Source: Acidimicrobiia bacterium (GTDB taxonomy: Bacteria; Actinomycetota; Acidimicrobiia; Spongiisociales; ZC4RG35). Taken from it: 64,000 nt of DNA. Position 1 is the first letter of the stretch, and every line of letters starts with the position of its first letter. Below are positions 1-64,000 of this stretch, one piece after another. The notes below the pieces were generated by a model that had not been told where the DNA came from, did not search any database, and saw only the letters and a list, made by a program, of their open reading frames with translations. Where the stretch lies: the NCBI GenBank assembly GCA_035620735.1, contig DASPGH010000131.1, forward strand, positions 18,218 through 82,217. Direction: 5' to 3'. The position numbers were made by a program, and so were the translations under genes.

Positions 1-290
1 TGGAGTTGGTGGGCGGGCACTCCTACGACGAGCTGGCAGCTCATCTCGAGCAAGGAGATGAGTTCGGTGGCGGATCGAAATGGACGAGCACTGTGATCGA
101 GGTCGAGTTGAGCGACACCGATGGAATCGACGGCATCGCGGACAGCACCCTCCTGGACGAGGGCGAATACGCAGTGATCTGTGTCGACCTGGAGACTGGG
201 GCGGCGCGAGCGGCAAGTCCTTTGCGGGTTGCGGAGTCGGTGTACGGATTTGAGAACGGTCGTGGTGGTGAGAGGGGGCGGCGCCCCTAG
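1..290 (+). CDS. 3' end of a gene truncated by the window start (hypothetical protein; ORF is open to position 1)
   Basis: ORF continues without a stop to the window edge and codon usage is GC3-rich. I recognise no family. Confidence 0.3.
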   Translation, partial: ELVGGHSYDELAAHLEQGDEFGGGSKWTSTVIEVELSDTDGIDGIADSTLLDEGEYAVICVDLETGAARAASPLRVAESVYGFENGRGGERGRRP

Positions 291-398
291 AAAGATCGGG
301 CCAACCCGGCGAGCGGGGGATAAGGCGTTGCGTGTTCACCGGGTTGCGCGTGCACCACGTCTCGGAATCCGCAACACGATGCTATAGCAACGCTGGAA

Positions 399-1610
399 TC
401 AGTCCCCTGCCGCCACCTCGGCCACCTTGGCCTTCTTCTCCTCTGACCGGTTGGCGTCGCCGCGGATCTCGATGAGTTGACGCCGCTCGGCGGCGGCGAT
501 CTCCTCGGCGTTGGCCTCGGCGTGCGCCAGACGCGCCTCGAGACCCTCGGCGACCAGCTTCTCCGCCTCGTCGAGCAGTGCTTCGACCATCTCCGCCTCA
601 GGTACCACCCGCACCACCTGGCCCTTGATGAAGAGATGGCCTCTTCCCCGCCCGGCTGCGATGCCGATGTCGGCCTCGCGGGCCTCTCCTGGCCCGTTCA
701 CCACACATCCCATCACCGCAACCTGGATGGGAAGATTGGCCTCCTCCAGAGCTTGCTGCGCCCTTGTCGCCACATCGATCACGTCGACTTCGGCCCGACC
801 GCATGAGGGGCATGCGATCAGGTCGAGTCCTTTGCGTTCCCGCAATCCCAAGAACTCGAGGAGCTGACGACCTGCCTTCGCCTCCTCCACCGGATCGGCG
901 GTGAGTGAGAACCTGATGGTGTCGCCGATCCCCTCGTTGAGGAGGGTCCCGATGCCGGCGACCGACTTGATGATGCCGGCCGGAGGGGGGCCGGCCTCGG
1001 TGACGCCTAGATGAAGGGGGTAGTCGACGGTGTCGGCGAGGAGACGGTACGACTCGACCATGAGACGCACATTGGAGTGCTTCACCGAGATCTTGATCTC
1101 CGTGAAATCGACTTCCTCCAGGTATCGAGCCTCGATGAGCGCCGACTCGACCAGAGCCTCTGGGACCGCCGACCCGTATTTCTCCAACAATTCCTTGTCG
1201 AGAGACCCGGCATTGACGCCTATACGGATGGGGAGACCCCGGTCACGGGCCTCTCGGGCCACGGTCTTGATCTGATCTTCTTTACGGATGTTCCCGGGAT
1301 TGAGACGCAGTCCCTGTACCCCGGCTTCCATGGCGGCGAGGGCCAACCGGTACTGGTAGTGGATGTCGGCGATGATCGGCACCGGCGAGCGGGGGACGAT
1401 CTCGGCGAGGCCCTGAGCGGCTTCGACCTCGTTGCAGGTGATGCGGACGATGTCGGCGCCGGCGCCGGCGAGGGCATAGACCTGAGCGAGTGTCCCGTCC
1501 ACGTCGTAGGTCTTCGTCGTGGTCATCGACTGCACGCTGACCGGGGCGCCTCCACCGACCGGCACGCTGCCGACGTTCAATTGACGCGTTTCTCTCCTCG
1601 AGAAGCTCAC
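399..1610 (-). CDS. ispG: 4-hydroxy-3-methylbut-2-en-1-yl diphosphate synthase (IspG/GcpE)
   Basis: 403-aa ORF with the GcpE TIM-barrel plus 4Fe-4S domain, including the hallmark motifs (RITCNEVEAAQ, ACPSCGR, MGCVVNGPGE). Confidence 0.95.
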   Translation of the reverse strand: MSFSRRETRQLNVGSVPVGGGAPVSVQSMTTTKTYDVDGTLAQVYALAGAGADIVRITCNEVEAAQGLAEIVPRSPVPIIADIHYQYRLALAAMEAGVQGLRLNPGNIRKEDQIKTVAREARDRGLPIRIGVNAGSLDKELLEKYGSAVPEALVESALIEARYLEEVDFTEIKISVKHSNVRLMVESYRLLADTVDYPLHLGVTEAGPPPAGIIKSVAGIGTLLNEGIGDTIRFSLTADPVEEAKAGRQLLEFLGLRERKGLDLIACPSCGRAEVDVIDVATRAQQALEEANLPIQVAVMGCVVNGPGEAREADIGIAAGRGRGHLFIKGQVVRVVPEAEMVEALLDEAEKLVAEGLEARLAHAEANAEEIAAAERRQLIEIRGDANRSEEKKAKVAEVAAGD

Positions 1611-1671
1611 GATGGGAGGCTAGGGGAGTTTTCGGAGAAAACTCCAACCTTGCGTGCGCAGCGAGGAAGCC

Positions 1672-2754
1672 CTATCCGAGGCTGATCGGATTGACGATGT
1701 CGAGGATGATCGCCACGAACCCGAGGAAGAAGAGGGCGCCGATGACCGCTGCCGCCACCGGCATGAGCTTGCGCATGTTGGCGGCACGCCCGCTGATCTT
1801 CTCGTACAGAGCGACGGCGAAGTGCCCACCGTCCAGGGGGAACAGGGGGAGGAGGTTGATGGTGGCCAGGATCACGTTGACATAGGCGAGGATGGCCACG
1901 AAACCGGCTGCATCGGTGGCCTGGCTCCCGATGGAGACGATGCCGATCGGGCTCACCGGGCGGATCTCGTCGGGGACATCGGTGTCGCCACCGAGAACTC
2001 CTAGATACGAGGCAAGGCTGGATGGGCGGAACATCTGATAGAGGGAGGAGAAGGTGTCACCGATGCCCTGCCAGATCGCCTGACCGGCCATGCCCACCGC
2101 CTCGAAAACTCCGACGTTGTTGTGCTGGAGTTGTGGAGTGACTCCCAGAAAACCGACACCGGCGATGTTCTCGTTCTCGGCGAGATCCACATTCAGAGTG
2201 ATCTCCTCAGAGCCTCTCTGGACCACGATCGTGGTCGGTCCCGGTCCAACATCGGCGAGGGCCGCGGTTGCCTCCTCCCAACTCCCGACCTGGTGATCCC
2301 CGATGGCCGTTATCCGGTCGCCCTCCTCGAGACCGGCGGCGGCCGCAGGCGAATCGTCGACGACGGTGCTCACGCTGGGGATGGGCTCGTTGGTCCCGTT
2401 GAAGTAGAACACACCCCAGAACATGAGAAACGCGATCAGGAAGTTGGTGCCGACGCCGGCGAGCACAACGACCGACTTCTCCCAGAATTTCTTCTCCCGA
2501 TAGGTGCGTCCCAGGTCCTCGGGGGGAACCTCTTCGAGAGGGTTCATCCCGATGATTCGGACATAGCCACCGAGCGGCAGGGCCTTGACTCCGTACTCGG
2601 TCTCTCCCCTTTTCGTGGACCAGATGCGGGGACCGAAACCGAAGAAGAACTCCGTCGCTTTCATGCCCGTTGCCTTGGCCGCGATGAAGTGTCCGGCCTC
2701 ATGGGCGGTCACGAAGAAGATGATGGCGACGGCGGCGGCGATGCCCCCAAACAT
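1672..2754 (-). CDS. rseP: Site-2 zinc metalloprotease (M50; RseP/Rip1-like) with a PDZ domain
   Basis: N-terminal TM helix with an HEAGH zinc motif, a central PDZ-like segment and a C-terminal LLPLFPLDGGH motif. It sits in the conserved dxr-rseP-ispG order. Confidence 0.85.
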   Translation of the reverse strand: MFGGIAAAVAIIFFVTAHEAGHFIAAKATGMKATEFFFGFGPRIWSTKRGETEYGVKALPLGGYVRIIGMNPLEEVPPEDLGRTYREKKFWEKSVVVLAGVGTNFLIAFLMFWGVFYFNGTNEPIPSVSTVVDDSPAAAAGLEEGDRITAIGDHQVGSWEEATAALADVGPGPTTIVVQRGSEEITLNVDLAENENIAGVGFLGVTPQLQHNNVGVFEAVGMAGQAIWQGIGDTFSSLYQMFRPSSLASYLGVLGGDTDVPDEIRPVSPIGIVSIGSQATDAAGFVAILAYVNVILATINLLPLFPLDGGHFAVALYEKISGRAANMRKLMPVAAAVIGALFFLGFVAIILDIVNPISLG

Positions 2755-2785
2755 GAGCCGAAGGGTACAGCCGGTCAGGTCCTTA

Positions 2786-3931
2786 TCAGCAGACGGACGC
2801 GATCAGCGATGCGGCTACTTCACGTGCCTCGCGGTCTGCCGCGACCACGTCGTCGACCGACTCGGGCTGTCGCCACTCCACGGACTCGATGGTGCGGGAC
2901 ACCATCTCAGGTATTCCCAGAAACCCAAGTCTCCCCTGGAGAAAAGCCTCGACGGCGATCTCGTCGGCGGCGTTCATCACAGCGGGAGCCGAGCCCCCGA
3001 CTCTGCCGGCTTCGTATGCGATGTCGAGTGCCGGGAAGTTCTGTCGATCCGGCTCTTCGAAGGTCAGGTTGCGACCCACGAGGGAGAACCGCTCGGTCGG
3101 TGTTGGCATTCGCTCCGGCGCGGTGAGGGCGTACTGGATGGGGATCCTCATGTCGGGGTATCCGATGTGTCCCTTCCAGGAGCCGTCGACGAACTCGACG
3201 GCCGAGTGCACGATCGATTGGGGATGGACCACGACCTCGATCCGGTCGTAGTCGACGTCGAAGAAATGGTGGGCCTCTATCACCTCGAGCCCCTTGTTGA
3301 ACAGGGTGGCGGAGTCGATCGTTATTCGTCGGCCCATGTCCCAGGTGGGGTGTTGCAACGCCTCTTCAGGGGTCACCCCGGCCAGACGGTCCCGTGTGAG
3401 CCCGCGGAATGGCCCTCCCGAGGCGGTGAGGATGAGCCGGGCAACCCCTGCCCGCGACTCACCTTCCAGACATTGCAGGAGTGCCGAGTGCTCACTGTCG
3501 ACCGGAATCAGGGAGCCGCCGCCGGAGTGAAGCGCTCGCTTCACCACCTCTCCGCCCGCGACGAGACTCTCCTTGTTGGCGAGACCGACCCGATTCCCGG
3601 CTTCCAGCGCAGTCACGGTAGCCCGGAGACCCGCCGCGCCGACTATGCCGTTCATCACGGTGCGACCGGGCTCCGCAGCCAGAGAGAGGACGGCGTCGGC
3701 ACCGAACTCGACCTCATTGCTCACCGACGTCCTCAGCCGATCACGCTCCTCGCCGGCGCCACCGGCCACGGCCAGCAGGGCATCGGGATAGCGTCTGGCG
3801 AGCCCGGCGAACTCCGGGGAAGGGCGCCGCGCAGCGAGGGCGGCGACTTCGAGCCCGAGATTGTCGGCGACCTCTAGCGTTTGAGTGCCGATGGAGCCGG
3901 TCGCCCCGAGGACGACCAGAGGGGCGATCAC
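2786..3931 (-). CDS. dxr: 1-deoxy-D-xylulose 5-phosphate reductoisomerase (Dxr)
   Basis: Dxr motifs are present (LGATGSIG, NKESLV, DSEHSA). The track ORF runs on to 4150, but the conserved N-terminus begins at a GTG at 3931 that overlaps the cdsA stop as GTGA. Confidence 0.9.
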   Translation of the reverse strand: MIAPLVVLGATGSIGTQTLEVADNLGLEVAALAARRPSPEFAGLARRYPDALLAVAGGAGEERDRLRTSVSNEVEFGADAVLSLAAEPGRTVMNGIVGAAGLRATVTALEAGNRVGLANKESLVAGGEVVKRALHSGGGSLIPVDSEHSALLQCLEGESRAGVARLILTASGGPFRGLTRDRLAGVTPEEALQHPTWDMGRRITIDSATLFNKGLEVIEAHHFFDVDYDRIEVVVHPQSIVHSAVEFVDGSWKGHIGYPDMRIPIQYALTAPERMPTPTERFSLVGRNLTFEEPDRQNFPALDIAYEAGRVGGSAPAVMNAADEIAVEAFLQGRLGFLGIPEMVSRTIESVEWRQPESVDDVVAADREAREVAASLIASVC

Positions 3932-5142
3932 AGCAAACCGAAGCCCCGGAAGAGGATGTAGACGGCGGGAACGGCGAAGAGAAATCCGTCGATGCGGTCG
4001 AGCATCCCGCCGTGCCCGGGGAGGACCGAGCCCATGTCCTTGACTCCGAGGTTTCGCTTGACCATCGATTCGGCGAGATCGCCCACCGGAGCCAGGATCC
4101 CGATCAAGACCGCCGTCACCAGAGCCCTGGGGATGCCGATCTCCTCCCATGGCGGGAACACGGCGAGGATCGCAGCCACGACCGAACTCAGGACGAGGCC
4201 ACCGATGAAACCCTCGACGGTCTTGTTGGGAGATACGTTGCGAGCGAGGGGCCGACGCCCGAACGACCGGCCCACGAAGTAGCCGCCGACGTCATTTGCG
4301 GCGATCACCAGGACCAGGAAGATGATGTGGGCCACGGGATGTGGACCATCGGCGATGAGGATTGCGAAGGCGAGCATCCCGACCCATGCCATACCCAGAG
4401 CCGTTATCGCCGTGTTGGCCAGTGCGTGAGTACGCGGGGCAAGAGAGAAGAAGAGGATCGTGGCCGCGGTGGCGGCGGCCGCCCAGCCTCCGATCGCCAT
4501 GGGCCCGACGGTCTGGGCCCCCACCCCCATGAGGGTGACACCCAACAAGCCGAACAGTGCGAGAGGCTTGTAGCCGCGAATGCGCACCGTGGCGTAGAAC
4601 TCTCCAACCGACACCACCATGAGAAGGATCACGAAGATCGTGAACCACCAGCCACCGAGCACGAGACTGCCCAGGAACAAGCCGAAGATCACGAGAGCAG
4701 AGCCGATTCTCATGGCGAGATCCGAGCTGGCGGCCTGCTCGACCGCCTCGTAGGACTCCTCGGACTCGAACTCGGTGCCGGAGACGTCCCCAAAGCCGAC
4801 CAGACCGGACTCGACGCCGGGAAGACTGGCGGCTACCGCCTGCTGCTCCCACTCCTCCGCAGAGGCTCGCTCGATCTCCTCGGCGAGCCCTCGATACTCC
4901 TGAGTGGTGCCTTTCAGATACTCCTCAGGCGTGAAGTCGTCGAGATCATTGCCACCGGCCATCGCCTCCCAGTCCGGCCCTCCGTCGTCGACGGCGACGC
5001 CATCCTCTGGGATCTTGGGATCGGTGCGAGATTTGGGCCGTTCTGTCCTTGAGCCATCGTTGTCGTCGTCGGAGTCGAAGGGGAGCTCGTCAGAGACCGT
5101 GTCGGTCTTCTCGTCACCCTCGGTGTGCTCCCGATCTGACAT
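3928..5142 (-). CDS. cdsA: Phosphatidate cytidylyltransferase (CdsA) with a long acidic N-terminal extension
   Basis: Multi-TM C-terminal half with the CTP-transferase signature (NKTVEGFIGG ... DLAESMVKRNLGVKDMG). It overlaps the frr stop as TGATG. Confidence 0.85.
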   Translation of the reverse strand: MSDREHTEGDEKTDTVSDELPFDSDDDNDGSRTERPKSRTDPKIPEDGVAVDDGGPDWEAMAGGNDLDDFTPEEYLKGTTQEYRGLAEEIERASAEEWEQQAVAASLPGVESGLVGFGDVSGTEFESEESYEAVEQAASSDLAMRIGSALVIFGLFLGSLVLGGWWFTIFVILLMVVSVGEFYATVRIRGYKPLALFGLLGVTLMGVGAQTVGPMAIGGWAAAATAATILFFSLAPRTHALANTAITALGMAWVGMLAFAILIADGPHPVAHIIFLVLVIAANDVGGYFVGRSFGRRPLARNVSPNKTVEGFIGGLVLSSVVAAILAVFPPWEEIGIPRALVTAVLIGILAPVGDLAESMVKRNLGVKDMGSVLPGHGGMLDRIDGFLFAVPAVYILFRGFGLL

Positions 5143-5693
5143 CAGACCTCTAAGAGCTCGTCTTCTTTGTTGCCGAGGATCTCATCGATCCGCTCGGTGA
5201 AACGATCTGTCAGTTTCTGTAACTCGTCCTCACCTCGACGGATGTCGTCGTCGGAGATCTCCCCGTGGAGAGCTTCCATGTCGGTCTTGCTGGCCCGGCG
5301 CACGTTGCGGACCGAGACCTTTCCCTCCTCGGCCATGTGTCGAACCAGCTTGATCAGCTCCTTGCGCCGCTCCTCGGTCAGCGGCGGGAAGGCGATGCGG
5401 ATCACATTTCCATCGTTTGTCGGGTTCAGCCCGAGGTCGGCGCTCTGGATCGCCTTTTCGATGTCGTTGACCGTCCCCTTGTCGAATGGCTGGACCACGA
5501 GGAGACGAGGCTCGGGCACCGCTATCGATGCGAGTTGCTGCAGAGGCGTGGGAGATCCGTAGTACTCGACGTGGATGCGATGGAGCAGTTGCGGATTGGC
5601 CCGTCCCGTGCGGACCGTGGAAAACTCAGACGCCACGTGATCAACGGCGGCCTGCATCTTCTGGGTGGATTCTGTCAAGAGATCGTTGATCAT
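5142..5693 (-). CDS. frr: Ribosome recycling factor
   Basis: 183-aa protein with full-length similarity to Frr (VRTGRANP ... NVRRASKTDME). Confidence 0.95.
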   Translation of the reverse strand: MINDLLTESTQKMQAAVDHVASEFSTVRTGRANPQLLHRIHVEYYGSPTPLQQLASIAVPEPRLLVVQPFDKGTVNDIEKAIQSADLGLNPTNDGNVIRIAFPPLTEERRKELIKLVRHMAEEGKVSVRNVRRASKTDMEALHGEISDDDIRRGEDELQKLTDRFTERIDEILGNKEDELLEV

Positions 5694-5717
5694 TCGTCGG
5701 CGCTCCCAGACTCTTCC

Positions 5718-6434
5718 TCAGTGGACGATCGTCCCGATCTGATCGCCGTTGACTGCCTTGACGATGTTGCCGGGGACGGACATGTCGAAGACATGAATCG
5801 GAACCTTGTGCTCCTTGCACATCGTAACTGCGGTGGTGTCCATGACCTGGAGCTCTCCGGAGATGAATTCCATGTAAGTGAGCTCGGTGAGCTTCGAGGC
5901 GTGGTCGTTGGTCTTGGGGTCGGAGTCGTAGATGCCGTCGACCTTGGAAGCCTTCAACAGGACCTCGGCGCCGATCTCGATGGCGCGAAGGGCTGCGGTG
6001 GTGTCGGTGGTGAAAAACGGGTTTCCGGTGCCTGCGGCGAAGATCACGACACGACCCTTCTCCAGGTGTCGCATGGCACGCAGCCTGATGTACGGCTCGG
6101 CGAGCTCCTGCATGGTTATCGCGCTCTGGACCCGTGTCGGCACACCGGCGTTCTCCAGGGCGTCGCGAAGAGCCAGGGCATTTATGACCGTGGCCAGCAT
6201 CCCCATGTAGTCGGCGTTGGCCGGATCCATGCCCCGTGCTGCCTGGGAGACACCGCGAAAGATGTTGCCTCCGCCGACGACGACCGCCACTTCGACACCG
6301 TTCTTCTGCGCCTCGGCGATCTCGGCTGCGACCCGGTGCACCATGTCCGGATCGATCCCGTATCCGACCTCGGGGTCGGCAAACGCCTCTCCCGAGAGCT
6401 TCAGGAGGACCCGTCTGTTGGCTGGCTGCGTCAA
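5718..6434 (-). CDS. pyrH: UMP kinase
   Basis: Amino-acid kinase fold with the PyrH motifs ([33 protein letters not shown]). Confidence 0.95.
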
Positions 6435-6442
6435 GCTGGCTC

Positions 6443-7054
6443 CTATCCGCCCACGGCGACTCGCGCCACGCGGCGCACCGAGATGTTCTCACCCATCTTG
6501 GCGCCGAGTGCGCCGACCATATCGCCCACGGTGCCGTCGTAGCGCTCCGGGTTGACGAATTTCTGGTCGTAGAGCACGTTCTCGCCGTACCACGACTCGA
6601 TCTTGCCATCGACGATTCGCTCGACGACATCGTCCGGTTTGCCCTCGGCTCTCGCCTGTCGGCCTATCAGCTCTCGCTCTTTGGCCACCACATCCTCGTC
6701 GACCTGGTCACGGGTGACCCATCCCGGGCTGGCCCAGCTGACATGCATTGCGATGTCGTCGGCGGTCTGTCGGAATTCGTCGCTCTTGGCGACGAAATCG
6801 GTCTCACAGGACAACTCCACGAGCACCCCGAGAACGGGCCGCTCGTTCTGGATGTGGATGTAGCTGCCGATGGTGCCCTCCGATGCCTCACGGTCGGCAC
6901 GCTTGGCCATCTTGGCCTGTCCACGCTCACGCAGGAGCTCGAAGGCCTTGTCGAAGTCGCCGTCGGCGTCGGTCAGGGCCTGCTTGGCGTCCATCATGCC
7001 GACCCCGGCCTGCTGGCGGAGTCTCTGGACGTCCCTGGCGGTGATTTCACTCAT
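6443..7054 (-). CDS. tsf: Elongation factor Ts (short form)
   Basis: N-terminal UBA-like segment ([34 protein letters not shown]) and the EF-Ts core. It lies in the rpsB-tsf-pyrH-frr order. Confidence 0.9.
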
Positions 7055-7073
7055 CGTTCTCTGCAGACCTCGT

Positions 7074-7820
7074 TCACGACTCGACGCCGGCCTCGGCCTT
7101 GGCCTTCTCGTCGTTGTTCGCCGGCTTCTTCTTGGATGCGATCTCCTTGCCTTCGACTATGGCGTCCGCCAGGGCACTGGCGATCAGGTCGGCGGCGCGG
7201 ATGGCGTCGTCGTTCCCCGGTATCACATGGTCGATGGGATCCGGGTCGGAGTTGGTGTCGACGAGGGCGATGATCGGGATTCCGAGACGATCGGCCTCTT
7301 TGACCGCGGTCTCCTCGGTGTTGACGTCGACGATGAAGACCGCGTCCGGGAGACGTGCCATCTCAGAAACCCCTCCCAGGTTCTGCTCGAGCTTCTCCAG
7401 CTCGCGCCGCAGCTTGAGACGCTCCTTCTTGGGACGGGCGTTCATCTCTTCTGTGTCCTCGAGACGACGCAGCTCTTTCATGTAGTACACGCGCTTTTGG
7501 ATCGTCGCGAAGTTGGTGAGCATGCCACCCAACCATCGGTAATTGACGAAGGGCATGCCCGATCGCCGGGCGGCGTTTTCGACCGCCGACTGGGCCTGCT
7601 TCTTGGTGCCGATGAAGAGCACCGAGCCTCCGTCTATGGCGATCTGCTTGACGAACTCGATCGCATCTGCCACCTGAGTGACCGTCTGACGCAGGTCGAC
7701 GATGTGTATTCCGTTGCGTTCTCCGTAGATATACGGACGCATCTTGGGGTCCCAGCGTCTGGTCTGATGACCGAAATGGACACCGGCTTCCAAGAGCTGT
7801 TTCATTGTGACTTCAGCCAC
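7074..7820 (-). CDS. rpsB: 30S ribosomal protein S2
   Basis: The canonical S2 N-terminus ([19 protein letters not shown]) begins at an in-frame GTG at 7820. The track ORF extends to 7892. Confidence 0.95.
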
Positions 7821-8010
7821 AATTGCTCCTTTCTGGTTGTTTCCTCCGCCCGGCGGGCCTGATCGATCGGCTCGATCCGAGGGCCCCCGCATCCGGGATG
7901 CAGCCCCTCCTCAACCGACTCTCGACGAGAGACGGCACCAGAGAGGGAGTTCTCGGGCGTGCGTGATAGACGTGATTCTATGGGTGGCGGGCGAAATTCA
8001 GTAATCCGGC

Positions 8011-9138
8011 TTGGGCCGAGGCTGGCACACTCTGAGGGTGGTGACAGTGGACGACCGGATCATCCGGGAAACGGCCCTCGCAGCCGGAGCCGACACCGTC
8101 GGCTTCACCTCTGCCGACCCCTTCCCGGAAGCACTCGTCACTTTGCGACGTCGCAAAGACAAGGGCATGGCCGGACCCCTTCACTTCACCTACGAAGAGC
8201 CGGAGGCATCGACCGACATCCGGCGGACTTTCCCATGGGCTCGCAGCCTCGTCGTGTTGGGCGCCAGCTACATCGACCACGCCCCACCGCCGGCCGAGTT
8301 CGGGCCCGTGATCGGCCTGTTCGCCACCCGCGACCACTATCGACGGGTTCGCGAGGCAGCCGCCGCCGTGATAAGCCTGATCGAGGCGGCGGGGGCACGC
8401 GCCGACATGGTGGTTGACGACGACAGGTTCGTCGACCGGGCTGCGGCCGTTCGGGCGGGTGTGGGCTGGATCGGAAGATCGACGATGGTGCTCACGCCGG
8501 GTCACGGGCCGTGGCAGCTGTTCGGCTCGGTCGCCACAGATCTCGACCTCGCCGAGACCAAGCCCATGGGACGCACCTGTGGAAGCTGTGTCGCCTGTAT
8601 CCCGGCCTGTCCCACCGGCGCGATCACGGAGGACGGTGTCGACGCCAGGCTGTGCATCTCGACCTGGCTGCAGTCTTCGGGGCCGATACCGCACTGGGTC
8701 AGGCCACTGGTAGAACGTCGAATCTACGGCTGCGACGACTGTCTCACTTCCTGCCCCCCGGGCTCACCGGCAATGGTGGCGTCTCCCGCCAGGACCGAGG
8801 AGCATTCGTTCGCCGAGCTCCTGGGGCTCTCTGACGACGAGTTGATCGAACGCTTCGATTGGTTCTACATCCCTCATCGGGAAGCCAGATTCTTGAGACG
8901 GAACCTCCTGGTCGCCGCAGGGAACTCCGGAGAGGAGGAGGCCGTGGAAGCGATCCACGATCATTTCGGCCATCGCTCCTCCCTGGTCCGCGGTCATGCC
9001 TACTGGGCACTGGCCCGATCCCTGGGAATGGGCGCGTGGATCGCCTTGCGTGAGGCCTACGACCGAGAAACGGTTGCAGACGGTCGTGCCGAGCTGGAAA
9101 TGGCGTTGATGATGCTGCGAGTGCCCAATGGCGGCTAA
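8011..9138 (+). CDS. queG: Epoxyqueuosine reductase (QueG), 4Fe-4S protein with a HEAT-like C-terminus
   Basis: Has a ferredoxin-type cluster motif (TCGSCVACIPACPTGAI) and a second Cys cluster (CDDCLTSCPP). The overall length and architecture fit QueG. Confidence 0.75.
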   Translation: MGRGWHTLRVVTVDDRIIRETALAAGADTVGFTSADPFPEALVTLRRRKDKGMAGPLHFTYEEPEASTDIRRTFPWARSLVVLGASYIDHAPPPAEFGPVIGLFATRDHYRRVREAAAAVISLIEAAGARADMVVDDDRFVDRAAAVRAGVGWIGRSTMVLTPGHGPWQLFGSVATDLDLAETKPMGRTCGSCVACIPACPTGAITEDGVDARLCISTWLQSSGPIPHWVRPLVERRIYGCDDCLTSCPPGSPAMVASPARTEEHSFAELLGLSDDELIERFDWFYIPHREARFLRRNLLVAAGNSGEEEAVEAIHDHFGHRSSLVRGHAYWALARSLGMGAWIALREAYDRETVADGRAELEMALMMLRVPNGG

Positions 9139-9613
9139 ACGAGCCCCGTCGACCAATGCCATCCGGGTCTTGAGGGAGGCCGGGGTCGACTACACGGAGC
9201 ATGTCTTCGATTACAGGCGGTACCCGGGGGCGGACGGCGCAGCCGAGTTTCTGCGGATCGACCCGCATCTGACCGCCAAAACCATCGTCTTCACCACCGA
9301 CATGGGCGGGGGTGTGATCGGTGTGATGCACGGTGACCTGGAGGTTTCGGTGAAAAAGCTGGCCCGTGAGCTGCAGGTGAAGTCGGTGCGACCGGCCACG
9401 CAACGTGAGGCCGACAGATTCACCGGCTATCACTTTGGCGGCACGTCGCCGTTGGGGATGCGGACCGAGCTCCCCATCTTCGCCCAGACCACCCTGACCC
9501 AATTGGACACCGTCTATGTGAACGCAGGGAGCCGTGGCTTTCTGATCGGCATCGATCCCGCCACTCTCATCGATCTGACAGGAGCGGTCGTGGCGGATAT
9601 CGCCGTCGACTGA
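9128..9613 (+). CDS. ybaK: Cys-tRNA(Pro)/Cys-tRNA(Cys) deacylase (YbaK/EbsC family)
   Basis: 161 aa with YbaK-family motifs (IVFTTDMGGGVIGVMHGD, TGYHFGGTSPLGM). Confidence 0.8.
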   Translation: MAAKRAPSTNAIRVLREAGVDYTEHVFDYRRYPGADGAAEFLRIDPHLTAKTIVFTTDMGGGVIGVMHGDLEVSVKKLARELQVKSVRPATQREADRFTGYHFGGTSPLGMRTELPIFAQTTLTQLDTVYVNAGSRGFLIGIDPATLIDLTGAVVADIAVD

Positions 9614-9617
9614 GCCG

Positions 9618-10397
9618 TCAACCCCAGGCCGGGTCGCCGAGACGGTTGCGCATCGACATCATCGTCTTGGCGTGGATCTGACAGACTCGTGACTCGGTCA
9701 CTCCGAGGACGTCACCGATCTCGGCCAAGGTCATTCCCTCGTAGTAGTACAACGTGATGACGAGCCGCTCTCTGTTGGGGAGCCGATTGATGGCATCGAC
9801 CAGGGAGCGTCGGGTCTCTTCGGCCTGGAATTCTGCCTCAGGCGATACTCCTCGGGGATCGGCGATCATCTCCCCCATCGAGGTCGAGGAGTCGTTGGAT
9901 ACGAACTCATCGAGTGCGGCAATTCCAGAACGTCCGATCTGGGCGAGTGCATCCCGGAAGTCCTCGATGTCCATCTCGAGGTCTGCGGCTATTTCGTCCT
10001 CGGTGGGAGGCCGCTGCAGCTTGTGTTCCAGCTCTGCGATCGAAGTCTCGATGCGTCGGGCCCGGGAGCGAACCGATCGGGGCACCCAGTCGAGGGCGCG
10101 CAACTCATCGAGAATGGCACCCTTGATCCTGTTGATGGCGTAGGTTTCGAACTTGAACCCGCGCTCGAGGTCGAACTTGTCGATGGCGTCTATGAGGCCG
10201 AACAGTCCATAGCTGGCCAGGTCGTTCTGATCCACCGACCGGGGCAAACCGGTGCCGACACGACCGGCGACGTACTTCACCAGTGGTGAGTAGTGGAGGA
10301 TGAGACGCTCCCGTGCGTCTCCGTCGCCCGAGGCCTTGAAACGCTCCCAAAGCCCGTCGACCTGAGATTCCTCAGGCCCTTGGGTGGCTTTGGTCAT
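9618..10397 (-). CDS. whiG: RNA polymerase sigma factor of the sigma-28 (WhiG/FliA) family
   Basis: The region 2 to 4 signature ([35 protein letters not shown]) and a C-terminal HTH ([24 protein letters not shown]) are present. Confidence 0.85.
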
Positions 10398-11259
10398 ACA
10401 TTCCTCTCAGGTGCTTTCGGGTTACGGCAGTGTAGATCTGGGTCGTGGCCAGGTCGGTATGTCCCAACAGATCCTGGACGGTTCGCAGATCGGCCCCACC
10501 TTCGAGCAGGTGGGTGGCGAAGCTGTGCCGGAGGGCGTGAGGGAATGTGGCGAGGTGTCGGGTCACTGCCCGTCGCAGGCTGCGTGGGGTCATCGGAGCA
10601 CCTCTAGAGCCGACCCAGAGAGCGTTGCCGGCCGCCTCACCCGCCAGTCGTGATCTTCCCGAGCTCAGATAGTGGCGGAGAGCCTCCTGCGCCGGACGTC
10701 CCAGCGGGACGGTTCGCATCTTCCCCCCTTTCCCCCGCACCCGGATCAGGTCGCCATCTGCATCCCGGGTGGTCAGGCTGGCCAGCTCGGAGACACGGAG
10801 GCCCGTCGCGTAGAGAGTCTCGACGATTGCCCGATCACGCAGTCCCACCGGGTCTCTCGTGTCGATGGCTTCGATGGCCGCCGCCATCGCCCGCGCCGTG
10901 ATCGCATGGGGAAGTGGTCGGTTCAGCTTTGGTGTGGAGACGCCTTCGAAGGGGTTGGCCGAAACCAACCCGCGGGTGGCCGCGTCTCCGTAGAAGGCTC
11001 GAATCGACGAGGCTTTTCGTGAGATGGTCGCTCGCGAATACCCGAGTGTGTCCAGAAACGCCAGATAGCGGCGGGCTGTGCGACGGTCCGGCTCGACGAT
11101 GCTGCGTTGCCCCGAACGTTCGCAGTAGTCGAAGAACTGAGAGAGGTCGCGGCGATAGGCATCGATCGTGTGATCGGACAATCCTCTTTGATCGCCGAGA
11201 CGGGCCAGGTACTTCTTCAGGTCGGGACCGGCCCAGTCGGGGATCACGGGGACACGCAT
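10372..11259 (-). CDS. xerC: Tyrosine recombinase XerC
   Basis: Phage-integrase fold with the catalytic R..HxxR..Y residues ([36 protein letters not shown]). Confidence 0.9.
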
Positions 11260-11307
11260 GGGTCTGATGCTATTGGGCGAGCTGGAGTTCCCTGTGATCT
11301 TGGCGAA

Positions 11308-12129
11308 TCAAGCTGGCATCACGTGGTCGCCGTATCGCTTGACCCTCCCTTCCATCTCGAGCCGACCCAGCTTGATCAGCGACTCGGTCACGGTAAGTGA
11401 CCAGAGAGCGGGCAGGTCCCTTATCTCGACTCCCTCGGAGGGGATTCCGTGCTCGGTGTCGAGTGCGGGAGCAGGCGGACCAAGGATGAGGCTCAACTCC
11501 TCGATCAGATCGGCACTGCCGAACACGGGGTGTGCCCCGTCCCTGATCAGACGGTTGCAGCCCTCGGACATCACCCGGTCGACGTCCCCGGGAACGGCGA
11601 ACACGGGTCGCCCGAGCTCGGCGCCCAGACGCGCCGTGATCAAAGCACCACCGGTGGCGGCGGCCTCGACGACGACGACCGCAGACGAGATCGCTGCCAG
11701 GATGCGATTGCGGGCCGGGAATCTCCAGCGATCCGGCGGTGTTCCGGGCGGATACTCGGAGAGAAGGGAGCCACCGGAGCTCAGGATCTGGTCGTAGACG
11801 GGCTTGTTCTCCTTCGGGTAGCACACATCGATCCCGGAGCCGAGCACGGCGACGGCGTGCCCGGAGACAAGGAGACAGCCCCTGTGGGCCGCCGTGTCGA
11901 TGCCACGGGCCAGACCGCTCACCGTCGTCCACCCCGCCCGAGCGAGCGCCATCCCGAAGGCCTCGGCGAGGTCCACTCCGTAGCGTGTGCACCGCCGGGT
12001 GCCCACCACCGCCACCCCGGGTCTCTCCAGCAGAGTCCCTCTCTGCCAGAGCACCGGCGGGTCCTCGAGGTCACCGAGACCGACGGGGTAGCCGTCGGAG
12101 CCGGGGGAGATCTGGAAGGGCTTCACCAC
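11308..12129 (-). CDS. dprA: DNA processing protein DprA (Smf)
   Basis: Rossmann-like DprA core (VVGTRRCTRYG ... LARGIDTAAHRG ... FAVPGDVD). The start overlaps comM. Confidence 0.85.
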   Translation of the reverse strand: MVKPFQISPGSDGYPVGLGDLEDPPVLWQRGTLLERPGVAVVGTRRCTRYGVDLAEAFGMALARAGWTTVSGLARGIDTAAHRGCLLVSGHAVAVLGSGIDVCYPKENKPVYDQILSSGGSLLSEYPPGTPPDRWRFPARNRILAAISSAVVVVEAAATGGALITARLGAELGRPVFAVPGDVDRVMSEGCNRLIRDGAHPVFGSADLIEELSLILGPPAPALDTEHGIPSEGVEIRDLPALWSLTVTESLIKLGRLEMEGRVKRYGDHVMPA

Positions 12130-13553
12130 GAAGCCCTCAGAGCCATCGCCTCGGCGATGTGGTCCTCATCGATCGTCTCCATTTCCGCAAGAGCGGAGAT
12201 CGTCCCGGCGACGAGACGTATCTTGTCCACGCCGCGCGCGGTGAGGTACCCGTTCTTGAGGGCTGTGGTCAGATGCCCACGGGCAAGTTCGGTGAGTTGC
12301 CCTTGTCGCTGCGCCAACAACGCCGAGGCGGCGACGACACGTCGACGGACTTCCTCGGTCGACTCGACGGGCTCGCCCAGGGCCCGGGCAGTGAGCCGGT
12401 CGACCTTGACGACGAGGTCGAAGCGATCGAGCAAAGGCCCCGAGACACGTTGCCGATATCGGGCGATGGCAGCGGGCCGGCACTCACACGGCTTGCGATG
12501 ATCACCGAGATAGCCGCATGGGCAGGGGTTGGTCGCTGCGATCAGATGGAACGAAGAGGGAAACGTTGCCGTCACTCCCCTTCGCGCCACCGTCACCTTC
12601 CCGTCCTCCAGCGGTTGCCGCAGCGTGTCGAGGTTGCCCCGGGGGAACTCGGCCATCTCGTCGAGAAATAGCGTCCCCCGGTGGGCCAGAGACACCTCAC
12701 CCGGGACCGCCACCCCCGAGCCACCACCCACGAGCGCCATCCGTGACGCCGTGTGATGGGGAGACCGAAACGGCCGCCTCCGGCTCAGCCCGCGCTCGAG
12801 ACCTGCGGCGGCATGGATGAGAGCGACCTCGACCGCCTCGGAATCGGTCAGAGGCGGCTGCAGCCCGTTGAGACGGCGGGCCAGCATCGTCTTGCCACCA
12901 CCCGGAGGCCCGTGAAGCAGGAGATGGTGACCACCGGCGGCCGCGATCTCGATCGCCCGACGAGCCATCGGCTGGCCCCTCACCTCGGACATGTCCTCGG
13001 GCTCGGCCGCCCCGTCACTCGGGTGAGGCGCCACCCCCGGGGCGGTGTCCAATCCTCGACGCAACAACTCGACCGCCTCCGCCAGAGACCCGACACCGTG
13101 CACACGCGAGCCGGGTACTGCGGCCACATCGGCAGCAGTACCCTTCCCCACCAGGCAAGGGATACCCGATCGTGCCGACAGGACAGCGGCGCCCAGTGTG
13201 CTCGGCCCGGAGCGGACACTCCCGTCCAGGGCCAGTTCTCCAACGACAACCGCTCTCCCGGGGCCGGGGATCTCATTGCTGGCGGCCAAAACCCCCAACG
13301 CGATAGCCAGGTCGTAGTCAGTGCCCGATTTCGGCAGATGTGCCGGGGCCAGGTTCACCGTCACGGTTCGATTGGGGAATTGGATGCCGGAGGAGGCAAC
13401 TGCGGCCCGCACCCGATCCTTGGCTTCCCGCACCGCGGTGTCCGCCAGCCCGCTGAGCTTGAACGTCTCGTTCTGTCTTCCCACGTGGACCTGGACCTCG
13501 ACAGCTCGGACGTCTCCCCCGACGAGCGCCACCGACGTGGTCGCTGCGTACAT
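12123..13553 (-). CDS. comM: Mg-chelatase-like AAA+ ATPase ComM/YifB
   Basis: Lon-like N-domain, Walker A (GPPGGGKT) and the ComM C-terminal zinc motif (NPCPCGYLGDHRKPCEC). Confidence 0.9.
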   Translation of the reverse strand: MYAATTSVALVGGDVRAVEVQVHVGRQNETFKLSGLADTAVREAKDRVRAAVASSGIQFPNRTVTVNLAPAHLPKSGTDYDLAIALGVLAASNEIPGPGRAVVVGELALDGSVRSGPSTLGAAVLSARSGIPCLVGKGTAADVAAVPGSRVHGVGSLAEAVELLRRGLDTAPGVAPHPSDGAAEPEDMSEVRGQPMARRAIEIAAAGGHHLLLHGPPGGGKTMLARRLNGLQPPLTDSEAVEVALIHAAAGLERGLSRRRPFRSPHHTASRMALVGGGSGVAVPGEVSLAHRGTLFLDEMAEFPRGNLDTLRQPLEDGKVTVARRGVTATFPSSFHLIAATNPCPCGYLGDHRKPCECRPAAIARYRQRVSGPLLDRFDLVVKVDRLTARALGEPVESTEEVRRRVVAASALLAQRQGQLTELARGHLTTALKNGYLTARGVDKIRLVAGTISALAEMETIDEDHIAEAMALRASW

Positions 13554-13747
13554 GCTGACGAACGTACGTCCACCGGGCGACTGCTTCTAGGGGGTCGTCA
13601 GATCCACTCTTCTCGGCCAGATCGATCTGTGGGTCTCCAGACAACCATGAACGCACATTGCTGCACTGCACAAACCACCACCCGATCAGTGGGACGCCAG
13701 ACAACCCTCGGCGCACCTTTTTTTCCACCACAGAGGAGGGTGCCCGC

Positions 13748-15148
13748 CTACACAGTGAAGGCGACCGAACCCGTGCGACGGGCGTCGGCGTGGGCATGGA
13801 GATGGCCGTCGAGGAGGGCGGCGCCGTTGACACCGCCGAAGTACATGTGCGGGGCCTCGAACTCACGGACCTCGAGAGCGATGTGGTCCAGGTCTTGACC
13901 GGGCTCGGCGGCGAGCCGAACTCCAAAGTCACCGAATTCAGGATGGACACGGGGATGGTCGATGGCCCGTTGCAGACTGTCCCCCTCGGCGAGCCGGAGG
14001 AGAGTCGTCGCCACAGCCGTGGTGATTCGGTCGGCGCCGGGGGATCCCAGGGCCACCGCGTCGTCGCCGGAGCGGCCGACCGTAGGAGCCATGTTCGATG
14101 GGAGCCTCTCGCCGGGCACACCCGGTCCGTCAACCAGCTCCAACTCGCCCAGGGCGTTGTTCATGAGCATGCCGGTTCCCGCTGGGATGATCCCCGACCC
14201 GTACCCTGCTGAGAGAGAAGCGGCCGCCACTCCCCCATCCTCGTCCACTGCCGCCACGCTGACGGTCGAGGGTGACCGGAGGCCGGTAGCGCCAAGTCGC
14301 TCCTCGAAAGCCTGCACCAGGGCCATGGCTCGGGCCTTCGTCCCTCCGCTGTGGGCGAGATCGAGCACCCGGGCGACGGTCATTCCGCCAATCGCGGGCG
14401 CAGGGTTGTGGGCCAGCCGCCAATTGCCCAAATGGCTGATCAGGGGCTCCCTGGCAACGGCCTGGTACGACTCCATGTCGGCCATGGTGAGCCGGCTCCC
14501 CCGCTCCGCCAGGTCCTTCACCATTTCCCTGCCCAATTCACCCTCGTAGAAGACTCGAGCGCCTTCCTCACCGATTTGCCGTAGGGTCCCGGCGAGACCG
14601 GGGAATATGATGATGTCACCCTCAGGATGTGACCGCTCGCCGACGAACAGGGCGTCGCGGGCAACGGGATCACTCGTGTAGATCGGAGCGGCCCCGTCGT
14701 TCAGATACAGGTAGCAAGGAGCGCTCAGAGGGAAACCGTCGTCGACCGCTGCCGCCACGACATCCATGAGCAGAGCCCAGGGGGCCCGGCCGAACATCTT
14801 CGAGGTGAGATCGAGACCGGCAAAGACGCCCGGCACAGCGATCGAGCCCGCATCGACGAGGGTGGTGACTCCCCCTCCGTATGCCATCGAGACCTCCCGC
14901 ACGACAGCCTCACCCTCGAACCCGATGCCGGGAAACGACATGTAGCCGTCGACGACGACTGGGTCCTCACCGGGGATGTCGATGGCCAGGAACCCGCCAC
15001 CGCCAGGACCGCACACCCCCGGCTCGGTGCACATGGCGGTCAGCGCGGCCACGATGGCGACGTCTCCCACCGAGCCGCCCTCCTCGCCCACGGCCACCGC
15101 GGCGTCCGTGACGACGCTCGACGGTCCCGCTACGGCGATTCGAGGCAC
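13748..15148 (-). CDS. ggt: Gamma-glutamyltranspeptidase family protein (no signal peptide)
   Basis: Both GGT subunit regions are present, including the nucleophile region (PSTVSVAAVDEDGG) and the small-subunit motif (GSGIIPAGTGMLMNNALGE). Confidence 0.8.
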   Translation of the reverse strand: MPRIAVAGPSSVVTDAAVAVGEEGGSVGDVAIVAALTAMCTEPGVCGPGGGGFLAIDIPGEDPVVVDGYMSFPGIGFEGEAVVREVSMAYGGGVTTLVDAGSIAVPGVFAGLDLTSKMFGRAPWALLMDVVAAAVDDGFPLSAPCYLYLNDGAAPIYTSDPVARDALFVGERSHPEGDIIIFPGLAGTLRQIGEEGARVFYEGELGREMVKDLAERGSRLTMADMESYQAVAREPLISHLGNWRLAHNPAPAIGGMTVARVLDLAHSGGTKARAMALVQAFEERLGATGLRSPSTVSVAAVDEDGGVAAASLSAGYGSGIIPAGTGMLMNNALGELELVDGPGVPGERLPSNMAPTVGRSGDDAVALGSPGADRITTAVATTLLRLAEGDSLQRAIDHPRVHPEFGDFGVRLAAEPGQDLDHIALEVREFEAPHMYFGGVNGAALLDGHLHAHADARRTGSVAFTV

Positions 15149-15204
15149 AGCGGGAGGATAAGCGGCTCGCTTCCACCCGATGTTGCGCTTCTAGGCTCCT
15201 CACC

Positions 15205-15642
15205 GTGAAAGGGATGGACATCGCGGTGGCGGAGGCCCGACTCGGCCGGGACGAGGGAGGCATTCCAATCGGCTCCGCCCTCCTCATCGGGGATGAGGTG
15301 CTGGGTCGGGGCCACAACCGTCGTATCCAGAGAGAGTCGGCGATCCTGCACGGGGAGATGGACGCACTCGAGAGCGCGGGACGTCTGCCGGCCGCCATCT
15401 ACCGCGAGGCCACCATCTACACCACCCTCTCACCCTGCGACATGTGCACCGGCGCCATACTCCTCTACGGAATCCCCCGGGTTGTCGTCGGTGAGAACGA
15501 GACATTCATCGGAGGAGAGGATCTACTGAGGAGGAGAGGAGTCGAGGTCGAGGTCCTGGACGATGAGCGATGCATCGAGATGATGCATGTGTTCATCGCC
15601 GACAATCCCGAGCTCTGGAACGAAGACATCGGAGAGACCTGA
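15205..15642 (+). CDS. Cytidine/deoxycytidylate-type zinc deaminase, resembling the small cytosine or guanine deaminase class
   Basis: GTG start. Has the H(A/G)E and PCxxC zinc motifs (HGEMDAL, SPCDMCTGA). Confidence 0.7.
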   Translation: MKGMDIAVAEARLGRDEGGIPIGSALLIGDEVLGRGHNRRIQRESAILHGEMDALESAGRLPAAIYREATIYTTLSPCDMCTGAILLYGIPRVVVGENETFIGGEDLLRRRGVEVEVLDDERCIEMMHVFIADNPELWNEDIGET

Positions 15643-17970
15643 TCAGGGTGTTATCGCGGCCGCGAGCAGCTGGCCCAACCCCTCCACGGACTCGTCTTCG
15701 TGTAGATCGTCGTGGACACGAACGTGAAACGTGTCCACGACCTCATCTCCCCTGGTGTCGAGCTTGGCCAGACGCACGTCGAGGCCGCATTCCCCTATCG
15801 CCCCCAGTATCTCGGCGAGACGCCCGATCCGATCGCTGCATTTGACGACGACCACCACGTCGGACGTCGCCGGGTCGACTGAGCACTCAACGGACGGCTT
15901 CCGAGCGGGGGTCAGACCCGACTCGTAGGCCGAAGCCCGAGCCTCGACCTTGGCAACGGTGTCGAGCTCGCCACGGACCGCAGCCTCGATGTCGTCCCTG
16001 GCCCGTGTCCACCGCTCCTCGCCGATCTCGCCGCCGGTGCGATCGTGACGGACGTCAAAAGTGTCGACCACCAGCCCGTCCGACCTGGTGCTCATCCTGG
16101 CCGTGAGGACATCTATCCCGTTGGCTGCGAACGACTCGGCCACCTGGCGTCTGAATTCGGGCGAGGCTTGCCCGACCACGACGGCCCGCTCCACGGACCC
16201 GGCCTGGCGCACGGCGACGAGTGACCTCCCCCGTCGGGAGGCGATCGCCGCGACGTGCCACAGGACATCATCTGAGGTTGTGCCCAACAGGTAGTCGGCC
16301 GGCATGGCGTCGATGTGCTGTTCCACCCGGGCCCTGTCCTCGCCGGCGGCGACCACGACCTGACGACGGGTGGTCCCGATGGTTCGCTCGCCTTCCAGGC
16401 GCGCTGTCACGCGCGTGAACAATGTCCGCAACAGCTGGGCCTTCCACTCGCTCCACATCGTGGGACCGGTCGCTCTCCAATCCGCCACCGTCAAGAGGTA
16501 GAGGAGTTGGAGTCGACGGATGCTGCCAATGGTGTCGGCGATCTCGTCGATGACGGCCGGGTCGTCGAGATCTCTCCGGGTCGCAGTCTCTGCCAGAAGG
16601 AGGTGATGAAGCACGGCATGTTCGAGGTCCCCGGCCCAGACCGCCTCGACGTCGAGACGTCGGCAAAATCTGGCAGCGATCTCGGCTCCTGCTTCCGCAT
16701 GTGGCCTGTGCTGGCCTTTTCCCACGTCGTGGAGGAACCCGGCGAGGAGAAGAAGACCGTCTTCACCGAGATCACTCGCCACCCGATGGTATTCGCCATC
16801 GTCGGACATCAGGGCTCGCATCTCGGCGACAGTCCTCCAGAGATGGGCGTCGACCGGGTGCTCATGGAACGGAGCTAGTTGAGGGAGCCCTCGAACCACC
16901 CCCCACTCAGGCAGTACGTCGTCGAGCAGGCCCCCCGCCCAAAGACGCTCGAATGAGACCCGTCCCCTGTCGCCGGTCTCGAGGATCCACAGAATCTCGT
17001 CGATACCGGGGACACCATCCAGGGCAAGAGCATCGGCCCTGTTTGCGATGCGGAGCCAGACACGGCGACCAACGCCCTCATCTGGTTCGAGGACCTCGGG
17101 CCATCTCGCTCCCGCCATCCAGTCGACGGTTTGCAGCGCACTCACCAACTCCTCGGCGACGTCGAAAACCTCGGCCTCCAGCCACCGGGCCACCGGTTCT
17201 CGCAGATCTACCGAGAGCTCGTCGTGACGTCTGCCCGTGGCAACGTGGATCGCATTGCGGACACGTAGGAGTGTCTCACGGGCCTCGTCTTCGCCCGTTC
17301 CGGGCTCGGCGGAGAACCGGCCGATGAGAGACTCCCGACGTCGCTCCCACTCGAAGCCGTGAAGAACCCGCAGACCACCCCTACCCGTCTTGACGTTGAC
17401 GGCCATCCGCAGAAACGGGGTTTCTTCCCGTCTCCGTCGCTCCTCGGCGACAAGATGTCTGCGTAGGGGCCTGGCTCGGGTGACGGCGGTGACGGTCTCC
17501 ATCAGCGTCCCGTGGAGATCGGGATCACCGGCGACGAGACGACTCGTGAGAAGGGTGGTTTGGGTGTCGAATCTCTCCCGGGCCGCCGCAGCCGACTCCT
17601 TCACGGTTCGAACCGAGTGCCCGACTCGCAGCTTGGCGTCCCACAGGGGGCGAAACAGCAGAGCGGCCAACGCCGAGGGATCTTCGATGTCGTGAAGCAA
17701 CATGAGATCCACGTCGGAGTGAGGGCTTAGCTCACCGCGCCCGTACCCACCCAGTGCCAGGATCGCGACCCGCTGGGGAAGGGGCTGAACCATCGCCGCT
17801 ATCGCAGTGTCGAGCCCCCGGGTGAGAGCCGCACACACGTCATGACCTCCGCGACCGATGCGTTGTTCATGCAGCGAGTCGCGGAGGTCGATGAATGCGT
17901 CGAGTGATCGGCTCCCCGGTTCAGACGGCGTCGGCACCTCGCTCCCCCGTGCGGATTCGCACGGCGTCAT
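15643..17970 (-). CDS. glnD: [Protein-PII] uridylyltransferase / uridylyl-removing enzyme GlnD
   Basis: Contains a nucleotidyltransferase domain, an HD domain (LLAGFLHDVGKGQ) and two C-terminal ACT domains. The track ORF start at 18036 would overlap glnK by 116 nt. An internal ATG at 17970 or a non-canonical start is more likely, so the start is uncertain. Confidence 0.85.
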   Translation of the reverse strand: MTPCESARGSEVPTPSEPGSRSLDAFIDLRDSLHEQRIGRGGHDVCAALTRGLDTAIAAMVQPLPQRVAILALGGYGRGELSPHSDVDLMLLHDIEDPSALAALLFRPLWDAKLRVGHSVRTVKESAAAARERFDTQTTLLTSRLVAGDPDLHGTLMETVTAVTRARPLRRHLVAEERRRREETPFLRMAVNVKTGRGGLRVLHGFEWERRRESLIGRFSAEPGTGEDEARETLLRVRNAIHVATGRRHDELSVDLREPVARWLEAEVFDVAEELVSALQTVDWMAGARWPEVLEPDEGVGRRVWLRIANRADALALDGVPGIDEILWILETGDRGRVSFERLWAGGLLDDVLPEWGVVRGLPQLAPFHEHPVDAHLWRTVAEMRALMSDDGEYHRVASDLGEDGLLLLAGFLHDVGKGQHRPHAEAGAEIAARFCRRLDVEAVWAGDLEHAVLHHLLLAETATRRDLDDPAVIDEIADTIGSIRRLQLLYLLTVADWRATGPTMWSEWKAQLLRTLFTRVTARLEGERTIGTTRRQVVVAAGEDRARVEQHIDAMPADYLLGTTSDDVLWHVAAIASRRGRSLVAVRQAGSVERAVVVGQASPEFRRQVAESFAANGIDVLTARMSTRSDGLVVDTFDVRHDRTGGEIGEERWTRARDDIEAAVRGELDTVAKVEARASAYESGLTPARKPSVECSVDPATSDVVVVVKCSDRIGRLAEILGAIGECGLDVRLAKLDTRGDEVVDTFHVRVHDDLHEDESVEGLGQLLAAAITP

Positions 17971-18259
17971 AGACAGACACGACGATGATCTTGCCGTCGC
18001 CGATCTCACCGGTGTGGGCCGACTTCTCGATGGCATCTACGGCCACGCTGGCGAGATCATCGGTCACCAGCACCTCGAGACGGATCTTCGGCACGAAATC
18101 GACCTCGTACTCCGCACCTCGATAGACCTCGGTCTGACCTGCCTGTCTCCCGAAGCCGGAAATGTCACCCACCGACATCCCGGAGACGCCGACCGACTTG
18201 AGCGCCTCTCCCACCTGTTCGAGCTTGAACGGCTTGATGAAGGCGATGATGAGCTTCAT
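17921..18259 (-). CDS. glnK: Nitrogen regulatory protein P-II
   Basis: 112 aa with the P-II signature (MKLIIAFIKPFKLE ... GRQAGQTEVYRGAEY ... TGEIGDGKIIV). Lies between amt and glnD. Confidence 0.95.
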   Translation of the reverse strand: MKLIIAFIKPFKLEQVGEALKSVGVSGMSVGDISGFGRQAGQTEVYRGAEYEVDFVPKIRLEVLVTDDLASVAVDAIEKSAHTGEIGDGKIIVVSVYDAVRIRTGERGADAV

Positions 18260-19689
18260 TCGTTCCCTCCTTCCGAGGTCGGGACGGGCTCCCGGCCCGC
18301 CCCGCTGAACGCTGCGGTGACGACACCGGAGCCGACATGGGCCGGGTCATGACCGTAGCCAGGCGACCCGTGCTCCTCGACGTCGAGACCAGCGAGCTCC
18401 TCTTCGGGGCTGACCCGGAGCCCGATCGTTGCCTTGATCGCCAGGAAGAGCAGTCCTGCGGCAACCGTCACCCAAACGAAATGGACCAACACGAAGATCA
18501 GCTGAGTCCACAGCTGGTCGAGACCACCGCCGTAGAACAGACCCGCGTTCTCCCGACCGAGGAAGGCGTCGTCGTACACCGCGAACAGCGCTATGGAGAG
18601 CGTGCCCCAGGTGCCGACCACTCCGTGCACCGAGATCGCCCCGACCGGGTCGTCGATCTTGAGCCGATCGAACATCGACACGGAGAAGACGACGATCAGA
18701 CCGCCGATCGCTCCGATCACGATGGCGGCCCAGGTCTCCACGGCCCCCACAGGTGCGGTGATGGCAACGAGACCGGCGAGCAGACCATTGGCCGCGATCG
18801 AGACATCGGGCTTCCCGTCTTTGGACCAGTTCACGATCATGGCGGTGACCGCGCCTGCACATCCGGCGAGCAGCGTCTTGAGGGCGAGTTGCGGCACGAA
18901 CTCGTCGGCCAACAACTCCGACCCCGGATTGAAGCCGAACCACCCGATGAACAGGATCATCGCACCCAACACAACGAACGCGATGTTGTGTCCTGGGATG
19001 GCCCGCGGCTTGCCGTCCTTGCCAAACTTGCCGATACGGGGACCGAGGATGATCGCACCCATCATCGCCGCCCATCCTCCGGTGGCGTGGACGATCGTAG
19101 ACCCGGCGAAGTCCGAGAACGGGAATTCGAGTTGGGCCAGCCAGCCGCCTCCCCACGTCCAGCGGAGGACGACGGGATAGATCAACGCCGTGATGAAGAA
19201 GCTGTAGACGAAGTAGCTCTTGAACTTCGTTCGCTCCGCCATCGCGCCGGACACGATCGTTGCTGCCGTCGCTGCGAACGCCGCCTGGAAGAAGAAGAAC
19301 GTCGCCGGCAGCAACGGATCACCGACTGTCTCCTCCACACCGGCGATCCCTAGACCCCAGCCGAACCATCCGCCCAACAGCTCGCTGCCCCCGAATCCGA
19401 TGGCAAACCCGACCAGGGCGAAGGCGAGGACACCCGCCGACATGTCCATCAGATTCTTCATCATGATGTTGGCCACGTTCTTCGACCTCGTCAGACCTGC
19501 TTCCACCAGCGCGAAGCCGGCCTGCATGAAGAAGACGAGGACACCGGCGATGAATATCCACAGGTTGTCCAGGACGAACTGAGTGGCGAAGCCGGGGTCC
19601 TCCTGAGCCATCGCCGGGCTGGCGACGACCAAGACGAGGAGGGCGCCCAGCGCCGTGCCCATCAGTAGTTTTCTCTTGGCTCTCTTCAC
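18256..19689 (-). CDS. amt: Ammonium transporter Amt with an N-terminal signal peptide
   Basis: Amt signature (DFAGSTIVHATGGWAAMMGAIILGPR). Probable start is a GTG at 19689, preceded by GGAGG 6 nt upstream. The track ORF extends to 19893. Confidence 0.9.
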   Translation of the reverse strand: MKRAKRKLLMGTALGALLVLVVASPAMAQEDPGFATQFVLDNLWIFIAGVLVFFMQAGFALVEAGLTRSKNVANIMMKNLMDMSAGVLAFALVGFAIGFGGSELLGGWFGWGLGIAGVEETVGDPLLPATFFFFQAAFAATAATIVSGAMAERTKFKSYFVYSFFITALIYPVVLRWTWGGGWLAQLEFPFSDFAGSTIVHATGGWAAMMGAIILGPRIGKFGKDGKPRAIPGHNIAFVVLGAMILFIGWFGFNPGSELLADEFVPQLALKTLLAGCAGAVTAMIVNWSKDGKPDVSIAANGLLAGLVAITAPVGAVETWAAIVIGAIGGLIVVFSVSMFDRLKIDDPVGAISVHGVVGTWGTLSIALFAVYDDAFLGRENAGLFYGGGLDQLWTQLIFVLVHFVWVTVAAGLLFLAIKATIGLRVSPEEELAGLDVEEHGSPGYGHDPAHVGSGVVTAAFSGAGREPVPTSEGGNE

Positions 19690-19772
19690 TATCTGCCTCC
19701 TCCACGACCGCGGCTCTGTGTGAGATCGCGGTCTGGCTTGCTCGATCAGTGTCAGCAAAGTAGAGGCGACCG

Positions 19773-19799
19773 GTTTCACGCTCGTGGCGCTCGTGTTAC
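19773..19799 (-). promoter_or_regulatory. Three 5-mers phased at 11 bp (GTAAC-n6-GCCAC-n6-GAAAC on the coding strand) about 85-110 nt upstream of the amt start; a GlnR-box-like candidate operator
   Basis: Read directly from the sequence. Actinobacterial GlnR-type boxes are GnnAC-n6-GnAAC direct repeats. Coordinates are accurate to about 2 nt. Confidence 0.3.
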
Positions 19800-19868
19800 G
19801 ACGATGGGACGGCTTTCTGACATCTACCTGACAGCTATCTGTCTCGTTTTCAGACCCGCGTTGTTGGG

Positions 19869-20366
19869 CTAGCCACGCTCCTCGGCGGGACACAACAGGT
19901 ACCCGCGGGACCGGACGGTCCTGATTCGAAGACCCACCGTCTCGAGCTGACGACGGAGTCTCCCGACGTTGACATCGAGATTGTTGGCGCTGGCTTCGAG
20001 TCCTGGCCAGACCCGCTCACAGAGCTCCTCCCTGCCCACCACGGCGCCGAATCGCTCGATCAGCGGAGTGACCAACCGTGTCTGAATCGCGGAGAGCTCA
20101 ACGGTGAGGTCCTCGTATTCGAGGGTGCCGCCCTGATGGACCACCGGGAGCTCGTCGCGACGACGTCCGGTGCGCTCCTCGAGAGACCGAATACGAGCAT
20201 TGCGATCGGCTCGTGAGACGGGAAGACGCACCCAGTCCTCGAGCACGTCCAAGCAGATCGGGGGCTCTGCTTCGGGAGCGACCAGAAGGAGGCGAGGATG
20301 ACCCTCCCGGGCGAGATGGACACGCAATGACTCGTCGGACGGCCATTGGATCAGCGCCACATCCAT
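19869..20366 (-). CDS. Short atypical OmpR/PhoB-type winged-helix transcriptional regulator (165 aa with a truncated N-terminal domain)
   Basis: The C-terminal Trans_reg_C-like segment ends in RSRGY (ELCERVWPGLEASANNLDVNVGRLRRQLETVGLRIRTVRSRGYLL). The N-terminal ~70 aa lacks a full receiver domain. It lies directly upstream of amt. Confidence 0.6.
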   Translation of the reverse strand: MDVALIQWPSDESLRVHLAREGHPRLLLVAPEAEPPICLDVLEDWVRLPVSRADRNARIRSLEERTGRRRDELPVVHQGGTLEYEDLTVELSAIQTRLVTPLIERFGAVVGREELCERVWPGLEASANNLDVNVGRLRRQLETVGLRIRTVRSRGYLLCPAEERG

Positions 20367-20388
20367 GCCAGAAACCTAGGACTCGAGT

Positions 20389-20416
20389 ATTTCGATTCTG
20401 TTTCGGTCTGATAAAC
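20389..20416 (-). promoter_or_regulatory. Second set of 11-bp-phased repeats (plus strand ATTTC-n6-GTTTC-n6-ATAAAC) upstream of the short OmpR-type regulator
   Basis: The same GTTTC/GAAAC unit as upstream of amt, in a locally AT-richer patch at the regulator's 5' end. Confidence 0.25.
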
Positions 20417-20438
20417 GAACCCGAACAGCTGACAGCCG

Positions 20439-21221
20439 CTAACGGCCCTTCCATTCCGGATCGCGTTTCTCATTGAAGGCCGCGACTCCTTCGGCGAGAT
20501 CCTCGGTGCGAAATGCAATGGACTGGGACTGCCCCTCCCAGGCGAGGGCATCGGCAAAGCTCGTCTCGAACGAAGCGTTGAGACCCTGCTTGGCGAACAT
20601 CTGGCCGATGGGCGCTCCGGCCAGGAACGACTCCGCCACCTCCGATACCCGTGACTCCAGATCCGCCGCCGGCACGGCCTCCAGCGCCAGACCGAGCTCG
20701 ACCGCTTCCTGAGCGCCGACCAGCCGCCCGGTCAGTGCAAGTTCCTTGGCTCGTTGCAGACCGACGATCCTGGGGAGAAGCCATGTGCCGCCGAAGTCGA
20801 GGCTCAGCCCGCGGCGAACGAAGATCTCGGAGAATCGGGCGCGCTCGGTGGCGATAACCACATCACAACCCAGAGCGAGATTCATGCCGGCACCGACCGC
20901 CACGCCATCGACGGCGGCGATCGTCGGTTTGGTCGTCCGGTGAAGGGCGGTCGCGGCCCGGGCCACCACTTTCATCCGGCGGTGCCCGTCTGCCACGGAG
21001 TCGCCGGCTTTGAAACGTTCCGGGTCGAGATCCGCCCCGGCACAGAAGTCCCCGCCCGCGCCGGTCACCACCATGACCCGATCGGCGCTTTCCTCGAACT
21101 CCTCGAAGGCCTCGGCGAGCACCGGCCAACCGTCGGGTGAAGGGATCGCGTTCTTGCGCTCGGGCCGGTCGATCACGACCCACCGAACGCGGCCCCTCGT
21201 CTCGATTCTGAGCCACTCCAC
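20439..21221 (-). CDS. Enoyl-CoA hydratase/isomerase (crotonase fold)
   Basis: Crotonase motifs (VVTGAGGDFCAGADL ... AVDGVAVGAGMNLALGCD). Confidence 0.85.
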   Translation of the reverse strand: MEWLRIETRGRVRWVVIDRPERKNAIPSPDGWPVLAEAFEEFEESADRVMVVTGAGGDFCAGADLDPERFKAGDSVADGHRRMKVVARAATALHRTTKPTIAAVDGVAVGAGMNLALGCDVVIATERARFSEIFVRRGLSLDFGGTWLLPRIVGLQRAKELALTGRLVGAQEAVELGLALEAVPAADLESRVSEVAESFLAGAPIGQMFAKQGLNASFETSFADALAWEGQSQSIAFRTEDLAEGVAAFNEKRDPEWKGR

Positions 21222-21357
21222 GGACGTGACAGTAGACAGGCCCGGGATCGGGTTACCGTCTCGGCGTGGGTTTCAATCCGTTTCGAGAGCACGAGAAGAC
21301 CACGCTCGACATCGTCATGGTCGTTTTCGCCATTCTCGCCACCGTGGCGGTGATCGC

Positions 21358-21576
21358 ATGGGCGATATTCTCGGGGTGACCGTCATCCCCATCCAGCCCT
21401 ATCAGGCGGTCAAAGAGTACGTTTGCCCGGGCTGTGACAACACCATCCCGTCCGGGACCTTCCACCTCGTGGTGATCCCCGACGATGCCGTCGACATGCG
21501 TCGTCACTGGCACCACGGGTGCTGGCACAAGGAGTTGCGGCGTATCTACGGGCGAGCTCAGGCATCCCGTCGCTGA
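21358..21576 (+). CDS. Small (72-aa) putative zinc-ribbon protein (CPGC ... HHGCWH)
   Basis: GC3-rich ATG ORF. It is convergent with the ABC permease, overlapping its end by 19 nt. I recognise no family. Confidence 0.35.
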   Translation: MGDILGVTVIPIQPYQAVKEYVCPGCDNTIPSGTFHLVVIPDDAVDMRRHWHHGCWHKELRRIYGRAQASRR

Positions 21577-22337
21577 AGACCCCACCACATCAGGCCGAGA
21601 CCCAACAGCACCCACCCGGCCATGATCAGAAGGGCCTGCAAGAGTGACATGTCGCCGCCCGGGATCAGGGCGCCGAACGGGCTGTCGCTGGCGAGACCGA
21701 AGATCCCATTGGTGGCTGCGCTGAGCGAGATGTTCTCGTACAACTCGACGAAGGGGGCCAGGATCGAGTCCACGAACGACAGACCGAGCGCGATCGCCAT
21801 GGCGGATGGGATCGATCGGGTCAACCCTATGGCACCCAGACCGATCGATGTCCAGGCCGCTGCGATGACCAGGAACTTCCACACCAGCCCCAGCCACTCC
21901 GAGACCGCCAATGAACCGGTTCCATCGGCGAAGAGGAACGTCGCAATCGACCAGACGGCGGTCCCGACCAGCAAGGCCAACCACGAACCGACGGTGAAGA
22001 CCCCGAACTTCGAGACTATGTGACGCAACTTGCGCGACTCCCGGGCCAGCGAAGTCGCCCACGCCGTGGTCGCCAGCTCGCCTCCGAACACCGCAGTGGC
22101 GAGGATGACTGCAAACCACCAGGCCTGCCCGGCCACCTGCTGGGCTCCGAAGATGAAGGCCGCAGGACGCTGAGGAACGACCGCCGCTCCGCCTCCTCCC
22201 GCCGATTCGGGCAGCGCCGGCAGCACCAGGAAGAACAAGACCCCGAAAAAGCCCATCAGGATCCCGAGGATCAGGGTCATCACGGGGAACAGCTTGCGAC
22301 GTGTGACCTTGAGATACTCGGCGTGGAGCAGGCTCAC
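21558..22337 (-). CDS. ABC-2 type transporter permease
   Basis: 259 aa with about 6 TM helices, translationally coupled to the ATPase immediately upstream. The overlapping 365-aa ORF at 21253..22350 in another frame is rejected. Confidence 0.7.
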   Translation of the reverse strand: MSLLHAEYLKVTRRKLFPVMTLILGILMGFFGVLFFLVLPALPESAGGGGAAVVPQRPAAFIFGAQQVAGQAWWFAVILATAVFGGELATTAWATSLARESRKLRHIVSKFGVFTVGSWLALLVGTAVWSIATFLFADGTGSLAVSEWLGLVWKFLVIAAAWTSIGLGAIGLTRSIPSAMAIALGLSFVDSILAPFVELYENISLSAATNGIFGLASDSPFGALIPGGDMSLLQALLIMAGWVLLGLGLMWWGLQRRDA

Positions 22338-23260
22338 ATGTCACCTTCACCAGTTATGCCCAGAAAGACCGACTCCAGGGTGCTGCGCGCCTGTTTGACC
22401 TCACTGGGGTAAATCGACGCATCGGCCAGCGCTTTCACGATGTCTGAGCCGTCGGAGGCTTCGACCAGCACCCCCTGGTCGTCGACGGAGGTTCCCATCC
22501 CTTGGGCGGTGAGGACTCGAACTGCACCCTCCGTGTCGGCAACGACCACGCGTATCCGACCGTCGCCCAGGAGCTGGTCCAGGGGCCCCTGCGACACGAG
22601 ACGTCCCTGGCTGATCACGACGACATAGTCGGCAAGAGCCTCGATATCGGCGAGATCGTGGCTGCTCACCACCACGCTCTTTCCCTCATCGGCAAGGGAG
22701 CGGAGACGCGCTCGAAACGCCATCTGCCCGGCGGGGTCGAGCCCGTCGAGGGGCTCGTCGAGGATCAGCAGCTCCGGATCGCCCAGCATGGCTGCAGCCA
22801 AAGCGAGCCGTTGTCTCATCCCCTTGGAGTAGTCACCCAGTTTGCGACCGGCGTCGGCGGTGAGACCGACGAAATCGAGCTGGTCGTCGATGCGGTCGTG
22901 GCCGAAGCCGAGGGTGTCGGCGGCGACCTCGAGATTCACCCTTCCGCTGAGCGCTTTGACAAGACCCGGCTCCTCGACGATGACCCCGATCCTCTTCACG
23001 ATCTCGGGGAGACCTGACGGCACATCCATCCCTAGCACCTCGATGGCGCCTTCGTCGGGGCGGGTTAGACCGAGTATCGAGCGAAAGGTCGTGGTCTTGC
23101 CGGCCCCGTTGGGACCGAGGAACCCGGTGATCCGGCCCCCGGGTATCTCGAAGTCGAGACCACTCAGGGCCTGCGTGGACCCGTAGCGCTTGTGGAGATT
23201 GCTGACCCTGACGACGGGGGATCCCGTGGACATCGAAGCGAGAGGATAGGAAACGGTCAT
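22334..23260 (-). CDS. ABC transporter ATP-binding protein
   Basis: Walker A (GPNGAGKTT), ABC signature and Walker B (LSGGQ-like, LLILDEP) are present. It overlaps the permease start by 4 nt. Confidence 0.9.
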   Translation of the reverse strand: MTVSYPLASMSTGSPVVRVSNLHKRYGSTQALSGLDFEIPGGRITGFLGPNGAGKTTTFRSILGLTRPDEGAIEVLGMDVPSGLPEIVKRIGVIVEEPGLVKALSGRVNLEVAADTLGFGHDRIDDQLDFVGLTADAGRKLGDYSKGMRQRLALAAAMLGDPELLILDEPLDGLDPAGQMAFRARLRSLADEGKSVVVSSHDLADIEALADYVVVISQGRLVSQGPLDQLLGDGRIRVVVADTEGAVRVLTAQGMGTSVDDQGVLVEASDGSDIVKALADASIYPSEVKQARSTLESVFLGITGEGDM

Positions 23261-23272
23261 CCGGTCAACAAT

Positions 23273-23602
23273 TCACCACGTGCCACCGGGCACCCAATGA
23301 ACCTCCACCCCCCAATCACGAAGGCCGACGCCCACCAGATCGACACGGGCAACACCGAGCTTGCGGGCAAGGGAAGCGACCCGGCGTCGCTTGGCTCTGT
23401 TCACGGCGTCGATCGGATCCCCTGACCCTGTGATAGTGCGCACCTCTATCGCGACCCGAATGTCCTCGTCGCGGACGATGAGATCGATCTCCCCGTCGTC
23501 GAGGATGACGTTGCGCCGTTCGATGATGAGTCCCTGCTCGGTCAGCCAGTGTGCCGCGATCCATTCTCCGGCCGCGCCGATCCGAGGACGGTGATCCGTC
23601 AG
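23273..23602 (-). CDS. yraN: YraN (UPF0102) family endonuclease-like protein
   Basis: Conserved core (GAAGEWIAAHWLTEQGLIIERRNVILDDGEIDLIVRDEDIRVAIEVRT). The track ORF continues to 23962. The start is uncertain, and only a CTG overlaps the DUF2469 stop. Confidence 0.65.
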   Translation of the reverse strand: MTDHRPRIGAAGEWIAAHWLTEQGLIIERRNVILDDGEIDLIVRDEDIRVAIEVRTITGSGDPIDAVNRAKRRRVASLARKLGVARVDLVGVGLRDWGVEVHWVPGGTW

Positions 23603-23946
23603 AGCTTGAGCTCTGTCTTCTCCAGCTTCTCCACGTTCACGTCGCGGAATGTGAGCACCTGGACTTTCTCGAGAAAACGTGCCGGCCGGAACATGTCCCA
23701 GACCCAGGCATCGGTCATGGTGACCTCGAAGTACGTCGAGCCCTCGGTGTTCTTCACCTCGACATCGACCTTGTTGGCGAGGTAGAAGCGACGCTCGGTC
23801 TCGACAACGAACTCGAACATCGGGAGGACGTCGTGGTACTCCTTGTAGAGCTTGAGCTCGACCTCGGTCTCGTAACGCTCCAGGTCTTCGTCCATTGTCT
23901 CCTCGACTCTCACAGCTAGGTGATACCGCCGGGCGATGATATGCAC
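23599..23946 (-). CDS. DUF2469-family conserved actinobacterial protein
   Basis: 115 aa with GC3-rich codon usage, in the conserved position between lepB and yraN. Confidence 0.65.
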   Translation of the reverse strand: MHIIARRYHLAVRVEETMDEDLERYETEVELKLYKEYHDVLPMFEFVVETERRFYLANKVDVEVKNTEGSTYFEVTMTDAWVWDMFRPARFLEKVQVLTFRDVNVEKLEKTELKL

Positions 23947-24010
23947 GGCCAGGATTTAACAACTACATGTATCCAGGGAAGATTTCCAGGGTTACGGCCC
24001 GGGACGGACC

Positions 24011-24664
24011 TCAGAGACCACCGAAGTTGGATACGGGCCAGATGATGACGAAGGCCCGGCCAACCAGAGCCTCGTACTCGATGTTGCCGAACCGTCGGCT
24101 GTCGAAGCTGAATTCGCGGTTGTCCCCCATCACGAACACCTCATCCTGACCCACCGTGAACGGGCCGGCGTCAGGCATGATGACGTCCTCGTCCAGATAG
24201 GGCTCCGCCAGGGCGACACCGTCGATGTGGACCTGACTGTCCGAGATCGTGATGGTGTCACCCGGAAGCCCGATCACCCGTTTGATCAGATCGTCGTGAC
24301 CACGTGTGCGGATCCCGATCGCCTCCATGACGGATCGGATCACCGCCTCGGGTATCGACTCCTCTTCTTCCGGCTCAGCCGGGTCGCGGAACACGACGAT
24401 GTCTCCCCGTTGCGGCTCACCGAATCTGAAGGCGAGCTTGTTGACCATGACCCGGTCGTTGACGTGGATCGTGTCCAGCATCGACTCGGAAGGGATCCAG
24501 AAAGGCTGGACGAGGAAGGTCTTTATCAGTACCGCGATGACCAGGGCTGTGAGCAACAGTCCTGGCAGTTCCGCCCAGAACGACCGCTTCTTGGCCCGTC
24601 GACGTTTGGGGGCCGCCTCATCCGGTCGTGATTCCTCAGCCGGGTCGAGCTCGTAGCCCTCCAA
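24011..24664 (-). CDS. lepB: Signal peptidase I
   Basis: TM anchor, then the catalytic Ser box (IPSESMLDT) and Lys box (KRVIGLPGD), and a GDNR motif. Confidence 0.9.
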   Translation of the reverse strand: MEGYELDPAEESRPDEAAPKRRRAKKRSFWAELPGLLLTALVIAVLIKTFLVQPFWIPSESMLDTIHVNDRVMVNKLAFRFGEPQRGDIVVFRDPAEPEEEESIPEAVIRSVMEAIGIRTRGHDDLIKRVIGLPGDTITISDSQVHIDGVALAEPYLDEDVIMPDAGPFTVGQDEVFVMGDNREFSFDSRRFGNIEYEALVGRAFVIIWPVSNFGGL

Positions 24665-24687
24665 GTGGCGACCGCGCTGTCCGGAAC

Positions 24688-25032
24688 TCAGTCGCGGAGC
24701 TCCTTGATACGGGCGGACTTACCGACCCGATCACGGAGGTAGTACAGCTTGGAGCGGCGGACGTCACCCTTACGGACCACTTCGATCTTCGAGATGATCG
24801 GGGCATGGACCGGGAACACTCGCTCCACGCCGACGCCGAAGCTCAGCTTTCGCACCGTGAACGTGGCCCTGGACCCACTGCCGTTGCGGGCCAGAACCAC
24901 ACCTTCGAAGACCTGGATGCGCTCCCGGCCGCCTTCCACCACGCGCACATGGACTTTGACGTTGTCGCCAGCCCTGAACTCGGGGATGTCGTCGCGAACA
25001 TGCGCGTTTTCTACGGCTTGAAGATCGTTCAT
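24688..25032 (-). CDS. rplS: 50S ribosomal protein L19
   Basis: 114 aa with full-length L19 similarity ([15 protein letters not shown] ... RVFPVHAP). Confidence 0.95.
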
Positions 25033-25089
25033 GGAGAGCTCCTAGGAACATCCGGGAGAGGTCGATCGGGTCCCGGTCGGCGAATTCTA

Positions 25090-25770
25090 TCAGCTATCGG
25101 AATCCGTGCCATTCGAGAGAAGGTCGGGTCGACGCTCTCTGGTTCGCTGCAAACGCTGTGTTTCACGCCAGTTCTCGATCAGGGCGTGATCACCGCTCAG
25201 CAGGACTTCTGGAACCCTCATTCCCTCGTATTCGGCGGGACGTGTGTACACCGGTTCCTCGAGAAGCCCATTCCGAAACGACTCCTTCTCGGTCGACTCC
25301 GGGTTGCCGACGACGCCGGGGAGCAGTCGCGCCACCCCTTCGATGGCCGCGGCGGCCGCCACCTCCCCGCCGGCCAACACGTAGTCGCCGAGGCTTGTCT
25401 CCTCGTCGATGTAACGGTCGACCACCCGCTGATCGACCCCCTCGAAGCGCCCACAGACGAAAGTGACATGTGCGGCGGACGCCCAATCGTCCAGTGTGTC
25501 CTGGGTCATCGGTCGCCCGGACGGCGAGAAGAGAACACGATGAGTGCCGTCCAGTGGCCGCAACGCGGCTGCCAGCGGCTCGACCATCATCACCATCCCG
25601 GGCCCGCCGCCGAACGGTGTGTCGTCGAGTTGTCGGTGCTTCCCGATCCCGTGTTCACGCAGGTCGACCAGGTCGACCTGGAGAGCACCATCCTCGATGG
25701 CTCTTCCCACGATGGACGTCTGCAACGGCCCGTCGAAGTAGCCGGGGAACATGGTGACAACGGTGATCTT
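25090..25770 (-). CDS. trmD: tRNA (guanine37-N1)-methyltransferase
   Basis: SPOUT-knot motifs (ITVVTMFPGYF ... DDTPFGGGPGMVM ... LAGGE). The conserved N-terminus begins about 45 codons into the track ORF (25090..25905). Confidence 0.9.
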   Translation of the reverse strand, partial: KITVVTMFPGYFDGPLQTSIVGRAIEDGALQVDLVDLREHGIGKHRQLDDTPFGGGPGMVMMVEPLAAALRPLDGTHRVLFSPSGRPMTQDTLDDWASAAHVTFVCGRFEGVDQRVVDRYIDEETSLGDYVLAGGEVAAAAAIEGVARLLPGVVGNPESTEKESFRNGLLEEPVYTRPAEYEGMRVPEVLLSGDHALIENWRETQRLQRTRERRPDLLSNGTDSDS

Positions 25771-25853
25771 CACCGCCCGCAGGGTAGGACGCAGGGCACG
25801 CGTCTCGAGCGTGTGCAGATACGTTGCTGTGACGCCGTTATCTGCACACGCTG

Positions 25854-27017
25854 TTAGCTCAGACGCTCCACGATCATTGCCATCCCCTGGCCACCGCCGA
25901 CACACATGGTCTCGAGACCGAGACTGCCGTCGAGGGTGCGAAGATCGTTGAGGAGCGTGCCCATGATGCGGGCACCGGTCATCCCGAACGGGTGGCCCAG
26001 CGCGATCGCCCCGCCGTGGGGGTTGAGCTTGTCCATCTCGATCCCCAACTCACCGACACAGGCGAGCACCTGGGCGGCGAAGGCCTCGTTCAGCTCGACG
26101 ACGTCGATGTCATCGAGGGTCATCCCGGTCATGTCGAGCACCTTGCGCACCGCAAAGACCGGGCCCATCCCCATGTACTCCGGCTCCAGACCGGCGACGG
26201 ACGATGCAACTATGCGGGCCAGTGGTTGCAACCCGAGCTCGGCAGCCCTCTCTTCGGCCATCACCAGGACAGCCGCCGACCCGTCGTTGAGTGGGCACGA
26301 GTTGCCTGCAGTGACAGTTCCCTGGGGGTCGAAGACCGGGGGCAAGGTCGCCAGCCTCTCCAACGTGGTGTTGGGACGGGGACCGTCGTCGTCCCTGATG
26401 GTGCGGCCGTCGGGAAGGTCGATCGGGGTTATCTCCCGGTCGAAGAACCCGTTCTTTTGAGCCTCCACGGCTCGGTCCTGGGAGCGCTTCCCGAACTCGT
26501 CCTGACGTTCGCGGCTGACCCCGTACTTCTTGGCCACGTTCTCGGCGGTGTTCCCCATCGGGATGTAGACGTTGTTGATGTAGTCATCACGGTCGGGGTC
26601 GGTGAAACGGGGGTTGAGGTCGTCGGAGTCCATGGCCTTGCCATAGGTCCGGCTCACCGACTCGGTTCCCGCCGCGACGTAGGTGTCGCCCTCTCCCCTT
26701 TCGATTGCGTGGTATGCCATGCGAATCGTCTGCAACGACGAGGCGCAGAATCGGTTGACAGTGGTTGCCGGCACCGTGTCCGGCATGCCCCCGAGCAACG
26801 AAGCGGGTCGGGCGAGGTTGAAGCCCTGTTCGTGGTGGGTGAGACCACACCCGAGCATCACATCGTCGACCGAGCCACGGTCGACCTCGGGAACCTTCTC
26901 CATCAGCGCGTCAATGGCGAATCCGGCCAGGTCGTCCGCCCTGACGTCAATCAACGATCCCTTGTAAGCACGGCCGATCGGAGAGCGGGCAGTGGCGACG
27001 ATGACTGCGGTGGACAC
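25854..27017 (-). CDS. Acetyl-CoA C-acyltransferase (thiolase)
   Basis: Thiolase Cys and His regions (NRFCASSLQ ... GHPFGMTGAR ... CVGGGQGMA). Confidence 0.9.
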   Translation of the reverse strand: MSTAVIVATARSPIGRAYKGSLIDVRADDLAGFAIDALMEKVPEVDRGSVDDVMLGCGLTHHEQGFNLARPASLLGGMPDTVPATTVNRFCASSLQTIRMAYHAIERGEGDTYVAAGTESVSRTYGKAMDSDDLNPRFTDPDRDDYINNVYIPMGNTAENVAKKYGVSRERQDEFGKRSQDRAVEAQKNGFFDREITPIDLPDGRTIRDDDGPRPNTTLERLATLPPVFDPQGTVTAGNSCPLNDGSAAVLVMAEERAAELGLQPLARIVASSVAGLEPEYMGMGPVFAVRKVLDMTGMTLDDIDVVELNEAFAAQVLACVGELGIEMDKLNPHGGAIALGHPFGMTGARIMGTLLNDLRTLDGSLGLETMCVGGGQGMAMIVERLS

Positions 27018-27065
27018 TTGAACCTCGATTCATCCAGACGATCTTGAGCGAGCACTCAAACTCTA

Positions 27066-27947
27066 GTGGGCAGGCATACTCTGCGAGGCATGAGGAGGAG
27101 ATCCGTCTGGATACTGGTCGCGCTGGCGACGAGCGCCTGCGCCGGCGTCGACATCACGACCTCGACAACTAGTGCTGCCATCAGTACATCTTCTCCGACA
27201 CCCACCTCGACACTCCCTCCTGTCGTCGACTGTCCCGGAGCTGGTGACTTCGGCGAAGGAAGCGGAATCGCACGGGTGGAGGAGGAGGGCTCGGACGCTA
27301 CCCGACTCGGAAGACTGTCATGGGAGAGGTCGGAGCAATGCGAGAGTTTCGTCTTCGAGTTCGAGACCTCGGAGGGAGCACCGGCCACGTCTGTCCCGGA
27401 CATCTCCGTCGACCATCTCCCGTCGCTGCAGGTGATCCGGATCTCGATGGGCGTCACCTCGTCGGTGATCACGGACCAACTGGTCGAGACCGACACGGTC
27501 GATCGCCTCTATGTCGTGACGTCGCTCGACGGTGCGATGTTCGTAGACCTCCATCTGAAGACCCCGGCAGCGGCGAGAGCGAGGGTCCAATCCTCCCCTG
27601 GCGTACTCACCATCGACCTGAGACCGGGTTTCCTGGATTTCAACGGAGTGTCGACGGGAAATGAGCTCGTGGTCTTGGTGGACCCGCCCACCGGGAGTGA
27701 GGTCGGCAACGTGACCACATTCTCTGGTTACACCCGCGCCGTCGACTCGGCTGTAATGGTCATCGTCACCCAAGGCGACACGGTGATCACCGAGACAACG
27801 ACCACTGCTGCCGACTCATCTGACGGCTGGGGAGAGTTCGAGGTCGAGTTGATCCTGCCCCAGGGCAACACGGAGGTGTTTCTCGGTGAGTCGGACCCCG
27901 AGAACGGCGGTCTCAGTGGGGTGATTCTCGATCTGACGGTGAGCTGA
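27066..27947 (+). CDS. Secreted protein or lipoprotein of unknown function
   Basis: Signal peptide (RRRSVWILVALATSACAG) followed by a Thr/Ser-rich linker. I recognise no family. Confidence 0.55.
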   Translation: MGRHTLRGMRRRSVWILVALATSACAGVDITTSTTSAAISTSSPTPTSTLPPVVDCPGAGDFGEGSGIARVEEEGSDATRLGRLSWERSEQCESFVFEFETSEGAPATSVPDISVDHLPSLQVIRISMGVTSSVITDQLVETDTVDRLYVVTSLDGAMFVDLHLKTPAAARARVQSSPGVLTIDLRPGFLDFNGVSTGNELVVLVDPPTGSEVGNVTTFSGYTRAVDSAVMVIVTQGDTVITETTTTAADSSDGWGEFEVELILPQGNTEVFLGESDPENGGLSGVILDLTVS

Positions 27948-28605
27948 GCCCTTCGATCTCGAGCAGTTCGATGTAGCCCTCGTCGAGATCGACCACCGGT
28001 ACGAGCTCGTCGACGAACGGGACCTCGAACGTGTTGCCCGCTCGCTCGATCACCAGTCGGTCCTGTGCCGGACCGTGACTCACCGCGGTGACCACACCGC
28101 CACCGGGCCGCACCTCGAGCCCGACCAGGTCCTCCGGCCAGTACTCCCTCTCGGACAGACTCCGACGCTCGGAAACCGAGACTTCGCTCCCTCTGATGGC
28201 CTCGGCCCCTTCGCGTGACGTCACCTCGCTGAATGCGATCTGATGGCCCTTCTTGCCCCGTCGGATGGCGCGGACTGTGTAGGGCTCTCCGCCTACCCGG
28301 ACCGTGCTCTCCGGCTGGAGATGAACCAGGTCTTCGTCGTCGACATAGATCCCGATGAACCCGTCCAGCCCGTTGGGCTTGCCTAGAAAACCGACAACAT
28401 GAGGGGGGACGACCCCCCTCGAACCCTCCGCCGCGGCTTCGCTGCGGGATGAGGGCTGTTGGTCTTCAGTCGAGGAATTCGACCCCAGCGTTGATCCCCT
28501 CTTCCTCGCCGGCTGCGCCGGCGGCGGCGCGAATCGCCTTGGCGACACGACCGCGACGGCCGATGACGCGTCCCATGTCCGACTTGGCGGTGCGGACTTC
28601 TGCAA
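27913..28605 (-). CDS. rimM: 16S rRNA processing protein RimM
   Basis: Conserved core (VVGFLGKPNGLDGFIGIYVDDED ... PRC-barrel). The canonical start at 28605 overlaps the KH gene by about 140 nt, and no ATG/GTG/TTG lies nearer the conserved N-terminus. The start is unresolved. Confidence 0.75.
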   Translation of the reverse strand: MQKSAPPSRTWDASSAVAVVSPRRFAPPPAQPARKRGSTLGSNSSTEDQQPSSRSEAAAEGSRGVVPPHVVGFLGKPNGLDGFIGIYVDDEDLVHLQPESTVRVGGEPYTVRAIRRGKKGHQIAFSEVTSREGAEAIRGSEVSVSERRSLSEREYWPEDLVGLEVRPGGGVVTAVSHGPAQDRLVIERAGNTFEVPFVDELVPVVDLDEGYIELLEIEGLSSPSDRESPH

Positions 28606-28723
28606 CGAACTCGTCAGGCCCCTGCTCGACCAGGGTGACCTGAACCGCGTCCGAGTCTTCGACGATGCTCTTCACCACGTAGGTGACGACTCGTTCGACG
28701 ATCTCTCCCTTGGCCACCTTCAC
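28466..28723 (-). CDS. KH-domain RNA-binding protein (YlqC-like)
   Basis: 85 aa with the KH GxxG motif (MGRVIGRRGRVAKAIR), between rpsP and rimM. Confidence 0.8.
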   Translation of the reverse strand: MKVAKGEIVERVVTYVVKSIVEDSDAVQVTLVEQGPDEFVAEVRTAKSDMGRVIGRRGRVAKAIRAAAGAAGEEEGINAGVEFLD

Positions 28724-29121
28724 TCCTCCTCGGTGCCGGCGTCGCCGGTCGGTGATTCGTCAGAGTCTGCGACCTCCCCGGGCTCGGCCGGTTCGTCGAC
28801 GACGGGAGCGACCGCGGTCGGGGCGGTCTGCTTGTCGACACCCACGACATGAATCCCACCCGCCTGGATCTTCATGGTGTTCATTGCCCCAGAGATGTTC
28901 AGCAACTTCTCGACGGTCTCCGAAGGTTGAGCACCCTTGGACAACCAGTCGACGGCGCGCTCATTGTCGATCTCGACGATCGACGGATCCTCCCGGGCGT
29001 CGTATCGCCCGATCTGCTCGATGTACCGACCATCGCGCGGGGCACGCTGGTCCATGACGACGACGCGGTACACGGGCTGCTTCTTCTTGCCCATCCGCAT
29101 CAGTCTCAGCCTGACAGCCAT
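28720..29121 (-). CDS. rpsP: 30S ribosomal protein S16 with an acidic C-terminal tail
   Basis: S16 N-terminus (MAVRLRLMRMGKKKQPVYRVVV). Confidence 0.9.
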   Translation of the reverse strand: MAVRLRLMRMGKKKQPVYRVVVMDQRAPRDGRYIEQIGRYDAREDPSIVEIDNERAVDWLSKGAQPSETVEKLLNISGAMNTMKIQAGGIHVVGVDKQTAPTAVAPVVDEPAEPGEVADSDESPTGDAGTEEE

Positions 29122-29139
29122 CAATTCACCTCTATCGGG

Positions 29140-30483
29140 TCATCTCTTGCGACGTCTGCCACCGGTGAGGGCATCGAGTGACGGCAGGCCCTTGCCTCCG
29201 GCAAACGTCTTCATCATCTTTTGTGTCTCGGCGAACTGCTTGAGGACCCGATTCACATCCTGGGGCGAAGTGCCCGACCCGGACGCGATTCGGCGTTTGC
29301 GGCTACCGCCGATGATCTTGGGGGCCCGGCGCTCTTCGGGTGTCATCGACTGGATGACGGCCTCCACCTTTTTCAGGTCGCGATCGTCCACCTCGACGTC
29401 ACGTAGAAGCGATCCGGACCCGGGCAGCATAGCAAGGATGTCCTGGAGAGGCCCCATCGACTTCATGGCCTCGAACTGCTCGAGGAAGTCTTCGAGAGTG
29501 AATTCCCCCTTTTGGAGCCGGTTCGCGGCTTTCTCCGCCTTCTCCTGATCGAAGACGGTCTCAGCCTTCTCGATCAGTGTCAGCACATCCCCCATCCCGA
29601 GGATGCGGCTCGCCATGCGCTCGGGGTGGAACGCCTCGAGATCATCCAGACCCTCACCCACGCCGGCGAACTTGACCGGCGCCCCTGTCACCTCGCGCAC
29701 CGAGATTGCGGCTCCTCCCCTGGCGTCGCCGTCAAGCTTGGACAGGACCAGACCGGTCACCCCTATCTGGCTCTGAAACCCCTCGGCGACGTTGACTGCA
29801 TCCTGACCTGTCATGGCGTCGACCACGAGCAACACCTCATCGGCTTCGGCCGCCCTACGCACGGCGGCGAGCTCCTTCATGAGGGCATCGTCGATTTGGA
29901 GACGTCCCGCGGTGTCGATGATCACAACGTCATGCCCGGTCTTCTCTGCCTCCTTGAGTGCAGCCTTGGCCAGCTTGGGAGCCTTTCCTTTGCGGTCGAT
30001 GAGCACCGGGACATCCACTCTCCTACCCAGAGTCTCCAGCTGGTCGATTGCCGCGGGACGCTGCAGGTCGGCAGCGACGAGAAGTGGTTTCTTCCCCCTG
30101 GACTGGAGATGCTTGGCCAGCTTGCCTGCCGTCGTCGTCTTGCCCGAACCTTGCAGGCCCACCATCAGGATCACCAGAGGCGGAGAGGTCTTGACCAGGC
30201 TCGCGGTGTCACTTCCGAGGGTTTTGACCAGCTCCTCATGGACGATCTTGATCACCTGCTGTCCGGGGGTGATCGACTTCGAAACGTCCTCCCCCAGCGC
30301 GCGCTCTTTGACCCGACCGAGAAACGTCTTGACCACAGATACGTTGACGTCGGCTTCGAGGAGGGCCAGACGGACTTCCCGGAGCGCGGCATCCACGTCG
30401 TTCTCGGATAGCTTCCCCTTGCCACGAAGCGCGGAGAAGACCGACTCGAATCTCTCTGTGAGCGTGTCGAACATCGGCCACAT
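29140..30483 (-). CDS. ffh: Signal recognition particle protein Ffh (SRP54)
   Basis: N/G domain (GLQGSGKTTT ... DTAGRL) plus the M-domain. Confidence 0.95.
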   Translation of the reverse strand: MWPMFDTLTERFESVFSALRGKGKLSENDVDAALREVRLALLEADVNVSVVKTFLGRVKERALGEDVSKSITPGQQVIKIVHEELVKTLGSDTASLVKTSPPLVILMVGLQGSGKTTTAGKLAKHLQSRGKKPLLVAADLQRPAAIDQLETLGRRVDVPVLIDRKGKAPKLAKAALKEAEKTGHDVVIIDTAGRLQIDDALMKELAAVRRAAEADEVLLVVDAMTGQDAVNVAEGFQSQIGVTGLVLSKLDGDARGGAAISVREVTGAPVKFAGVGEGLDDLEAFHPERMASRILGMGDVLTLIEKAETVFDQEKAEKAANRLQKGEFTLEDFLEQFEAMKSMGPLQDILAMLPGSGSLLRDVEVDDRDLKKVEAVIQSMTPEERRAPKIIGGSRKRRIASGSGTSPQDVNRVLKQFAETQKMMKTFAGGKGLPSLDALTGGRRRKR

Positions 30484-30544
30484 AGGATATGGCCGATCCG
30501 GAGCTGGAGCGATCTACGGGCGCCCGGATGCTTAATCTGACCAC

Positions 30545-31423
30545 GTGATCCCAAACACGATCGAAGAGCTGAAACGCTCTCTCGACAGCCAGGACTACTT
30601 CGCTGGTGACGACCTCACCGTCGCCATCCACCTCGCCCTCCAGCTGGGGAGACCCTTGTTTCTCGAGGGAGAAGCCGGCGTCGGCAAGACCGAGGTAGCG
30701 AAGGTCCTCGCCTCTCTCGCCGGAGAGGAGCTCATCAGACTCCAGTGCTACGAAGGCCTCGACGTGAATCACGCGCTGTACGAGTGGGACTACGCACTGC
30801 AGATGATGGAGATCAGGCTGCTCGAGGCGCGTGGTGAAGGGGAGAGAGCAACCGCGAAGGACATCATGAGCCGTGAGTTCCTCATCGCCAGACCGCTACT
30901 CCAGGCGATCGAGGCGTCCCGCGGCGGACGTCGCCCCGTGCTCCTCATCGACGAGTTGGACAGGGCGGATGAAGAGTTCGAGGCGTTCCTCCTCGAGCTT
31001 CTGTCTGACTTCCAGGTCTCGATCCCCGAGATCGGAACCATCAAGGCGGAAAACCCCCCGATCGTCGTGCTGACCTCGAATCGCACGCGGGAGATCCACG
31101 ACGCGCTCAAGAGACGTTGCATCTACCACTGGATCGACTATCCCACCCCCGACCTCGAGGCATCGATCGTGTCCCGAAAGGTGCCGGGGATCGAAGAGGA
31201 TCTCGCTTCCAGTCTGGCCACCGCCATGGCCAAGCTCCGTCAGATGGAGCTGTTCAAACCACCCGGGGTCGCCGAGACGCTCGATTGGGCCGAGTCCCTT
31301 CAACTGCTACACGACGGGGAGCTCACCCCGACGATGGTCGAGCGCACGCTCGGCGTGGTGTTGAAGTACAAAGACGACATCGACACCGTCAGGGAATCCG
31401 GGCTCGAATCGCTCGTTGGGTGA
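30545..31423 (+). CDS. coxD: MoxR-family AAA+ ATPase, CoxD-like
   Basis: Walker A (GEAGVGKTE), Walker B (LLIDELDRAD) and the MoxR architecture. It heads the cox cluster. Confidence 0.85.
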   Translation: MIPNTIEELKRSLDSQDYFAGDDLTVAIHLALQLGRPLFLEGEAGVGKTEVAKVLASLAGEELIRLQCYEGLDVNHALYEWDYALQMMEIRLLEARGEGERATAKDIMSREFLIARPLLQAIEASRGGRRPVLLIDELDRADEEFEAFLLELLSDFQVSIPEIGTIKAENPPIVVLTSNRTREIHDALKRRCIYHWIDYPTPDLEASIVSRKVPGIEEDLASSLATAMAKLRQMELFKPPGVAETLDWAESLQLLHDGELTPTMVERTLGVVLKYKDDIDTVRESGLESLVG

Positions 31424-32533
31424 ATGAGAGGGGCTCTCACCGACCTGACCGGTTTCGCCACGGCTCTCCGCCGGCGGGGACTGACGGTCACACCGGACCA
31501 GGTCTCCGACATGGCGCGGGCGCTAACCCTGGTAGATCCGTCCAGACGCTCACAGGTCCGGGCCTCGCTGAGGTCTCTGGCAATCACAGATCCGGACCAG
31601 CGGGGACCCTTCGACGAGGAGTTCGCCCGTTTCTTCGAAGGTCTGCTCGACCCGATGGGTCGGCCCGGGGAGGAGCGAGACTCCACCAGTGGGGCTGCGC
31701 TCAAGCCAGTGGCACGATCACCCGAAGGGCATTCTGAGGAGGAGACCAGCTCTCAGGGAGGGACATCGGCCACGAAGCGGGTTGCCACCAGGGATTTCGC
31801 CGACCTGAGCGATGACGAACTGGCCGAGGCGCGCCGGATGGTCATGGCGATGATGTGGCAACCGAGCGATGTGAGGACGAGGAGGTGGTTCCCCTCACGC
31901 ACCGGCTCCCGACCCGACCTGCGGCGCAGCCTTCGCAGCACGACACGTCCCGAAGGCGATCTCATTCCCATTGTCAGGAGCGCCCGCAGAAAGCGACAAC
32001 GTCCCCTGATCGTCATCGCCGACATCTCGGGCTCGATGGAGAAGTACGCCGACGTGTTCCTGGTGTTCGCCCACGCCGCCCAGAGGCGGATCGATGAGGT
32101 GGAGGTGTTCACCTTCTCCACCGAGCTCACCCGGATAACCGACGACCTGAATCGGCGCAGTGCGCAAGTTGCCCTGGATCGGGTGGCCTCCACGGTTCAT
32201 GACTGGTCCGGGGGAACCAAGATCGGTGATGCATTGGCTACCTGGAATCGTGAATGGAGCCGCCGTCTCACCAGAGGGGGTCCCATCGCCCTCATCCTCT
32301 CCGACGGCTGGGACTGTGGGGACCCTTCAGTTCTCGGCCAGGAGATGGCGAGGTTGGCGCGGACGGTCCATCGAGTGATCTGGCTCAACCCCCTAGCCGC
32401 CCATGCCGGCTATCGACCCGCCACGCGCGGGATGCAGGCCGTCCTCCCCCACATCGACCACCTCCTCCCGGCGGCGAGTGTGGTGGATCTACGCGGGGTG
32501 GTTCGACTTCTCGACTCGATGCAAACGCGGTGA
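31424..32533 (+). CDS. coxE: VWA-domain protein, CoxE-like
   Basis: C-terminal VWA with a MIDAS motif (DISGSM ... SDGWD) and the CoxE-type N-terminus. It abuts coxD. Confidence 0.85.
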   Translation: MRGALTDLTGFATALRRRGLTVTPDQVSDMARALTLVDPSRRSQVRASLRSLAITDPDQRGPFDEEFARFFEGLLDPMGRPGEERDSTSGAALKPVARSPEGHSEEETSSQGGTSATKRVATRDFADLSDDELAEARRMVMAMMWQPSDVRTRRWFPSRTGSRPDLRRSLRSTTRPEGDLIPIVRSARRKRQRPLIVIADISGSMEKYADVFLVFAHAAQRRIDEVEVFTFSTELTRITDDLNRRSAQVALDRVASTVHDWSGGTKIGDALATWNREWSRRLTRGGPIALILSDGWDCGDPSVLGQEMARLARTVHRVIWLNPLAAHAGYRPATRGMQAVLPHIDHLLPAASVVDLRGVVRLLDSMQTR

Positions 32534-32760
32534 GCGGACTGGCGTTCAGTGCCACTGCACAGCGTTCTCGAGACGATCACTGCCCGTAGCTCACACTCTG
32601 CTGTGGCCGCTCCCGCCGTCGCGGTCACGGGCCGGTGTGTATGGTGACCAGCGACACTGTTCAGACGACAGGGTCGAGCGTGAGGAGGTTCCCTGGTGGC
32701 TGTGACCGCTGTTCTTCTCTGGGTCTTCGATGAGGTGCGTCATGTCACCGAGGGTCGGAG

Positions 32761-33024
32761 ATGATCGCCGAGGGCATGGGCTCGATGCGGGGCAACCCCA
32801 AGATCTACGAGCTGATCGAGAACTCGCCAAAAGAGGGAGCAAGCCCAACGATTTGGGCCTGGCCACAGGTGATCGACTACTTCAAAGTGGCCGGCCAGCC
32901 CGTCCAGGGTCCCTGGCCGCCGCATCAAGAGCCCAGACCCGACCCCAGCGATGAGTCGTTGCCGGTCGCAGTGCCCGATCCTCATTCGGCGCGAGAACCG
33001 GGTGACGACGCCAACCCGTACTGA
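32761..33024 (+). CDS. Possible small protein (about 80 aa) between coxE and coxM
   Basis: GC3-rich ORF with weak RBS context and no recognisable family. It could be a non-coding spacer instead. Confidence 0.25.
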   Translation: MIAEGMGSMRGNPKIYELIENSPKEGASPTIWAWPQVIDYFKVAGQPVQGPWPPHQEPRPDPSDESLPVAVPDPHSAREPGDDANPY

Positions 33025-33034
33025 GGAGGCAGCC

Positions 33035-33910
33035 ATGTATCCCGCACGTCTCAGATACGAAGCTCCCCGATCTCTCGAAGAGGCCAGCTCGCTCCTCGCC
33101 GACGGCGGTGGAGAGGCCAAGATCCTCGCCGGGGGCCAAAGCCTCGTCCCGATGCTCAAGCTTCGGTTCGCCTCGCCCGAGATGCTGGTCGACATCAATG
33201 AGCTCCCCGGTCTCGGCTACCACGAGCGTGATGCCGACGGGACGATCCGGGTCGGAGCCTTGTGTCGGCACGCCGACCTGGAGAGGTCGACACTCTTGGC
33301 TCGGCACCAGCCGACGATGATGGCGGTCGCTCCTCTGGTCGCCGATCCCGTGGTCAGGAATCGTGGCACATTGGTGGGATCTCTCTGCCATGCCGACCCA
33401 CAGGGCGACTGGGCGTCGGTGATGATGGCGTTGAATGCATCGGTGGTCGTTCACAGCAATCGGGGAAAGCGGACGATCGCAATGAGAGACCTGGTGAGTG
33501 GTCCCTTTCAGAACACGCTCGCGATCGACGAGGTGGCAGTAGAGGCGGTGGTCCCCGCCCCACAGGGAGTGGCCGAGGGTGGTTACATCAAACTGGAGCG
33601 GCGTGTCGGCGACTTCGCCACCGTCGGCGTCGCCGTCGCAGTCGACCGCGTTGGGGGCAACGTCGTCGCAGCCGGGATCGGGCTCACGGGCGTGGGTGGC
33701 TCGACCATCGCGGCGGATGAGGCCGCCGCGATCCTCACTGGCGGGCCGCTCTCCGCGGAGGCGATCGGTGAGGCGGCCGAGTTGGCCGCTGCCGCGGCCC
33801 ATCCCCACAGCGATCATCGGGGAAGTGCGGAATACAAGAGGCATCTGGTCCGGGTGTTCACCAGACGTCTGCTCACCGGTCTCATGACATCTGGAGAGGA
33901 GGCTGCCTGA
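33035..33910 (+). CDS. coxM: CO dehydrogenase medium (FAD-binding) subunit CoxM
   Basis: FAD-binding PCMH-type domain (ILAGGQSLVPMLKLR ... RNRGTLVGSL). GAGGAGG lies 5 nt before the ATG. Confidence 0.9.
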   Translation: MYPARLRYEAPRSLEEASSLLADGGGEAKILAGGQSLVPMLKLRFASPEMLVDINELPGLGYHERDADGTIRVGALCRHADLERSTLLARHQPTMMAVAPLVADPVVRNRGTLVGSLCHADPQGDWASVMMALNASVVVHSNRGKRTIAMRDLVSGPFQNTLAIDEVAVEAVVPAPQGVAEGGYIKLERRVGDFATVGVAVAVDRVGGNVVAAGIGLTGVGGSTIAADEAAAILTGGPLSAEAIGEAAELAAAAAHPHSDHRGSAEYKRHLVRVFTRRLLTGLMTSGEEAA

Positions 33911-34483
33911 ATGACGAGCCTGTTCGAAGAGATCACTCCAACGCCATCATCTCTCGACGAAGTCCCTGTGCGCAAGGTCACGATCACTGTCAACGGACAG
34001 CAGCGATCGGCGATGGTCGAGCCCCGTCTTCTGCTCGTTCACCTGCTCCGACAGGGATTCGAGCTCACCGGCACCCACATCGGCTGTGACACGACCAACT
34101 GTGGGGCGTGCACGGTTCTGTTCGACGGCAAGCCGATCAAGAGCTGCACGATGTTGGCCGTTCAGGCCGACGGGCACGAGGTGATGACGGTCGAGGGTCT
34201 CGCCGGCCCCAGCGAGCTGCACGCCATCCAGGAGGGTTTCAAAGAGGAGCACGGCCTCCAGTGCGGTTTCTGCACACCCGGGATGATGATGACCTCCAAG
34301 GCACTTCTCGACGAGAATTCGAACCCGACCGAGGACGAGATCCGCTGGGCCTTGGGCGGGAACCTGTGCCGGTGCACCGGCTACCAGAACATCGTGAAAG
34401 CCGTGATGTGGGCGGCGGCGAAGCTCGACGGCGCCGCCGAGGCCTCGGAAGACGAAGACGACGATGCGGAGGTGACGGCGTGA
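33911..34483 (+). CDS. coxS: CO dehydrogenase small (2x[2Fe-2S]) subunit CoxS
   Basis: Two iron-sulfur motifs ([11 protein letters not shown] and CGFCTPG ... CRCTGY). Confidence 0.95.
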
Positions 34484-36864
34484 CGGCCCTGGACGAGAGA
34501 AAGATCGGTGGTCTGGGCGCGAGTCGTCGCCGGGTCGAGGACAACCGGTTCATCAGGGGCAAGGGCGGTTATCTCGACGACATCACATTGCCCGGGATGC
34601 TGCACATGGAGATACTTCGCAGCCCCGTGGCCCACGCCAAGATCAACTCGATCGACATATCCAAGGCCATGGGCATGCCCGGAGTCAGGCTGGTTCTCAC
34701 CGGTGAGATGATGGCGGCGCGAAACCTGGCCTGGATGCCAACGCTCTCTTACGACACCCAGGCCGTTCTCGCCACCGACAAGGTTCGATTCCAGGGCCAG
34801 GAGGTGGCGTGTGTGATCGCCGATGACCCCTATACCGCCAAGGATGCCTGTCAAGCCATCGTCGTCGACTACGAGCCGTTGCCCGTCATCATCAACCCGG
34901 AACAGGCTCTCGCCGAGGGCGCCTCGTTGATCCGCGACGACAAGGTGAACCAGCCCGACAACGTGATCTACGACTGGGAGGTGGGCGACAAGGAAGGGAC
35001 CGACCGCGCCTTCGCCGAAGCGGATCTCGTCTCGGAGATCGAACTGCACTACCCCCGCTCTCACCCTTCGCCGATCGAGACCTGCGGCTCCATCGCCGAC
35101 TTCAACCGGGCCACCGAGAAGCTGACCGTCTACATGACGACTCAGGCCCCACACATCATCCGAGCCGCCGTGGCCCTCGTGGCCGAGTTGCCCGAGCAGA
35201 TGATCCGGGTGATATCACCGGACATCGGAGGAGGCTTCGGGAACAAGGTGCCCGTCTATCCGGGTTATGTGGTGTCGATCCTCGCCTCGATCCTCCTCGA
35301 ACGCCCCGTGAAGTGGATCGAAGACCGCACCGGGAACCTGATCTCGACAGGCTTCGCCCGAGACATCTACCTGAAGGGCCAGCTGGCCCTGCGTAGCGAC
35401 GGGAAGATCCTCGGGGTCCGCATGAACACCCTCGCCGACCACGGCGCATTCTTCTCAGACGCCCAACCTTCGAAGTTCAAACTCGGTCTGATCCATTCGG
35501 CGTTCGCCTGCTACGACATTCCCAATGCCCATCTGGTGGCAAAGGGGGTCTACACGAACAAAGCCCCCGGCGGAGTCGCCTATCGCTGCTCGTTCCGGGT
35601 GACGGAGGCGATGTTCTTCCAGGAGCGCATGGTCCAAGCCGCCGCCGACGACCTGGGGATGGACCAAGCCGAGTTCCGGCGGAAGAACCTGGTTCGTGAT
35701 GATGACTTCCCCCACCGCACCCCATTCGGGTTTCTCACCGACTCTGGCCAATACGCCAAGTGCCTCGACGTGGGTCTCGAGGCCATCGGCTATCAAGACT
35801 TCCTGAAAGAGAAGGAGAACGCTGCGAAACGGGGGCGCCGTCTCGGGATCGGGATCTCGGTGATGACCGAGCCTCTCGGCGCAGGGAACAGCCGTGAGTA
35901 CGACATCCTGGGCATAAAGATGTTCGACTCCGCCGAGTTGCGGGTGCACATGACCGGCAAGGCGCTGCTTCGAACCGGGGCACGTTCTCAAGGCCAGGGA
36001 CATGAGACCACATGGGCACAGATCGTCTCCCACGAGCTGGGCATCCCCGCAGAGGACGTGATCGTGGAGGAGGGAGACACCGACACCGCACCCTTCGGGA
36101 TGGGCACATACGCCTCTCGCTCAACGCCGGTCGCCGGCGCCGCGGTCGCCATGGTGTCACGCAAGATAAGGGCCAAGGCCCGCAAACTCGCCGCCCACCT
36201 CCTCGAGATCTCCGAGGAGGACGTCGAATGGGAGCTGGGCCGCTTCTATGTGAGGAGCCAGCCCGACCGTGGGGTGACCATCCAGGAGGCAGCCGCCGCG
36301 GCGTACTCCAACATGCCGGATGGGATGGAGCCGGGGCTGGAGAACACGGCCTATTACGACCCCCCCAACCTCACCTGGCCGTTTGCCTGCTACATCGCCA
36401 CCGTAGAGGTCGACCCCGACACGGGTGTCTGGGACGTGCTACGGGTCGTCGCTGTCGACGACTGTGGGGTGCGGATCAACCCGATGATCGTCGAAGGACA
36501 GATCATGGGGGGTCTCACCGAGGCATACGCCATGGCGAACATGCAGTTCATAACCTTCGACGAGGACGGGAACTGCATAGGCTCCAACTTCACCGATTAC
36601 TTGCTGCCCACGGCGTGGGAGACACCCGGATTCGAGCTCCACGAGGTGGTGACACCCTGCCCCCATCATCCGATCGGGGCCAAGGGCATCGGGGAGTGCG
36701 CCGCCGTCGGCGGGCCTGCCGCCTTCGTCAACGCGGTGATGGATGCCCTGAAAGACACCGGAGTCCGCAACATAGACATGCCCGTCTTCCCCGATCGGGT
36801 CCATCAGGCGATCCAGACAGGCGATGATGTGAGCGGGGCTCCACCGGTGAGAGTGGGAGTATGA
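34480..36864 (+). CDS. coxL: Form I CO dehydrogenase large (Mo-Cu MCD) subunit CoxL
   Basis: GTG start overlaps the coxS stop as GTGA. The form I active-site loop VAYRCSFR is present near 35575-35598. The track ORF (34108..) carries a spurious N-terminal extension. Confidence 0.9.
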
Positions 36865-37817
36865 ATCAATCCCCCGGCGACGGATGGCAGATTCTGGAGA
36901 AGGCGAGCCAGCTCGCCGCACAAGGAGTGCAGCTCGCCCTCGCCACAGTGGTGTGGCGCCAGGCCCCCTCTTCGGGGCATCAGGGGGCCCGGGCAATCAT
37001 CACCGCCGACGGGGAGATTCACGGCTGGATCGGCGGTGCTTGCGCCGAACCGGTTGTGATCCGGGAAGGCCAGCGGGTCATCGCCGAAGGCCACCCTCAG
37101 TTGATCCTGCTCGGTGAGCCGGGCGATTTCGGCCATGTGCCGGAAGGGGTGGTGTCGGTTCCGATGGCATGTCAGTCCGAGGGGGCTCTCGAGCTCTATA
37201 TCGAGCCGGTGCTGTCCACCCCTCGAATGCTGGTCGTGGGTCGGTCCCCCATGGCTACCACCCTCGTCGAGCTGGCCACCGTTCTCGGTTGGCGGGCCGA
37301 TCTGATCGATTCGTCTGATTTCAGGGCCGATCTGGTGGATGGGAATTCGATTGTCATCGTGGCCACACAGGGTCACGACGACGAGGACACCCTGGAAACG
37401 GCGGTGGGCGCGAGCCCCGCCTTCATCGGGCTCGTCGCCTCACAGAGAAGGGGCGAGTCGGTCCTGGGATACCTCGCCGACCGTGGAGTGCCCGAGGAGA
37501 AGCTGCAGCGGGTCAGAGTGCCGGTAGGTATCGACCTTGGTCACACCTCCCACACCGAGATAGCGGTCGCCGTCCTCGCCGAGCTCGTGGCTCTCAAGGC
37601 AAAGGGCGAGTTTGGCCCGACCCCACCCGAGAGAACGGCGGCTCCCGCGCCCGAGACCGCGATCGATCTCGTCTGCGGGATGACTGTCACCGCTGACGAG
37701 ACCGGCCGCCCACTCGAGTACGAGGGGACCACTTACTACTTCTGCGCCCCGGGGTGCCGGGCCGCTTTCGAAAAGGAACCCGAGAAGTTCATCAAGGAGA
37801 CCGTCCGTGCTGATTGA
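36861..37817 (+). CDS. coxF: XdhC/CoxF-family maturation protein fused to a C-terminal YHS/TRASH-like metal-binding domain
   Basis: XdhC N- and C-domains (AIITADGEIHGWIGGACAE ... MLVVGRSPMA) followed by a Cys-rich tail (CGMTVTADETGRPLEYEGTTYYFCAPGCRAAFEKEPEKF). It overlaps the coxL stop as ATGA. Confidence 0.8.
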   Translation: MNQSPGDGWQILEKASQLAAQGVQLALATVVWRQAPSSGHQGARAIITADGEIHGWIGGACAEPVVIREGQRVIAEGHPQLILLGEPGDFGHVPEGVVSVPMACQSEGALELYIEPVLSTPRMLVVGRSPMATTLVELATVLGWRADLIDSSDFRADLVDGNSIVIVATQGHDDEDTLETAVGASPAFIGLVASQRRGESVLGYLADRGVPEEKLQRVRVPVGIDLGHTSHTEIAVAVLAELVALKAKGEFGPTPPERTAAPAPETAIDLVCGMTVTADETGRPLEYEGTTYYFCAPGCRAAFEKEPEKFIKETVRAD

Positions 37818-38391
37818 GAGCTCGATTCACGTACCCCACCCCATCGAGGACGTCTGGAAATTCTGCCAGGACGTGCCACAGGTGGCGGCCTGCCTCCCGG
37901 GGGCCGATCTCAACGAGGAGCTCGGGCCCGACCACTATGCGGGCACAGTGGCCATCAACATGGGCCCGGTGCGACTCAAGTTCGCCGGTGAGGCCAAGGT
38001 GTTGGAGCGGGATGAGGAGAACAAGACCATCGTCATCGATGCCGTGGGCATGGACCAGACCGGCGGCGATCGTGCCAGTCTCGACCTGACCGTGAAGCTG
38101 GCTCCACACGGACGAGGGACAAATCTCGACGTCACCCAGGAGATCCATCTCTCGGGAGCGGCGGCACAGTTCGGGAGAGGCATGATCGGTGACGTCACCC
38201 AGGTGCTGATGATCGACTTCGGGAAGAACATGCAGACCCGGCTCGACGCCTTCGAGCGCGGGATTGCAGCCCACGAGATTCAGGGGAGCCAGAGGGCGAG
38301 TGGTCTGGCCATTGGCCTCAGGGCAGCTTGGATGGCCCTGAAGAGGGTGGCAAGGCGCTTCTTCCTCCCCTACGAGCCAAACCGAGTGTGA
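37807..38391 (+). CDS. coxG: CO dehydrogenase subunit G (SRPBCC family) CoxG
   Basis: 194 aa with CoxG-family similarity (SIHVPHPIEDVWKFCQDVPQVAACLPGA). Confidence 0.85.
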   Translation: MLIESSIHVPHPIEDVWKFCQDVPQVAACLPGADLNEELGPDHYAGTVAINMGPVRLKFAGEAKVLERDEENKTIVIDAVGMDQTGGDRASLDLTVKLAPHGRGTNLDVTQEIHLSGAAAQFGRGMIGDVTQVLMIDFGKNMQTRLDAFERGIAAHEIQGSQRASGLAIGLRAAWMALKRVARRFFLPYEPNRV

Positions 38392-38398
38392 GGAGAGA

Positions 38399-38656
38399 TT
38401 GATGGTCTGGTGGTGGATAGGAAACGCAGTGCTCCTCCTGGTGATCGTGCCGGTGCTCGTGGCGCTGCTCAACAGGGTGTTGGCCGCCCTGGAGCGAATC
38501 AGAAAAGCGTCCGACGAGATACTCGCCGGTGGCGTTCAGCTGATCGGCGAGGTCGACAGAGTCCCCGAGCTCCTGGAAACGACCGACAGGACCATCGCGG
38601 ATGTCTCGAAGGGCGCGGTCAGATATGCCGGCTCCGTGGCGAAGTTGTTGGGTTAG
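38399..38656 (+). CDS. Small single-pass membrane protein, paralog 1 of 5
   Basis: 85 aa with an N-terminal TM helix (WWIGNAVLLLVIVPVLVALL) and a helical tail. First of a tandem paralog array. Confidence 0.5.
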   Translation: MMVWWWIGNAVLLLVIVPVLVALLNRVLAALERIRKASDEILAGGVQLIGEVDRVPELLETTDRTIADVSKGAVRYAGSVAKLLG

Positions 38657-38666
38657 GAGGACGCAA

Positions 38667-38894
38667 ATGCCTGCAGCAGCAGTAGTCACTCTGGTCCTGG
38701 CGGCGTTGATCATCGCCGCCGCGGCGTTGGGGTTGATTCGGGTCATTGGCCACCTCATGGCCACCCTCGACACCCTCAGGGCCCTCACCGGCGGAGTCGA
38801 GGTGGTGGCCGCCAAGACGAGCACGGTCCCGGCAGTGGTCTCGTCGGTCAACGCCAACCTGAAGCCAGTCAGCGATTTCGCCGAGTCGATCTAG
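38667..38894 (+). CDS. Small single-pass membrane protein, paralog 2 of 5
   Basis: 75 aa. AGGAGG lies 6 nt before the ATG. Has a TM helix (VVTLVLAALIIAAAALGLI) and a helical tail. Confidence 0.5.
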   Translation: MPAAAVVTLVLAALIIAAAALGLIRVIGHLMATLDTLRALTGGVEVVAAKTSTVPAVVSSVNANLKPVSDFAESI

Positions 38895-38901
38895 GAGAAG
38901 T

Positions 38902-39165
38902 GTGATGAGCGAACTCTTCGATGGAAACACGAGTTGGCTGGTCGGCTATGTGATCGGTCTGGTCATCGTCCTGGTGGTCGTGGCGCTGGTCGTCCCCATT
39001 CTCGTTCTCGCTCGCAAGATCGGGAATGAGGCGCAGTTGATCGACGACAGTCTGAAGAAGTCGGTGCAAAACACGGCGGCTCTCAACGAGCTGAACGCGA
39101 CAAACACCATGGCGATAAACGTCATCGAGGGCCTCAAGCGCGGCAGACAGCGTCTGGGAGGTTGA
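38902..39165 (+). CDS. Small single-pass membrane protein, paralog 3 of 5
   Basis: 87 aa with a TM helix (WLVGYVIGLVIVLVVVALVVPILVL) and a polar helical tail rich in N, T and Q. Confidence 0.5.
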   Translation: MMSELFDGNTSWLVGYVIGLVIVLVVVALVVPILVLARKIGNEAQLIDDSLKKSVQNTAALNELNATNTMAINVIEGLKRGRQRLGG

Positions 39166-39166
39166 A

Positions 39167-39454
39167 ATGACATTTGCCCTCACAGAGTCGCAGGAGACTC
39201 TCTGGCAGATAGCCAACTGGGCCGGTCTGGCGGTGGTCGTGGCCGTGGCCGCACTCCTCACCGTCCTCGTGCTCTTCGTCCGAACCATCGACCGTCGTGT
39301 CGTCGCGATCAAGGCGACACTCACAGAAGCCGAGGCCAACACCGCGGACGCCGAGTTGCTCGATACCACTTCGGCCGGGGTCGACATGGTTCTCGCCGAA
39401 GGTCTCGAGCATCACCTGTTCCTGGGCAGAGTCCTCGGGAAGGTGCGCTCATGA
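39167..39454 (+). CDS. Small single-pass membrane protein, paralog 4 of 5
   Basis: 95 aa with a TM helix (WAGLAVVVAVAALLTVLVLFV) and a helical tail. Confidence 0.5.
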   Translation: MTFALTESQETLWQIANWAGLAVVVAVAALLTVLVLFVRTIDRRVVAIKATLTEAEANTADAELLDTTSAGVDMVLAEGLEHHLFLGRVLGKVRS

Positions 39455-39810
39455 ACGGCCTGATCGTCTTCACGGTGATCGACGTCGTGCTCCTCATCGC
39501 CGGGCTGGCCATCTACCTCTGGATCGTCGGAGGCCAGCTCACCCGCGTCGCCACCAATCTGGAGGAGTGCAATGACCTGGTTCGCCAGATCAATGCCAAC
39601 GCAGAGACGATCGAAGGCAACCTGGAGCATGTGAATCGGACGGGCGGCGTGATCGCAGGCGCTCTCCCTCTTCTCTACGACATGGCCGAAGGCATCGTGA
39701 CGGGAGCCACCTACGACGCCGACAACGTCCCGGAGAGAGGCCCGGCGGCACCCGCCTCGGGTACCCGGCGCTCCAGGTTGCTCGACGCGGTCGGCTACAA
39801 GCCGGAGTAG
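39451..39810 (+). CDS. Small single-pass membrane protein, paralog 5 of 5
   Basis: 119 aa. Overlaps paralog 4 as ATGA. Has a TM helix (LIVFTVIDVVLLIAGLAIYLWIV) and a helical tail. Confidence 0.5.
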   Translation: MNGLIVFTVIDVVLLIAGLAIYLWIVGGQLTRVATNLEECNDLVRQINANAETIEGNLEHVNRTGGVIAGALPLLYDMAEGIVTGATYDADNVPERGPAAPASGTRRSRLLDAVGYKPE

Positions 39811-39816
39811 AGCGGG

Positions 39817-40266
39817 CTACACCCTTCTCTTCGAGGGGTTGCGGTCCGTGGTCAGGGGGCCGGTGGTCCCAGGGGTCTCATACTCGCCAATCCAGTGGTC
39901 TTTCCAGGACTGGTCGTACTGCTCGGGATTGCAGCCCGGCTCGTAGATCGCGATCAGCTCCCGCATGATCTGCTCCCGATGTGACGCCAGCGCTCCCGGA
40001 GCTTCCAGGTAGCAGATGTGAAGTTTGAACCTGTCGCCCTCGACGCGCTTGAGCCAACAACCGGCCGCAGGGTGATTGAACGGAAAGTGCTCCCGGGACA
40101 GGTCATCGGAATGACCCACGTACAGAACACCATATCGCTCCGGGTTGGTGTCCGGCTTCGGCCTGTACAGGATGGCATAGACGGCGGGACGACTCGGTGG
40201 CGTGAAGCCGGCGAGCAGCCGAGGCCCCTCGAAGGCATACCCGGCGAGAGTGCCGAGACGGATCAA
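39817..40266 (-). CDS. Hypothetical 149-aa protein with a GIY-YIG-like nuclease motif
   Basis: VYAILY, then 11 residues, then YVGHSDDLSREHF, then about 35 residues, then REQIMRELIAIYEPGCN. This resembles the GIY ... YIG ... R ... H ... E ... N pattern of UvrC and I-TevI. It is the last gene of the operon and overlaps the preceding gene by 4 nt. Confidence 0.45.
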   Translation of the reverse strand: MIRLGTLAGYAFEGPRLLAGFTPPSRPAVYAILYRPKPDTNPERYGVLYVGHSDDLSREHFPFNHPAAGCWLKRVEGDRFKLHICYLEAPGALASHREQIMRELIAIYEPGCNPEQYDQSWKDHWIGEYETPGTTGPLTTDRNPSKRRV

Positions 40267-40592
40267 TCTTCTCCCTCTCCTCGATCCCGACTGCGGCCCT
40301 CCGGGATCTGGTTATACCAGTCCAAGCTCTCCTCATGACCTTCGGTCTCGACACTCATCACCGGCCAATCGGGAAGACCTGCTGCAGCAGCCGCGGATGT
40401 GAACAAGGCCATGGCACGCTCCACCGCCAATTCGCTCGTCCCGGCCTCGACCACGATCTGGGCCCCATACGAGTTGGTCCCCATTCCCGTGGCCACTCCC
40501 TCTTGGGGGGCGACGGCATCGGCCAGCTCGACCACTTCCTCCAGGCGAATCTCACGATCACCCTCGGCCTGGAGGGCCACGATCCACCTCAT
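40263..40592 (-). CDS. Hypothetical 109-aa acidic protein
   Basis: GC3-rich and translationally coupled (4-nt overlaps) to the VWA gene upstream and the GIY-YIG-like gene downstream. I recognise no family. Confidence 0.5.
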   Translation of the reverse strand: MRWIVALQAEGDREIRLEEVVELADAVAPQEGVATGMGTNSYGAQIVVEAGTSELAVERAMALFTSAAAAAGLPDWPVMSVETEGHEESLDWYNQIPEGRSRDRGEGED

Positions 40593-41752
40593 CGCAGCGC
40601 TGGGAGTTGGTGAGCGAGCTCTTCGAGACCGGCCAGATCGCGGCCCGACATGAAGAGATCGATGTGAGGCTTGGCAACCATCATGCCCAACGTGGCGGGC
40701 CGGTAGCTGCCCTCATCACCGATGTGGGGGTTTACCCATACCACCCTGTGAGAGAGGAGAGACAGCCGCTCCATGGCCTTCGCGAGGACGGCCGGATCGC
40801 CCCGGTCGAGCCCATCGGAGCAAATGACGACGATGGCGCCGCGGCTCATCCCACGTCGACCCCATTGCTTCACGAAAGTCGCGATGGAATCGCCTATCCG
40901 TGTGCCTCCCTCCCAGTCGAAGACCATCTTGGCGGCGCGGTCGAGCGCCTCGTCGGGACGGCGGCGCTCCAGGGACGGAGTGATCCGGGTGAGACGGGTC
41001 CCGAAGCAGAAGACCTCGACTCTGGCGCTGGCCCGTCGTGCCGAGTAGGCGAACTGGAGAAGGTTGCGCGAGTACTCCGCCATCGAGCCCGAGACGTCGA
41101 GGATCAGCACCAACGGGCGCGACTTTCTCTTTCGCGCACGCCAGAACAACTGGGATGGCTCCCCGTGCTGGCGCATCGTGGCGCGCACGGTGCGACGAAG
41201 ATCAGGACGGCTCTTCGAACGGGAAGGCCGGGTCCGACGGGTGCGACGCCGCGGCGGGATGAGCCTCATCCGATTCATGATCCTTCGAAGCGCCGCCAGC
41301 TCCTCCTCGGTGCATGCCGGGAAAGACTTGTCACGCCAGATCTCGATGTCCGATGCGTTCAAGCCGAGCCTGGCTTCCTCCTCGTCATGGCCTGGTTTAC
41401 CCGGTTCGGTCGCCGGTATCTCGATAACGGCATCGTTCTCGATCTGGGAGCGTTTCAGCTCCCGACGCAACGACTCGGGGATGGCAGGGTCGTAGCCGAG
41501 GAAGAATCGGCGAAATACCCTGTCATATATCGGGATCTGATCGTGCTTGGTGATGAGCGTGGAGCGTCCGGCCCAGTAGAGGTCGAGAAGATCGCCAGGG
41601 TTGAGAGTGGCCATGGCCGCGCAGTAGATGAGCAACTCCCCCGAGCCCACCGGCATGCCCTCGGCGCGAAGCTCCCTACCGAAGCTCACGATCATCTCGA
41701 CGAATGGGCCTCCCTGTGCCAGCTCCGCGTCGATCGGCGATCCATCAGCCAT
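40589..41752 (-). CDS. VWA-domain protein, CoxE-like (second copy)
   Basis: MIDAS motif (DVSGSM ... SDGLD) and a CoxE-type N-terminus. The start is probably an ATG at 41752, which would overlap the MoxR stop as ATGGCTGA. The track ORF extends to 41860. Confidence 0.8.
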   Translation of the reverse strand: MADGSPIDAELAQGGPFVEMIVSFGRELRAEGMPVGSGELLIYCAAMATLNPGDLLDLYWAGRSTLITKHDQIPIYDRVFRRFFLGYDPAIPESLRRELKRSQIENDAVIEIPATEPGKPGHDEEEARLGLNASDIEIWRDKSFPACTEEELAALRRIMNRMRLIPPRRRTRRTRPSRSKSRPDLRRTVRATMRQHGEPSQLFWRARKRKSRPLVLILDVSGSMAEYSRNLLQFAYSARRASARVEVFCFGTRLTRITPSLERRRPDEALDRAAKMVFDWEGGTRIGDSIATFVKQWGRRGMSRGAIVVICSDGLDRGDPAVLAKAMERLSLLSHRVVWVNPHIGDEGSYRPATLGMMVAKPHIDLFMSGRDLAGLEELAHQLPALR

Positions 41753-42524
41753 CGGGCACGAGCTCTTCGAGGTGTTCGAGCACGGCTTCGAGATCGTCCC
41801 GCTCCTTGACCACGGCACCCAAGGTGTCCCGAACGGTCTCGCCGTCCAGTTCCGGCTCACCCAGGACCTCGAGGGTCGCCACCCAGTCCAGGGTCTCTGC
41901 GACTCCAGGGGGCTTCGCCAGATCCATCCCGCGAAGACGGTTGACGGCTGCTACCACCTTGCGGGCGATGGTCTCGGTGGCTCCCGGGTTGCGGGCGAGC
42001 ACGATGTCGACCTCACGCATCGGGTCCGGATAGGGCACCCAGTGGTAGAGACACCGGCGCTTGAGTGCATCGTGCAGCTCGCGGGTCCGGTTGGAGGTGA
42101 GCACCACTATGGGTGGCGCGTTTGCGGAGATGGTCCCGATCTCGGGGATGGTTATCTGAAAGTCCGACAGCAGCTCCAGGAGGAAAGCCTCGAACTCGTC
42201 GTCGGCTCGATCGATCTCATCGATCAACAAGACTGCGCTGTCTCCGGCCCGAACCGCGGCGAGCAGCGGGCGCTCCAGCAAGAACTTGGGACCGAAGAGT
42301 TGGTCGACTTGGTCATCGTCGGCGAGTTGCTGCTCCGAGAGCGCCCGAATCTGCAGCATCTGCCTGGCATAGTCCCACTCGTAGAGCGCCTGGTTGGTGT
42401 CGATTCCCTCATAGCACTGCAGACGGATCAGCTGTTTGCCGAACACCTCGGCCAGGGCTTTGGCCAACTCCGTCTTGCCCACACCCACTTCACCCTCGAG
42501 GAGGAGGGGTCGGCCCAGGCTCAT
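41745..42524 (-). CDS. MoxR-family AAA+ ATPase, CoxD-like (second copy)
   Basis: Walker A (GEVGVGKTE) and Walker B (LLIDEIDRAD). The first canonical start is at 42524. Another 39 in-frame codons upstream (to 42641), homologous to the coxD N-terminus, contain no ATG/GTG/TTG and end at a TAG. Confidence 0.8.
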   Translation of the reverse strand: MSLGRPLLLEGEVGVGKTELAKALAEVFGKQLIRLQCYEGIDTNQALYEWDYARQMLQIRALSEQQLADDDQVDQLFGPKFLLERPLLAAVRAGDSAVLLIDEIDRADDEFEAFLLELLSDFQITIPEIGTISANAPPIVVLTSNRTRELHDALKRRCLYHWVPYPDPMREVDIVLARNPGATETIARKVVAAVNRLRGMDLAKPPGVAETLDWVATLEVLGEPELDGETVRDTLGAVVKERDDLEAVLEHLEELVPDG

Positions 42525-42641
42525 GGCGACGAAGACGGCAGTGGCAAGGCCGCGATCTGCCAGGTAGTCGCCACCGCGGAGCAGTTGAGTCAGTTCGGCG
42601 ACATCCGAAGGCGCCGCCGGGGAACCGGGTGCGGGGCTCAG

Positions 42642-42893
42642 CTACCCACCCTCGCCGAGAACGAGGTCACGAATCGTCCCGGCGGACTTGTCGAGCTTCC
42701 CCTCGCGCGCCAATTGGGCCCGCCAGGCAGCGCCGATGTCGGTGCCGGGCTCGGCGTAACCGTCGAAGCTCACACCCTTCATGTTGCGGCATGGTTTGGT
42801 TGGACTGCAATCCTCGTCGAGCTCGTAGTGGTCATGATTGACCAGCCACACCGATTGCAGCACGTCGGCCGTGGTCTCGTCTCGGGCAGTCAT
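42642..42893 (-). CDS. Hypothetical 83-aa protein
   Basis: Strong RBS (AGGAGGAG 6 nt before the ATG) and GC3-rich usage. Its TAG stop is in frame with the MoxR-like gene. I recognise no family. Confidence 0.55.
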   Translation of the reverse strand: MTARDETTADVLQSVWLVNHDHYELDEDCSPTKPCRNMKGVSFDGYAEPGTDIGAAWRAQLAREGKLDKSAGTIRDLVLGEGG

Positions 42894-42969
42894 CGCGAGC
42901 TCCTCCTGGGAATCAGCTGAAGACCACCAAGTCTAGTGACAGCCGACCCCTTGCCACCACGAACTCGAC

Positions 42970-43854
42970 TCACCTGGCGGCCGCGATCGCCTCGGCCACG
43001 ATCGCCACCGCGACCTCTCCCGGACTCGATGCGCCAATGTCTAGACCGGCCGGCCCGTGGACCCGCCTCAGATCGGAGACTCCTCGGTAGGCCAACCAGT
43101 CGGCACGGTCGGACTGCATCTTTCGACTTCCGACAGACCCGATGTATCCGCAGCTGCTTTCCAGCGCCGCCGTCAAGCCCGCACCGGCCAGCTCGAGGTC
43201 GTGGGCAGCGATCACCACCTTGTCATGACCGGAGAGTGGCGCGATCAACCCGGTGGCCATGTCCCTCTCTGCGGTGATGTGGGCCTGCCATCCCACCAGA
43301 GGCGCCAGCTCGGCGAGAGCCTCCGCAATCGGGCCTCCCCCCACGATGACCATCTGGGGCACGGCAACGAATATGGAGACCACCCTGTCCTCGGTGATGG
43401 TGGAGCCCGCAGGTTGACCGGAAAACGCGGCCTGAACATCGGCATCGGCTCCCGTGATCGTCATCCGTGAATAGACGCTGACCTCGCTCACCCGATCGTC
43501 TTCCAGAGCGAGCACCAAACAGAGTCGCTCCCGGGACGCGGCCAAGGGCCATAGATCTGCGGGCAACGTGTCGGCGGGCGCAAGGATGCATCGAGCCGTT
43601 CCCGTGGAGGGCAGGTCGGCGATCAGGGCGTCGACCTGAGTTATCTCGACATCGATGAGCCTCCCTGAACTGAGCCGTCCAGCCTCCTCGGCCAGCTTCC
43701 CGTCGAGACTGCCCCTGAGAAGCGATCCCGCCTTCCCGCCACCAGGGGTGAAGGCCACCGCGTCCGACCAGTCCCTCACCTCGAGCCCGTCGACGGCGAT
43801 CAACCAGGCCACGTCGGCGCGGGTTCCGGCTTGCAGACATGCAGCCACTGTCAT
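42970..43854 (-). CDS. XdhC/CoxI-family molybdoenzyme maturation protein
   Basis: XdhC N-domain and Rossmann C-domain ([17 protein letters not shown] ... SVGSRKM). The track ORF extends to 44010. Confidence 0.8.
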
Positions 43855-43929
43855 TGCTATGCCATACACGGCGAGGACTCTACGGCCGGCCCGCGACACC
43901 GGCCGGGCCCAACTACCGTTCAGAGCGAG

Positions 43930-44238
43930 ATGAGAAATCAGCTCGCATTGCGCAACAAGTGGAAAGAAGAGGGCAAGAAGGTCGCCGTGGCGACCGTCAT
44001 CAAGGTGCATGGAAGCGCACCCCGCCCCGAGGGCTCCAAATTCCTCGTCTCATCGACGGGGGACATGGAAGGCTCTGTCAGCGGAGGGTGTGTCGAGAAC
44101 GACGTCTATCTCCACGCCCAGGAGGTGATCGAGTCGGGTAAGCCGAAAAAGGTGACGTACGGCATCGCCGACGAGGACGCCTTCGAGGTGGGGATGTCGT
44201 GTGGGGGCACCATCGACGTCTTCATCGAGCCGTGGTAG
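43930..44238 (+). CDS. Stand-alone XdhC N-terminal-domain protein (102 aa)
   Basis: Matches the XdhC_CoxI N-domain only ([39 protein letters not shown]). Confidence 0.6.
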
Positions 44239-44248
44239 CCCAAATCCC

Positions 44249-45022
44249 GTGACCGACATCAACCAGGCGATCGAGTCTCTCCTCGATGCGGAGTTGTTTG
44301 GCTCCGTGGTCACGTTGGTCGACGGACCCAACGTGGGCGAAAAGGCGGTGGTCGACTCCGAGGGGACCGTGCTCGCCGGTTCGCTACCCGGAGACATCTC
44401 ATCAGACGTCGTCGAGGACGCTCTGACTCTCATGCACCACGAGCAGCACAGGACGCTCGAGTATGGCGACCACTCCGTGTTCATCGAGACACTGGCACCA
44501 CCACCCGACCTGATCATCTTCGGGGCAGTCCACATCGGCCAGGCATTGACGTCGTTCGGAACCCAGATGGGTTATCGAGTCACCGTGGTCGACTCCAGGA
44601 AGCCATTCGTGACCGAGGAGCGGTTTCCCACGGCCTACAGGCTGCTCGTCGGCTGGCCCCGGGACCTGATGGACCAGCTCACTTTCGACCGGAGGACCTG
44701 GGTGGTCGTCCTCTCACACGACCCGCGTCACGAGACACCACCCTTGGAAGCTGCGCTCAAGGCCGACACCCGGTACATCGGGGCAATGGGCAGCCGTCGC
44801 ACACACAACTTGAGAACCGAGCGTCTCCAGAGCCTCGGCTTCGGTGACGACGACATCGCCCGCATCCACTCCCCCGTCGGCCTCGACATCGGTGCGGAGA
44901 CCCCTCAGGAGGTGGCGGTGTCGATTCTGGCCGAGATGACACTCGTGCGGTATGGAGCCGGTAGCGGGGTCTCGTTACGCGGTGTCGACGGCCGCGTCCA
45001 CAAACAGCGGGGCGACCGGTAA
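44249..45022 (+). CDS. XdhC/CoxI-family maturation protein
   Basis: N-domain (VVTLVDGPNVGEKAVVDSEG) plus a Rossmann C-domain (IIFGAVHIGQAL ... AMGSRRTHN). GTG start at 44249 or ATG at 44201. Confidence 0.8.
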   Translation: MTDINQAIESLLDAELFGSVVTLVDGPNVGEKAVVDSEGTVLAGSLPGDISSDVVEDALTLMHHEQHRTLEYGDHSVFIETLAPPPDLIIFGAVHIGQALTSFGTQMGYRVTVVDSRKPFVTEERFPTAYRLLVGWPRDLMDQLTFDRRTWVVVLSHDPRHETPPLEAALKADTRYIGAMGSRRTHNLRTERLQSLGFGDDDIARIHSPVGLDIGAETPQEVAVSILAEMTLVRYGAGSGVSLRGVDGRVHKQRGDR

Positions 45023-45029
45023 CGAAGCC

Positions 45030-45746
45030 ATGTCGCCCGGTTTGCGGGCGTCCGTTCCAGGTAAATTCGGGATCGTGTTCCAAGGAGAACAGTGGGAATG
45101 GTTTCTGCTGCTCGCAGTGGCAGCGGCGCTGGGCGCCTTGATCGGAGGTGAGCGTGAGAGCCGGGGACACCCTGCCGGGATCCGCACCCAAGCTCTGGTG
45201 GCACTCGCCGCAGCCTTGCTGACCCGAGCTGGGACGATCGGATTCATCGGGCCGGCGGTTGACATGAGCCGCGTTGCTTCTCAGGTGGTCACCGGAATCG
45301 GGTTCATCGGGGCCGGCGTGATCCTGAAGCACCGTGGCACGGTCACCGGCCTGACGACTGCCGCCACCCTGTTTCTCAGTGCCGGGATCGGGGTCGCCGT
45401 CGGCGCCGGATTGGTTGTGCCCGCCATGATCGCCACCGGAATCGCCCTGGTGGTCATATATGGCCTCCGTCTGCTCAAGCCCTGGCTGACGAGCCAGGTC
45501 TCCCGATCCGTGCGTGTCGACTATCTCCAGGGGCACGGCACATTCGGCCCACTCGTCCGAACCATTCAGGACTCCGGAGCGACCATCCAGGACCTTCGCG
45601 TCGAAGACGGCAGCGGCAGCGACGGTGAGGTCATCCGGCACGTGTCGATTCAAGTCCTGGCCAAACAGGACGCGGACTTCGATGCCATCCTTCAATCCTT
45701 TTCGACCCGGCCCGAGGTCCTGGACATCATCATCGCCGACGGCTGA
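45030..45746 (+). CDS. mgtC: MgtC/SapB family membrane protein
   Basis: EWEW, then ALGALIGGERE, then GIRTQALVAL; the TM core is followed by a soluble C-terminal domain. Confidence 0.8.
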   Translation: MSPGLRASVPGKFGIVFQGEQWEWFLLLAVAAALGALIGGERESRGHPAGIRTQALVALAAALLTRAGTIGFIGPAVDMSRVASQVVTGIGFIGAGVILKHRGTVTGLTTAATLFLSAGIGVAVGAGLVVPAMIATGIALVVIYGLRLLKPWLTSQVSRSVRVDYLQGHGTFGPLVRTIQDSGATIQDLRVEDGSGSDGEVIRHVSIQVLAKQDADFDAILQSFSTRPEVLDIIIADG

Positions 45747-45787
45747 CCGACCTCCGGCTGCACGGTAGGCCAGATACGCTCATTGGG

Positions 45788-48367
45788 ATGCTCCTGGAGC
45801 GAGAGGGACAGCTGGCGACGTTGAGAGAACACCACGACGCTGCCAGTGCAGGTGAGGGGTCGCTGGTGCTCATCGCAGGCGAGGCCGGTGCCGGTAAGTC
45901 TTCGTTGATTCGCGCCTTCCTCGACTCGCTGAGTCACAAGACCCTCTCGATCCAGGGCGCGTGTGACCCTCTCACCACTCCGCGACCTTTGGGCCCGCTT
46001 CACGATTTCGCAGCAGAGCCACAGTCCGGCATATCCGAACTCGACATCGGGAAAGCCGACATCTTCGGAGTCTTCGAGACCGTGCTCGATCGGCTGAAGA
46101 ACACGGTGAGACCGATCGTGATGGTGATCGAGGACATCCACTGGGCCGACGCTGCCACGCTCGACTTCCTCCGATTCGTGGGACGACGGGTGGGCGATAC
46201 CCAGGCGGTGGTCATGTGCAGCTACCGAGACGACGAGGTGGGACCGGATCATTCGCTCCGGCCGGTGCTCGGGCAGCTGATCCCGTTGCCGACGACCGAT
46301 CGTCTCGTCGTGCCATCGTTGACCATCGCCGCGATCAGCACCCTGGCCTCGGGAAGCGACGTCGATCCCCATGCCCTGATGTCGACGACGGACGGGAACG
46401 CTTTCTTCGTCACCGAGGTCTTGGCTGCGGGATATATGGTCCCCGAGTCCGTCCAGGAGGCCGTTTTGTCACGAGTCGCCCGTCTCGATGACAATCCGCG
46501 CCGCGTCGTGGAGGCGGTCTCCATCGCTCCGAGATCGCTCGACGTCGAACACGCCATGGCCCTCGTGGGCACCGACACCGAGGACGTGGACGCGGCCCTA
46601 TCTGCCGGCGTGCTCATCGGAGACGGGCGCTCCCTTCGTTTTCGGCACGACCTGGCACGCTCGGCCGTCGAGGAGTCGCTGCCTCCAGCGAGACGTCTCA
46701 ACCTCCATCTGAGGATGCTCCGGCTCCTCGATGAGGACTCCAGCCCTGATCTCGCCCGGATGGCACATCATGCGATCCAGGCCGGCGACAGTGATCGAAT
46801 CATCGAGCATGCCCCGCGGGCAGCACGGGAAGCCTCGGGGCGAGGGGCACATCGTGAGGCGATTTCCTTTCTCGAGGCAGCGATCTCCGAGGTCGATCGT
46901 TCCGGACAGACCGACCTCGCCGCCCGATTGCGTGTTGATCTGGCCGACGAGTACAAGACCATCGACCAGACCCGCAAGGCGATTGGGTCCGCCGAGCAAG
47001 CCGTCGCCTACTTCCGCGAAGCGGGAGAGATCGGTGAGCTCGGCCTCGCTCTGACCACGTTGTCCCGTCTGCATTGGCGTCTGAATGAAGACCGCCTCGG
47101 CATGAGAGCCTTGGATGAGGCACTGAGCCTGCCCTACGACGAGTCACAGAACGGGATACTCGCCGAGGCCTATTGCCAGCTCGCATACCTCCACATGCTG
47201 GCCCGACATGGTTCTGAGGGACGAGCAGCCCTGGAAACCGCCCGAACAATCGCCGGCGACGAGGTCACACCCGACCTGGCCTGGGACATGGACATGCTCG
47301 ACGGCACGCTCCACATCGTGACCGGAAGCGCGCATCAGGGCGTGTTGGGACTCTTCGAATCCGTGCGATCTGCGAAAAAGCTGGGGGATCCGGTCAGGGT
47401 GGCACTTGCCCTCTCCATGCTCGGTTCGGGTGGTGGAGAGGCACGTTTGTATTCCGAGGCCGTGGCTGCCCTGACGGAGTCGATCGAGCACGGCTTGGCC
47501 CATGACGAGGACTACTCCGTTGCCTACAGCAGATCATGGCTTGCCCGCATAGCGCACGAGCGGGGGCAATGGGACGAGACGGTCAGATATGCCGAGCTCG
47601 TGTCCGGGACCACTACCGATTCCGAGGGCATCGCCTTCATCACCGCGATGAGCGCTCTGGGCCGGGTCCGGGTGCGTAGGGGTGACCCCGGCGGCGTCGC
47701 CCTCTTGGAGGAGTTGGCCACCGAGGGCGAACATCACGAGCTGCAACATCTATGGAACGCGATCTGCGGCCGCGCCGAGTACTACTGGCTCCGCGGCACG
47801 CCCGAGTCGGGCCTGGACCTGCTGCGCTCGAGTCTCGAGCGGGCATTGGACACCGAGAGCGAGTGGGCCCGTGGTGAGATTGGCTATTGGATGTGGAAGC
47901 TCGGACAGATCGACGGTCCACCCGACGGGTCCGCCGAGCCGTTCGCCCTCCTGATGGCAGGGAGGTGGCGTGAAGCCGCAGACATCTGGGAGGCGATCGG
48001 ATGTCCCTACGAGGTAGGGCTCTGTCTGTCCGAGGGCAGCACCGAGGCCATGAGGGAGGCGGTCGGGATATTCGACTCTCTCGGTGCCAGACCCATGGCG
48101 GGCAGAGTCCGCGACCGGCTTCGGGCACTCGGAGTCAGATCGATCCCGCGCGGACCGGTCCGGTCAACACGGGAGAACCTTGCGGGGCTGACGAACAGAC
48201 AGGTCGAGGTTCTCGAGCTCATCGATGACGGTCTGTCCAACGGCGAGATCGCCGACCGGCTGTTCATCTCCAAGAAGACCGTCGAACACCACGTCTCTGC
48301 GATCTACTCGAAGCTGGGTGTCGACAGCCGCACCGAGGCGGCGGCCGCGTTTCGCCACCAGAAATAG
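45788..48367 (+). CDS. LAL-type (large ATP-binding) LuxR-family transcriptional regulator
   Basis: N-terminal P-loop (GEAGAGKSS), a long helical TPR-like middle and a C-terminal LuxR HTH (LTNRQVEVLELIDDGLSNGEIADRLFISKKTVEHHVSAIYSKLGV). Confidence 0.85.
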   Translation: MLLEREGQLATLREHHDAASAGEGSLVLIAGEAGAGKSSLIRAFLDSLSHKTLSIQGACDPLTTPRPLGPLHDFAAEPQSGISELDIGKADIFGVFETVLDRLKNTVRPIVMVIEDIHWADAATLDFLRFVGRRVGDTQAVVMCSYRDDEVGPDHSLRPVLGQLIPLPTTDRLVVPSLTIAAISTLASGSDVDPHALMSTTDGNAFFVTEVLAAGYMVPESVQEAVLSRVARLDDNPRRVVEAVSIAPRSLDVEHAMALVGTDTEDVDAALSAGVLIGDGRSLRFRHDLARSAVEESLPPARRLNLHLRMLRLLDEDSSPDLARMAHHAIQAGDSDRIIEHAPRAAREASGRGAHREAISFLEAAISEVDRSGQTDLAARLRVDLADEYKTIDQTRKAIGSAEQAVAYFREAGEIGELGLALTTLSRLHWRLNEDRLGMRALDEALSLPYDESQNGILAEAYCQLAYLHMLARHGSEGRAALETARTIAGDEVTPDLAWDMDMLDGTLHIVTGSAHQGVLGLFESVRSAKKLGDPVRVALALSMLGSGGGEARLYSEAVAALTESIEHGLAHDEDYSVAYSRSWLARIAHERGQWDETVRYAELVSGTTTDSEGIAFITAMSALGRVRVRRGDPGGVALLEELATEGEHHELQHLWNAICGRAEYYWLRGTPESGLDLLRSSLERALDTESEWARGEIGYWMWKLGQIDGPPDGSAEPFALLMAGRWREAADIWEAIGCPYEVGLCLSEGSTEAMREAVGIFDSLGARPMAGRVRDRLRALGVRSIPRGPVRSTRENLAGLTNRQVEVLELIDDGLSNGEIADRLFISKKTVEHHVSAIYSKLGVDSRTEAAAAFRHQK

Positions 48368-48470
48368 GGGCTGCGAATCCAGATCTGGGGGTTGGCCCCG
48401 ATGTCGTCCCGTTGACGTGGCCATACCTTCGCCACCACGCCGGAGGGCCCGGCTGGAGAAGGAGGAATCG

Positions 48471-48755
48471 ATGCCCAGATACATCGTGGAGAGAGATTTT
48501 CCGAAAGGTCTCGAGATCCCGTCGACGACCGAAGGTCAGAAGGCGATGCTCGGAGTCGTTGGCAACAACGCAACCGAGGGGGTGACTTGGGTCCAGTCCT
48601 TCGTGACCGACGATCACACGAAGACGTTCTGCATCTACGACGGTCCGTCGCCGGAGGCAATCCGAAGGGCGGCGGGTCTCAACTCGCTACCGGTGGCAGC
48701 GATATCGGAGATCAGCGTCCTCGATCCGTACTTCTACGTGGGGGCAGCGTCATGA
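48471..48755 (+). CDS. Small conserved hypothetical protein (94 aa, DUF4242-like)
   Basis: GGAGGA lies 6 nt before the ATG. The N-terminus (MPRYIVERDFP) resembles the DUF4242 family. This is a tentative call. Confidence 0.5.
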   Translation: MPRYIVERDFPKGLEIPSTTEGQKAMLGVVGNNATEGVTWVQSFVTDDHTKTFCIYDGPSPEAIRRAAGLNSLPVAAISEISVLDPYFYVGAAS

Positions 48756-49084
48756 GCAAGCGATAAAGATCGACTGTCGTCCTCGTCTTCGCCCGATCGC
48801 GTCGATCCTCACGGGCAGCGCCGCGATGGCGCACGGGACACCTACCTGTAGCGAAGTCGAGTTCCTGCAGATCGAAGTCCACGGCGATCACATCAAGAGG
48901 GACTGTGTTTCAGGAAGGGGCGACCAATGCGGCAGGTGGCGCCAAGCTCCCGGGATGCGCCGGACCGGCGTTTCATTTCGTGAACGAAGTGGCACCGGGC
49001 GCCTCGTTCTGCACTGACGCCAACTCTTCTGTCATCTACGAGAAAACCCCAATGTCAACAGCTGACCGTCCGACAGAGGGGACT

Positions 49085-49113
49085 GGAGGGGAGCCACATG
49101 GTGGCTCCCCTCC
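49085..49113. other. Perfect GC-rich hairpin: 13-bp stem (GGAGGGGAGCCAC/GTGGCTCCCCTCC) with a 3-nt loop (ATG)
   Basis: Seen directly. It lies in a 400-nt non-coding gap, about 45 nt upstream of the LCP gene start. No U-tract follows. Confidence 0.45.
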
Positions 49114-49155
49114 TCGTCGTGGAACCAAGACAGATCGCGAATTCGTTGACTGCCC

Positions 49156-50568
49156 ATGCGGCGACGAAGCCCCAGTTCCCTGGGCGCGGCATTGCGGTCG
49201 GTGCTGATCCCTGGCTGGGGCCAGCTCGCCACCGAGCAGACCGTTGTCGGGAAGGTCCTGGTCTTCCTGACCGGGCTGGCTGCCATCGCCGCCCTCACCG
49301 TGTTCCTGTTCGTCGAGCCCGTCGAGGTCGCTGCCTGGCTGGCCAACCCCAACGTCATCCTCAGCATCGTCCTCGCCAACATCGCGGTCCTGGTGGTCCG
49401 ATTGTTCTCCACCGAACAGGCCTGGCGCGCCGGTGGCGGTCATCGCTGGTTCGCCGCCATCTTCCTTGCGACCCTGGTCTCGCTCCCCCACATCGCGATC
49501 GGCTGGATTGGTCTCGAGACACGAGACTCCCTGCTGCGACTCTTCCCGGCCGGGGACGTCGCCCTGGCCGCAGAGCCGCCCAACACCACCACCACCTCTT
49601 CGACCACGACCACGTCGACGACGGTGCCGATCGACCTCAGCCCCATCGTCACCGTCCCTGGCCAACTGGCCGCCGACCAGATCGACGCCACCAAGACCGC
49701 CGGCTGGGAGCCATTCGGCCGCGAACGGCTCAACATCCTCCTTCTCGGCGGTGATGCGGGGCCCGGACGCCGTGGGCTCCGCACCGACACGATGATCGTG
49801 GCGTCCATCGACCCGATCTCCGGCGACGCCGCCCTCATCGGGATTCCTCGAAACTACGGAGGGGTGACACTGTCCGACGGGACTGCCCTGCCTGTCAGCC
49901 AAATCGGTCACGTGTATGGGTGGGGCGCCCGGCGAGCCGACCAGTTTGGGGGCCCGGATCCAGGCGCAGCAGCCACGATGGATGCCATTTCGAACGTGAC
50001 CGGGCTCCAAATCGACTATTTCATCCTGGTCGACCTCACTGGTTTCGCCGACGTTGTCGACGCCTTCGGCGGCGTCGACTTGGACGTCGAGGTCCCCGTC
50101 GACGGTCCGCTCTACGACATAGAGACGGGTGGTTACGAGATGATCCATATCCCCGTCGGCGCCCAGCATTTCGACGGGGCGCATGCCCTGGCTTATGCCC
50201 GCGCCCGATATGGGTCCTCCGACTACGTTCGCATGGGCCGTCAGCGATGCATCCTGGCCTCGATGGCGGCGCAGGCGGACCTCCTCGATCTCTTCGGCCG
50301 TCTCGGAGATCTCCTCGACGCAGTAGAGAGCCACCTCGTCACCGACATCCCCATTGGGACCATTCCGGATCTGATCCGTCTCACCCCGCGTGTCAGCGCA
50401 GCGGGGATCCGGGTGATCGGCTTCGACTCGAAGTGGGGCATCGGCAGGACCGCGACCGGGCATGTGATACCGGACATCGAGCGCATCCGGGAGGCGGTCC
50501 GTGTCACCGTCGAGAACCCGGAGTCGGCGCCGGACTTCGGGGTGGCCACGGCCGAGACCGGGTGCTGA
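49156..50568 (+). CDS. LytR-CpsA-Psr (LCP) family cell-envelope transferase
   Basis: N-terminal TM segments, a Thr/Ser linker and the LCP core (LLLGGDAGPGRRGLRTDTMIVASIDP ... AHALAYARAR). Confidence 0.85.
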   Translation: MRRRSPSSLGAALRSVLIPGWGQLATEQTVVGKVLVFLTGLAAIAALTVFLFVEPVEVAAWLANPNVILSIVLANIAVLVVRLFSTEQAWRAGGGHRWFAAIFLATLVSLPHIAIGWIGLETRDSLLRLFPAGDVALAAEPPNTTTTSSTTTTSTTVPIDLSPIVTVPGQLAADQIDATKTAGWEPFGRERLNILLLGGDAGPGRRGLRTDTMIVASIDPISGDAALIGIPRNYGGVTLSDGTALPVSQIGHVYGWGARRADQFGGPDPGAAATMDAISNVTGLQIDYFILVDLTGFADVVDAFGGVDLDVEVPVDGPLYDIETGGYEMIHIPVGAQHFDGAHALAYARARYGSSDYVRMGRQRCILASMAAQADLLDLFGRLGDLLDAVESHLVTDIPIGTIPDLIRLTPRVSAAGIRVIGFDSKWGIGRTATGHVIPDIERIREAVRVTVENPESAPDFGVATAETGC

Positions 50569-50587
50569 CGACCTATCGTCACCACCC

Positions 50588-53296
50588 GTGACGACCAGGG
50601 ACGATGTCCTCCGCGCTGATATCCGGCGGTTGGGAAACCAGCTCGGCGAAGCACTGGTGCGTCAGCACGGCCAAGAGCTCCTCGATCTCGTCGAGGAGAT
50701 CCGCTCGCTGGGGAAGTCGGCGCGACGGGGCGGGAGCACCGAAGCGACCGGCGATCTCCACGACCTCCTGGGGAAGCTCGACACAACCGACGTCATCCCC
50801 TTGGTACGGGCATTCACCACGTACTTCTACCTGGCAAACGTGGCCGAACAGGTCCATCGCATCGAGGAGATGGCGAGCGACGATCGCTATCTCCGTGCGA
50901 CCGTCGACCGGGCCCTCGAAGCCGGCCTCGACCAAGATCTGATCGACGACGTGGTGAGCCGGTTCGAGGTGAGACCTGTCTTCACCGCCCACCCGACCGA
51001 GGCAGCTCGTCGCTCCATCCTGACCAAGCGCGGCGACATCGCGACCCTGATCACTGCGCGTCTCGAGGCTCCCAATCAGGACATGATCGATCTGATCGAC
51101 CGCCGCTCCGCCGAGCTGATCGACCAGATCTGGCAGACAGACGAGCTGCGCACAGAGCGTCCCACTGTCGTAGACGAGGCGCGCTCGGCCCTCTACTACC
51201 TGGTCGCGCTGGCCGAGGAAGTCCTGCCGACGCTGACAGAGATACTGGACACCCAGCTGGAGCGTCTCTCGTCGCGGACCCATCCCGCGCCGCTTCGATT
51301 CGGGACCTGGGTCGGAGGAGATCGGGATGGAAACCCGGGAGTGACGGCCGAGACGACACTCGAGACCCTGGCACTCCAGCACGACCGCGGTCTGACGCTG
51401 ATGATCGAACAGGTCGAGGAGCTCAGCGAGGAGCTCTCGATGTCCAGCCAACTGACCGAGCCTGGTGCCGCCCTGCAGGACTCTCTGGCAGCCGACCGGC
51501 AGTCCTTGCCTGAGGTCTGGCAGCGGGAACGGTCCCGCACCTCCGACTCTCCATACAGGCTCAAGTGCTCCTACATCCACGCCCGTCTCCTCAACACCCG
51601 GTCACGGATCAAGACCGGGTCGGCGCACGTTCCCGGACAGGACTACTCCCACCCGGATCGACTTATCGCCGAGCTCGACCTGATGGCAGACTCGTTGCGC
51701 GGCTCAAGGGGGGAGCTCATCGCCTCGGGTGCGGTCGCCCGGGTGCGAAGGGCGGTCCGGGCTCTCGGTTTCCAGATGGCGATCCTCGACGTGCGTCAGC
51801 ACTCGGCTCGTCACTCCTCCGCGATCGACGAGCTTTTCGGCAACGTTGGGGTGGAGATGGCCGCATCGTCATCCGGGGAACGCTTCGAATTTCTGTCCAG
51901 GGAGTTGGTCGAGCCACGACCCCTCTCCGGGCCCACCACATCGCTGAACGAGGACAACACCGAGACCCTTGAGACCTTCCACGCGATTCGAGAGGCACAC
52001 CGGCGATATGGAGCCCAGGTGATCGAGAGCTACATCATCTCAATGACCGAGTCACCCGCTCATGTGCTCGAAGCGGTCGTCCTCGCCCGGGAGGCGGGCC
52101 TGGTCGATCTCGCCCGGGGTATCGCAGACATCGGGTTCGTGCCCCTGGTCGAGACGATCGATGACCTGCGTGGCTCGGGACCGCTGCTCGATGCCCTGCT
52201 CGGCGACCCCCACTACAGGCGGCTCGTCGCATTGAGAGGAGATCTCCAGGAGGTGATGCTCGGCTACTCCGACTCGAACAAGGTGGGCGGCATCACCGCT
52301 TCTCAGTGGGAGATCTACAAGGCACAGAGGGTGATGAGGAAGGTTGCCGAGAACCACGGTGTCACGCTGCGGCTCTTCCATGGTCGGGGCGGGACGATTG
52401 GCCGAGGTGGCGGGCCGACCCACGCCGCCATCCTCGCTCAGCCTTTCGGGACCGTCGACGGGACCATCAAGATCACCGAGCAGGGTGAGGTCATCTCGGA
52501 GAAGTACGGGAACCCGGAAATCGCCTCCCGCAATCTGGAGCTGATGGTGGCGTCGGTGTTGGAGAGCTCGCTCCTGCATCGTCAATCGAGACGATCGAAA
52601 GAGACTCTCGACCGCTGGACGGAGGCAATGGACTCGTTTGCCGATCATGCCTATCGCTCCTATCAGGGCCTAGCCAAGGATCCGCGTCTCGTCCCCTATT
52701 TCCTCTCCTCTACTCCCGTAGAAGAGCTGGGAAAGATGAACATCGGGAGCAGACCATCGCGTCGGCCGGGCGCCCTCGGTGGGGTGGATGACCTCCGCGC
52801 CATCCCTTGGGTCTTCGGTTGGACTCAAACCCGTCAGATCGTGCCCGGGTGGTTCGGTGTCGGCTCGGGTTTGAGAGCGGCACGCAACGACGGATTCGGT
52901 GACGTCGTCTCCGAGATGGCCGAGGAATGGAGCTTCATGGACACGTTTCTCTCCAACGTGGAGATGACACTGTTCAAGACCGATCTCGACATCTCGGAGT
53001 CGTATGTGAGCGAGCTGGTCGACCCCGAACACCGCACCCTGCTCGACCTGATCCGAACGGAATACGAGACCACGATCGAGGAGGTGCTGGCCTTGCGGGG
53101 TGGCAACGAGCTCCTCGAGAACTCGCCACTGCTGCGGAGGACGCTCACGGTGCGTGATGTCTATCTGGATCCCATCAACTACCTGCAGGTCTCGTTGCTC
53201 GCCCGCAGCCGGTCTGGTGAGGAATCGCCGGAGCTCGACCGGGCATTGCTTCTGACCGTCAACGGCATCGCTGCGGGGATGCGCAACACCGGTTAG
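50588..53296 (+). CDS. ppc: Phosphoenolpyruvate carboxylase
   Basis: Ppc motifs (VFTAHPTE ... GYSDSNK ... FHGRGGTIGRGGGP ... C-terminal NTG). Probable GTG start at 50588. The track ORF starts at 50501. Confidence 0.95.
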   Translation: MTTRDDVLRADIRRLGNQLGEALVRQHGQELLDLVEEIRSLGKSARRGGSTEATGDLHDLLGKLDTTDVIPLVRAFTTYFYLANVAEQVHRIEEMASDDRYLRATVDRALEAGLDQDLIDDVVSRFEVRPVFTAHPTEAARRSILTKRGDIATLITARLEAPNQDMIDLIDRRSAELIDQIWQTDELRTERPTVVDEARSALYYLVALAEEVLPTLTEILDTQLERLSSRTHPAPLRFGTWVGGDRDGNPGVTAETTLETLALQHDRGLTLMIEQVEELSEELSMSSQLTEPGAALQDSLAADRQSLPEVWQRERSRTSDSPYRLKCSYIHARLLNTRSRIKTGSAHVPGQDYSHPDRLIAELDLMADSLRGSRGELIASGAVARVRRAVRALGFQMAILDVRQHSARHSSAIDELFGNVGVEMAASSSGERFEFLSRELVEPRPLSGPTTSLNEDNTETLETFHAIREAHRRYGAQVIESYIISMTESPAHVLEAVVLAREAGLVDLARGIADIGFVPLVETIDDLRGSGPLLDALLGDPHYRRLVALRGDLQEVMLGYSDSNKVGGITASQWEIYKAQRVMRKVAENHGVTLRLFHGRGGTIGRGGGPTHAAILAQPFGTVDGTIKITEQGEVISEKYGNPEIASRNLELMVASVLESSLLHRQSRRSKETLDRWTEAMDSFADHAYRSYQGLAKDPRLVPYFLSSTPVEELGKMNIGSRPSRRPGALGGVDDLRAIPWVFGWTQTRQIVPGWFGVGSGLRAARNDGFGDVVSEMAEEWSFMDTFLSNVEMTLFKTDLDISESYVSELVDPEHRTLLDLIRTEYETTIEEVLALRGGNELLENSPLLRRTLTVRDVYLDPINYLQVSLLARSRSGEESPELDRALLLTVNGIAAGMRNTG

Positions 53297-54072
53297 CGGA
53301 GGGTCTTCTCGAGCACGACGTTGAACCTCTCGGGCCACTCCATGGGGACAGCGTGATGTGCGTCGTGCATCACCACCATTTCTGCCGTGGGCATGGCCTC
53401 GATGTAGGGCTCTTTGTCTTCGGGTCCCACGTAGTCCAAGTCCGATGAGATGACCGTGACCGGGACCATGGTGGTCGACATCTCCCCAGCCACGCCATCC
53501 CATTCGAGGATGGCGTGGAAAGTCTCCTGGTAGGCAGGCTTGTCGTTCCTTGCCCAGCGTTCGACCATCTTCGCCCGCTGCTCTGCCATCTCCTCGTCGG
53601 GAAACAGACGGTTGCTCAAGATCTCACCGATCTTCTCCATGCTGAGCCATCTGGTTATCACCTTGCGGATGGCGAGCTGGACCTTCTGGGACACCCGAAC
53701 GGTCTCGAATGCCGGAAGTGCGTTGATAGCGACCAGTCTCGAAACGAGGTCCGGGCGGTCGGCAACGATCTGGAACCCGACCATGCCGCCGAGCGAGATC
53801 CCGACCAGACGAACAGGGCCGACATCCAGCTCGTCGAGGAACGTCGCCACGTCGGATGCGAACTGGCGGATGCTGTAGGGCCCGGCCGGTTTCGAGCTCC
53901 GACCATGGCCCCGGAGATCGGGGACGATTACCTCGAAGTTAGGGGCAAGAGCAGGGATCTGGTTCTCCCAATCCTGGGCCGATGAGCCGAGACCGTGAAG
54001 CAGCAGCACCGGTCTACCCGAGCCCGACCGCTCGTAGTGGATGGTGATGTCGTTGACGGTGACTTCGGGCAT
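53293..54072 (-). CDS. Alpha/beta-fold hydrolase
   Basis: HGLGSS followed by the nucleophile elbow GISLGG. The start is uncertain (ATG at 54072; the track ORF runs to 54162). Confidence 0.8.
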   Translation of the reverse strand: MPEVTVNDITIHYERSGSGRPVLLLHGLGSSAQDWENQIPALAPNFEVIVPDLRGHGRSSKPAGPYSIRQFASDVATFLDELDVGPVRLVGISLGGMVGFQIVADRPDLVSRLVAINALPAFETVRVSQKVQLAIRKVITRWLSMEKIGEILSNRLFPDEEMAEQRAKMVERWARNDKPAYQETFHAILEWDGVAGEMSTTMVPVTVISSDLDYVGPEDKEPYIEAMPTAEMVVMHDAHHAVPMEWPERFNVVLEKTLR

Positions 54073-54094
54073 CCGTGCACCGTAATGTCGGGGC

Positions 54095-54715
54095 ATGGCC
54101 ATCACCATCCTCGACCACCCGCTCGCTGCTGATCTTCTGACGATCCTTCGCGACAGGCGCACCGAGCCGCCGCAGTTCCGTCAGATCGCCGAACGGCTCG
54201 GCTATCTGCTCGTGGCCGAGGCGCTCTCCGACATGTCGACCGATGAGGTCGACATCGAGACCCCCCTGGAGGCCACCACCGGGACCCAACTACGCCGTCC
54301 GGTGGTGGCCGTGGCCGTGCTCCGGGCCGGTCTCGGTCTCCTTCACTCCGTGTTGACACTGGTGCCCGACGCCGCAATTGGCTTCGCCGGAGTCCAACGC
54401 AACGAGGAGACGGCGGAGCCAATGGAGTACTACACGAAGTTCCCGACACTGGACAAGGCGAGAGTGCTGATCCTCGAGCCGATGCTGGCCACCGGCGGAT
54501 CGTTGTCGTGGGCCATCGACAAAGTGAAGGAGAACGACGCCCGCGACATCGTCGCCTGCTGTGTCGTGGCCGCACCCGATGGTGTCGAGACGATCGAGTC
54601 GAAGCACCCTGATGTCAGGATCGTGGCCGCTGCGCTCGACCGAGAGCTCAACCCGAATTTCTATATCGCTCCCGGGCTCGGGGACATGGGAGACCGTCTC
54701 TTTGGGACCCTGTGA
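54095..54715 (+). CDS. upp: Uracil phosphoribosyltransferase
   Basis: PRTase motifs (VLILEPMLATGGS) with full-length Upp similarity. Confidence 0.95.
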   Translation: MAITILDHPLAADLLTILRDRRTEPPQFRQIAERLGYLLVAEALSDMSTDEVDIETPLEATTGTQLRRPVVAVAVLRAGLGLLHSVLTLVPDAAIGFAGVQRNEETAEPMEYYTKFPTLDKARVLILEPMLATGGSLSWAIDKVKENDARDIVACCVVAAPDGVETIESKHPDVRIVAAALDRELNPNFYIAPGLGDMGDRLFGTL

Positions 54716-54746
54716 GCGGGGGGCTGGAGGGGGGTCGTCCTCCCTC

Positions 54747-55031
54747 GTGGTCACTGTGAGTGATTTCGAGGATGCGGTCACCGCGGTGATCTCGTCCCTG
54801 GGACCGGGTGAAGTCGTGACCTATGGCGAGGTGGCCGCCGAAGCGGGTTTCCCGGGAGCGGCCCGTGCCGTCGGGACATTGCTTCGCAACTCCGAGGGGC
54901 TGGCATGGTGGAGGATCGTGGGGGCCGGTGGTCGGATCCGCACACCGGACCCGGCCCGGCAGATCAGGCTGTTGACCGACGAAGGCGTGTTGGTGATCAA
55001 CGGACGGGTGGTTAAAGGTGGTCCCGGGTGA
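54747..55031 (+). CDS. atl: Alkyltransferase-like protein (ATL), the MGMT DNA-binding domain with Trp in place of the active-site Cys
   Basis: YGEVAAEAGFPGAARAVGTLLRNSEGLAWWRIV aligns to the MGMT YGE ... AARAVG ... PCHRV region, with Cys replaced by Trp. GTG start. Confidence 0.7.
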   Translation: MVTVSDFEDAVTAVISSLGPGEVVTYGEVAAEAGFPGAARAVGTLLRNSEGLAWWRIVGAGGRIRTPDPARQIRLLTDEGVLVINGRVVKGGPG

Positions 55032-55038
55032 CGCGGAC

Positions 55039-55482
55039 ATGACCTACAGCTTCTCCGGCGAACCCACTGTCGATCGACGTCGATGTCCCGACTGCGGGAA
55101 CGAGCATGAGTCGGTCACCGGGTTCGTCCTGAAAGACAGTTCGGCCCACGCCGTGTATTACGCGGACTGGTACCCGCACAGCAAGGAGGCATTCGTCGAC
55201 GTGGTTCTCGGCCCGTGGCAGGAACCCGACTATCCGGATCAGGTGACTTTCGGCTGTCGGCTCGGCCCGGTCGAAGGACAGGACGGGCCGGCTGCCTCAT
55301 TGGTGACGGGCGGCGCGAGCAAGTCGGACCACGCCCTATTCGGAACGAAGCTCGATCGCGAAGCCGCACTGCAGCATCCCATGCTCACCGAATTCTGGGA
55401 TGTCATCGATTGGCTCGTCGTCAACGACCCGACACTGCATGAGAACGTCTATCACATGCACGAGGAAGAAGAGACCCGCTAG
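55039..55482 (+). CDS. Hypothetical protein (about 147 aa)
   Basis: GC3-rich, with a CPDCGNEHE motif near the N-terminus. I recognise no family. Confidence 0.4.
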   Translation: MTYSFSGEPTVDRRRCPDCGNEHESVTGFVLKDSSAHAVYYADWYPHSKEAFVDVVLGPWQEPDYPDQVTFGCRLGPVEGQDGPAASLVTGGASKSDHALFGTKLDREAALQHPMLTEFWDVIDWLVVNDPTLHENVYHMHEEEETR

Positions 55483-55558
55483 TCGGACGGCCCACGTCTC
55501 GTGATGTAGCTGTGACCGAGAGGACTGGTCCAGAGTTGATCCCGTTCGGTTGCCTCCG

Positions 55559-56035
55559 CTACTCCCACGGGGTGTGATGACGTGTCATGTGATGATGCCG
55601 GCAAAGGGGGGCCGAATTGTCATTGTGGGTTCGACCGCCCTGGGAGCCGGGTTTGCGGTGGTCGAGATCACATTGTTCGGCATCCGAAGTGAAGGGGAAC
55701 AGGCCTATCTCATCACGCTCGATGAGTTGGCGTCCGGTCATGTGGACCCTGACCGTATTGCCGCACGACCTCGATTCACTTCCCCCGCTCGGAACCAACG
55801 GCTCCAGAAGTTCGACCTCACTCACCAGTTGATCGAACATTTGTTCGATACCCTACACCCCGCCCCCGACAGAAACAAGATGGTCGTCGGCGGATGCCGC
55901 AACCTCTTTCAGTCGTGCGGAAGATCCGCGGGTCGAAGGTTGCGGCAGTCCGGCTCGGGCAATTCGTCGAACCGCACGGCCCCAATGCTGCTCCATTCGT
56001 CGAGTAAGGCCTGCGCCACCCGATGCATCCATCAC
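55559..56035 (-). pseudogene. Degraded HNH endonuclease remnant (DUF222/13E12-type), C-terminal HNH motif only, interrupted by an in-frame stop
   Basis: 93-aa ORF ends with CDLDHRKPGSQGGRTHNDNSAPLCRHHHMTRHHTPW (HNH signature). A 60-aa ORF lies in the same frame directly upstream, separated by a stop. No DUF222 N-domain is present. Confidence 0.6.
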
Positions 56036-56165
56036 ACGACCATCAGGGCCCAGGATGATGGGAAATGAAATGTCGACTGTGATACTGCTTACGCATGCTG
56101 TCGGTTTGGCGGGTCACATCCTCCCCCAGACTTGACCGAATCGCCCTGATCACACGACACTTGTA

Positions 56166-57170
56166 CCGATCAGGCACTTCCTCAACACGTTCGACTGGTC
56201 ACTTCCCGAGCTACAGGCTCTGCTCGAGGACGCCCGCTCCTTCAAGACCGCCCCTCACTCGAGAGATCTCGAAGGAAAGACGGTCGCTCTTCTCTTTCTG
56301 AACAACTCACTGCGGACGAGGACATCGTTCGAAGTCGGCGCCTACCACATGGGCGGTCACGCCGTGGTTCTCACCCCTTCGGGCGGCATGTGGCCATTGG
56401 AGTTCGAGAAGGGTGCGGTCATGATGGGTGATGCCGAGGAGCACGCTCAGGAGGCGGCAAAGGTCCTCTCCCGCTACTGCGATCTCATCGGCATCCGGGC
56501 ATTCCCCAAGTTCGAGAACTGGGAAGAAGACCGCAAGGACCTCATCCTCAACGCCTTCGCCGAGCACGCCGAGGTACCCGTCATCAACATGGAGACCATC
56601 ACCCACCCCTGTCAGGAGATGGCTATGACCATGGCACTGCAGGATCACGTCGGTGATCTCGAGGGCAAGAAGTTCCTCCTCACCTGGAGCTATCACCCCA
56701 AGCCCCTCAACACGGCTGTGGCCAACTCGGCTCTGGTGGCTGCGGCCAAGTTCGGGATGGACGTGACCCTGCTCTGCCCCACGGACGAGTACCTGCTCGA
56801 CCAGCGCTATCTCGACATCGCCGAGTCGGACGCCGGGACCAACGGCCAGGAGCTCAGCATCACTCACGACATCGACGAGGCCTACGCCGATGCGGACATC
56901 GTCTACGCCAAGAGCTGGGGTGCCCTCCCCTACTTCGGCCGATGGGCCGACGAGAAACCGGTGCGCGACCGCTTCAAGCATTTCATCGTCGACGAATCGA
57001 AAATGGCCAAGACCAACGGGGCAGTGGTCAGCCATTGCCTCCCCATGCGACGCAATGTGATCATGACCGACGGTGTCTTCGACAGCCCTGCCTGCATCGC
57101 CTACGACGAGGCCGAGAACCGGCTACACGTGCAGAAGGCGATAATGAAGACCCTCGCCACCGGTAGCTAG
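56166..57170 (+). CDS. argF': N-acetylornithine carbamoyltransferase-like transcarbamylase (ArgF' type)
   Basis: Carbamoyl-phosphate site (SLRTRTSFE), HCLP motif and strong resemblance to Xanthomonas-type AOTCase (HFIVDESKMAKTNGAVVSHCLPMRRNV ... DEAENRLHVQKAIM). The first ATG is at 56349. The conserved N-terminus (RHFLNTFDWS ...) lies upstream and is not preceded by a canonical start. Confidence 0.8.
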   Translation, partial: PIRHFLNTFDWSLPELQALLEDARSFKTAPHSRDLEGKTVALLFLNNSLRTRTSFEVGAYHMGGHAVVLTPSGGMWPLEFEKGAVMMGDAEEHAQEAAKVLSRYCDLIGIRAFPKFENWEEDRKDLILNAFAEHAEVPVINMETITHPCQEMAMTMALQDHVGDLEGKKFLLTWSYHPKPLNTAVANSALVAAAKFGMDVTLLCPTDEYLLDQRYLDIAESDAGTNGQELSITHDIDEAYADADIVYAKSWGALPYFGRWADEKPVRDRFKHFIVDESKMAKTNGAVVSHCLPMRRNVIMTDGVFDSPACIAYDEAENRLHVQKAIMKTLATGS

Positions 57171-57173
57171 AAG

Positions 57174-58505
57174 ATGGCCCCCACCCCTGACATTCGCGAG
57201 ACGATCGTTCAGCTCCTGTCCAATGTCAGTGACGGGAAGGAGATCCACACCTATCTCCAGCGCTTCTCCGAGCTGGAGAGGACCCGTTTTGCTGTGATCA
57301 AGGTCGGCGGTGCCATTCTGCGCGACCGTCTCGAGGAGACTGCCGCCTCTCTCGCCCTATTGCACACAGTTGGGCTGACACCCATCGTCATCCACGGAGG
57401 CGGACCACAACTCGACGACAAGCTCACCGCCGATGGTGTTGCCAGCGAGAAAGTCGACGGTCTCCGGGTGACCACACCCGCGGTGCTGGATGCCGCGCGC
57501 GACGTGTTCACCAGCCAGAACATCAGGCTGGTCGAGGCGATCAGGGCCCAGGGCGTCGATGCCCACGGCCTCACCCAAGGAGTGTTCGACGCCGAGCTGG
57601 TCGATCACGAAAAGTACGGGCTGGTGGGTGAGCCGACCTCGGTGCATCTCGACCTGCTGCGGTCCATCGTGAAGTCCGGCGCCATACCCATCCTCACCTG
57701 TCTCGGGGTGGTCCCCGGTGGCCAGATGGTGAACATCAACGCAGACTCGGCCACCCGCATCCTGGTCCACGAAGTGCAGCCGATGAAGATCATCTTCCTC
57801 TCCGACACCGGTGGCCTCCTCGACGGCGACGGCCTTGTGATCGACTCGATCAACCTGGCCACCGACTACGAGGAGCTGATGTCGGCCGACTGGGTTCATT
57901 CCGGCATGCGGCTGAAATTGGCCGAGATCAACCGACTGCTCCGAGACGCTCCCCTCACAACGTCGGTGTCGATCACGACTCCGAGCGCTCTGGCTCGGGA
58001 GCTGTTCACACACAGCGGAGACGGCACGCTGGTGCGCATGGGTGAGCCCATCAACCGGCTGGCCACCAGGGAGCAGGTAGAGAATCGACGACTCATCGAG
58101 CTCATCGAGGACGCGTTCGGACAGAGGCTGGAGCCGTCCTGGTGGGACGAGATCTCCCTGCTCAGCGCATACGTCTCCGAGAGCTACCGGGCAGCGGCGG
58201 TGGTGGCCGAGCTCGACGAGTTCGTCTACTTGGACAAGTTCGCAATCGACGAGACCGCCCGTGGAGAGGGTCTGGCCCGCACCGTTTGGGATCACATGAT
58301 CCGGGACTATCCGAGCCTCGTGTGGCGTTCACGCGCTGACAACCCCTTCAATCCCTTCTACGAGAAGGAGTCCGACGGTTCCATGACACTCAATGGCTGG
58401 ACCATCTTCTGGAAGGGCGTCTATGACTTCGAGCTGATCGGTCGTGCCGTGAAACGTCTGTCGGAGATGCCCGCCTCTTTCACCCCAGAGACCTCTCATG
58501 CCTGA
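57174..58505 (+). CDS. argB: Bifunctional N-acetylglutamate kinase / N-acetylglutamate synthase (ArgB-GNAT fusion)
   Basis: Amino-acid kinase domain (AVIKVGGAIL ... VIHGGGPQ) plus a C-terminal GNAT-like domain, 443 aa in total. Confidence 0.85.
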   Translation: MAPTPDIRETIVQLLSNVSDGKEIHTYLQRFSELERTRFAVIKVGGAILRDRLEETAASLALLHTVGLTPIVIHGGGPQLDDKLTADGVASEKVDGLRVTTPAVLDAARDVFTSQNIRLVEAIRAQGVDAHGLTQGVFDAELVDHEKYGLVGEPTSVHLDLLRSIVKSGAIPILTCLGVVPGGQMVNINADSATRILVHEVQPMKIIFLSDTGGLLDGDGLVIDSINLATDYEELMSADWVHSGMRLKLAEINRLLRDAPLTTSVSITTPSALARELFTHSGDGTLVRMGEPINRLATREQVENRRLIELIEDAFGQRLEPSWWDEISLLSAYVSESYRAAAVVAELDEFVYLDKFAIDETARGEGLARTVWDHMIRDYPSLVWRSRADNPFNPFYEKESDGSMTLNGWTIFWKGVYDFELIGRAVKRLSEMPASFTPETSHA

Positions 58506-59421
58506 GACCTACGGGGTCGGCGTCGTCGGTGCCCGGGGCCACACGGGTGCCGAGTTGATGCGATTGCTCGACGACCACCCATACGTCGAAGTCGTCTTCG
58601 CCGGATCACGCGAGCTGGCCGGAGAGCCGGTGCCGGGGGTCGAAGGGCTCACGTTCGAGAACGTGGGACCCGACGACGTGGCCAACCGCGATCTCGACGC
58701 CCTCTTCCTCGCATTGCCCGACGGCATCGGAGGGCCCTACACGGATGAAATCGCTGACGACACGGTGGTCGTGGACATCTCGGCGGATCATCGATTCGAC
58801 GATGACTGGGTCTACGGGCTGCCCGAGATGTTTCGGGAGAAGATCCAGGGCGCGCGTCGCATCGCCAACCCCGGGTGCTACGCAACCGCACTCCAACTGG
58901 CCGTAGCTCCTTTCGTAGACCAGATCGAGGGGGTGCCGACTGTCTTCGGTGTGTCTGGATATTCCGGTGCGGGCACCACGCCTTCACCACGCAACGACCC
59001 GGAGAACCTGAAGGACAACCTGATCCCATACCGGCTGACCGGCCACAACCACGAGAAGGAAGGGATTCGCCACCTGGAGCGAACCGTCCGCTTCATGCCC
59101 CACGTTCATCCGGCGTTTCGCGGGCTCCTGGTGACGGCGCACATGCCGCTGGGCGAACCGACCACGGTGGAGTCGGCATACGACCGACTCACCTCGGCGT
59201 ATGCGAGTGAAGCTCTGGTCGACGTCCAGGAAGAGATCCCCACGCTCAAGGACGGCACGGAACGCATGGGGGTTCTCATCGGTGGAACGACTGTCAGCGA
59301 CGACGGATTGGGTCTGACGGTGGTAGCGGTGGAGGACAACCTCCTGAAAGGAGCTGCCGTGCAGGCGGTGCAAAACCTGAACCTCGCCCTGGGCGTGCCT
59401 GAGATCTCTGGCATTCTTTGA
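58498..59421 (+). CDS. argC: N-acetyl-gamma-glutamyl-phosphate reductase (short ArgC/LysY type)
   Basis: NAD-binding N-terminus (VGVVGARGHTGAEL) and the catalytic Cys region (ANPGCYATA). Confidence 0.9.
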   Translation: MPETYGVGVVGARGHTGAELMRLLDDHPYVEVVFAGSRELAGEPVPGVEGLTFENVGPDDVANRDLDALFLALPDGIGGPYTDEIADDTVVVDISADHRFDDDWVYGLPEMFREKIQGARRIANPGCYATALQLAVAPFVDQIEGVPTVFGVSGYSGAGTTPSPRNDPENLKDNLIPYRLTGHNHEKEGIRHLERTVRFMPHVHPAFRGLLVTAHMPLGEPTTVESAYDRLTSAYASEALVDVQEEIPTLKDGTERMGVLIGGTTVSDDGLGLTVVAVEDNLLKGAAVQAVQNLNLALGVPEISGIL

Positions 59422-60044
59422 GCAACCACGACTCCGGCATCACGGTCGTCGGGACCGGGTCCGCAGACACCGCACCAGACGTCATGAGCGTCGACATTGG
59501 TGTGTCCGTGAGGTCTGACACAGTCGAGAGTGCCTCGTCACAGACCCGCGCCCACGCGACCTCCCTGATCGAGGCGTTGACCGCCCGGGGTCTGGACCAC
59601 AAGGACATCGCAACCCGCAACTTCTCGGTTCATCCCGAATACGACCATCGCGACGGTCAGGAGCGACTGCTCGGATACCGGGTGACAAACGACCTGACGG
59701 TGACGATACGGGACGTTGCCGGGGCCGGCTCGATCCTCGACGCCGCCATCTCGGCAGTCGGCGACCCGGTGACGATCAACCGGGTTCAGCTTTCGGTAGA
59801 CGACGAGACCGCGGCGCGGGACAGGGCCCGAGAGGCGGCGTGGGGTGATGCATTGGCCCGCGCCGAGCATCTGGCCCGGCTGGCCGGTGCCACATTGGGC
59901 CCGGCTGTGAGCATCGTCGAGTCCGCCGGTCAGATGATGCCGCCGAGACCGATGATGCGAGCTGCGTTGGCCGAGGCCACGCCGATAGAGGCCGGCACCG
60001 CTTCGATCACGGTCACCCTCGAGGTGCGTTTCGGGCTGGATTGA
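59418..60044 (+). CDS. SIMPL-domain (DUF541) protein
   Basis: 208 aa with DUF541-like repeats (GITVVGTGSADTAPDVMSV ... RVTNDLTVTI). Confidence 0.7.
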   Translation: MSNHDSGITVVGTGSADTAPDVMSVDIGVSVRSDTVESASSQTRAHATSLIEALTARGLDHKDIATRNFSVHPEYDHRDGQERLLGYRVTNDLTVTIRDVAGAGSILDAAISAVGDPVTINRVQLSVDDETAARDRAREAAWGDALARAEHLARLAGATLGPAVSIVESAGQMMPPRPMMRAALAEATPIEAGTASITVTLEVRFGLD

Positions 60045-60045
60045 G

Positions 60046-63000
60046 TCAGCGAACCTTGGGCTCTGGCAGCGAGGGAGGGACGAGGGCCGGCTTGGTCTCG
60101 AGGATCGACAGTGCCTCCTCCATCGCCCGATCGAGCTGGGGGTCATCGTCGGAGAAGAAGTCCGCCGGGGTGTGGACCACTTCGATGTCGGGATCGACAC
60201 CGTGGTTCTCAACGCCCCATTGCTTGCCCTCCAGCCAGAAGGCGTAGCGGGGTTGGGTGACTGAGGTTCCGTCCACGAGATTGAATCGACCGTCTATCCC
60301 GACGACGCCTCCCCAGGTCCGTCTTCCGACGACCCCGTCGAGACCGACCGCCTGACTTGCGGCGTTGATGATGTCGCCGTCCGAGCCGGAGTACTCGTTG
60401 GCGACCAGAACCACCGGCCCCCGTGGTGACGAAGCCGGGTATGTCCCCGCTGACTCGTAGTGCCGGGAGACAGTCCAGCCCACCAGCTTCTTGGACAATC
60501 TGGCCAGCACCAGCTGACTCGTGTGCCCGCCCCGGTTGTAGCGAACGTCGACGATCACGCCCTCTCGCTCGGTGGCGTGTCGCCAGTCGCGGTGGAGCTG
60601 CGCCCAGCCGGTGCTCATCATGTCGGGGATGTGGACATAGCCGAGACGACCACCGGAGCGCTCATCGACGTACTCCCGCCGGGACCGCACCCAGTCCTGG
60701 TAGCGCAACACCTCCTCGTCGTCGATAGGAACGACCACCACGCGCCGGTCCTCACCGTTCCGTCGCAACATCAACTCGATCGGTTTGCCGGCAGCGCCGA
60801 TCAGATGACGGGCTGGGCCGAACTCGGAGTCCACCGGATTGCCGTCGACGGCGACGATCGAGTCACCCTCATGGGCGTCGACCCCGGCACCACGCAGCGG
60901 CGACCTCGCCGCCGGATCGCTGGACTCGCCAGGAAGGATGCGGTCGATACGCCACCCATCGTCTGACGGTGACAGGTCGGCCCCGAGAAGACCGAGACGG
61001 CGCTTCTGGTCACCGGGTGGCTCGATCGGGATCACGTAGGCGTGTGAGGTATTGAGCTCGGCCACGGTCTCCCAGAGCAGATCGACCAGATCGTCGTGAC
61101 TGCACAGCGAGTCGACGACCGGTCGCCATCTCTCCACCACGGCATCCCAGTCGACACCGTCCATGTCCTCTCGCCAGAAGTGATCGCGCATGAGACGGGC
61201 GGTTTCGCCGAACATCTGGCCCCACTCGACTCGCGGTTCCACCTCGAAACGCAGACGGGAGAGGTCGACATTGACCACCGACGGGTCTTTGTCGTCCTTT
61301 GGCTTCCGGTCGGCGGGCGTCACCGTGACCGATTCCTTGTAGCGCACCACCAGATTGCGCCCGTCACCGGAAACCGCATAGTCGCTCACCTTGTCCACGA
61401 CCGTCTCGACGGCGCGTTTGTGAAGCGACCAGAGCTGGATCGTGTCCGGCGTCGGCTCGTCTTTCACCCCGGCGCGTCGGGTGCCCAGGGCCCCGGTTTC
61501 CCTGTGCTCCTGGACCCACAGGATCCCCGCCTGGCATGTCGAAAGAAGTCGGTACTCACCCGATGGCACCGGGAGGGGCACGGCACGCTCCTCCGAGCCC
61601 TCGGCGTCGAGGTCGGGGCTGGTCTCGACCTCCGGCTCTTCCTCCTTGTCGTCTGCCTTGTTGGACTCGTCCTTTTCCTGTGGGCTGATTCTCCAGCCCT
61701 CAGCACTAGGCCCAAAGGGAGCGGGCTCACTTGCCGAGATCGGGATCAGCCAGGGACGGGTGCTGCCGGCGAAGGAGAGTGCGAACTCGTGAGCGTCATA
61801 CTCGGGGTCGAAGGTTCGCTCGGACAGGAACACGACATGCTTGCCGTCGAAGGTGAAAGCCGGGTCGTGGTCGTGGAACGTTCCCGAGGTGAGCGGAACG
61901 ACGTCACCGTCAGATCGGGTGTCGAGAATCATGAGCTGGTGCAGAGCCACCGACGACTCGATGGGTTGCGACCAGAGCAGATATCGGCCATCTGGCGAGA
62001 AACTCGGGGACTGTGCCTCCCCCTCCCTCGAGACAGCCACTTGATCGACCGATCCGCTCTCGATCTCGACTATCGAGATGCGACCGTCGTGGGAGATGAC
62101 GGCTACCCGCTCTCCCTCGGGGTCGCTGGCCATCGAGAGGACCCGCCCCAGCTCACCGAGAGCAATCGTCCTGGGGGACTCCTCCCCGGTGAGGTGGTGG
62201 ATCTCGAGGGCGTCGTCGCCTCCGGCGTCCGTGGCGAACACGCCGAAACCGGTTCGCCCCAGCAGGACAGGCTCCCGGACTCTCACCCCGGAACCGGCGG
62301 CGAGCGCGCGAGCGGGGCCTTCGCGGTGAGTGAGCCAGTAGCCGTTGCCGCGCCAGGTGACGAGGCTGGCGTCACCTCCGTGGTCGGGATCGGGCCGACT
62401 CAGATTCTTCGTCGGCCTCGCCTGGAACGTCTCCGGTTCGACCCCGGGAGTGGACACTTCGATCTCGCGCGGCTTGGAGGCGAGGTCGTCCAAGAGAAAG
62501 ATCCTTCCTCTGCTGTGCCATACGACACTCGTGCCATCGGTTGCCGCGTCCCGGACGTACCCGACGTCCGGCGCCTGATGTGTTATCTGCTGGGCCTGGG
62601 ACGACTCGTCCGGGATTCCCTCCTCGAAGGCCCAGACGTTGGCCTGCTCGCTGGCCTGGGCCGCGGTCCCCGGCAGCTTCGCCGCTCGGTCGGAGACGAA
62701 GACGAGACGGCCCCCGACCCACATCGGATCGACCAGCGAAGCCGGCTCGTCAGAGAGGAGTTGAACCCATGAGCCGTCGTCTGACGCGTCGAGCCACAGA
62801 CGTGGCGCAGCTCCACCTCGATATCGTTTCCAGTGCGACGGTGGACGGGACCCGGGCGTGCTCAGAGCAACCGCTCCATCTGGAGCCACAGCCACTCCCC
62901 ACGCCGGCCCATAGTCGAGACGCTCGACAGAACCATCCAGACCCACTGCCTTGACGACGGTGTGGCGCAGATTGAACTCCCCGGCGTGAGAGGCGACCAG

Positions 63001-63342
63001 GACCCTGCCGTGGTCTGTCCACCCGAGGACCAGCGTGTTCTTGGCTCCCCACCAGGTGATCCGGCGGGCCGCTCCATCGCCGGCCACTGGAACGACATAC
63101 GCCTCGGGGTGGCCGTCGCGTAGCGAGACGAAGGCAACGTTGGCCCCGTCGGGGGAGAACCTGGGAGTGCGCACGGGCTCTCTGTCGTCGGTGAGTCTCC
63201 AAGCCCGACCGCCTTCCACCGGTGCCAACCACACGTCATCGGCGGCTACGAAGGCGATCAGGCCGTCATGGATGTGGGGATAACGCAGGTAGGAGCTCAC
63301 CTCTGTGACATTAACGCTGGCCCAATTGACGGCCGGTCCCAT
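60046..63342 (-). CDS. tri: Tricorn protease homolog (S41 family), beta-propeller plus PDZ plus peptidase
   Basis: About 1100 aa with Tricorn-type domain order and the C-terminal S41 catalytic region (VVLVANEYSGSDGDII). The track ORF runs to 63423, but the start is probably at 63342 to avoid overlapping the VOC gene. Confidence 0.85.
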   Translation of the reverse strand: MGPAVNWASVNVTEVSSYLRYPHIHDGLIAFVAADDVWLAPVEGGRAWRLTDDREPVRTPRFSPDGANVAFVSLRDGHPEAYVVPVAGDGAARRITWWGAKNTLVLGWTDHGRVLVASHAGEFNLRHTVVKAVGLDGSVERLDYGPAWGVAVAPDGAVALSTPGSRPPSHWKRYRGGAAPRLWLDASDDGSWVQLLSDEPASLVDPMWVGGRLVFVSDRAAKLPGTAAQASEQANVWAFEEGIPDESSQAQQITHQAPDVGYVRDAATDGTSVVWHSRGRIFLLDDLASKPREIEVSTPGVEPETFQARPTKNLSRPDPDHGGDASLVTWRGNGYWLTHREGPARALAAGSGVRVREPVLLGRTGFGVFATDAGGDDALEIHHLTGEESPRTIALGELGRVLSMASDPEGERVAVISHDGRISIVEIESGSVDQVAVSREGEAQSPSFSPDGRYLLWSQPIESSVALHQLMILDTRSDGDVVPLTSGTFHDHDPAFTFDGKHVVFLSERTFDPEYDAHEFALSFAGSTRPWLIPISASEPAPFGPSAEGWRISPQEKDESNKADDKEEEPEVETSPDLDAEGSEERAVPLPVPSGEYRLLSTCQAGILWVQEHRETGALGTRRAGVKDEPTPDTIQLWSLHKRAVETVVDKVSDYAVSGDGRNLVVRYKESVTVTPADRKPKDDKDPSVVNVDLSRLRFEVEPRVEWGQMFGETARLMRDHFWREDMDGVDWDAVVERWRPVVDSLCSHDDLVDLLWETVAELNTSHAYVIPIEPPGDQKRRLGLLGADLSPSDDGWRIDRILPGESSDPAARSPLRGAGVDAHEGDSIVAVDGNPVDSEFGPARHLIGAAGKPIELMLRRNGEDRRVVVVPIDDEEVLRYQDWVRSRREYVDERSGGRLGYVHIPDMMSTGWAQLHRDWRHATEREGVIVDVRYNRGGHTSQLVLARLSKKLVGWTVSRHYESAGTYPASSPRGPVVLVANEYSGSDGDIINAASQAVGLDGVVGRRTWGGVVGIDGRFNLVDGTSVTQPRYAFWLEGKQWGVENHGVDPDIEVVHTPADFFSDDDPQLDRAMEEALSILETKPALVPPSLPEPKVR

Positions 63343-63365
63343 GGATGCGGCCAGTGGGTGTGTGA

Positions 63366-63743
63366 CTACATCCCGGGGTTTGGCTGCCAGAGTTGGACCC
63401 GATTCCCCTCGGGATCCCAACAATGCCCGAAACGCCCATTCACGTCTTCGAACGTCCCGTCACTGATATCCACACCACTGGAGCGCAATTGTTCGAGCAG
63501 CCCGTCGAGATCGTCGACCCGATAGTTGATCATCCATTGGAGGTGGGGCGGCCACTCGAATGAAGTCGTGTCGGAGGGAAACGGGCCCCAGACCGTCGAG
63601 CCCTTGACCTCGTCTCCCCACCAGATCACAACGAATCCCTCGTCGTCGACCGGCAGCCCCAAGTGCTCGACATACCAATCGCGCAGGGTCTTGGGGTCTT
63701 CGCACTTGAAGAAGACGCCGCCGATTCCTGTCACTTTGGGCAC
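63366..63743 (-). CDS. VOC (glyoxalase / bleomycin-resistance fold) family protein
   Basis: 125 aa with a glyoxalase-like beta-alpha-beta-beta-beta module (GIGGVFFKCEDP ... GHCWDPEGNRVQL). Confidence 0.8.
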   Translation of the reverse strand: MPKVTGIGGVFFKCEDPKTLRDWYVEHLGLPVDDEGFVVIWWGDEVKGSTVWGPFPSDTTSFEWPPHLQWMINYRVDDLDGLLEQLRSSGVDISDGTFEDVNGRFGHCWDPEGNRVQLWQPNPGM

Positions 63744-63782
63744 GAGCCGACTCTACGACGCTTCAGCCACCACTAGCTTGAG

Positions 63783-64000
63783 CTCATGGCATTCACGGCC
63801 GTGGAGCTGATCGAGACCAAACGTGATGGAGGCGCGCTGAGCCGCGCTGCGATCGATTGGCTCATCTCCGCTTACACCGAAGGGAGTGTCCCTGACTATC
63901 AGATGTCGGCGCTGGCTATGGCAATCCTCCTCAACGGGATGACACCCGATGAGCTAGCGGCCTGGACTCGGGCGATGCTGGAGTCCGGAGAGGTGATGGA
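63783..64000 (+). CDS. deoA: Thymidine / pyrimidine-nucleoside phosphorylase, 5' fragment truncated by the window end
   Basis: N-terminal helical domain (ELIETKRDGGALSRAAIDWLISAYTEGSVPDYQMSALAMAILLNGMT). Confidence 0.7.

Follow-up and report, generated by a model that had tools for sequence, protein, structure and literature searches.

Five small membrane-protein genes follow coxG in CO dehydrogenase operons of Actinomycetes and Acidimicrobiia

A large share of the actinobacterial and acidimicrobial CO dehydrogenase (CODH) operons carry five extra membrane-protein genes. We designated them S1–S5; they are the five ORFs located 3' of coxG in a 64,000-nt stretch of DNA from an Acidimicrobiia bacterium, which is called the window below. 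As judged from their sequences, the five products probably form one membrane-anchored coiled-coil complex, a parallel and in-register hetero-oligomer. The best explanation as a whole, to which we give somewhat less than an even chance, is a five-subunit stalk that serves as a membrane platform for Mo-CODH/CoxG. The oxidation of atmospheric CO by Mo-CODH is a globally important process, and to our knowledge, M. smegmatis is the one organism in which the coupling of soluble CODH to the membrane quinone pool has been solved, and this recently, via CoxG. Should S1–S5 be the membrane partner of CODH/CoxG, most carriers would not be fully covered by the current model. An autonomous S1–S5 module would instead be a five-subunit membrane complex that is widespread in Actinomycetota and so far uncharacterised. 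The literature was searched for small membrane proteins in cox clusters, and no paper mentioning S1–S5 was found.

The array and its operon

The structural genes of a form I Mo-Cu CODH, coxMSL, occupy 32951..36864 on the plus strand of the window. The coxM gene (32951-33910, +) matched Pfam FAD_binding_5 and CO_deh_flav_C, coxS (33911-34483, +) matched Fer2_2, and the translation of coxL (about 34480-36864, +) contains the active-site loop AYRCSFR. The identity of this coxL to the coxL of related loci was 79-93%. The next gene (36861..37817, +) encodes a CoxI-like XdhC chaperone with a fused C-terminal YHS/TRASH metal-binding domain (Pfam XdhC_CoxI, XdhC_C and YHS, E 1e-13 to 1e-22), and is followed by coxG (37807..38391, +) of the SRPBCC quinone-shuttle family (Pfam COXG, 62.9 bits).

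Right after coxG and on the same strand, the five consecutive small ORFs (75-119 aa) described in the first-pass annotation were confirmed by their coordinates: S1 (38399-38656, +; 85 aa as called), S2 (38667-38894, +; 75 aa), S3 (38902-39165, +; 87 aa as called), S4 (39167-39454, +; 95 aa) and S5 (39451-39810, +; 119 aa). The likely true start of S1 is the ATG at 38402, giving 84 aa, which matches the orthologs, and that of S3 is the ATG at 38905 (86-87 aa). The gaps along coxG-S1-S2-S3-S4-S5 are 7, 10, 7, 1 and -4 nt. The spacing had been given as 7-10 nt or an ATGA overlap; the 7/10/7 gaps and the final overlap agree with this, but S3 and S4 are separated by 1 nt. A Shine-Dalgarno-like purine run precedes each of the five starts, no promoter or terminator signal was found inside the array, and the array is translationally coupled to coxG with tight spacing. 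In this operon, the S1–S5 complex would be made together with CoxMSL, CoxI and CoxG. The example peptide quoted in the first-pass annotation belongs to S3, for which an exact-sequence lookup of the window product found no identical gene on record.

A convergent operon lies 3' of the array on the minus strand (39817..42524). It consists of two small conserved ORFs (39817-40266, 149 aa; 40263-40592, 109 aa), neither of which matched a Pfam or NCBIfam family, and then of coxE, encoding a VWA protein (40589-41860, -; Pfam VWA_CoxE, 188 bits), and coxD, encoding a MoxR AAA+ protein (41745-42524 as listed, -; Pfam AAA_5). Related loci keep this arrangement.

S1–S5 are real genes under strong purifying selection. 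Their GC content was 0.77-0.85 at the third codon position vs 0.34-0.47 at the second, the same pattern as in coxG and coxI. The dN/dS values were 0.02-0.33 at the extremes, in general about 0.04-0.2 and mostly about 0.1, and 44-51% of the columns in the S families were at least 90% identical among 69-77 distinct orthologs from two Actinomycetota classes. Lengths and order are conserved among orthologous loci, where the cox-linked array also surpasses CoxG and CoxI in conservation. The small size of the ORFs and their lack of a database family could suggest that they are spurious and non-coding; this reading is refuted by the GC3 signal, the thousands of homologs, the conserved synteny and lengths, and the dN/dS values well below 1, and we leave it practically no probability. 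Homologs, coding signal and TM helices, whose absence would have spoken against the first-pass annotation, were all present, as orthologs, GC3, dN/dS and hydropathy attest.

Five families and their distribution

To describe the relationships within the array, the family profiles were compared with hhalign. S3 and S4 matched each other with 96.8% probability (E 2.4e-10), while the remaining nine pairs gave 0.2-36%, and HMM cross-matches were likewise confined to S3-S4. On these profile comparisons, S1–S5 are five distinct orthologous families, in which S3 and S4 are paralogs and the sole detectably homologous pair. The first-pass annotation had proposed a diverged paralog array under diversifying pressure. 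This is contradicted by the hhalign result, by dN/dS of about 0.1 and by the high column identity.

None of S1–S5 passed a Pfam or NCBIfam threshold, in agreement with the earlier statement that they are not among the classical named cox genes. The sequences of S1, S4 and an S5 profile were searched against the PDB, and no solved relative was found; the weak matches of the S5 profile were to designed coiled coils, an MCP and ATP synthase b (E 0.77). S5 also matched Pfam Mce4_CUP1 weakly (E 0.08). A match of the S5 profile to a 2718-aa protein (P0132, E 4.5e-34, 13 stretches) was rejected, being a compositional match to a trimeric-autotransporter coiled-coil repeat.

The suggested resemblance to DUF948 held in architecture, but only below threshold in score. 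DUF948 (PF06103) includes FacZ of S. aureus and is mainly a Firmicutes family (PMC10914604). Like the S proteins, its members are small and have one TM helix at the N-terminus and, in the cytoplasm, a helical or coiled-coil tail; the alignments of S3 and S4 orthologs to the profile start at its position 1. However, these orthologs scored only 12.3 and 14.8 bits vs the gathering score of 37.2, S1, S2 and S5 gave no individual match, and the five window proteins taken singly gave none at E<=1. When the five proteins were concatenated, 12 of 34 arrays matched DUF948 (best E 1.8e-6; window array, 13.6 bits). The family is not known as a five-gene hetero-set, nor as cox-linked. ATP-synt_B (PF00430) reached at best 18.7 bits (E 0.0019) with one S4 ortholog, below the cut-off of 28 bits, and matched 2 of 34 concatenated arrays (E>=0.067). 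The likeness to ATP synthase subunit b lies in the N-terminal TM helix with a long coiled-coil stalk helix, by which subunit b ties a soluble catalytic head to the membrane; the S proteins are much shorter, comprise five different subunits and have no ATP synthase context. The cox-cluster membrane proteins CoxB, CoxC, CoxH and CoxK of Oligotropha carboxidovorans are larger polytopic proteins of unclear role, some with MHYT sensor domains; S1–S5 gave no Pfam match to a domain of this kind.

In the Acidimicrobiia and Actinomycetes genomes examined, S1-S2-S3-S4-S5 follow coxMSL-coxI-coxG in fixed order. Cox clusters of related genomes thus carry the array too, and the same order 3' of coxG was seen in GTDB loci of Acidimicrobiia, Nocardioides, Amycolatopsis, Pseudonocardiaceae, Frankiaceae, Micromonosporaceae and Mycobacteriales. 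We fetched 104 complete collinear S1–S5 arrays, 93 of them with at least 800 nt of upstream sequence; coxG ends no more than 200 nt 5' of S1 in 84 of these 93. The synteny is with coxMSL bearing the AYRCSFR loop, on the same strand and with tight spacing. S5 had 3839 homologs and gave 214 clusters at 50% identity, and its relatives are present in 356 species genomes.

The association with cox genes is not exclusive. Complete type-A cassettes with no cox gene nearby include L123, L126, L135, L152 and L154, and their neighbourhoods differ, with genes for a TPP enzyme, a phosphoesterase, TetR, ArsR and others. In L123, the array is immediately preceded by an AHSA1/SRPBCC gene; this gene is absent from the sister loci, and an SRPBCC gene plus the array was not retained as a conserved core. 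Divergent type-B arrays contain all five families together in permuted order. They include arrays without cox neighbours (L086 and L169-L171) and are found beside grd genes, an mce operon, and MarR or STAS genes. The window S1 is 35-40% identical to type-B S1 over the full length, and the type-B S1 family alone comprises 295 clusters. Lone S5-like genes were also found in varied contexts. Since cassettes occur without cox neighbours, the module can work without an adjacent CODH, and the occurrence of the five-gene set outside cox clusters, sometimes permuted, indicates a self-contained module.

From these observations, S1–S5 could be a membrane module of general use in Actinomycetota that acts autonomously, such as a membrane-anchored coiled-coil complex for starvation or stress like DUF948, YtxH or DUF883, co-regulated with CODH in persistence and without a direct role in CO oxidation. 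The orphan cassettes in unrelated neighbourhoods, the type-B arrays with their large S1 family, the lone S5-like genes and the sub-threshold similarities to DUF948, DUF883 and ATP-synt_B favour it. However, most arrays seen sit in cox operons, at one fixed position in two classes, the array is coupled in translation to coxG, and its conservation above that of CoxG and CoxI would hardly be expected of a passenger that is only co-regulated. We consider this explanation rather unlikely, at the same time as it keeps part of an earlier suggestion that the genes are unrelated passengers: the same cassette does occur away from cox genes, but most of the arrays are inside cox operons.

Predicted topology and assembly

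Each S protein has one N-terminal hydrophobic stretch (19-residue Kyte-Doolittle mean, 2.65-3.49). In every S protein, the N-terminal side of this TM helix carries about 0 K+R and the C-terminal side 1.1-4.3, which points to an N-terminus outside and a cytoplasmic tail for all five. In the tails, hydrophobicity and conservation showed a periodicity of 3.45-3.55 residues in all five proteins (shuffle p <=0.006, except for S4 hydrophobicity, 0.06). AF2 monomer models predicted helices at 2-52 and 54-83 for S1, and a single helix at 2-83 with a disordered tail for S5. Hydropathy, heptad periodicity and the AF2 helices of S1 and S5 bear out the earlier proposal of one N-terminal TM helix and a helical tail in each protein. 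The tails had also been called rich in N, T, Q and E. Compared with the cox enzymes, N (5.4% vs 2.4%) and T (7.7% vs 5.4%) were higher, but Q was not enriched and E was barely higher.

Each family has its own conserved features. S1 has a WWxGN motif, the TM helix, a helix in which GG and Pro are invariant, and RY..SV..LL at the C-terminus. In S2, the TM helix is followed by R-V-I-G-H. S3 has, after the TM helix, an uninterrupted polar coiled-coil helix that bears conserved NT layers and ends in GLKRGRxRLGG. S4 has the TM helix, a helix with invariant NT and an invariant C-terminal EGLEHHLFLGRV motif. The TM helix of S5 contains Asp-11, its long helix bears HxNRTGGVxAGALPLLY, and its disordered tail has PASGxRRSR and VGY motifs. 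The S5 TM helix contains an acidic residue in 85 of 104 type-A and 4 of 4 type-B arrays, and rarely in lone S5 genes; as a partner-dependent feature, this residue is suggestive, yet not strict.

With the first basic residue that follows the TM helix as the reference for height, a conserved Gly/Asn-Thr layer appeared at the same level in all five proteins: GG at +18/19 in S1 and at +17/18 in S2, NT at +19/20 in S3 and S4, and N at +18 in S5. A Pro at +30 is common to S1 and S2. The top 50 inter-protein MI-APC pairs had a median height difference of 7 residues vs 30 for all pairs, and 46 of the 50 were between S proteins, vs 56% involving CoxG expected under purely phylogenetic coupling, in an analysis of about 56-60 effective sequences with phylogeny partly controlled. 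The positive-inside rule, the Gly/Asn-Thr layer and the inter-protein covariation together argue for a parallel, in-register hetero-oligomer with cytoplasmic tails.

S1–S5 would accordingly be pictured as distinct subunits of a single hetero-oligomeric membrane complex, inherited together. Each subunit would cross the membrane once, with the N-terminus out and the C-terminus in the cytoplasm, and the five cytoplasmic helices would run parallel and in register next to one another to make a coiled-coil stalk. At a height of about 18-20 residues from the membrane, this stalk would have the conserved layer of small and polar residues. S5 would end in a flexible tail with short conserved motifs, and (S1,S2) and (S3,S4,S5) may be two sub-modules of the complex.

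Possible roles beside CODH and CoxG

The C-terminus of the window CoxG is a basic amphipathic helix (AAWMALKRVARRFFLPY) with no clear TM helix; its maximum 19-residue hydropathy is 0.92, and the median among 69 orthologs is 1.10. Mycobacterial CoxG, on the other hand, is reported to have its own C-terminal TM anchor (PMC12202499, PMC13525633), and the contrast with the window CoxG rests on these reports. The anchor described by Kropp et al. 2025 (PMC12202499) and the S array share the operon position and the presumed need, to bring soluble CoxMSL and the shuttle to the membrane, but the anchor is a TM helix within CoxG, whereas in the window five separate membrane proteins follow CoxG. The M. 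smegmatis cluster includes coxL (MSMEG_0746), MoxR (0748), CoxG (0749) and VWA (0751) genes (PMC6794299, PMC12657314). It appears to lack S1–S5, because the published locus numbers are too close to fit five genes 3' of coxG.

The most likely role of the S1–S5 complex would be that of a membrane-side platform holding the soluble Mo-Cu CODH and/or the quinone shuttle CoxG, and this role would matter most in lineages whose CoxG has no more than a basic amphipathic helix at its C-terminus. A CODH membrane tether, one of the options in the first-pass annotation, is a plausible role. A partnership of S1–S5 with CODH/CoxG is weakly suggested by the tight translational coupling to coxG, the CoxG C-terminus and the M. 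smegmatis gene numbering, and the function of the complex is one that we infer. Covariation between the S proteins and CoxG was not enriched, and the top pairs did not include the CoxG C-terminal helix.

Another role was considered from the metal-related features of these loci: a membrane scaffold for Cu and/or Mo handling during maturation of the CuSMoO2 site, acting with the XdhC-YHS chaperone and the MoxR/VWA pair instead of the mature enzyme. The adjoining coxI has a YHS/TRASH metal-binding domain, and 13 of the 104 arrays have an extra gene between S2 and S3; the two inserted genes tested are DUF1059, a predicted small metal-binding family (26-31 bits vs the cut-off of 21.1). Conserved or invariant potential ligands are also present, namely E-x3-HH in S4, EEC in S5 and a His at the membrane boundary in S2. 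MerR-TOBE regulators, TOBE being an oxyanion/molybdate-binding domain, adjoin the differently arranged non-cox arrays L086 and L145, a weak hint at most. However, they are absent at the L123-type loci and L169-L171, where no metal-related neighbour was found, the array is in the structural operon and not in the convergent coxD/coxE operon, and no known metal-binding family was matched by S1–S5. We also know of no metal-transport architecture made of five single-pass helices. On balance, a maturation scaffold is unlikely, but together with the general membrane module it is a serious rival of the platform.

The stalk might instead be a conduit or holding site for menaquinone, in which the Gly/Asn-Thr layer forms a chamber. 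The HucM stalk of the Huc hydrogenase and the hetero-hexameric Mce needle are actinobacterial helical stalks that lead from the membrane to a trace-gas or lipid machine and carry hydrophobic cargo. The small/polar layer at equal height in all five helices fits this idea, as do the weak matches of S5 to a designed 5-helix barrel and to Mce4_CUP1. Helical barrels have four hydrophobic positions per heptad, but the S tails show an ordinary a/d-type pattern with 2-3, which looks more like a coiled coil than a tube; the S5 matches are compositional, and homology to HucM or Mce was not detected. CoxG being a quinone shuttle (PMC12202499) is a further point for the conduit, which we nevertheless think very improbable.

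A more specific form of the platform would be a docking device of a previously unknown kind. In this hetero-pentameric stalk, a Gly/Asn-Thr chamber about 18-20 residues above the membrane would bind or pass a small ligand, either the menaquinone head group or a metal/oxyanion. In most CO-oxidising Actinomycetota, the device would link soluble Mo-CODH/CoxG with the membrane, in place of the TM anchor of mycobacterial CoxG, and paralogous copies would serve other soluble partners. We consider this extended proposal quite improbable as a whole.

A tblastn search of S5 against plasmids gave no match, and a search with CoxG found mostly non-CODH SRPBCC genes there, which added nothing to the comparison of anchors. 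Among cultured species, Amycolatopsis ultiminotia (JCM 16898) and Nocardioides cheoyonin (KR10-350) carry the array, and the role of S1–S5 is therefore directly testable. Soil and freshwater Acidimicrobiia, a group abundant in metagenomes, are among the carrier lineages.

The cox operon and its five terminal genes

A form I Mo-Cu CO dehydrogenase (CODH) operon lies on the plus strand of the window, whose G+C content is approximately 64%. Pfam searches assigned coxM (32951-33910), coxS (33911-34483), a gene at 36861-37817 whose product joins an XdhC/CoxI chaperone to a YHS domain and coxG (37807-38391), while coxL, ending at position 36864, was recognized by the AYRCSFR active-site loop in its translation. 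As described in the first-pass annotation, coxG is directly followed on the same strand by five consecutive small ORFs, designated S1 (38399-38656, 85 aa), S2 (38667-38894, 75 aa), S3 (38902-39165, 87 aa), S4 (39167-39454, 95 aa) and S5 (39451-39810, 119 aa). Each product has, also as described, a single N-terminal TM-like segment; its hydropathy over 19 residues was 2.65-3.49. GC3 was 0.77-0.85 and GC2 0.34-0.47, a pattern shared with coxG and coxI. All five starts have a purine-rich ribosome-binding site in front of them. The gaps from coxG to S5 are 7, 10, 7, 1 and -4 nt in this order; the earlier description (7-10 nt, or an ATGA overlap) was thus accurate except for the 1 nt between S3 and S4. 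The true starts of S1 and S3 are most likely ATG 38402 and ATG 38905, each one codon downstream, which give 84 and 86 aa, lengths found in orthologs. N and T are enriched in the tails as claimed, but Q is not and E hardly.

Homologs of S5 fall into 3839 clusters at 90%, and the best 120 of them were full length, 77-98% identical and chiefly from Acidimicrobiia MAGs. With each GTDB species represented by one genome, 356 species had an S5 relative. When 80 fetched loci were searched by tblastn with all window proteins, the order coxM-coxS-coxL-(coxI)-coxG-S1-S2-S3-S4-S5 was constant wherever the contig reaches. On its 3' side the same convergent genes followed, i.e., two unknown ORFs and then coxE and coxD. 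For 93 collinear arrays the sequence extended 800 nt or more upstream; coxG ended within 200 nt of S1 in 84 of these, and two more had an assembly-broken coxG. The carriers belong to two classes, Acidimicrobiia and Actinomycetes, the latter including Nocardioides, Marmoricola, Amycolatopsis, Pseudonocardiaceae, Micromonosporaceae, Frankiaceae and Mycobacteriales; two are cultured, Amycolatopsis ultiminotia JCM 16898 (locus L059) and Nocardioides cheoyonin KR10-350 (L069). In many MFD MAG records (L016-L036) with the title 'uncultured Acidobacteriota bacterium', the cox cluster and array are 78-81% identical to their Acidimicrobiia counterparts, and these titles probably differ from the true taxonomy.

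Identity of orthologs to the window proteins was 53-92% for S1-S5 and 47-87% for CoxG, and 44-51% of the alignment columns were at least 90% identical among 69-77 distinct sequences. Nei-Gojobori dN/dS ratios against eight relatives were mostly 0.04-0.2, equal to or below those of CoxG; dS was near saturation and the ratios are therefore rough, yet far below 1. S1-S5 are real, strongly constrained genes with abundant homologs under purifying selection, and the diversifying pressure proposed earlier is contradicted by this conservation.

Family relations and predicted architecture

Profile-profile comparison of the five ortholog alignments related S3 to S4 (96.8% probability, E 2.4e-10), while the nine other pairs gave only 0.2-36% probability; HMM cross-matches among the window proteins were likewise confined to S3/S4. 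Instead of the five diverged paralogs first proposed, the array thus consists of five distinct families, one pair of which was anciently duplicated. Nothing in Pfam and NCBIfam scored above threshold for any of the five. The suggested likeness to DUF948 holds for the architecture, and DUF948 matched 12 of 34 concatenated arrays (best E 1.8e-6; 13.6 bits for the window array). Single-protein matches, aligned from the profile start, reached 12.3 bits for S3 and 14.8 bits for S4, and S4 matched ATP synthase subunit b with 18.7 bits; the curated cut-offs of the two families (37.2 and 28 bits) are much higher, so that S1-S5 do not belong to either family as defined. S3/S4 are perhaps very remotely homologous to DUF948. 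Searches of PDB sequences with S1, S4 and the S5 profile gave no solved relative.

Among 1.84 billion representatives searched with an S5 profile, only 214 clusters matched at E<=1e-3, so that the family is narrow; the one large match, a trimeric-autotransporter coiled-coil repeat, was compositional and was rejected. The same search returned a natural fusion, P0227 (325 aa), in which an S5-like N-terminus is joined to another TM helix and to a long helix of Asn/Thr/Ile-rich repeats. Lone S5-like genes, termed type 2, occur in unrelated contexts (L088 4197-4643, L089, L091, L105 and L166). A linker rich in Pro/Ala/Ser/Thr is present in their products, and the C-terminus carries an invariant GVGY[LM]D motif that looks like a docking peptide.

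In every family, K and R were nearly absent from the N-side flank of the TM helix (count about 0) and numbered 1.1-4.3 in the C-side flank, and an N-out/C-in topology with cytoplasmic tails is predicted for all five. Mean tail hydrophobicity and column conservation oscillate in all five, the period being 3.45-3.55 residues; the shuffle p was <=0.006 in all cases but S4 hydrophobicity (0.06). This heptad coiled-coil signature bears out the helical or coiled tails described earlier. The AF2 monomer of S5 is one helix (2-83) followed by a disordered tail (pLDDT 76), and that of S1 has two helices with a break at a conserved Pro. Proteins forming a quinone conduit or chamber would be attractive through the analogy with HucM and Mce, but the heptad pattern gives no backing to this very improbable reading.

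When the five consensus sequences were aligned with the first basic residue past the TM helix as reference point, a small or polar layer was found at nearly the same height: GG at +18/19 in S1 and +17/18 in S2, NT at +19/20 in S3 and S4, and N at +18 in S5. S1 and S2 also share a conserved Pro at +30. Such an equal-height layer would be expected of a parallel, in-register bundle. Covariation was calculated by MI-APC from 105 paired arrays (about 60 effective sequences). The median height difference was 7 residues in the top 50 inter-protein pairs versus 30 over all pairs, and no random draw of 50 pairs matched this agreement. Once CoxG was added, it contributed to just 4 inter-protein pairs in the top 50 and 18 in the top 100, against 56% expected from column numbers, which argues that the S-protein coupling is more than shared phylogeny. 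The covariation, indirect and statistically modest, is coherent with the other signals. On the best-supported reading, S1-S5 quite probably assemble as a hetero-oligomeric complex of single-pass proteins with a cytoplasmic parallel coiled-coil stalk.

Other conserved features are a WWxGN motif in S1, the C-terminal end of S4 (EGLEHHLFLGRV), and HxNRTGGVxAGALPLLY in S5, whose flexible tail ends in PASGxRRSR...VGY. An acidic residue lies within the S5 TM helix in 85 of 104 arrays of the cox-type order (type-A) and in all four of a divergent, permuted type-B; it is rare in lone S5 genes.

Relation to CODH and CoxG

CoxG of M. smegmatis extracts menaquinone and is described with its own C-terminal TM helix anchor (PMC12202499; review PMC13525633). 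CoxG of array-bearing clusters ends, in contrast, in a conserved basic amphipathic helix, AAWMALKRVARRFFLPY, with a C-terminal hydropathy (0.92 in the window; median 1.10 over 69 orthologs) under the usual TM range. In M. smegmatis, coxL is MSMEG_0746 and the MoxR, CoxG and VWA genes are 0748, 0749 and 0751 (PMC6794299, PMC12657314); five genes cannot be accommodated behind coxG in this numbering, and the array, judged in this way, appears to be absent there. Small membrane proteins of cox clusters were not described in any paper that full-text literature searches brought up. Situated mostly within actinobacterial Mo-CODH operons, the array is a five-subunit membrane module that is conserved and undescribed, and its function is inferred as follows. 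The most likely role of the complex in this operon would be that of a membrane platform for CODH/CoxG, which we propose tentatively and hold to be rather short of an even chance; MI-APC with CoxG added gave no support for an S-CoxG contact. The full statement, a stalk complex that acts as this platform, would be somewhat short of even.

The cassette within and outside cox operons

A metagenome scan from divergent S5 relatives revealed many additional cox-linked arrays. Complete cox-type cassettes were also found in loci whose upstream sequence, up to 8.8 kb, contains no cox gene (L123, 8897-10342; L126, L135, L152 and L154), in unrelated neighbourhoods that differ from one another; an AHSA1/SRPBCC gene lies immediately upstream of the L123 cassette and is absent from the sister loci. 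The type-B set, from Pseudonocardiaceae MAGs, is more divergent; it keeps all five families, circularly permuted to S3-S4-S5-S1-S2. No cox gene is near its four members, which neighbour glycine-reductase (grd) genes and MerR-TOBE regulators (L086, 7830-9209, minus strand), an mce operon (L169, 8153-9512), MarR (L170, 8065-9499) and a STAS gene (L171, 8055-9491). The type-B S1 family alone comprises 295 clusters. These orphan and type-B arrays favour an autonomous membrane or stress module merely travelling with cox, which we nevertheless regard as unlikely.

In 13 of 104 arrays an additional small gene separates (S1,S2) from (S3,S4,S5), as in L059 (9258-9461, Amycolatopsis ultiminotia), L062, L066, L078, L083, L102 and L146. 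Two inserts tested, that of L059 and one other, were DUF1059, a predicted small metal-binding protein (26-31 bits; Pfam cut-off 21.1). DUF1059, YHS, the TOBE regulators and conserved His/Cys/Glu residues hint at a metal-maturation scaffold, a reading to which we give a low probability. A metagenome cox cluster (L108, ~7800-10360) carries S1 to S5 and then a second S3' S4' S5' copy. All rearrangements respect the sub-modules (S1,S2) and (S3,S4,S5), and the five families are always together, which is strong comparative evidence that S1-S5 function as one unit.

Further genes were observed around the cluster. The window has a second VWA_CoxE gene (31424-32533, plus strand) and a further XdhC_C gene (42970-44010, minus strand), and in L001 and L004 a whole second MoxR/VWA/XdhC set adjoins the cox cluster. 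A small ORF of 91-113 aa with no Pfam family lies directly 5' of coxM in L001 (3235-3576) and L004 (3269-3544). Two minus-strand ORFs without a Pfam or NCBIfam family, 39817-40266 (149 aa) and 40263-40592 (109 aa), converge on S5 with stop codons 6 nt apart, upstream of coxE/coxD in the same operon. Almost all related loci have them (43-77% identity) in the same place, and they are probably additional uncharacterised cox accessory genes. Between S5 and this convergent operon, L001 to L003 contain two inserted genes, one for an ECF sigma factor and one of 280 aa.

Follow-up and report, generated by a model that had tools for sequence, protein, structure and literature searches.

In Afipia (Oligotropha) carboxidovorans, pHCG3 carries a form I coxMSL cluster together with the genes of its maturation proteins: CoxD, a MoxR-type AAA+ ATPase, CoxE, a VWA_CoxE protein with a MIDAS, and CoxF, of the XdhC family. 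These three proteins are required for the stepwise insertion of sulfur and copper into CODH, and the sulfur transferase of the process has not yet been identified (PMC3471820). Cox-linked pairs are also found in actinobacteria, as MSMEG_0748 (MoxR) and MSMEG_0751 (VWA) in the CO-DH cluster of Mycobacterium smegmatis, and as Rv0370c and Rv0368c in M. tuberculosis. A physical interaction has been reported between the two mycobacterial proteins (PMC12657314), and a PezAT-like TA pair adjoins Rv0368c in M. tuberculosis (PMC6362051).

The locus described here shares with these systems the cox-linked MoxR/VWA pair, and with pHCG3 also the XdhC-family partners and the linkage to form I coxMSL, but differs from both in layout and content. 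The pair lies in a separate operon convergent with the cox cluster, whereas in pHCG3 it is downstream of coxL and in the published mycobacterial clusters it is co-directional with coxMSL. Besides, a CoxF-like protein carries a YHS/TRASH domain, unlike in the pHCG3 system, and the pair is flanked by the genes of three small proteins, S83, A109 and G149. In Oligotropha, CODH matures in their absence: no homologues of the three were found in the pHCG3 cox stretch, and tblastn with G149 gave no match in a plasmid collection that includes pHCG3. They are also absent from the published cluster maps of M. tuberculosis and M. smegmatis (PMC12657314). The three are therefore not needed in every organism with such a CODH.

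In the window (the whole 64,000-nt stretch of DNA analyzed), the original prediction had placed six minus-strand ORFs between 39817 and 43854. All six were found there (Table 1), and the conservation of G149, A109 and S83 homologues marks the ORFs as real genes. The genes had also been described as joined by overlaps of 4–8 nt. This is true for three of the five junctions, namely MoxR2/VWA2 (8 nt, ATGGCTGA), VWA2/A109 (4 nt, ATGA) and A109/G149 (4 nt, TTGA), but not for XdhC2 and S83, with a 76-nt gap between them, nor for S83 and MoxR2, which abut. Here, the TAG stop codon of S83 is directly followed by an in-frame CTG AGC, the opening of the conserved MoxR2 N-terminus; analysis of this junction revealed no ATG, GTG or TTG ahead of the Walker A motif of MoxR2, the earliest ATG being at 42524, at the motif itself. 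XdhC2, which heads the operon in the source lineage, comprises the Rossmann domain only; its start is uncertain, and its reading frame is open to 44010. The Walker A (GEVGVGKT) and Walker B (LLIDEID) motifs of MoxR2 could be read from the sequence, and the MIDAS of VWA2 is intact (DVSGS).

Table 1. Genes of the minus-strand operon and of the adjoining cox cluster (window positions)
Feature	Position	Strand	Evidence
coxM	32951-33910	+	Pfam
coxS	33911-34483	+	Pfam
coxL, form I	~34480-36864	+	Pfam; AYRCSFR motif
XdhC-YHS/TRASH fusion, CoxF-like	36861-37817	+	Pfam
coxG	37807-38391	+	PF06240
sm1-sm5, five small single-pass membrane proteins	38399-39810	+	
G149, 149-aa GIY-YIG-fold protein, TTG start	39817-40266	-	
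A109, very acidic 109-aa protein	40263-40592	-	
VWA2, VWA_CoxE protein, predicted CoxE equivalent	40589-41752	-	PF05762, E 1.7e-55
MoxR2, MoxR-type AAA+ ATPase, predicted CoxD equivalent	41745-42641	-	PF07728 + PF00004
S83, 83-aa acidic protein	42642-42893	-	conserved ORF, family not assigned
XdhC2, XdhC-like	42970-43854	-	PF13478 XdhC_C, E 2.1e-24

The adjoining CODH is indeed of form I, as had been proposed, with the AYRCSFR motif in CoxL, and the two operons converge with 6 nt between the stop codons of the sm5 end and G149. The XdhC-YHS fusion is 30% identical to Oligotropha CoxF, and the order of sm1–sm5 is kept in nearly all related loci. The coxMSL and XdhC-YHS cluster presumably encodes the client enzyme of the minus-strand operon.

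Regarding the MoxR/VWA pair, the operon had been thought to duplicate coxD/coxE. The window does contain two such pairs, but MoxR2/VWA2 is not the duplicate. MoxR2 is 57% identical to Oligotropha CoxD (285 bits), compared with 52% (258 bits) for MoxR1 of the other pair, and MoxR2/VWA2 is conserved across Actinomycetota, while MoxR1/VWA1 was present in just 9 of 48 fully flanked loci. VWA2 shows 32% identity to Oligotropha CoxE, and XdhC2 a weak similarity to CoxI and CoxF. Judging from these comparisons, we consider MoxR2/VWA2 the conserved CoxD/CoxE equivalent and MoxR1/VWA1 a lineage-restricted extra.

The genes S83-MoxR2-VWA2-A109-G149, preceded by XdhC2 in the source lineage, form a translationally coupled block that stays together and has form I coxMSL next to it in nearly all cases. 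Among the genome loci, VWA2 and MoxR2 were found in 69/69, S83 in 68/69 and A109 in 66/69; XdhC2 lies upstream of S83 in 41 of the 69 loci whose upstream flank is 4 kb or longer, and a CoxL with 75% or higher identity to that of the window is encoded in 63 of the 65 whose downstream flank is 7 kb or longer. In an independent metagenome set seeded by A109, G149 is directly 3′ of A109 in all 68 loci, and CoxL is present in 17 of 19. Asking whether the block travels independently of cox genes, we thus found a form I coxMSL cluster (AYRCSFR) within 10 kb in 80 of the 84 public loci with enough flank. Next to cox genes, the block always meets their operon at the end with coxG and sm1-5. This adjacency indicates a functional linkage to CODH, though not a maturation role as such. 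In the two exceptions of the metagenome set, the intact five-gene block stands amid ordinary genes, with neither sm1-5 nor coxG nearby, which indicates that the block is a unit. At least 544 species-representative genomes, nearly all of them with Actinomycetota titles, encode a member of the G149 family; this family comprises 1076 homologue clusters, with 425 for A109.

MoxR-VWA ternary conflict systems, known from comparative genomics, consist of a MoxR ATPase, a VWA protein and an additional protein, and this three-component logic is common to our operon. The original prediction favored such a reading, that is, an anti-phage or conflict system into which CoxD/CoxE paralogues had been recruited and in which G149 would be the effector nuclease. 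The presence of MoxR, VWA and a GIY-YIG-fold protein within one coupled operon agrees with this, as do the distant G149 relatives located near integrase genes, terminase/portal genes or an IS element. However, the homologous operons are embedded in cox clusters (the 63/65 genome and 17/19 metagenome loci above), in a strict synteny that spans several actinobacterial orders, and the G149 family gave no match in plasmid or phage collections. In PADLOC, VWA2, A109 and G149 had no match and MoxR2 matched generic AAA models only. Moreover, the genes on either side are of the housekeeping type (ffh, an MgtC-family gene and a LuxR-type regulator), VWA2 belongs to the CoxE family and, of the two MoxR proteins of the window, MoxR2 is closer to CoxD. 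Unlike the ternary systems, then, the operon shows no defence-model match, no mobility and no effector with the canonical catalytic residues (absent from 203/203 G149 members, see below), and it is closely tied to an enzyme of metabolism. We regard a defence function as highly improbable.

The GIY-YIG fold proposed for the 149-aa protein is borne out by two fold-search methods that agree and, weakly, by profile alignment with UvrC (hhalign, probability 49–59%). The motifs are present as quoted, except that the spacer between VYAILY and YVGH has 14 residues and not 11. The fold core comprises residues ~13–113 and is followed by a conserved, predicted-disordered C-terminal tail (WIGEY..TTGPLTT). 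G149 shares with the UvrC N-terminal domain, I-TevI, T4 EndoII and R.Eco29kI the motif frame of a GIY-like strand and a YVG strand, as well as ..LI..Y.P.(C/Y)N with its conserved Asn. In contrast to these nucleases, it has a longer inter-motif hairpin (the 14 residues), an invariant extra N-terminal strand, the C-terminal tail and a place in a probable metalloenzyme maturation operon. In addition, neither the canonical catalytic Arg nor the Glu is found in any of the 203 members analyzed: by a mapping that rests on the 49–59% hhalign match, with which motif spacing and fold are consistent, the Arg position holds Glu in 181/203 and Arg in 0/203, and the metal-binding Glu position holds Glu or Asp in 0/203, with Ala, Thr, Val or Met instead. 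The closest relatives are an unannotated subfamily of ~110-aa stand-alone GIY-YIG proteins (P0187, P0402, P0420 and others; 28–43% identity), which share F12, H65, C70, W71, R97, P110, C112 and N113 with G149. This subfamily keeps the catalytic Arg in 26/40 and the Glu in 25/40, and is devoid of the tail; in the three contexts read, its genes were near integrase, prophage (terminase/portal) or IS genes, and none adjoined MoxR, VWA or cox genes.

One could argue that G149 has kept nuclease or RNase activity by shifting its active site (e.g. to E98, R97, H96, R74) and has a regulatory role instead of one in assembly, either TA-like with A109 or in the processing of cox transcripts. Little or no variation is seen at D55, H65, R74, H96, R97 and E103, and 191/203 members have Glu at position 98 (E98), which is one turn of the helix away from the site of the canonical Glu; given these residues of a putative cleft, G149 may have an altered catalytic activity. 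The order of a small acidic protein followed by a nuclease-fold protein with a 4-nt overlap, and the short distance between the convergent operons, would also fit. Against this, 57/203 members have Phe in place of the general-base Tyr of the GIY motif, Phe63, which aligns to the UvrC active-site Tyr, is Phe in 197/203, and the G149 core is electrically neutral and its tail acidic. TA pairs are sporadic and mobile, while A109/G149 are vertically inherited with cox, always after CoxD/CoxE. An active nuclease is therefore unlikely.

The other two small proteins are, like G149, unannotated and undescribed as accessory subunits. A109 (pI 4.15) is an acidic ferredoxin-like domain, with a beta-alpha-beta-beta-alpha-beta core of ~86 aa; its acidic tail is disordered. 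S83 (pI 4.7), whose ORF is conserved in 72/82 loci, had no match in Pfam, NCBIfam, PADLOC or PDB sequences; it shows little or no variation at W16, C35, F43, D52, W57, R58, G65 and K66, with C35 as its single invariant Cys. Inspection of the S83, A109 and G149 sequences revealed no membrane segment. This bears on the idea that the three act on the mature CODH, docking it or CoxG to sm1-5, or stabilizing or regulating it during starvation, with MoxR/VWA as a remodeller. The position of the block at the coxG-sm1-5 end, the membrane association of CoxD in Oligotropha (PMC3471820) and the quinone and membrane coupling via CoxG (PMC12202499) support it. Yet the genes of the small proteins are translationally coupled to those of CoxD/CoxE, which are established as active-site maturation factors (PMC3471820), and the block stands alone in the two exceptional loci. 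We hold this idea to be possible but doubtful.

According to these results, the block is probably (at a probability of about 0.7) the actinobacterial coxD/coxE maturation machinery for the [CuSMoO2] site of form I CODH, with three accessory subunits; a maturation module for a metallo-cofactor, with new accessory subunits, had been the second option of the original prediction, and is essentially what the evidence shows. By analogy with the work on Oligotropha and M. smegmatis, a MoxR hexamer and the VWA protein would form an ATP-driven chaperone to open apo-CoxL for the insertion of first sulfur and then Cu(I), and the XdhC-type proteins, one of them bearing the YHS/TRASH domain, would hold the cofactor or metal. 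More tentatively, S83, A109 and G149 could be clade-specific stoichiometric accessory subunits: S83 may carry persulfide or Cu(I) on C35, and A109 could be a source of carboxylates for the VWA MIDAS site. G149 might act as a non-nucleolytic scaffold or adaptor that docks to VWA2/MoxR2 or apo-CoxL through its putative remodelled cleft (the invariant residues and E98 given above), its N-terminal strand and its C-terminal tail. G149 is best read as an exapted GIY-YIG domain within a cox maturation module.

Six consecutive ORFs occupy the minus strand from 39817 to about 43854 and encode an XdhC-family protein (XdhC2), a small protein of 83 aa (S83), a MoxR and a VWA protein equivalent to CoxD and CoxE (MoxR2 and VWA2), and two further small proteins of 109 and 149 aa (A109 and G149). 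All six are real genes. Clusters of homologous proteins were found for G149 (n = 1076) and A109 (n = 425), and S83 is present in 72 of 82 related loci. MoxR2 and VWA2 overlap by 8 nt (ATGGCTGA), VWA2 and A109 by 4 nt (ATGA), and A109 and G149 by another 4 nt (TTGA, with GGAGAGGGAG just before it), an arrangement that would suit translational coupling. The original prediction had described the genes as joined by 4-8 nt overlaps; this holds for these three junctions (8, 4 and 4 nt) and not for the other two. Between XdhC2 and S83 there is a gap of 76 nt, and CTG AGC, the opening of the conserved MoxR2 N-terminus, comes in frame straight after the TAG stop codon of S83 (42636-42647, minus strand). 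On reading this junction, ATG, GTG and TTG were all absent upstream of the Walker A motif of MoxR2. The same TAG-CTG-AGC junction occurs in the closest relative (locus L037, around 7634), and more distant relatives have a spacer of 20-50 nt between S83 and MoxR2, with GTG-AGC or ATG as the MoxR2 start. As read from the sequence, the S83/MoxR2 junction suggests a CTG start, termination-reinitiation or read-through of the stop codon.

Features of the minus-strand operon and its surroundings (window positions)
Feature	Position	Strand	Remarks
MoxR1	30545-31423	plus	
VWA1	31424-32533	plus	
VWA1-coxM interval	32534-32950		about 417 nt, no convincing ORF
XdhC-YHS	36861-37817	plus	CoxF-like XdhC with C-terminal YHS/TRASH domain
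sm1-sm5	38399-39810	plus	five consecutive proteins, about 75-119 aa
G149	39817-40266	minus	TTG start
A109	40263-40592	minus	
VWA2	40589-41752	minus	
MoxR2	41745-42641	minus	
S83	42642-42893	minus	
XdhC2	42970-43854	minus	ORF open to 44010
Split XdhC, N-domain	43831-44238	plus	divergent from XdhC2
Split XdhC, C-domain (Rossmann)	44201-45022	plus	divergent from XdhC2
Large regulator, 859 aa	45788-48367	plus	AAA_16 + LuxR/GerE, LAL/MalT type

MoxR2 matches AAA_5 (PF07728) and AAA (PF00004) and carries Walker A (GEVGVGKT) and Walker B (LLIDEID) motifs, VWA2 matches VWA_CoxE (PF05762, E = 1.7e-55) with an intact MIDAS motif (DVSGS...T...D), and in XdhC2 only the XdhC Rossmann domain (PF13478) was matched. 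In NCBIfam, the models closest to MoxR2 and VWA2 were MadB/MadC, both with scores far under the cut-offs. A CoxD-like MoxR, a VWA_CoxE protein with its MIDAS, an XdhC partner of CoxF or CoxI type and linkage to form I coxMSL, the marks of a CoxD/CoxE/CoxF set, are all present. On the plus strand, at lower window positions than the operon, the order is MoxR1, VWA1, coxM, coxS, coxL, a gene for an XdhC-YHS/TRASH fusion, coxG and the small membrane protein genes sm1-5, with 6 nt between the end of sm1-5 and the G149 stop codon. The CoxL of the window carries the form I active-site loop motif AYRCSFR (pattern AYXCSFR).

In a scan with one genome per species, relatives of G149 were encoded in at least 544 genomes. 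The titles of the G149-bearing records are almost all from Actinomycetota (Acidimicrobiia, Mycobacteriales, Micromonosporaceae, Streptosporangiaceae, Amycolatopsis, Nocardioides, Angustibacter, Frankiaceae and Trebonia), with a few MAG titles from Acidobacteriota. We fetched 82 of these loci, of which 69 have at least 4 kb upstream, 65 at least 7 kb downstream, and 48 are fully flanked. Among the 69, VWA2 and MoxR2 were found in every locus, S83 in 68 and A109 in 66, and the gene order was invariably S83-MoxR2-VWA2-A109-G149. Of the 65 loci with sufficient downstream sequence, 63 encode a CoxL with at least 75% identity to that of the window, and coxL is usually about 3 kb off, beyond sm5-sm1, coxG and XdhC-YHS. 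The same picture came from 80 metagenome loci, collected independently with A109 instead of G149 as the seed: G149 lies directly downstream of A109 in 68/68 loci, and CoxL is encoded in 17 of the 19 with at least 7.5 kb downstream. According to the synteny in both sets, therefore, the five genes move as a unit together with the cox genes, and not with defence islands. Across orders, S83, A109 and G149 are 45-83% identical, versus 78-92% for CoxL.

Two metagenome contigs, L129 and L153, are exceptions with an intact five-gene block and no cox gene within 8 kb. Ordinary genes surround the block in both: the neighbours encode sugar epimerases and glycosyltransferases in L129, and PaaA, a CYTH protein and a regulator of the LysR type in L153.

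The fixed synteny with cox genes speaks against the reading first preferred for this operon, namely a defence or conflict module in which a MoxR-VWA pair is joined to a nuclease. Using tblastn with G149, we obtained no match in 72,556 plasmid records (pHCG3 included) or in 50,697 phage records. PADLOC returned nothing for VWA2, A109, G149, S83 and XdhC2, and only weak generic AAA matches for MoxR2. The outer flanks are of a housekeeping kind, with ffh, an MgtC-family gene and the large LuxR-type ATPase regulator, and hold nothing resembling a defence island or a mobile element. Each of these results counts against a defence role.

The minus-strand MoxR/VWA pair had also been taken for a duplicate of CoxD/CoxE. 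As the reference for placing both pairs, we took the pHCG3 cox genes of Afipia (Oligotropha) carboxidovorans, a characterised cluster. MoxR2 is closer to Oligotropha CoxD (57% identity, 285 bits) than MoxR1 (52%, 258 bits), VWA1 and VWA2 are each 32% identical to CoxE (149 and 146 bits, respectively), and XdhC-YHS is 30% identical to CoxF (105 bits). MoxR1 and VWA1 were present in just 9 of the 48 fully flanked loci, all nine from close Acidimicrobiia relatives. Together, MoxR1-VWA1 and the split XdhC resemble a generic MoxR-VWA-XdhC module, which in the window is broken into two pieces flanking the cox region (30545-32533 and 43831-45022, both plus strand); the two split XdhC genes are in different reading frames, with a 38-nt overlap. 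In Nonomuraea and Embleya, the MoxR matches are part of modules of this generic type (MoxR-VWA-XdhC(N)-XdhC(C)), comparable to MoxR1/VWA1, and the fetched 12-kb flanks contain no form I coxL homologue. From these comparisons we conclude that the minus-strand operon is the primary cox-linked CoxD/CoxE module and that MoxR1/VWA1 is a lineage-restricted extra, which reverses the earlier assignment.

Other features of the region deserve mention. The five proteins sm1-5 each have one N-terminal membrane helix, and their order is the same in almost every related cox cluster of actinobacteria. They gave no informative Pfam match, with one sub-threshold chance match for sm2 only, and they may be a membrane anchor for CODH/CoxG. 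In the XdhC-YHS protein, the C-terminal YHS/TRASH metal-binding domain matches PF04945 (E = 9e-13); the fusion is kept in most related loci and is plausible as a copper-handling module for the Mo-Cu site. The 859-aa LuxR-type regulator adjoining the cluster may control the cox genes. Regarding the VWA1-coxM interval, an Rfam scan over 29-49 kb found no riboswitch (the Moco riboswitch included) or other RNA family, and a promoter/terminator scan found nothing above chance, with no sigma-70-like promoter near the interval.

The Pfam, NCBIfam and PADLOC scans gave no match for G149, A109 or S83; for G149 itself this holds in Pfam at E <= 0.1. We built an AlphaFold2 model of G149 from 29 homologues, which is confident for residues 13-113 (block pLDDT 82-94) and disordered from residue 117 on. 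The model has the alpha/beta fold of the GIY-YIG superfamily, a three-stranded sheet with the GIY and YIG strands and flanking helices. In Foldseek the top 16 entries were all GIY-YIG, and the comparison with UvrC gave probabilities of 0.97-1.0 and target-normalised TM-scores of 0.57-0.64. Since two fold searches agree, the GIY-YIG fold, which had been predicted from the sequence alone, is confirmed at the level of the model. At the profile level, 10 of 41 aligned sequences, mostly distant relatives, match PF01541 weakly (best E = 0.0039), and an hhalign comparison between the G149 family profile and the N-domain of E. coli UvrC gave an E value of about 1e-4 and a probability of 49-59%. A search of the G149 profile against PDB sequences returned spurious protein A repeats only.

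In the hhalign register, the Tyr of the GIY motif corresponds to Y30, the Tyr of the YIG motif to Y49, the catalytic Arg to E59, the UvrC active-site Tyr to F63, the metal-binding Glu to M101 and the structural Asn to N113, which aligns to the Asn of UvrC ...PRYN. The common pattern E..LI..Y.P.(C/Y)N supports this register. We then counted residues in 203 cox-linked members of the G149 family, with 40 distant relatives as comparison set. Position 30 is Tyr in 145 members, Phe in 57 and Trp in one, and position 49 is Tyr in 181, Phe in 19 and His in three. At position 59, about 10 residues after the YIG Tyr, where the catalytic Arg would be, Glu is found in 181/203 and Arg in 0/203. Position 101, that of the metal-binding Glu 12 residues before the Asn, is in most members one of Ala, Thr, Val and Met and rarely Ser, Arg, Cys or Lys, with Glu or Asp in 0/203. 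The structural Asn N113 is kept in 202/203. Among the distant relatives, the catalytic Arg is present in 26/40 and the catalytic Glu in 25/40. The cox-linked clade has fixed D55, H65, R74, H96, R97 and E103 instead, with Glu at E98 in 191/203, and conserves an N-terminal strand (IRLG.LAGY.FEGPR) and an acidic, predicted disordered C-terminal tail (WIGEY..TTGPLTT). We read G149, from this pattern of residues, as a probable remodelled cleft under strong selection, neither a decaying pseudogene nor a canonical nuclease.

With the canonical GIY-YIG Arg and Glu gone in 203/203 members, the proposed effector nuclease lacks an intact canonical catalytic site, a further argument against the defence module, to which, in view of the synteny, the mobile-element and PADLOC results and these residues, we give hardly any credence. 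One could argue that G149 is still an active nuclease, or a member of a toxin-antitoxin-like pair, whose active site has migrated: only one helical turn separates E98, R97 and H96 from the place of the canonical Glu. This is very unlikely given the Tyr-to-Phe variation and a distribution that is vertical and bound to cox. A type II toxin-antitoxin pair of A109 and G149, which the gene arrangement fits superficially, was rejected on account of that distribution and of the lost nuclease residues.

A profile search over 1.8 billion representative proteins identified distant G149 relatives of about 110 aa with 28-43% identity. They form a stand-alone, unannotated GIY-YIG family (proteins P0187, P0402, P0420 and P0410; loci L084-L089) with the consensus G.YAI...Y.GES.NLS.RGF...H..CW...R...E..LI..Y.P.CN, and have integrase, terminase/portal or IS genes as neighbours, with three distinct genomic settings seen. 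In the protein search and contig look-ups covering these three contexts, MoxR, VWA and cox genes were never beside them. This family is likely to represent the ancestors of G149.

S83 is acidic (pI 4.7) and has an invariant Cys (C35), a frequent second Cys (C29, 52/72) and invariant W16, W57, R58, G65 and K66. Against PDB sequences, its profile found no relative with a solved structure, and that of A109 gave noise only. Public names of S83, A109 and G149 relatives are hypothetical only, except for two stray "MutS" labels on A109 relatives. Many public gene calls here are frameshifted A109/G149 chimeras that mimic domain fusions (P0127, P0135, P0148, P0182 and similar). Such proteins of 190-320 aa, apparent Rosetta-stone evidence, were rejected as A109-G149 fusions, being frameshifted gene calls with out-of-frame Arg/Pro-rich stretches.

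In Oligotropha, CoxD, CoxE and CoxF are required for the stepwise insertion of S and then Cu into the [MoO3] site, a requirement established for this organism alone (PMC3471820). CoxD is an ATPase chaperone thought to unfold apo-CODH partly, CoxE is proposed to bind apo-CODH via its VWA/MIDAS domain, and no protein has yet been assigned as the sulfur transferase (PMC3471820). In M. smegmatis, the MoxR and VWA proteins linked to cox co-immunoprecipitate (PMC12657314). On the grounds of homology and synteny, MoxR2 and VWA2 would do the CoxD/CoxE maturation job here. S83, A109 and G149 may be clade-specific accessory subunits, because their translation appears coupled with that of CoxD/CoxE and they are co-inherited with the cox cluster, without hallmarks of nucleic-acid enzymes. 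In such a complex, G149 could serve as a non-nucleolytic scaffold or adaptor via its remodelled cleft and tail, A109 as an acidic MIDAS ligand and S83 as a thiol carrier. Our tentative reading, to which we assign a probability of about one in three, is that G149 is an exapted non-nucleolytic GIY-YIG domain on which the CoxD-CoxE chaperone of actinobacteria depends as an obligate subunit, and that together with A109 and S83 it supplies a step that the known CODH maturation pathway lacks, either apo-CoxL recognition or the hand-over of sulfido sulfur/Cu(I). A role on the mature enzyme, in membrane docking or stability, instead of in maturation, is unlikely.

The CoxD/CoxE maturation module is of a known kind; what is undescribed is this variant, with its three accessory genes and an exapted GIY-YIG domain. 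It is not a new category of system, and the roles of the small proteins are proposed ones. In the papers searchable here, we found none linking GIY-YIG to CO dehydrogenase or to MoxR/VWA. CODH was purified at native expression levels because its complex maturation limits production (PMC12202499). If our reading of G149 is true, this would be the first GIY-YIG role in metallocentre assembly, and the operon would supply the factor set needed for heterologous active Mo-Cu CODH. Specialists in CODH or the GIY-YIG fold should find the result surprising. G149 has the look of a nuclease fold that was taken over for some other task, and the case calls for caution in annotation: an operon with MoxR, VWA and a nuclease fold is not always a defence system. 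In aerobic CO dehydrogenase, the delivery of S and Cu to the [CuSMoO2] site is so far understood only in part. The carriers of this cluster type are a large actinobacterial group, including abundant soil and water Acidimicrobiia, and in them three strongly conserved, unannotated proteins tied to CoxD/CoxE offer concrete candidates for maturation steps that are still missing.

Follow-up and report, generated by a model that had tools for sequence, protein, structure and literature searches.

A MoxR-like AAA+ ATPase gene in the 64-kb stretch of DNA analysed here (the window) probably begins at a CTG codon (42641-42639) that lies directly after the TAG stop of an 83-aa gene, which gives the ATPase a length of 298 aa. 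We infer that CUG is the initiating codon and that initiation is contingent on termination of the small gene. The features at the junction are as follows:

42901..42907, minus strand: AGGAGGA Shine-Dalgarno motif, 7 nt 5′ of the small gene's ATG, by direct reading
42642..42893, minus strand: 83-aa small gene, from the ORF list, with start ATG at 42893-42891 and stop TAG at 42644-42642
42650..42653, minus strand: GAGG, Shine-Dalgarno-like, at −12 to −9 from the CTG and inside the small gene's last codons
42636..42644, minus strand: junction TAG CTG AGC, comprising the small-gene stop, the proposed CTG start (42641-42639) and the Ser2 codon
42525..42641, minus strand: 39 codons missed by gene finders, including a variable tail (codons 3-10) and a conserved N-terminus (codons 11-39)
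42522..42524, minus strand: ATG of Met40, read here as a conserved internal methionine and not as the start, within predicted helix 30-42
42471..42494, minus strand: Walker A GEVGVGKT, residues 50-57, from the translation; its columns are invariant
41745..42641, minus strand: proposed full ATPase CDS, CoxD-like MoxR AAA+, 298 aa, with stop TGA at 41747-41745

The codons 42641..42525 (minus strand) translate to LSPAPGSPAAPSDVAELTQLLRGGDYLADRGLATAVFVA. ATG, GTG and TTG are all absent in frame from these 39 codons, as the first-pass annotation had stated for the interval between the TAG of the 83-aa ORF and the first ATG. It had also pointed to the CTG directly after the TAG. The CTG does adjoin the TAG, with a spacing of 0 nt between the co-directional genes, and three more in-frame CTGs, which it had not mentioned, are present at codons 17, 20 and 27, each of which encodes a conserved leucine. 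The first ATG encodes Met40 and, as had been noted, is 10 residues ahead of the Walker A motif.

To determine whether the 39 codons are translated, substitutions in the window lineage were scored against L093, L177 and L180. Across codons 11-39, dN/dS was 0.04-0.16 with pS of 0.46-0.65, and codons 3-10 were far less constrained. For codons 40-60, dN/dS was 0.01-0.15. Judged by these substitution patterns, codons 11-39 are under purifying selection and hence translated, in agreement with the initial view of the segment as coding and conserved. Variation between lineages in codons 11-16 (P-S-D/S-V-A-E) is mostly synonymous, with one amino-acid change, and this constraint means that the start must be 5′ of codon 11. 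The resemblance to the CoxD N-terminus was also reproduced: in a BLASTP alignment, residues 11-295 of the CTG-extended ATPase matched residues 3-291 of the CoxD-like paralogue elsewhere in the window (56% identity, E 6e-113), with the N-terminal part ungapped. The positions that never vary among 32 full-length orthologues include V14, L17, T18, L21, Y26, L27, R30, G31, L32, T34 and A39; M40, an internal residue, is near-invariant.

An AlphaFold2 model of the ATPase (pTM 0.76; pLDDT 78-92 at residues 11-40) has helices at 14-23 and 30-42 preceding the strand at 46-50 and Walker A. Alignments of the AAA domain to solved midasin structures start at residues 32-36. According to the model, a start at Met40 would delete the first of these helices whole and the second for the most part. 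The earlier suggestion that an ATG start would cripple the ATPase is thus supported by both selection and the structure model, but two helices would be lost, not the one that had been named.

These data bear on the idea that translation starts downstream of the CTG and yields a shortened ATPase, either from the Leu17 codon (CTG; TTG in L177) or from the ATG of Met40. Codon 17 is a canonical TTG in L177, where the NCBI call is 282 aa, and the ATG at 42524 is the first canonical start in the window gene and is chosen by every gene finder; the public record P0008 has the ATPase called as 42524..41745 only, 259 aa. Nonetheless, we consider a downstream start quite improbable. Purifying selection acts on codons 11-16, and on codons 11-39 as a whole, in lineages that lack a canonical start there; V14, L17, T18 and L21 never vary, and in full-length orthologues M40 is a near-invariant internal residue; Met40 is inside predicted helix 30-42, so that a start there would sacrifice the helices described above; and the midasin AAA_5 alignments begin already at residues 32-36.

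We then asked how widely the junction is conserved. TAG CTG AGC was kept in 8/8 same-species contigs, each from a separate SRA run, and SNPs between them define at least three haplotypes. It recurred in frame in seven other lineages that likewise lack a canonical start (L093-L096; L001, a GTDB species representative; L177 with L180-L184; L178; L186-L187; L188; and L190-L191). The ATPases of these lineages are 84-92% identical to the window ATPase, where measured. The close lineages were obtained via exact-protein look-ups; a metagenome scan gave at least 600 rows, and the relatives among the matches listed were all ≤80% identical. Where small-protein homologues were picked by similarity rank alone, the junction was TAG CTG AGC in 3/4. 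In a neighbour-joining tree, the TAG-CTG lineages fall in one Acidimicrobiia subclade, with the canonical-start lineages L089 and L179 nested inside.

The recurrence of TAG CTG AGC in eight independent SRA assemblies that differ by SNPs, and in seven further lineages, rejects the sequencing error that had been raised as one explanation. It also weighs against the more general proposal that the gene, having lost its start, is in decay, or that the stop is an artefact of assembly or sequencing. Decay would fit with the absence of a canonical start, and the CoxD-like paralogue at 30545..31423 could in principle compensate. However, dN/dS is low through the N-terminus and beyond, none of the junction lineages has a frameshift or internal stop in the ATPase gene, and an indel in L178 keeps the frame. 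We therefore regard decay or artefact as very improbable.

The L178 indel (L178:610-740) is an in-frame insertion of about 12 codons (36 nt), or 16 codons by another count, in the variable tail after CTG AGC. It places the Tyr of YLADRG at codon 38 rather than 26, and in the same lineage SDVAELT has diverged to NDVIQLM, creating an ATG. In L089 (300-400), the TAG is followed by CTG, a 35-nt out-of-frame spacer and a canonical GTG AGT GAC start; in L189 (640-700), the TAG is kept and a 36-nt in-frame spacer precedes a canonical GTG AGT GAC start. The spacers in L089 and L189 indicate that the junction has been remodelled more than once by indels.

The CTG is identified as the start by comparison with relatives that have a canonical start. 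These begin with GTG AGC, GTG AGT or TTG AGT (Met-Ser), 9-10 codons before PSDV; full-length relatives have Met-Ser with a third residue that is usually Asp. At the homologous position, L002, L003, L004, L006, L089, L179 and L189 have a GTG or TTG and then AGC or AGT, and CTG AGC is most simply the same start in near-cognate form. The CTG is the sole near-cognate codon 5′ of codon 11 that is common to all eight TAG-CTG lineages, and the 298 aa of a CTG-started ATPase is the family length (orthologues, 289-302 aa). The GAGG at −12 to −9 is kept in 8/8 of these lineages. For six of them its pairing with the 16S rRNA tail was scored, and the predicted energies are −6.5 to −10.1 kcal/mol.

The CTG and AGC codons are nucleotide-invariant in 8/8 TAG-CTG lineages, which are kin, so that neither this count nor the others of eight represents independent events; the next ~8 codons are hypervariable. 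Across the same eight lineages, only 4/44 amino-acid-invariant codons with at least four-fold degeneracy were nucleotide-invariant, and 3/16 of those with six-fold degeneracy. Set against these degenerate codons, the nucleotide invariance of CTG AGC is suggestive of constraint.

The same invariance could equally reflect a readthrough context, as the TAG and the six bases that follow it are unchanged in the eight lineages. If the UAG were read by a near-cognate or suppressor tRNA, a small protein-ATPase fusion of ~382 aa would be the active species, with most ribosomes releasing the free small protein. An in-frame stop that precedes conserved coding sequence would be expected, although an independent start explains this equally well, and the in-frame insertion in L178 preserves the frame. 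The first-pass annotation had pointed to a TAG followed by C as a readthrough context, and the base after the TAG is indeed C. In work with E. coli, C after the stop is the weakest termination context.

No genuine small protein-ATPase fusion was found in ~190 loci, among the 120 best homologues of the small protein, or among the best 150 of 186 cluster representatives, and none of the ~190 related loci had a sense codon in place of the small-gene stop. A profile searched against 1.84 billion cluster representatives had matched these 186, and the listing gave the best 150; the inspection of long matches covered all but P0366 (1358 aa, with a seven-stretch match). Several candidates were discarded. 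P0338, P0293 and P0306 have alternating in-frame and out-of-frame ATPase stretches and are indel artefacts; P0374, a 708-aa repeat protein, had no likeness to the family on inspection; and P0001 (402 aa) has an internal ATPase duplication of ~100 residues that is probably an assembly artefact. The 120 best database homologues of the small protein are 82-96 aa and all free-standing, and the gene ends in ...LVLGExx* in all relatives. On these comparative grounds, the small gene stands by itself and has the TAG as its ancestral stop, which contradicts the suggestion that a recent nonsense mutation had split a fused gene.

Other observations also disfavour readthrough. In most relatives the two genes differ in frame or have a spacer between them, so a covalent link is not needed for function. 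The conservation of Ser2 (AGC) beside a hypervariable tail is expected of an N-terminus and not of a linker. RNAalifold gave no support for a structure at the junction in six lineages (covariation term +0.53; compensated pairs 2/34), and thus no covariation-supported RNA structure was found after the TAG. The TAG is an ordinary stop that ends 11/48 crude gene calls in the window, a count on which stop-codon reassignment was rejected, and no tRNA genes, including any with a CUA anticodon, were found within the 64-kb window. Taken with the fusion search, this makes readthrough unlikely. Equally doubtful, if not a little more so, is a version in which UAG CUG AGC is a chromosomal readthrough site that sets the ratio of free 83-aa protein and fusion, either alone or together with CUG re-initiation. 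Were readthrough true, this operon for metal-cofactor chaperones would contain a junction with two outputs. The Q-beta A1 protein and eukaryotic viral and cellular readthrough cases share with this junction an in-frame stop, conserved coding sequence after it and a conserved stop context. They differ in that the window junction has no orthologues with a fusion or a sense codon, in that a search for structure downstream of it found none, and in that its post-stop region matches an independent gene start in relatives. The four explanations that had been offered without ranking can thus be ordered: CTG initiation is the best supported, readthrough less so, and the sequencing error and nonsense split are rejected.

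CTG initiation has precedents. CUG is among the start codons of translation table 11, CUG starts are known but rare, and E. coli infC and pcnB initiate at AUU. As in genes of the infC and pcnB type, the window ATPase has a near-cognate codon at the canonical start position of its orthologues and a Shine-Dalgarno-like motif at a suitable spacing, with low efficiency expected. The difference from infC (IF3) is that no autoregulatory logic is evident at the CTG junction, and the CTG start is a putative one.

Many distant relatives have an ATG or GTG 0-1 codon after the small-gene stop (TGA ATG, TAG CGG ATG, TAG TCC GTG), so tight stop-start coupling is normal for the small gene-ATPase pair. The zero stop-to-start spacing in the window suggests termination-reinitiation coupling. 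In such a scheme, ribosomes would load at the strong AGGAGGA and ATG site of the small gene and translate as far as the UAG, where they terminate. Some of the terminating ribosomes would then re-initiate with initiator tRNA on the adjoining CUG, and fresh 30S subunits could possibly initiate there too; the GAGG, 8 nt 5′ of the CUG, would help re-initiation and fresh initiation alike. The weak CUG would produce a low, fixed ratio of ATPase to small protein. CUG initiation in E. coli is ~1-2% of that at AUG (bioRxiv 10.1101/063800), and, given that CUG is a poor start in this model organism, ATPase output might be very low.

Termination-reinitiation at very short or overlapping stop-start distances is established (PMC6728339, PMC12548453). 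The known pairs (ATGA, TGATG, TAAATG; Huber et al. 2019, PMC6728339; PMC12548453) resemble the window junction in its 0-nt spacing, co-directional genes and a Shine-Dalgarno that falls within the upstream gene. Elsewhere in the window operon, overlaps of −8 and −4 nt also fit this pattern, as do the relatives with TGA ATG or TAG NNN ATG/GTG. The window junction differs in that the restart codon is CUG instead of AUG, GUG or UUG, and its coupling is a proposed one. A search of the literature on CTG starts in Actinobacteria and on programmed UAG readthrough in bacteria found nothing directly comparable. A lineage-conserved CUG start abutting a stop would be a new, well-documented case of a known kind and not a new mechanism. 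It raises the questions of whether re-initiating ribosomes tolerate weak starts, and whether weak starts set subunit ratios in coupled operons.

The ATPase matches Pfam AAA_5 (PF07728) over residues 45-197 with 53.4 bits (cut-off 22), and both Walker A (GEVGVGKT, 50-57) and Walker B (VLLIDEID, 137-144) are invariant among the 32 orthologues. Against NCBIfam NF047784 (MadB_ATPase) it scored 283 bits, below the cut-off of 475, and it is thus related but not an equivalog member. Positions 3-297 of this 298-position profile were aligned, the first of them to residue 13 of the CTG-extended ATPase. Downstream of the ATPase in the operon are:

40589..41752, minus strand: VWA/CoxE-like gene, 387 aa, Pfam VWA_CoxE 188.6 bits
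39817..40592, minus strand: two small genes, 109 aa and 149 aa, from ORFs and gene calls

Between the ATPase stop and the ATG of the VWA_CoxE gene there is an 8-nt overlap (ATGGCTGA), and overlaps of 4 nt follow between the VWA and 109-aa genes (ATGA) and between the 109-aa and 149-aa genes (TTGA). The operon at 39817-42893 (minus strand) is therefore a tightly coupled chain with spacings of 0, −8, −4 and −4 nt. An XdhC-like gene lies upstream of the small gene-ATPase-VWA set.

The layout resembles the CoxD/CoxE-type pairs of MoxR and VWA proteins (NorQ/NorD, CbbQ/CbbO, RavA/ViaA; PMC9976466, PMC13036017), in which a VWA_CoxE gene comes after an AAA_5 ATPase that has both Walker motifs, A and B. 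XdhC-like genes adjoin, and there is a CoxD-like paralogue in the window. The window pair differs in having its own conserved 83-aa upstream partner and in falling below the MadB cut-off. The paralogue, a second CoxD-like ATPase at 30545..31423 (plus strand), has a normal GTG start and is 56% identical; its presence means that the window holds two MoxR chaperone sets. Its neighbours are a large-subunit-sized ORF (34108..36864), an XdhC/YHS gene (36861..37817) and a 194-aa ORF (37807..38391).

The 83-aa protein has no match to a Pfam or NCBIfam family. A homologue of its gene is directly 5′ of the ATPase in 86/96 loci, and in nearly all metagenome loci. Invariant residues of the protein include H20, H22, D26, E27, C29 and C35, which are spanned by the motif HDHxxLDEDCSPTKPCRNM. 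This motif may bind metal, a role that would suit an operon for cofactor insertion. The AlphaFold2 model of the small protein was poor (mean pLDDT 52) and unfit for a fold search.

The public ATPase records for the TAG-CTG lineages, whose lengths vary by lineage (259, 258, 282 or 281 aa), are truncated and missing the two N-terminal helices, and any structural or functional inference drawn from them would be wrong.

Two more distant loci, L098 (930-1000; 78% identical) and L015 (3950-4040; 75%), also have no obvious canonical ATPase start, and in both a CTG overlaps the small-gene TGA (CTGA), out of frame. The CTG of L098 occupies the −6 position, at which relatives carry ATG. We did not accept these loci as independent proof of CTG starts, as CTGA is the background at 82/92 TGA stops in the family, and the CTG start in L098 was further downgraded by an alternative GTG 27 codons 5′ of it. 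L015 appears from its name to come from a long-read MAG series, and could then carry indel errors.

A second gene without a canonical start is present in the window, encoding an N-acetylornithine carbamoyltransferase (56136-57170, plus strand). It matches NCBIfam NF003384 with 535.8 bits (cut-off 288), and the profile aligns from residue 12 after an in-frame TGA at 56133-56135. ATG, GTG and TTG are absent from the 71 codons that precede the ATG at 56349, and ahead of the conserved part the near-cognate codons are limited to ACG (56154) and ATC (56169). We count this second gene in favour of the CTG start of the ATPase, and its presence means that non-canonical starts may be under-counted in this uncultured Acidimicrobiia group. 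The same region in the independent assembly L185 is identical, bar one downstream SNP.
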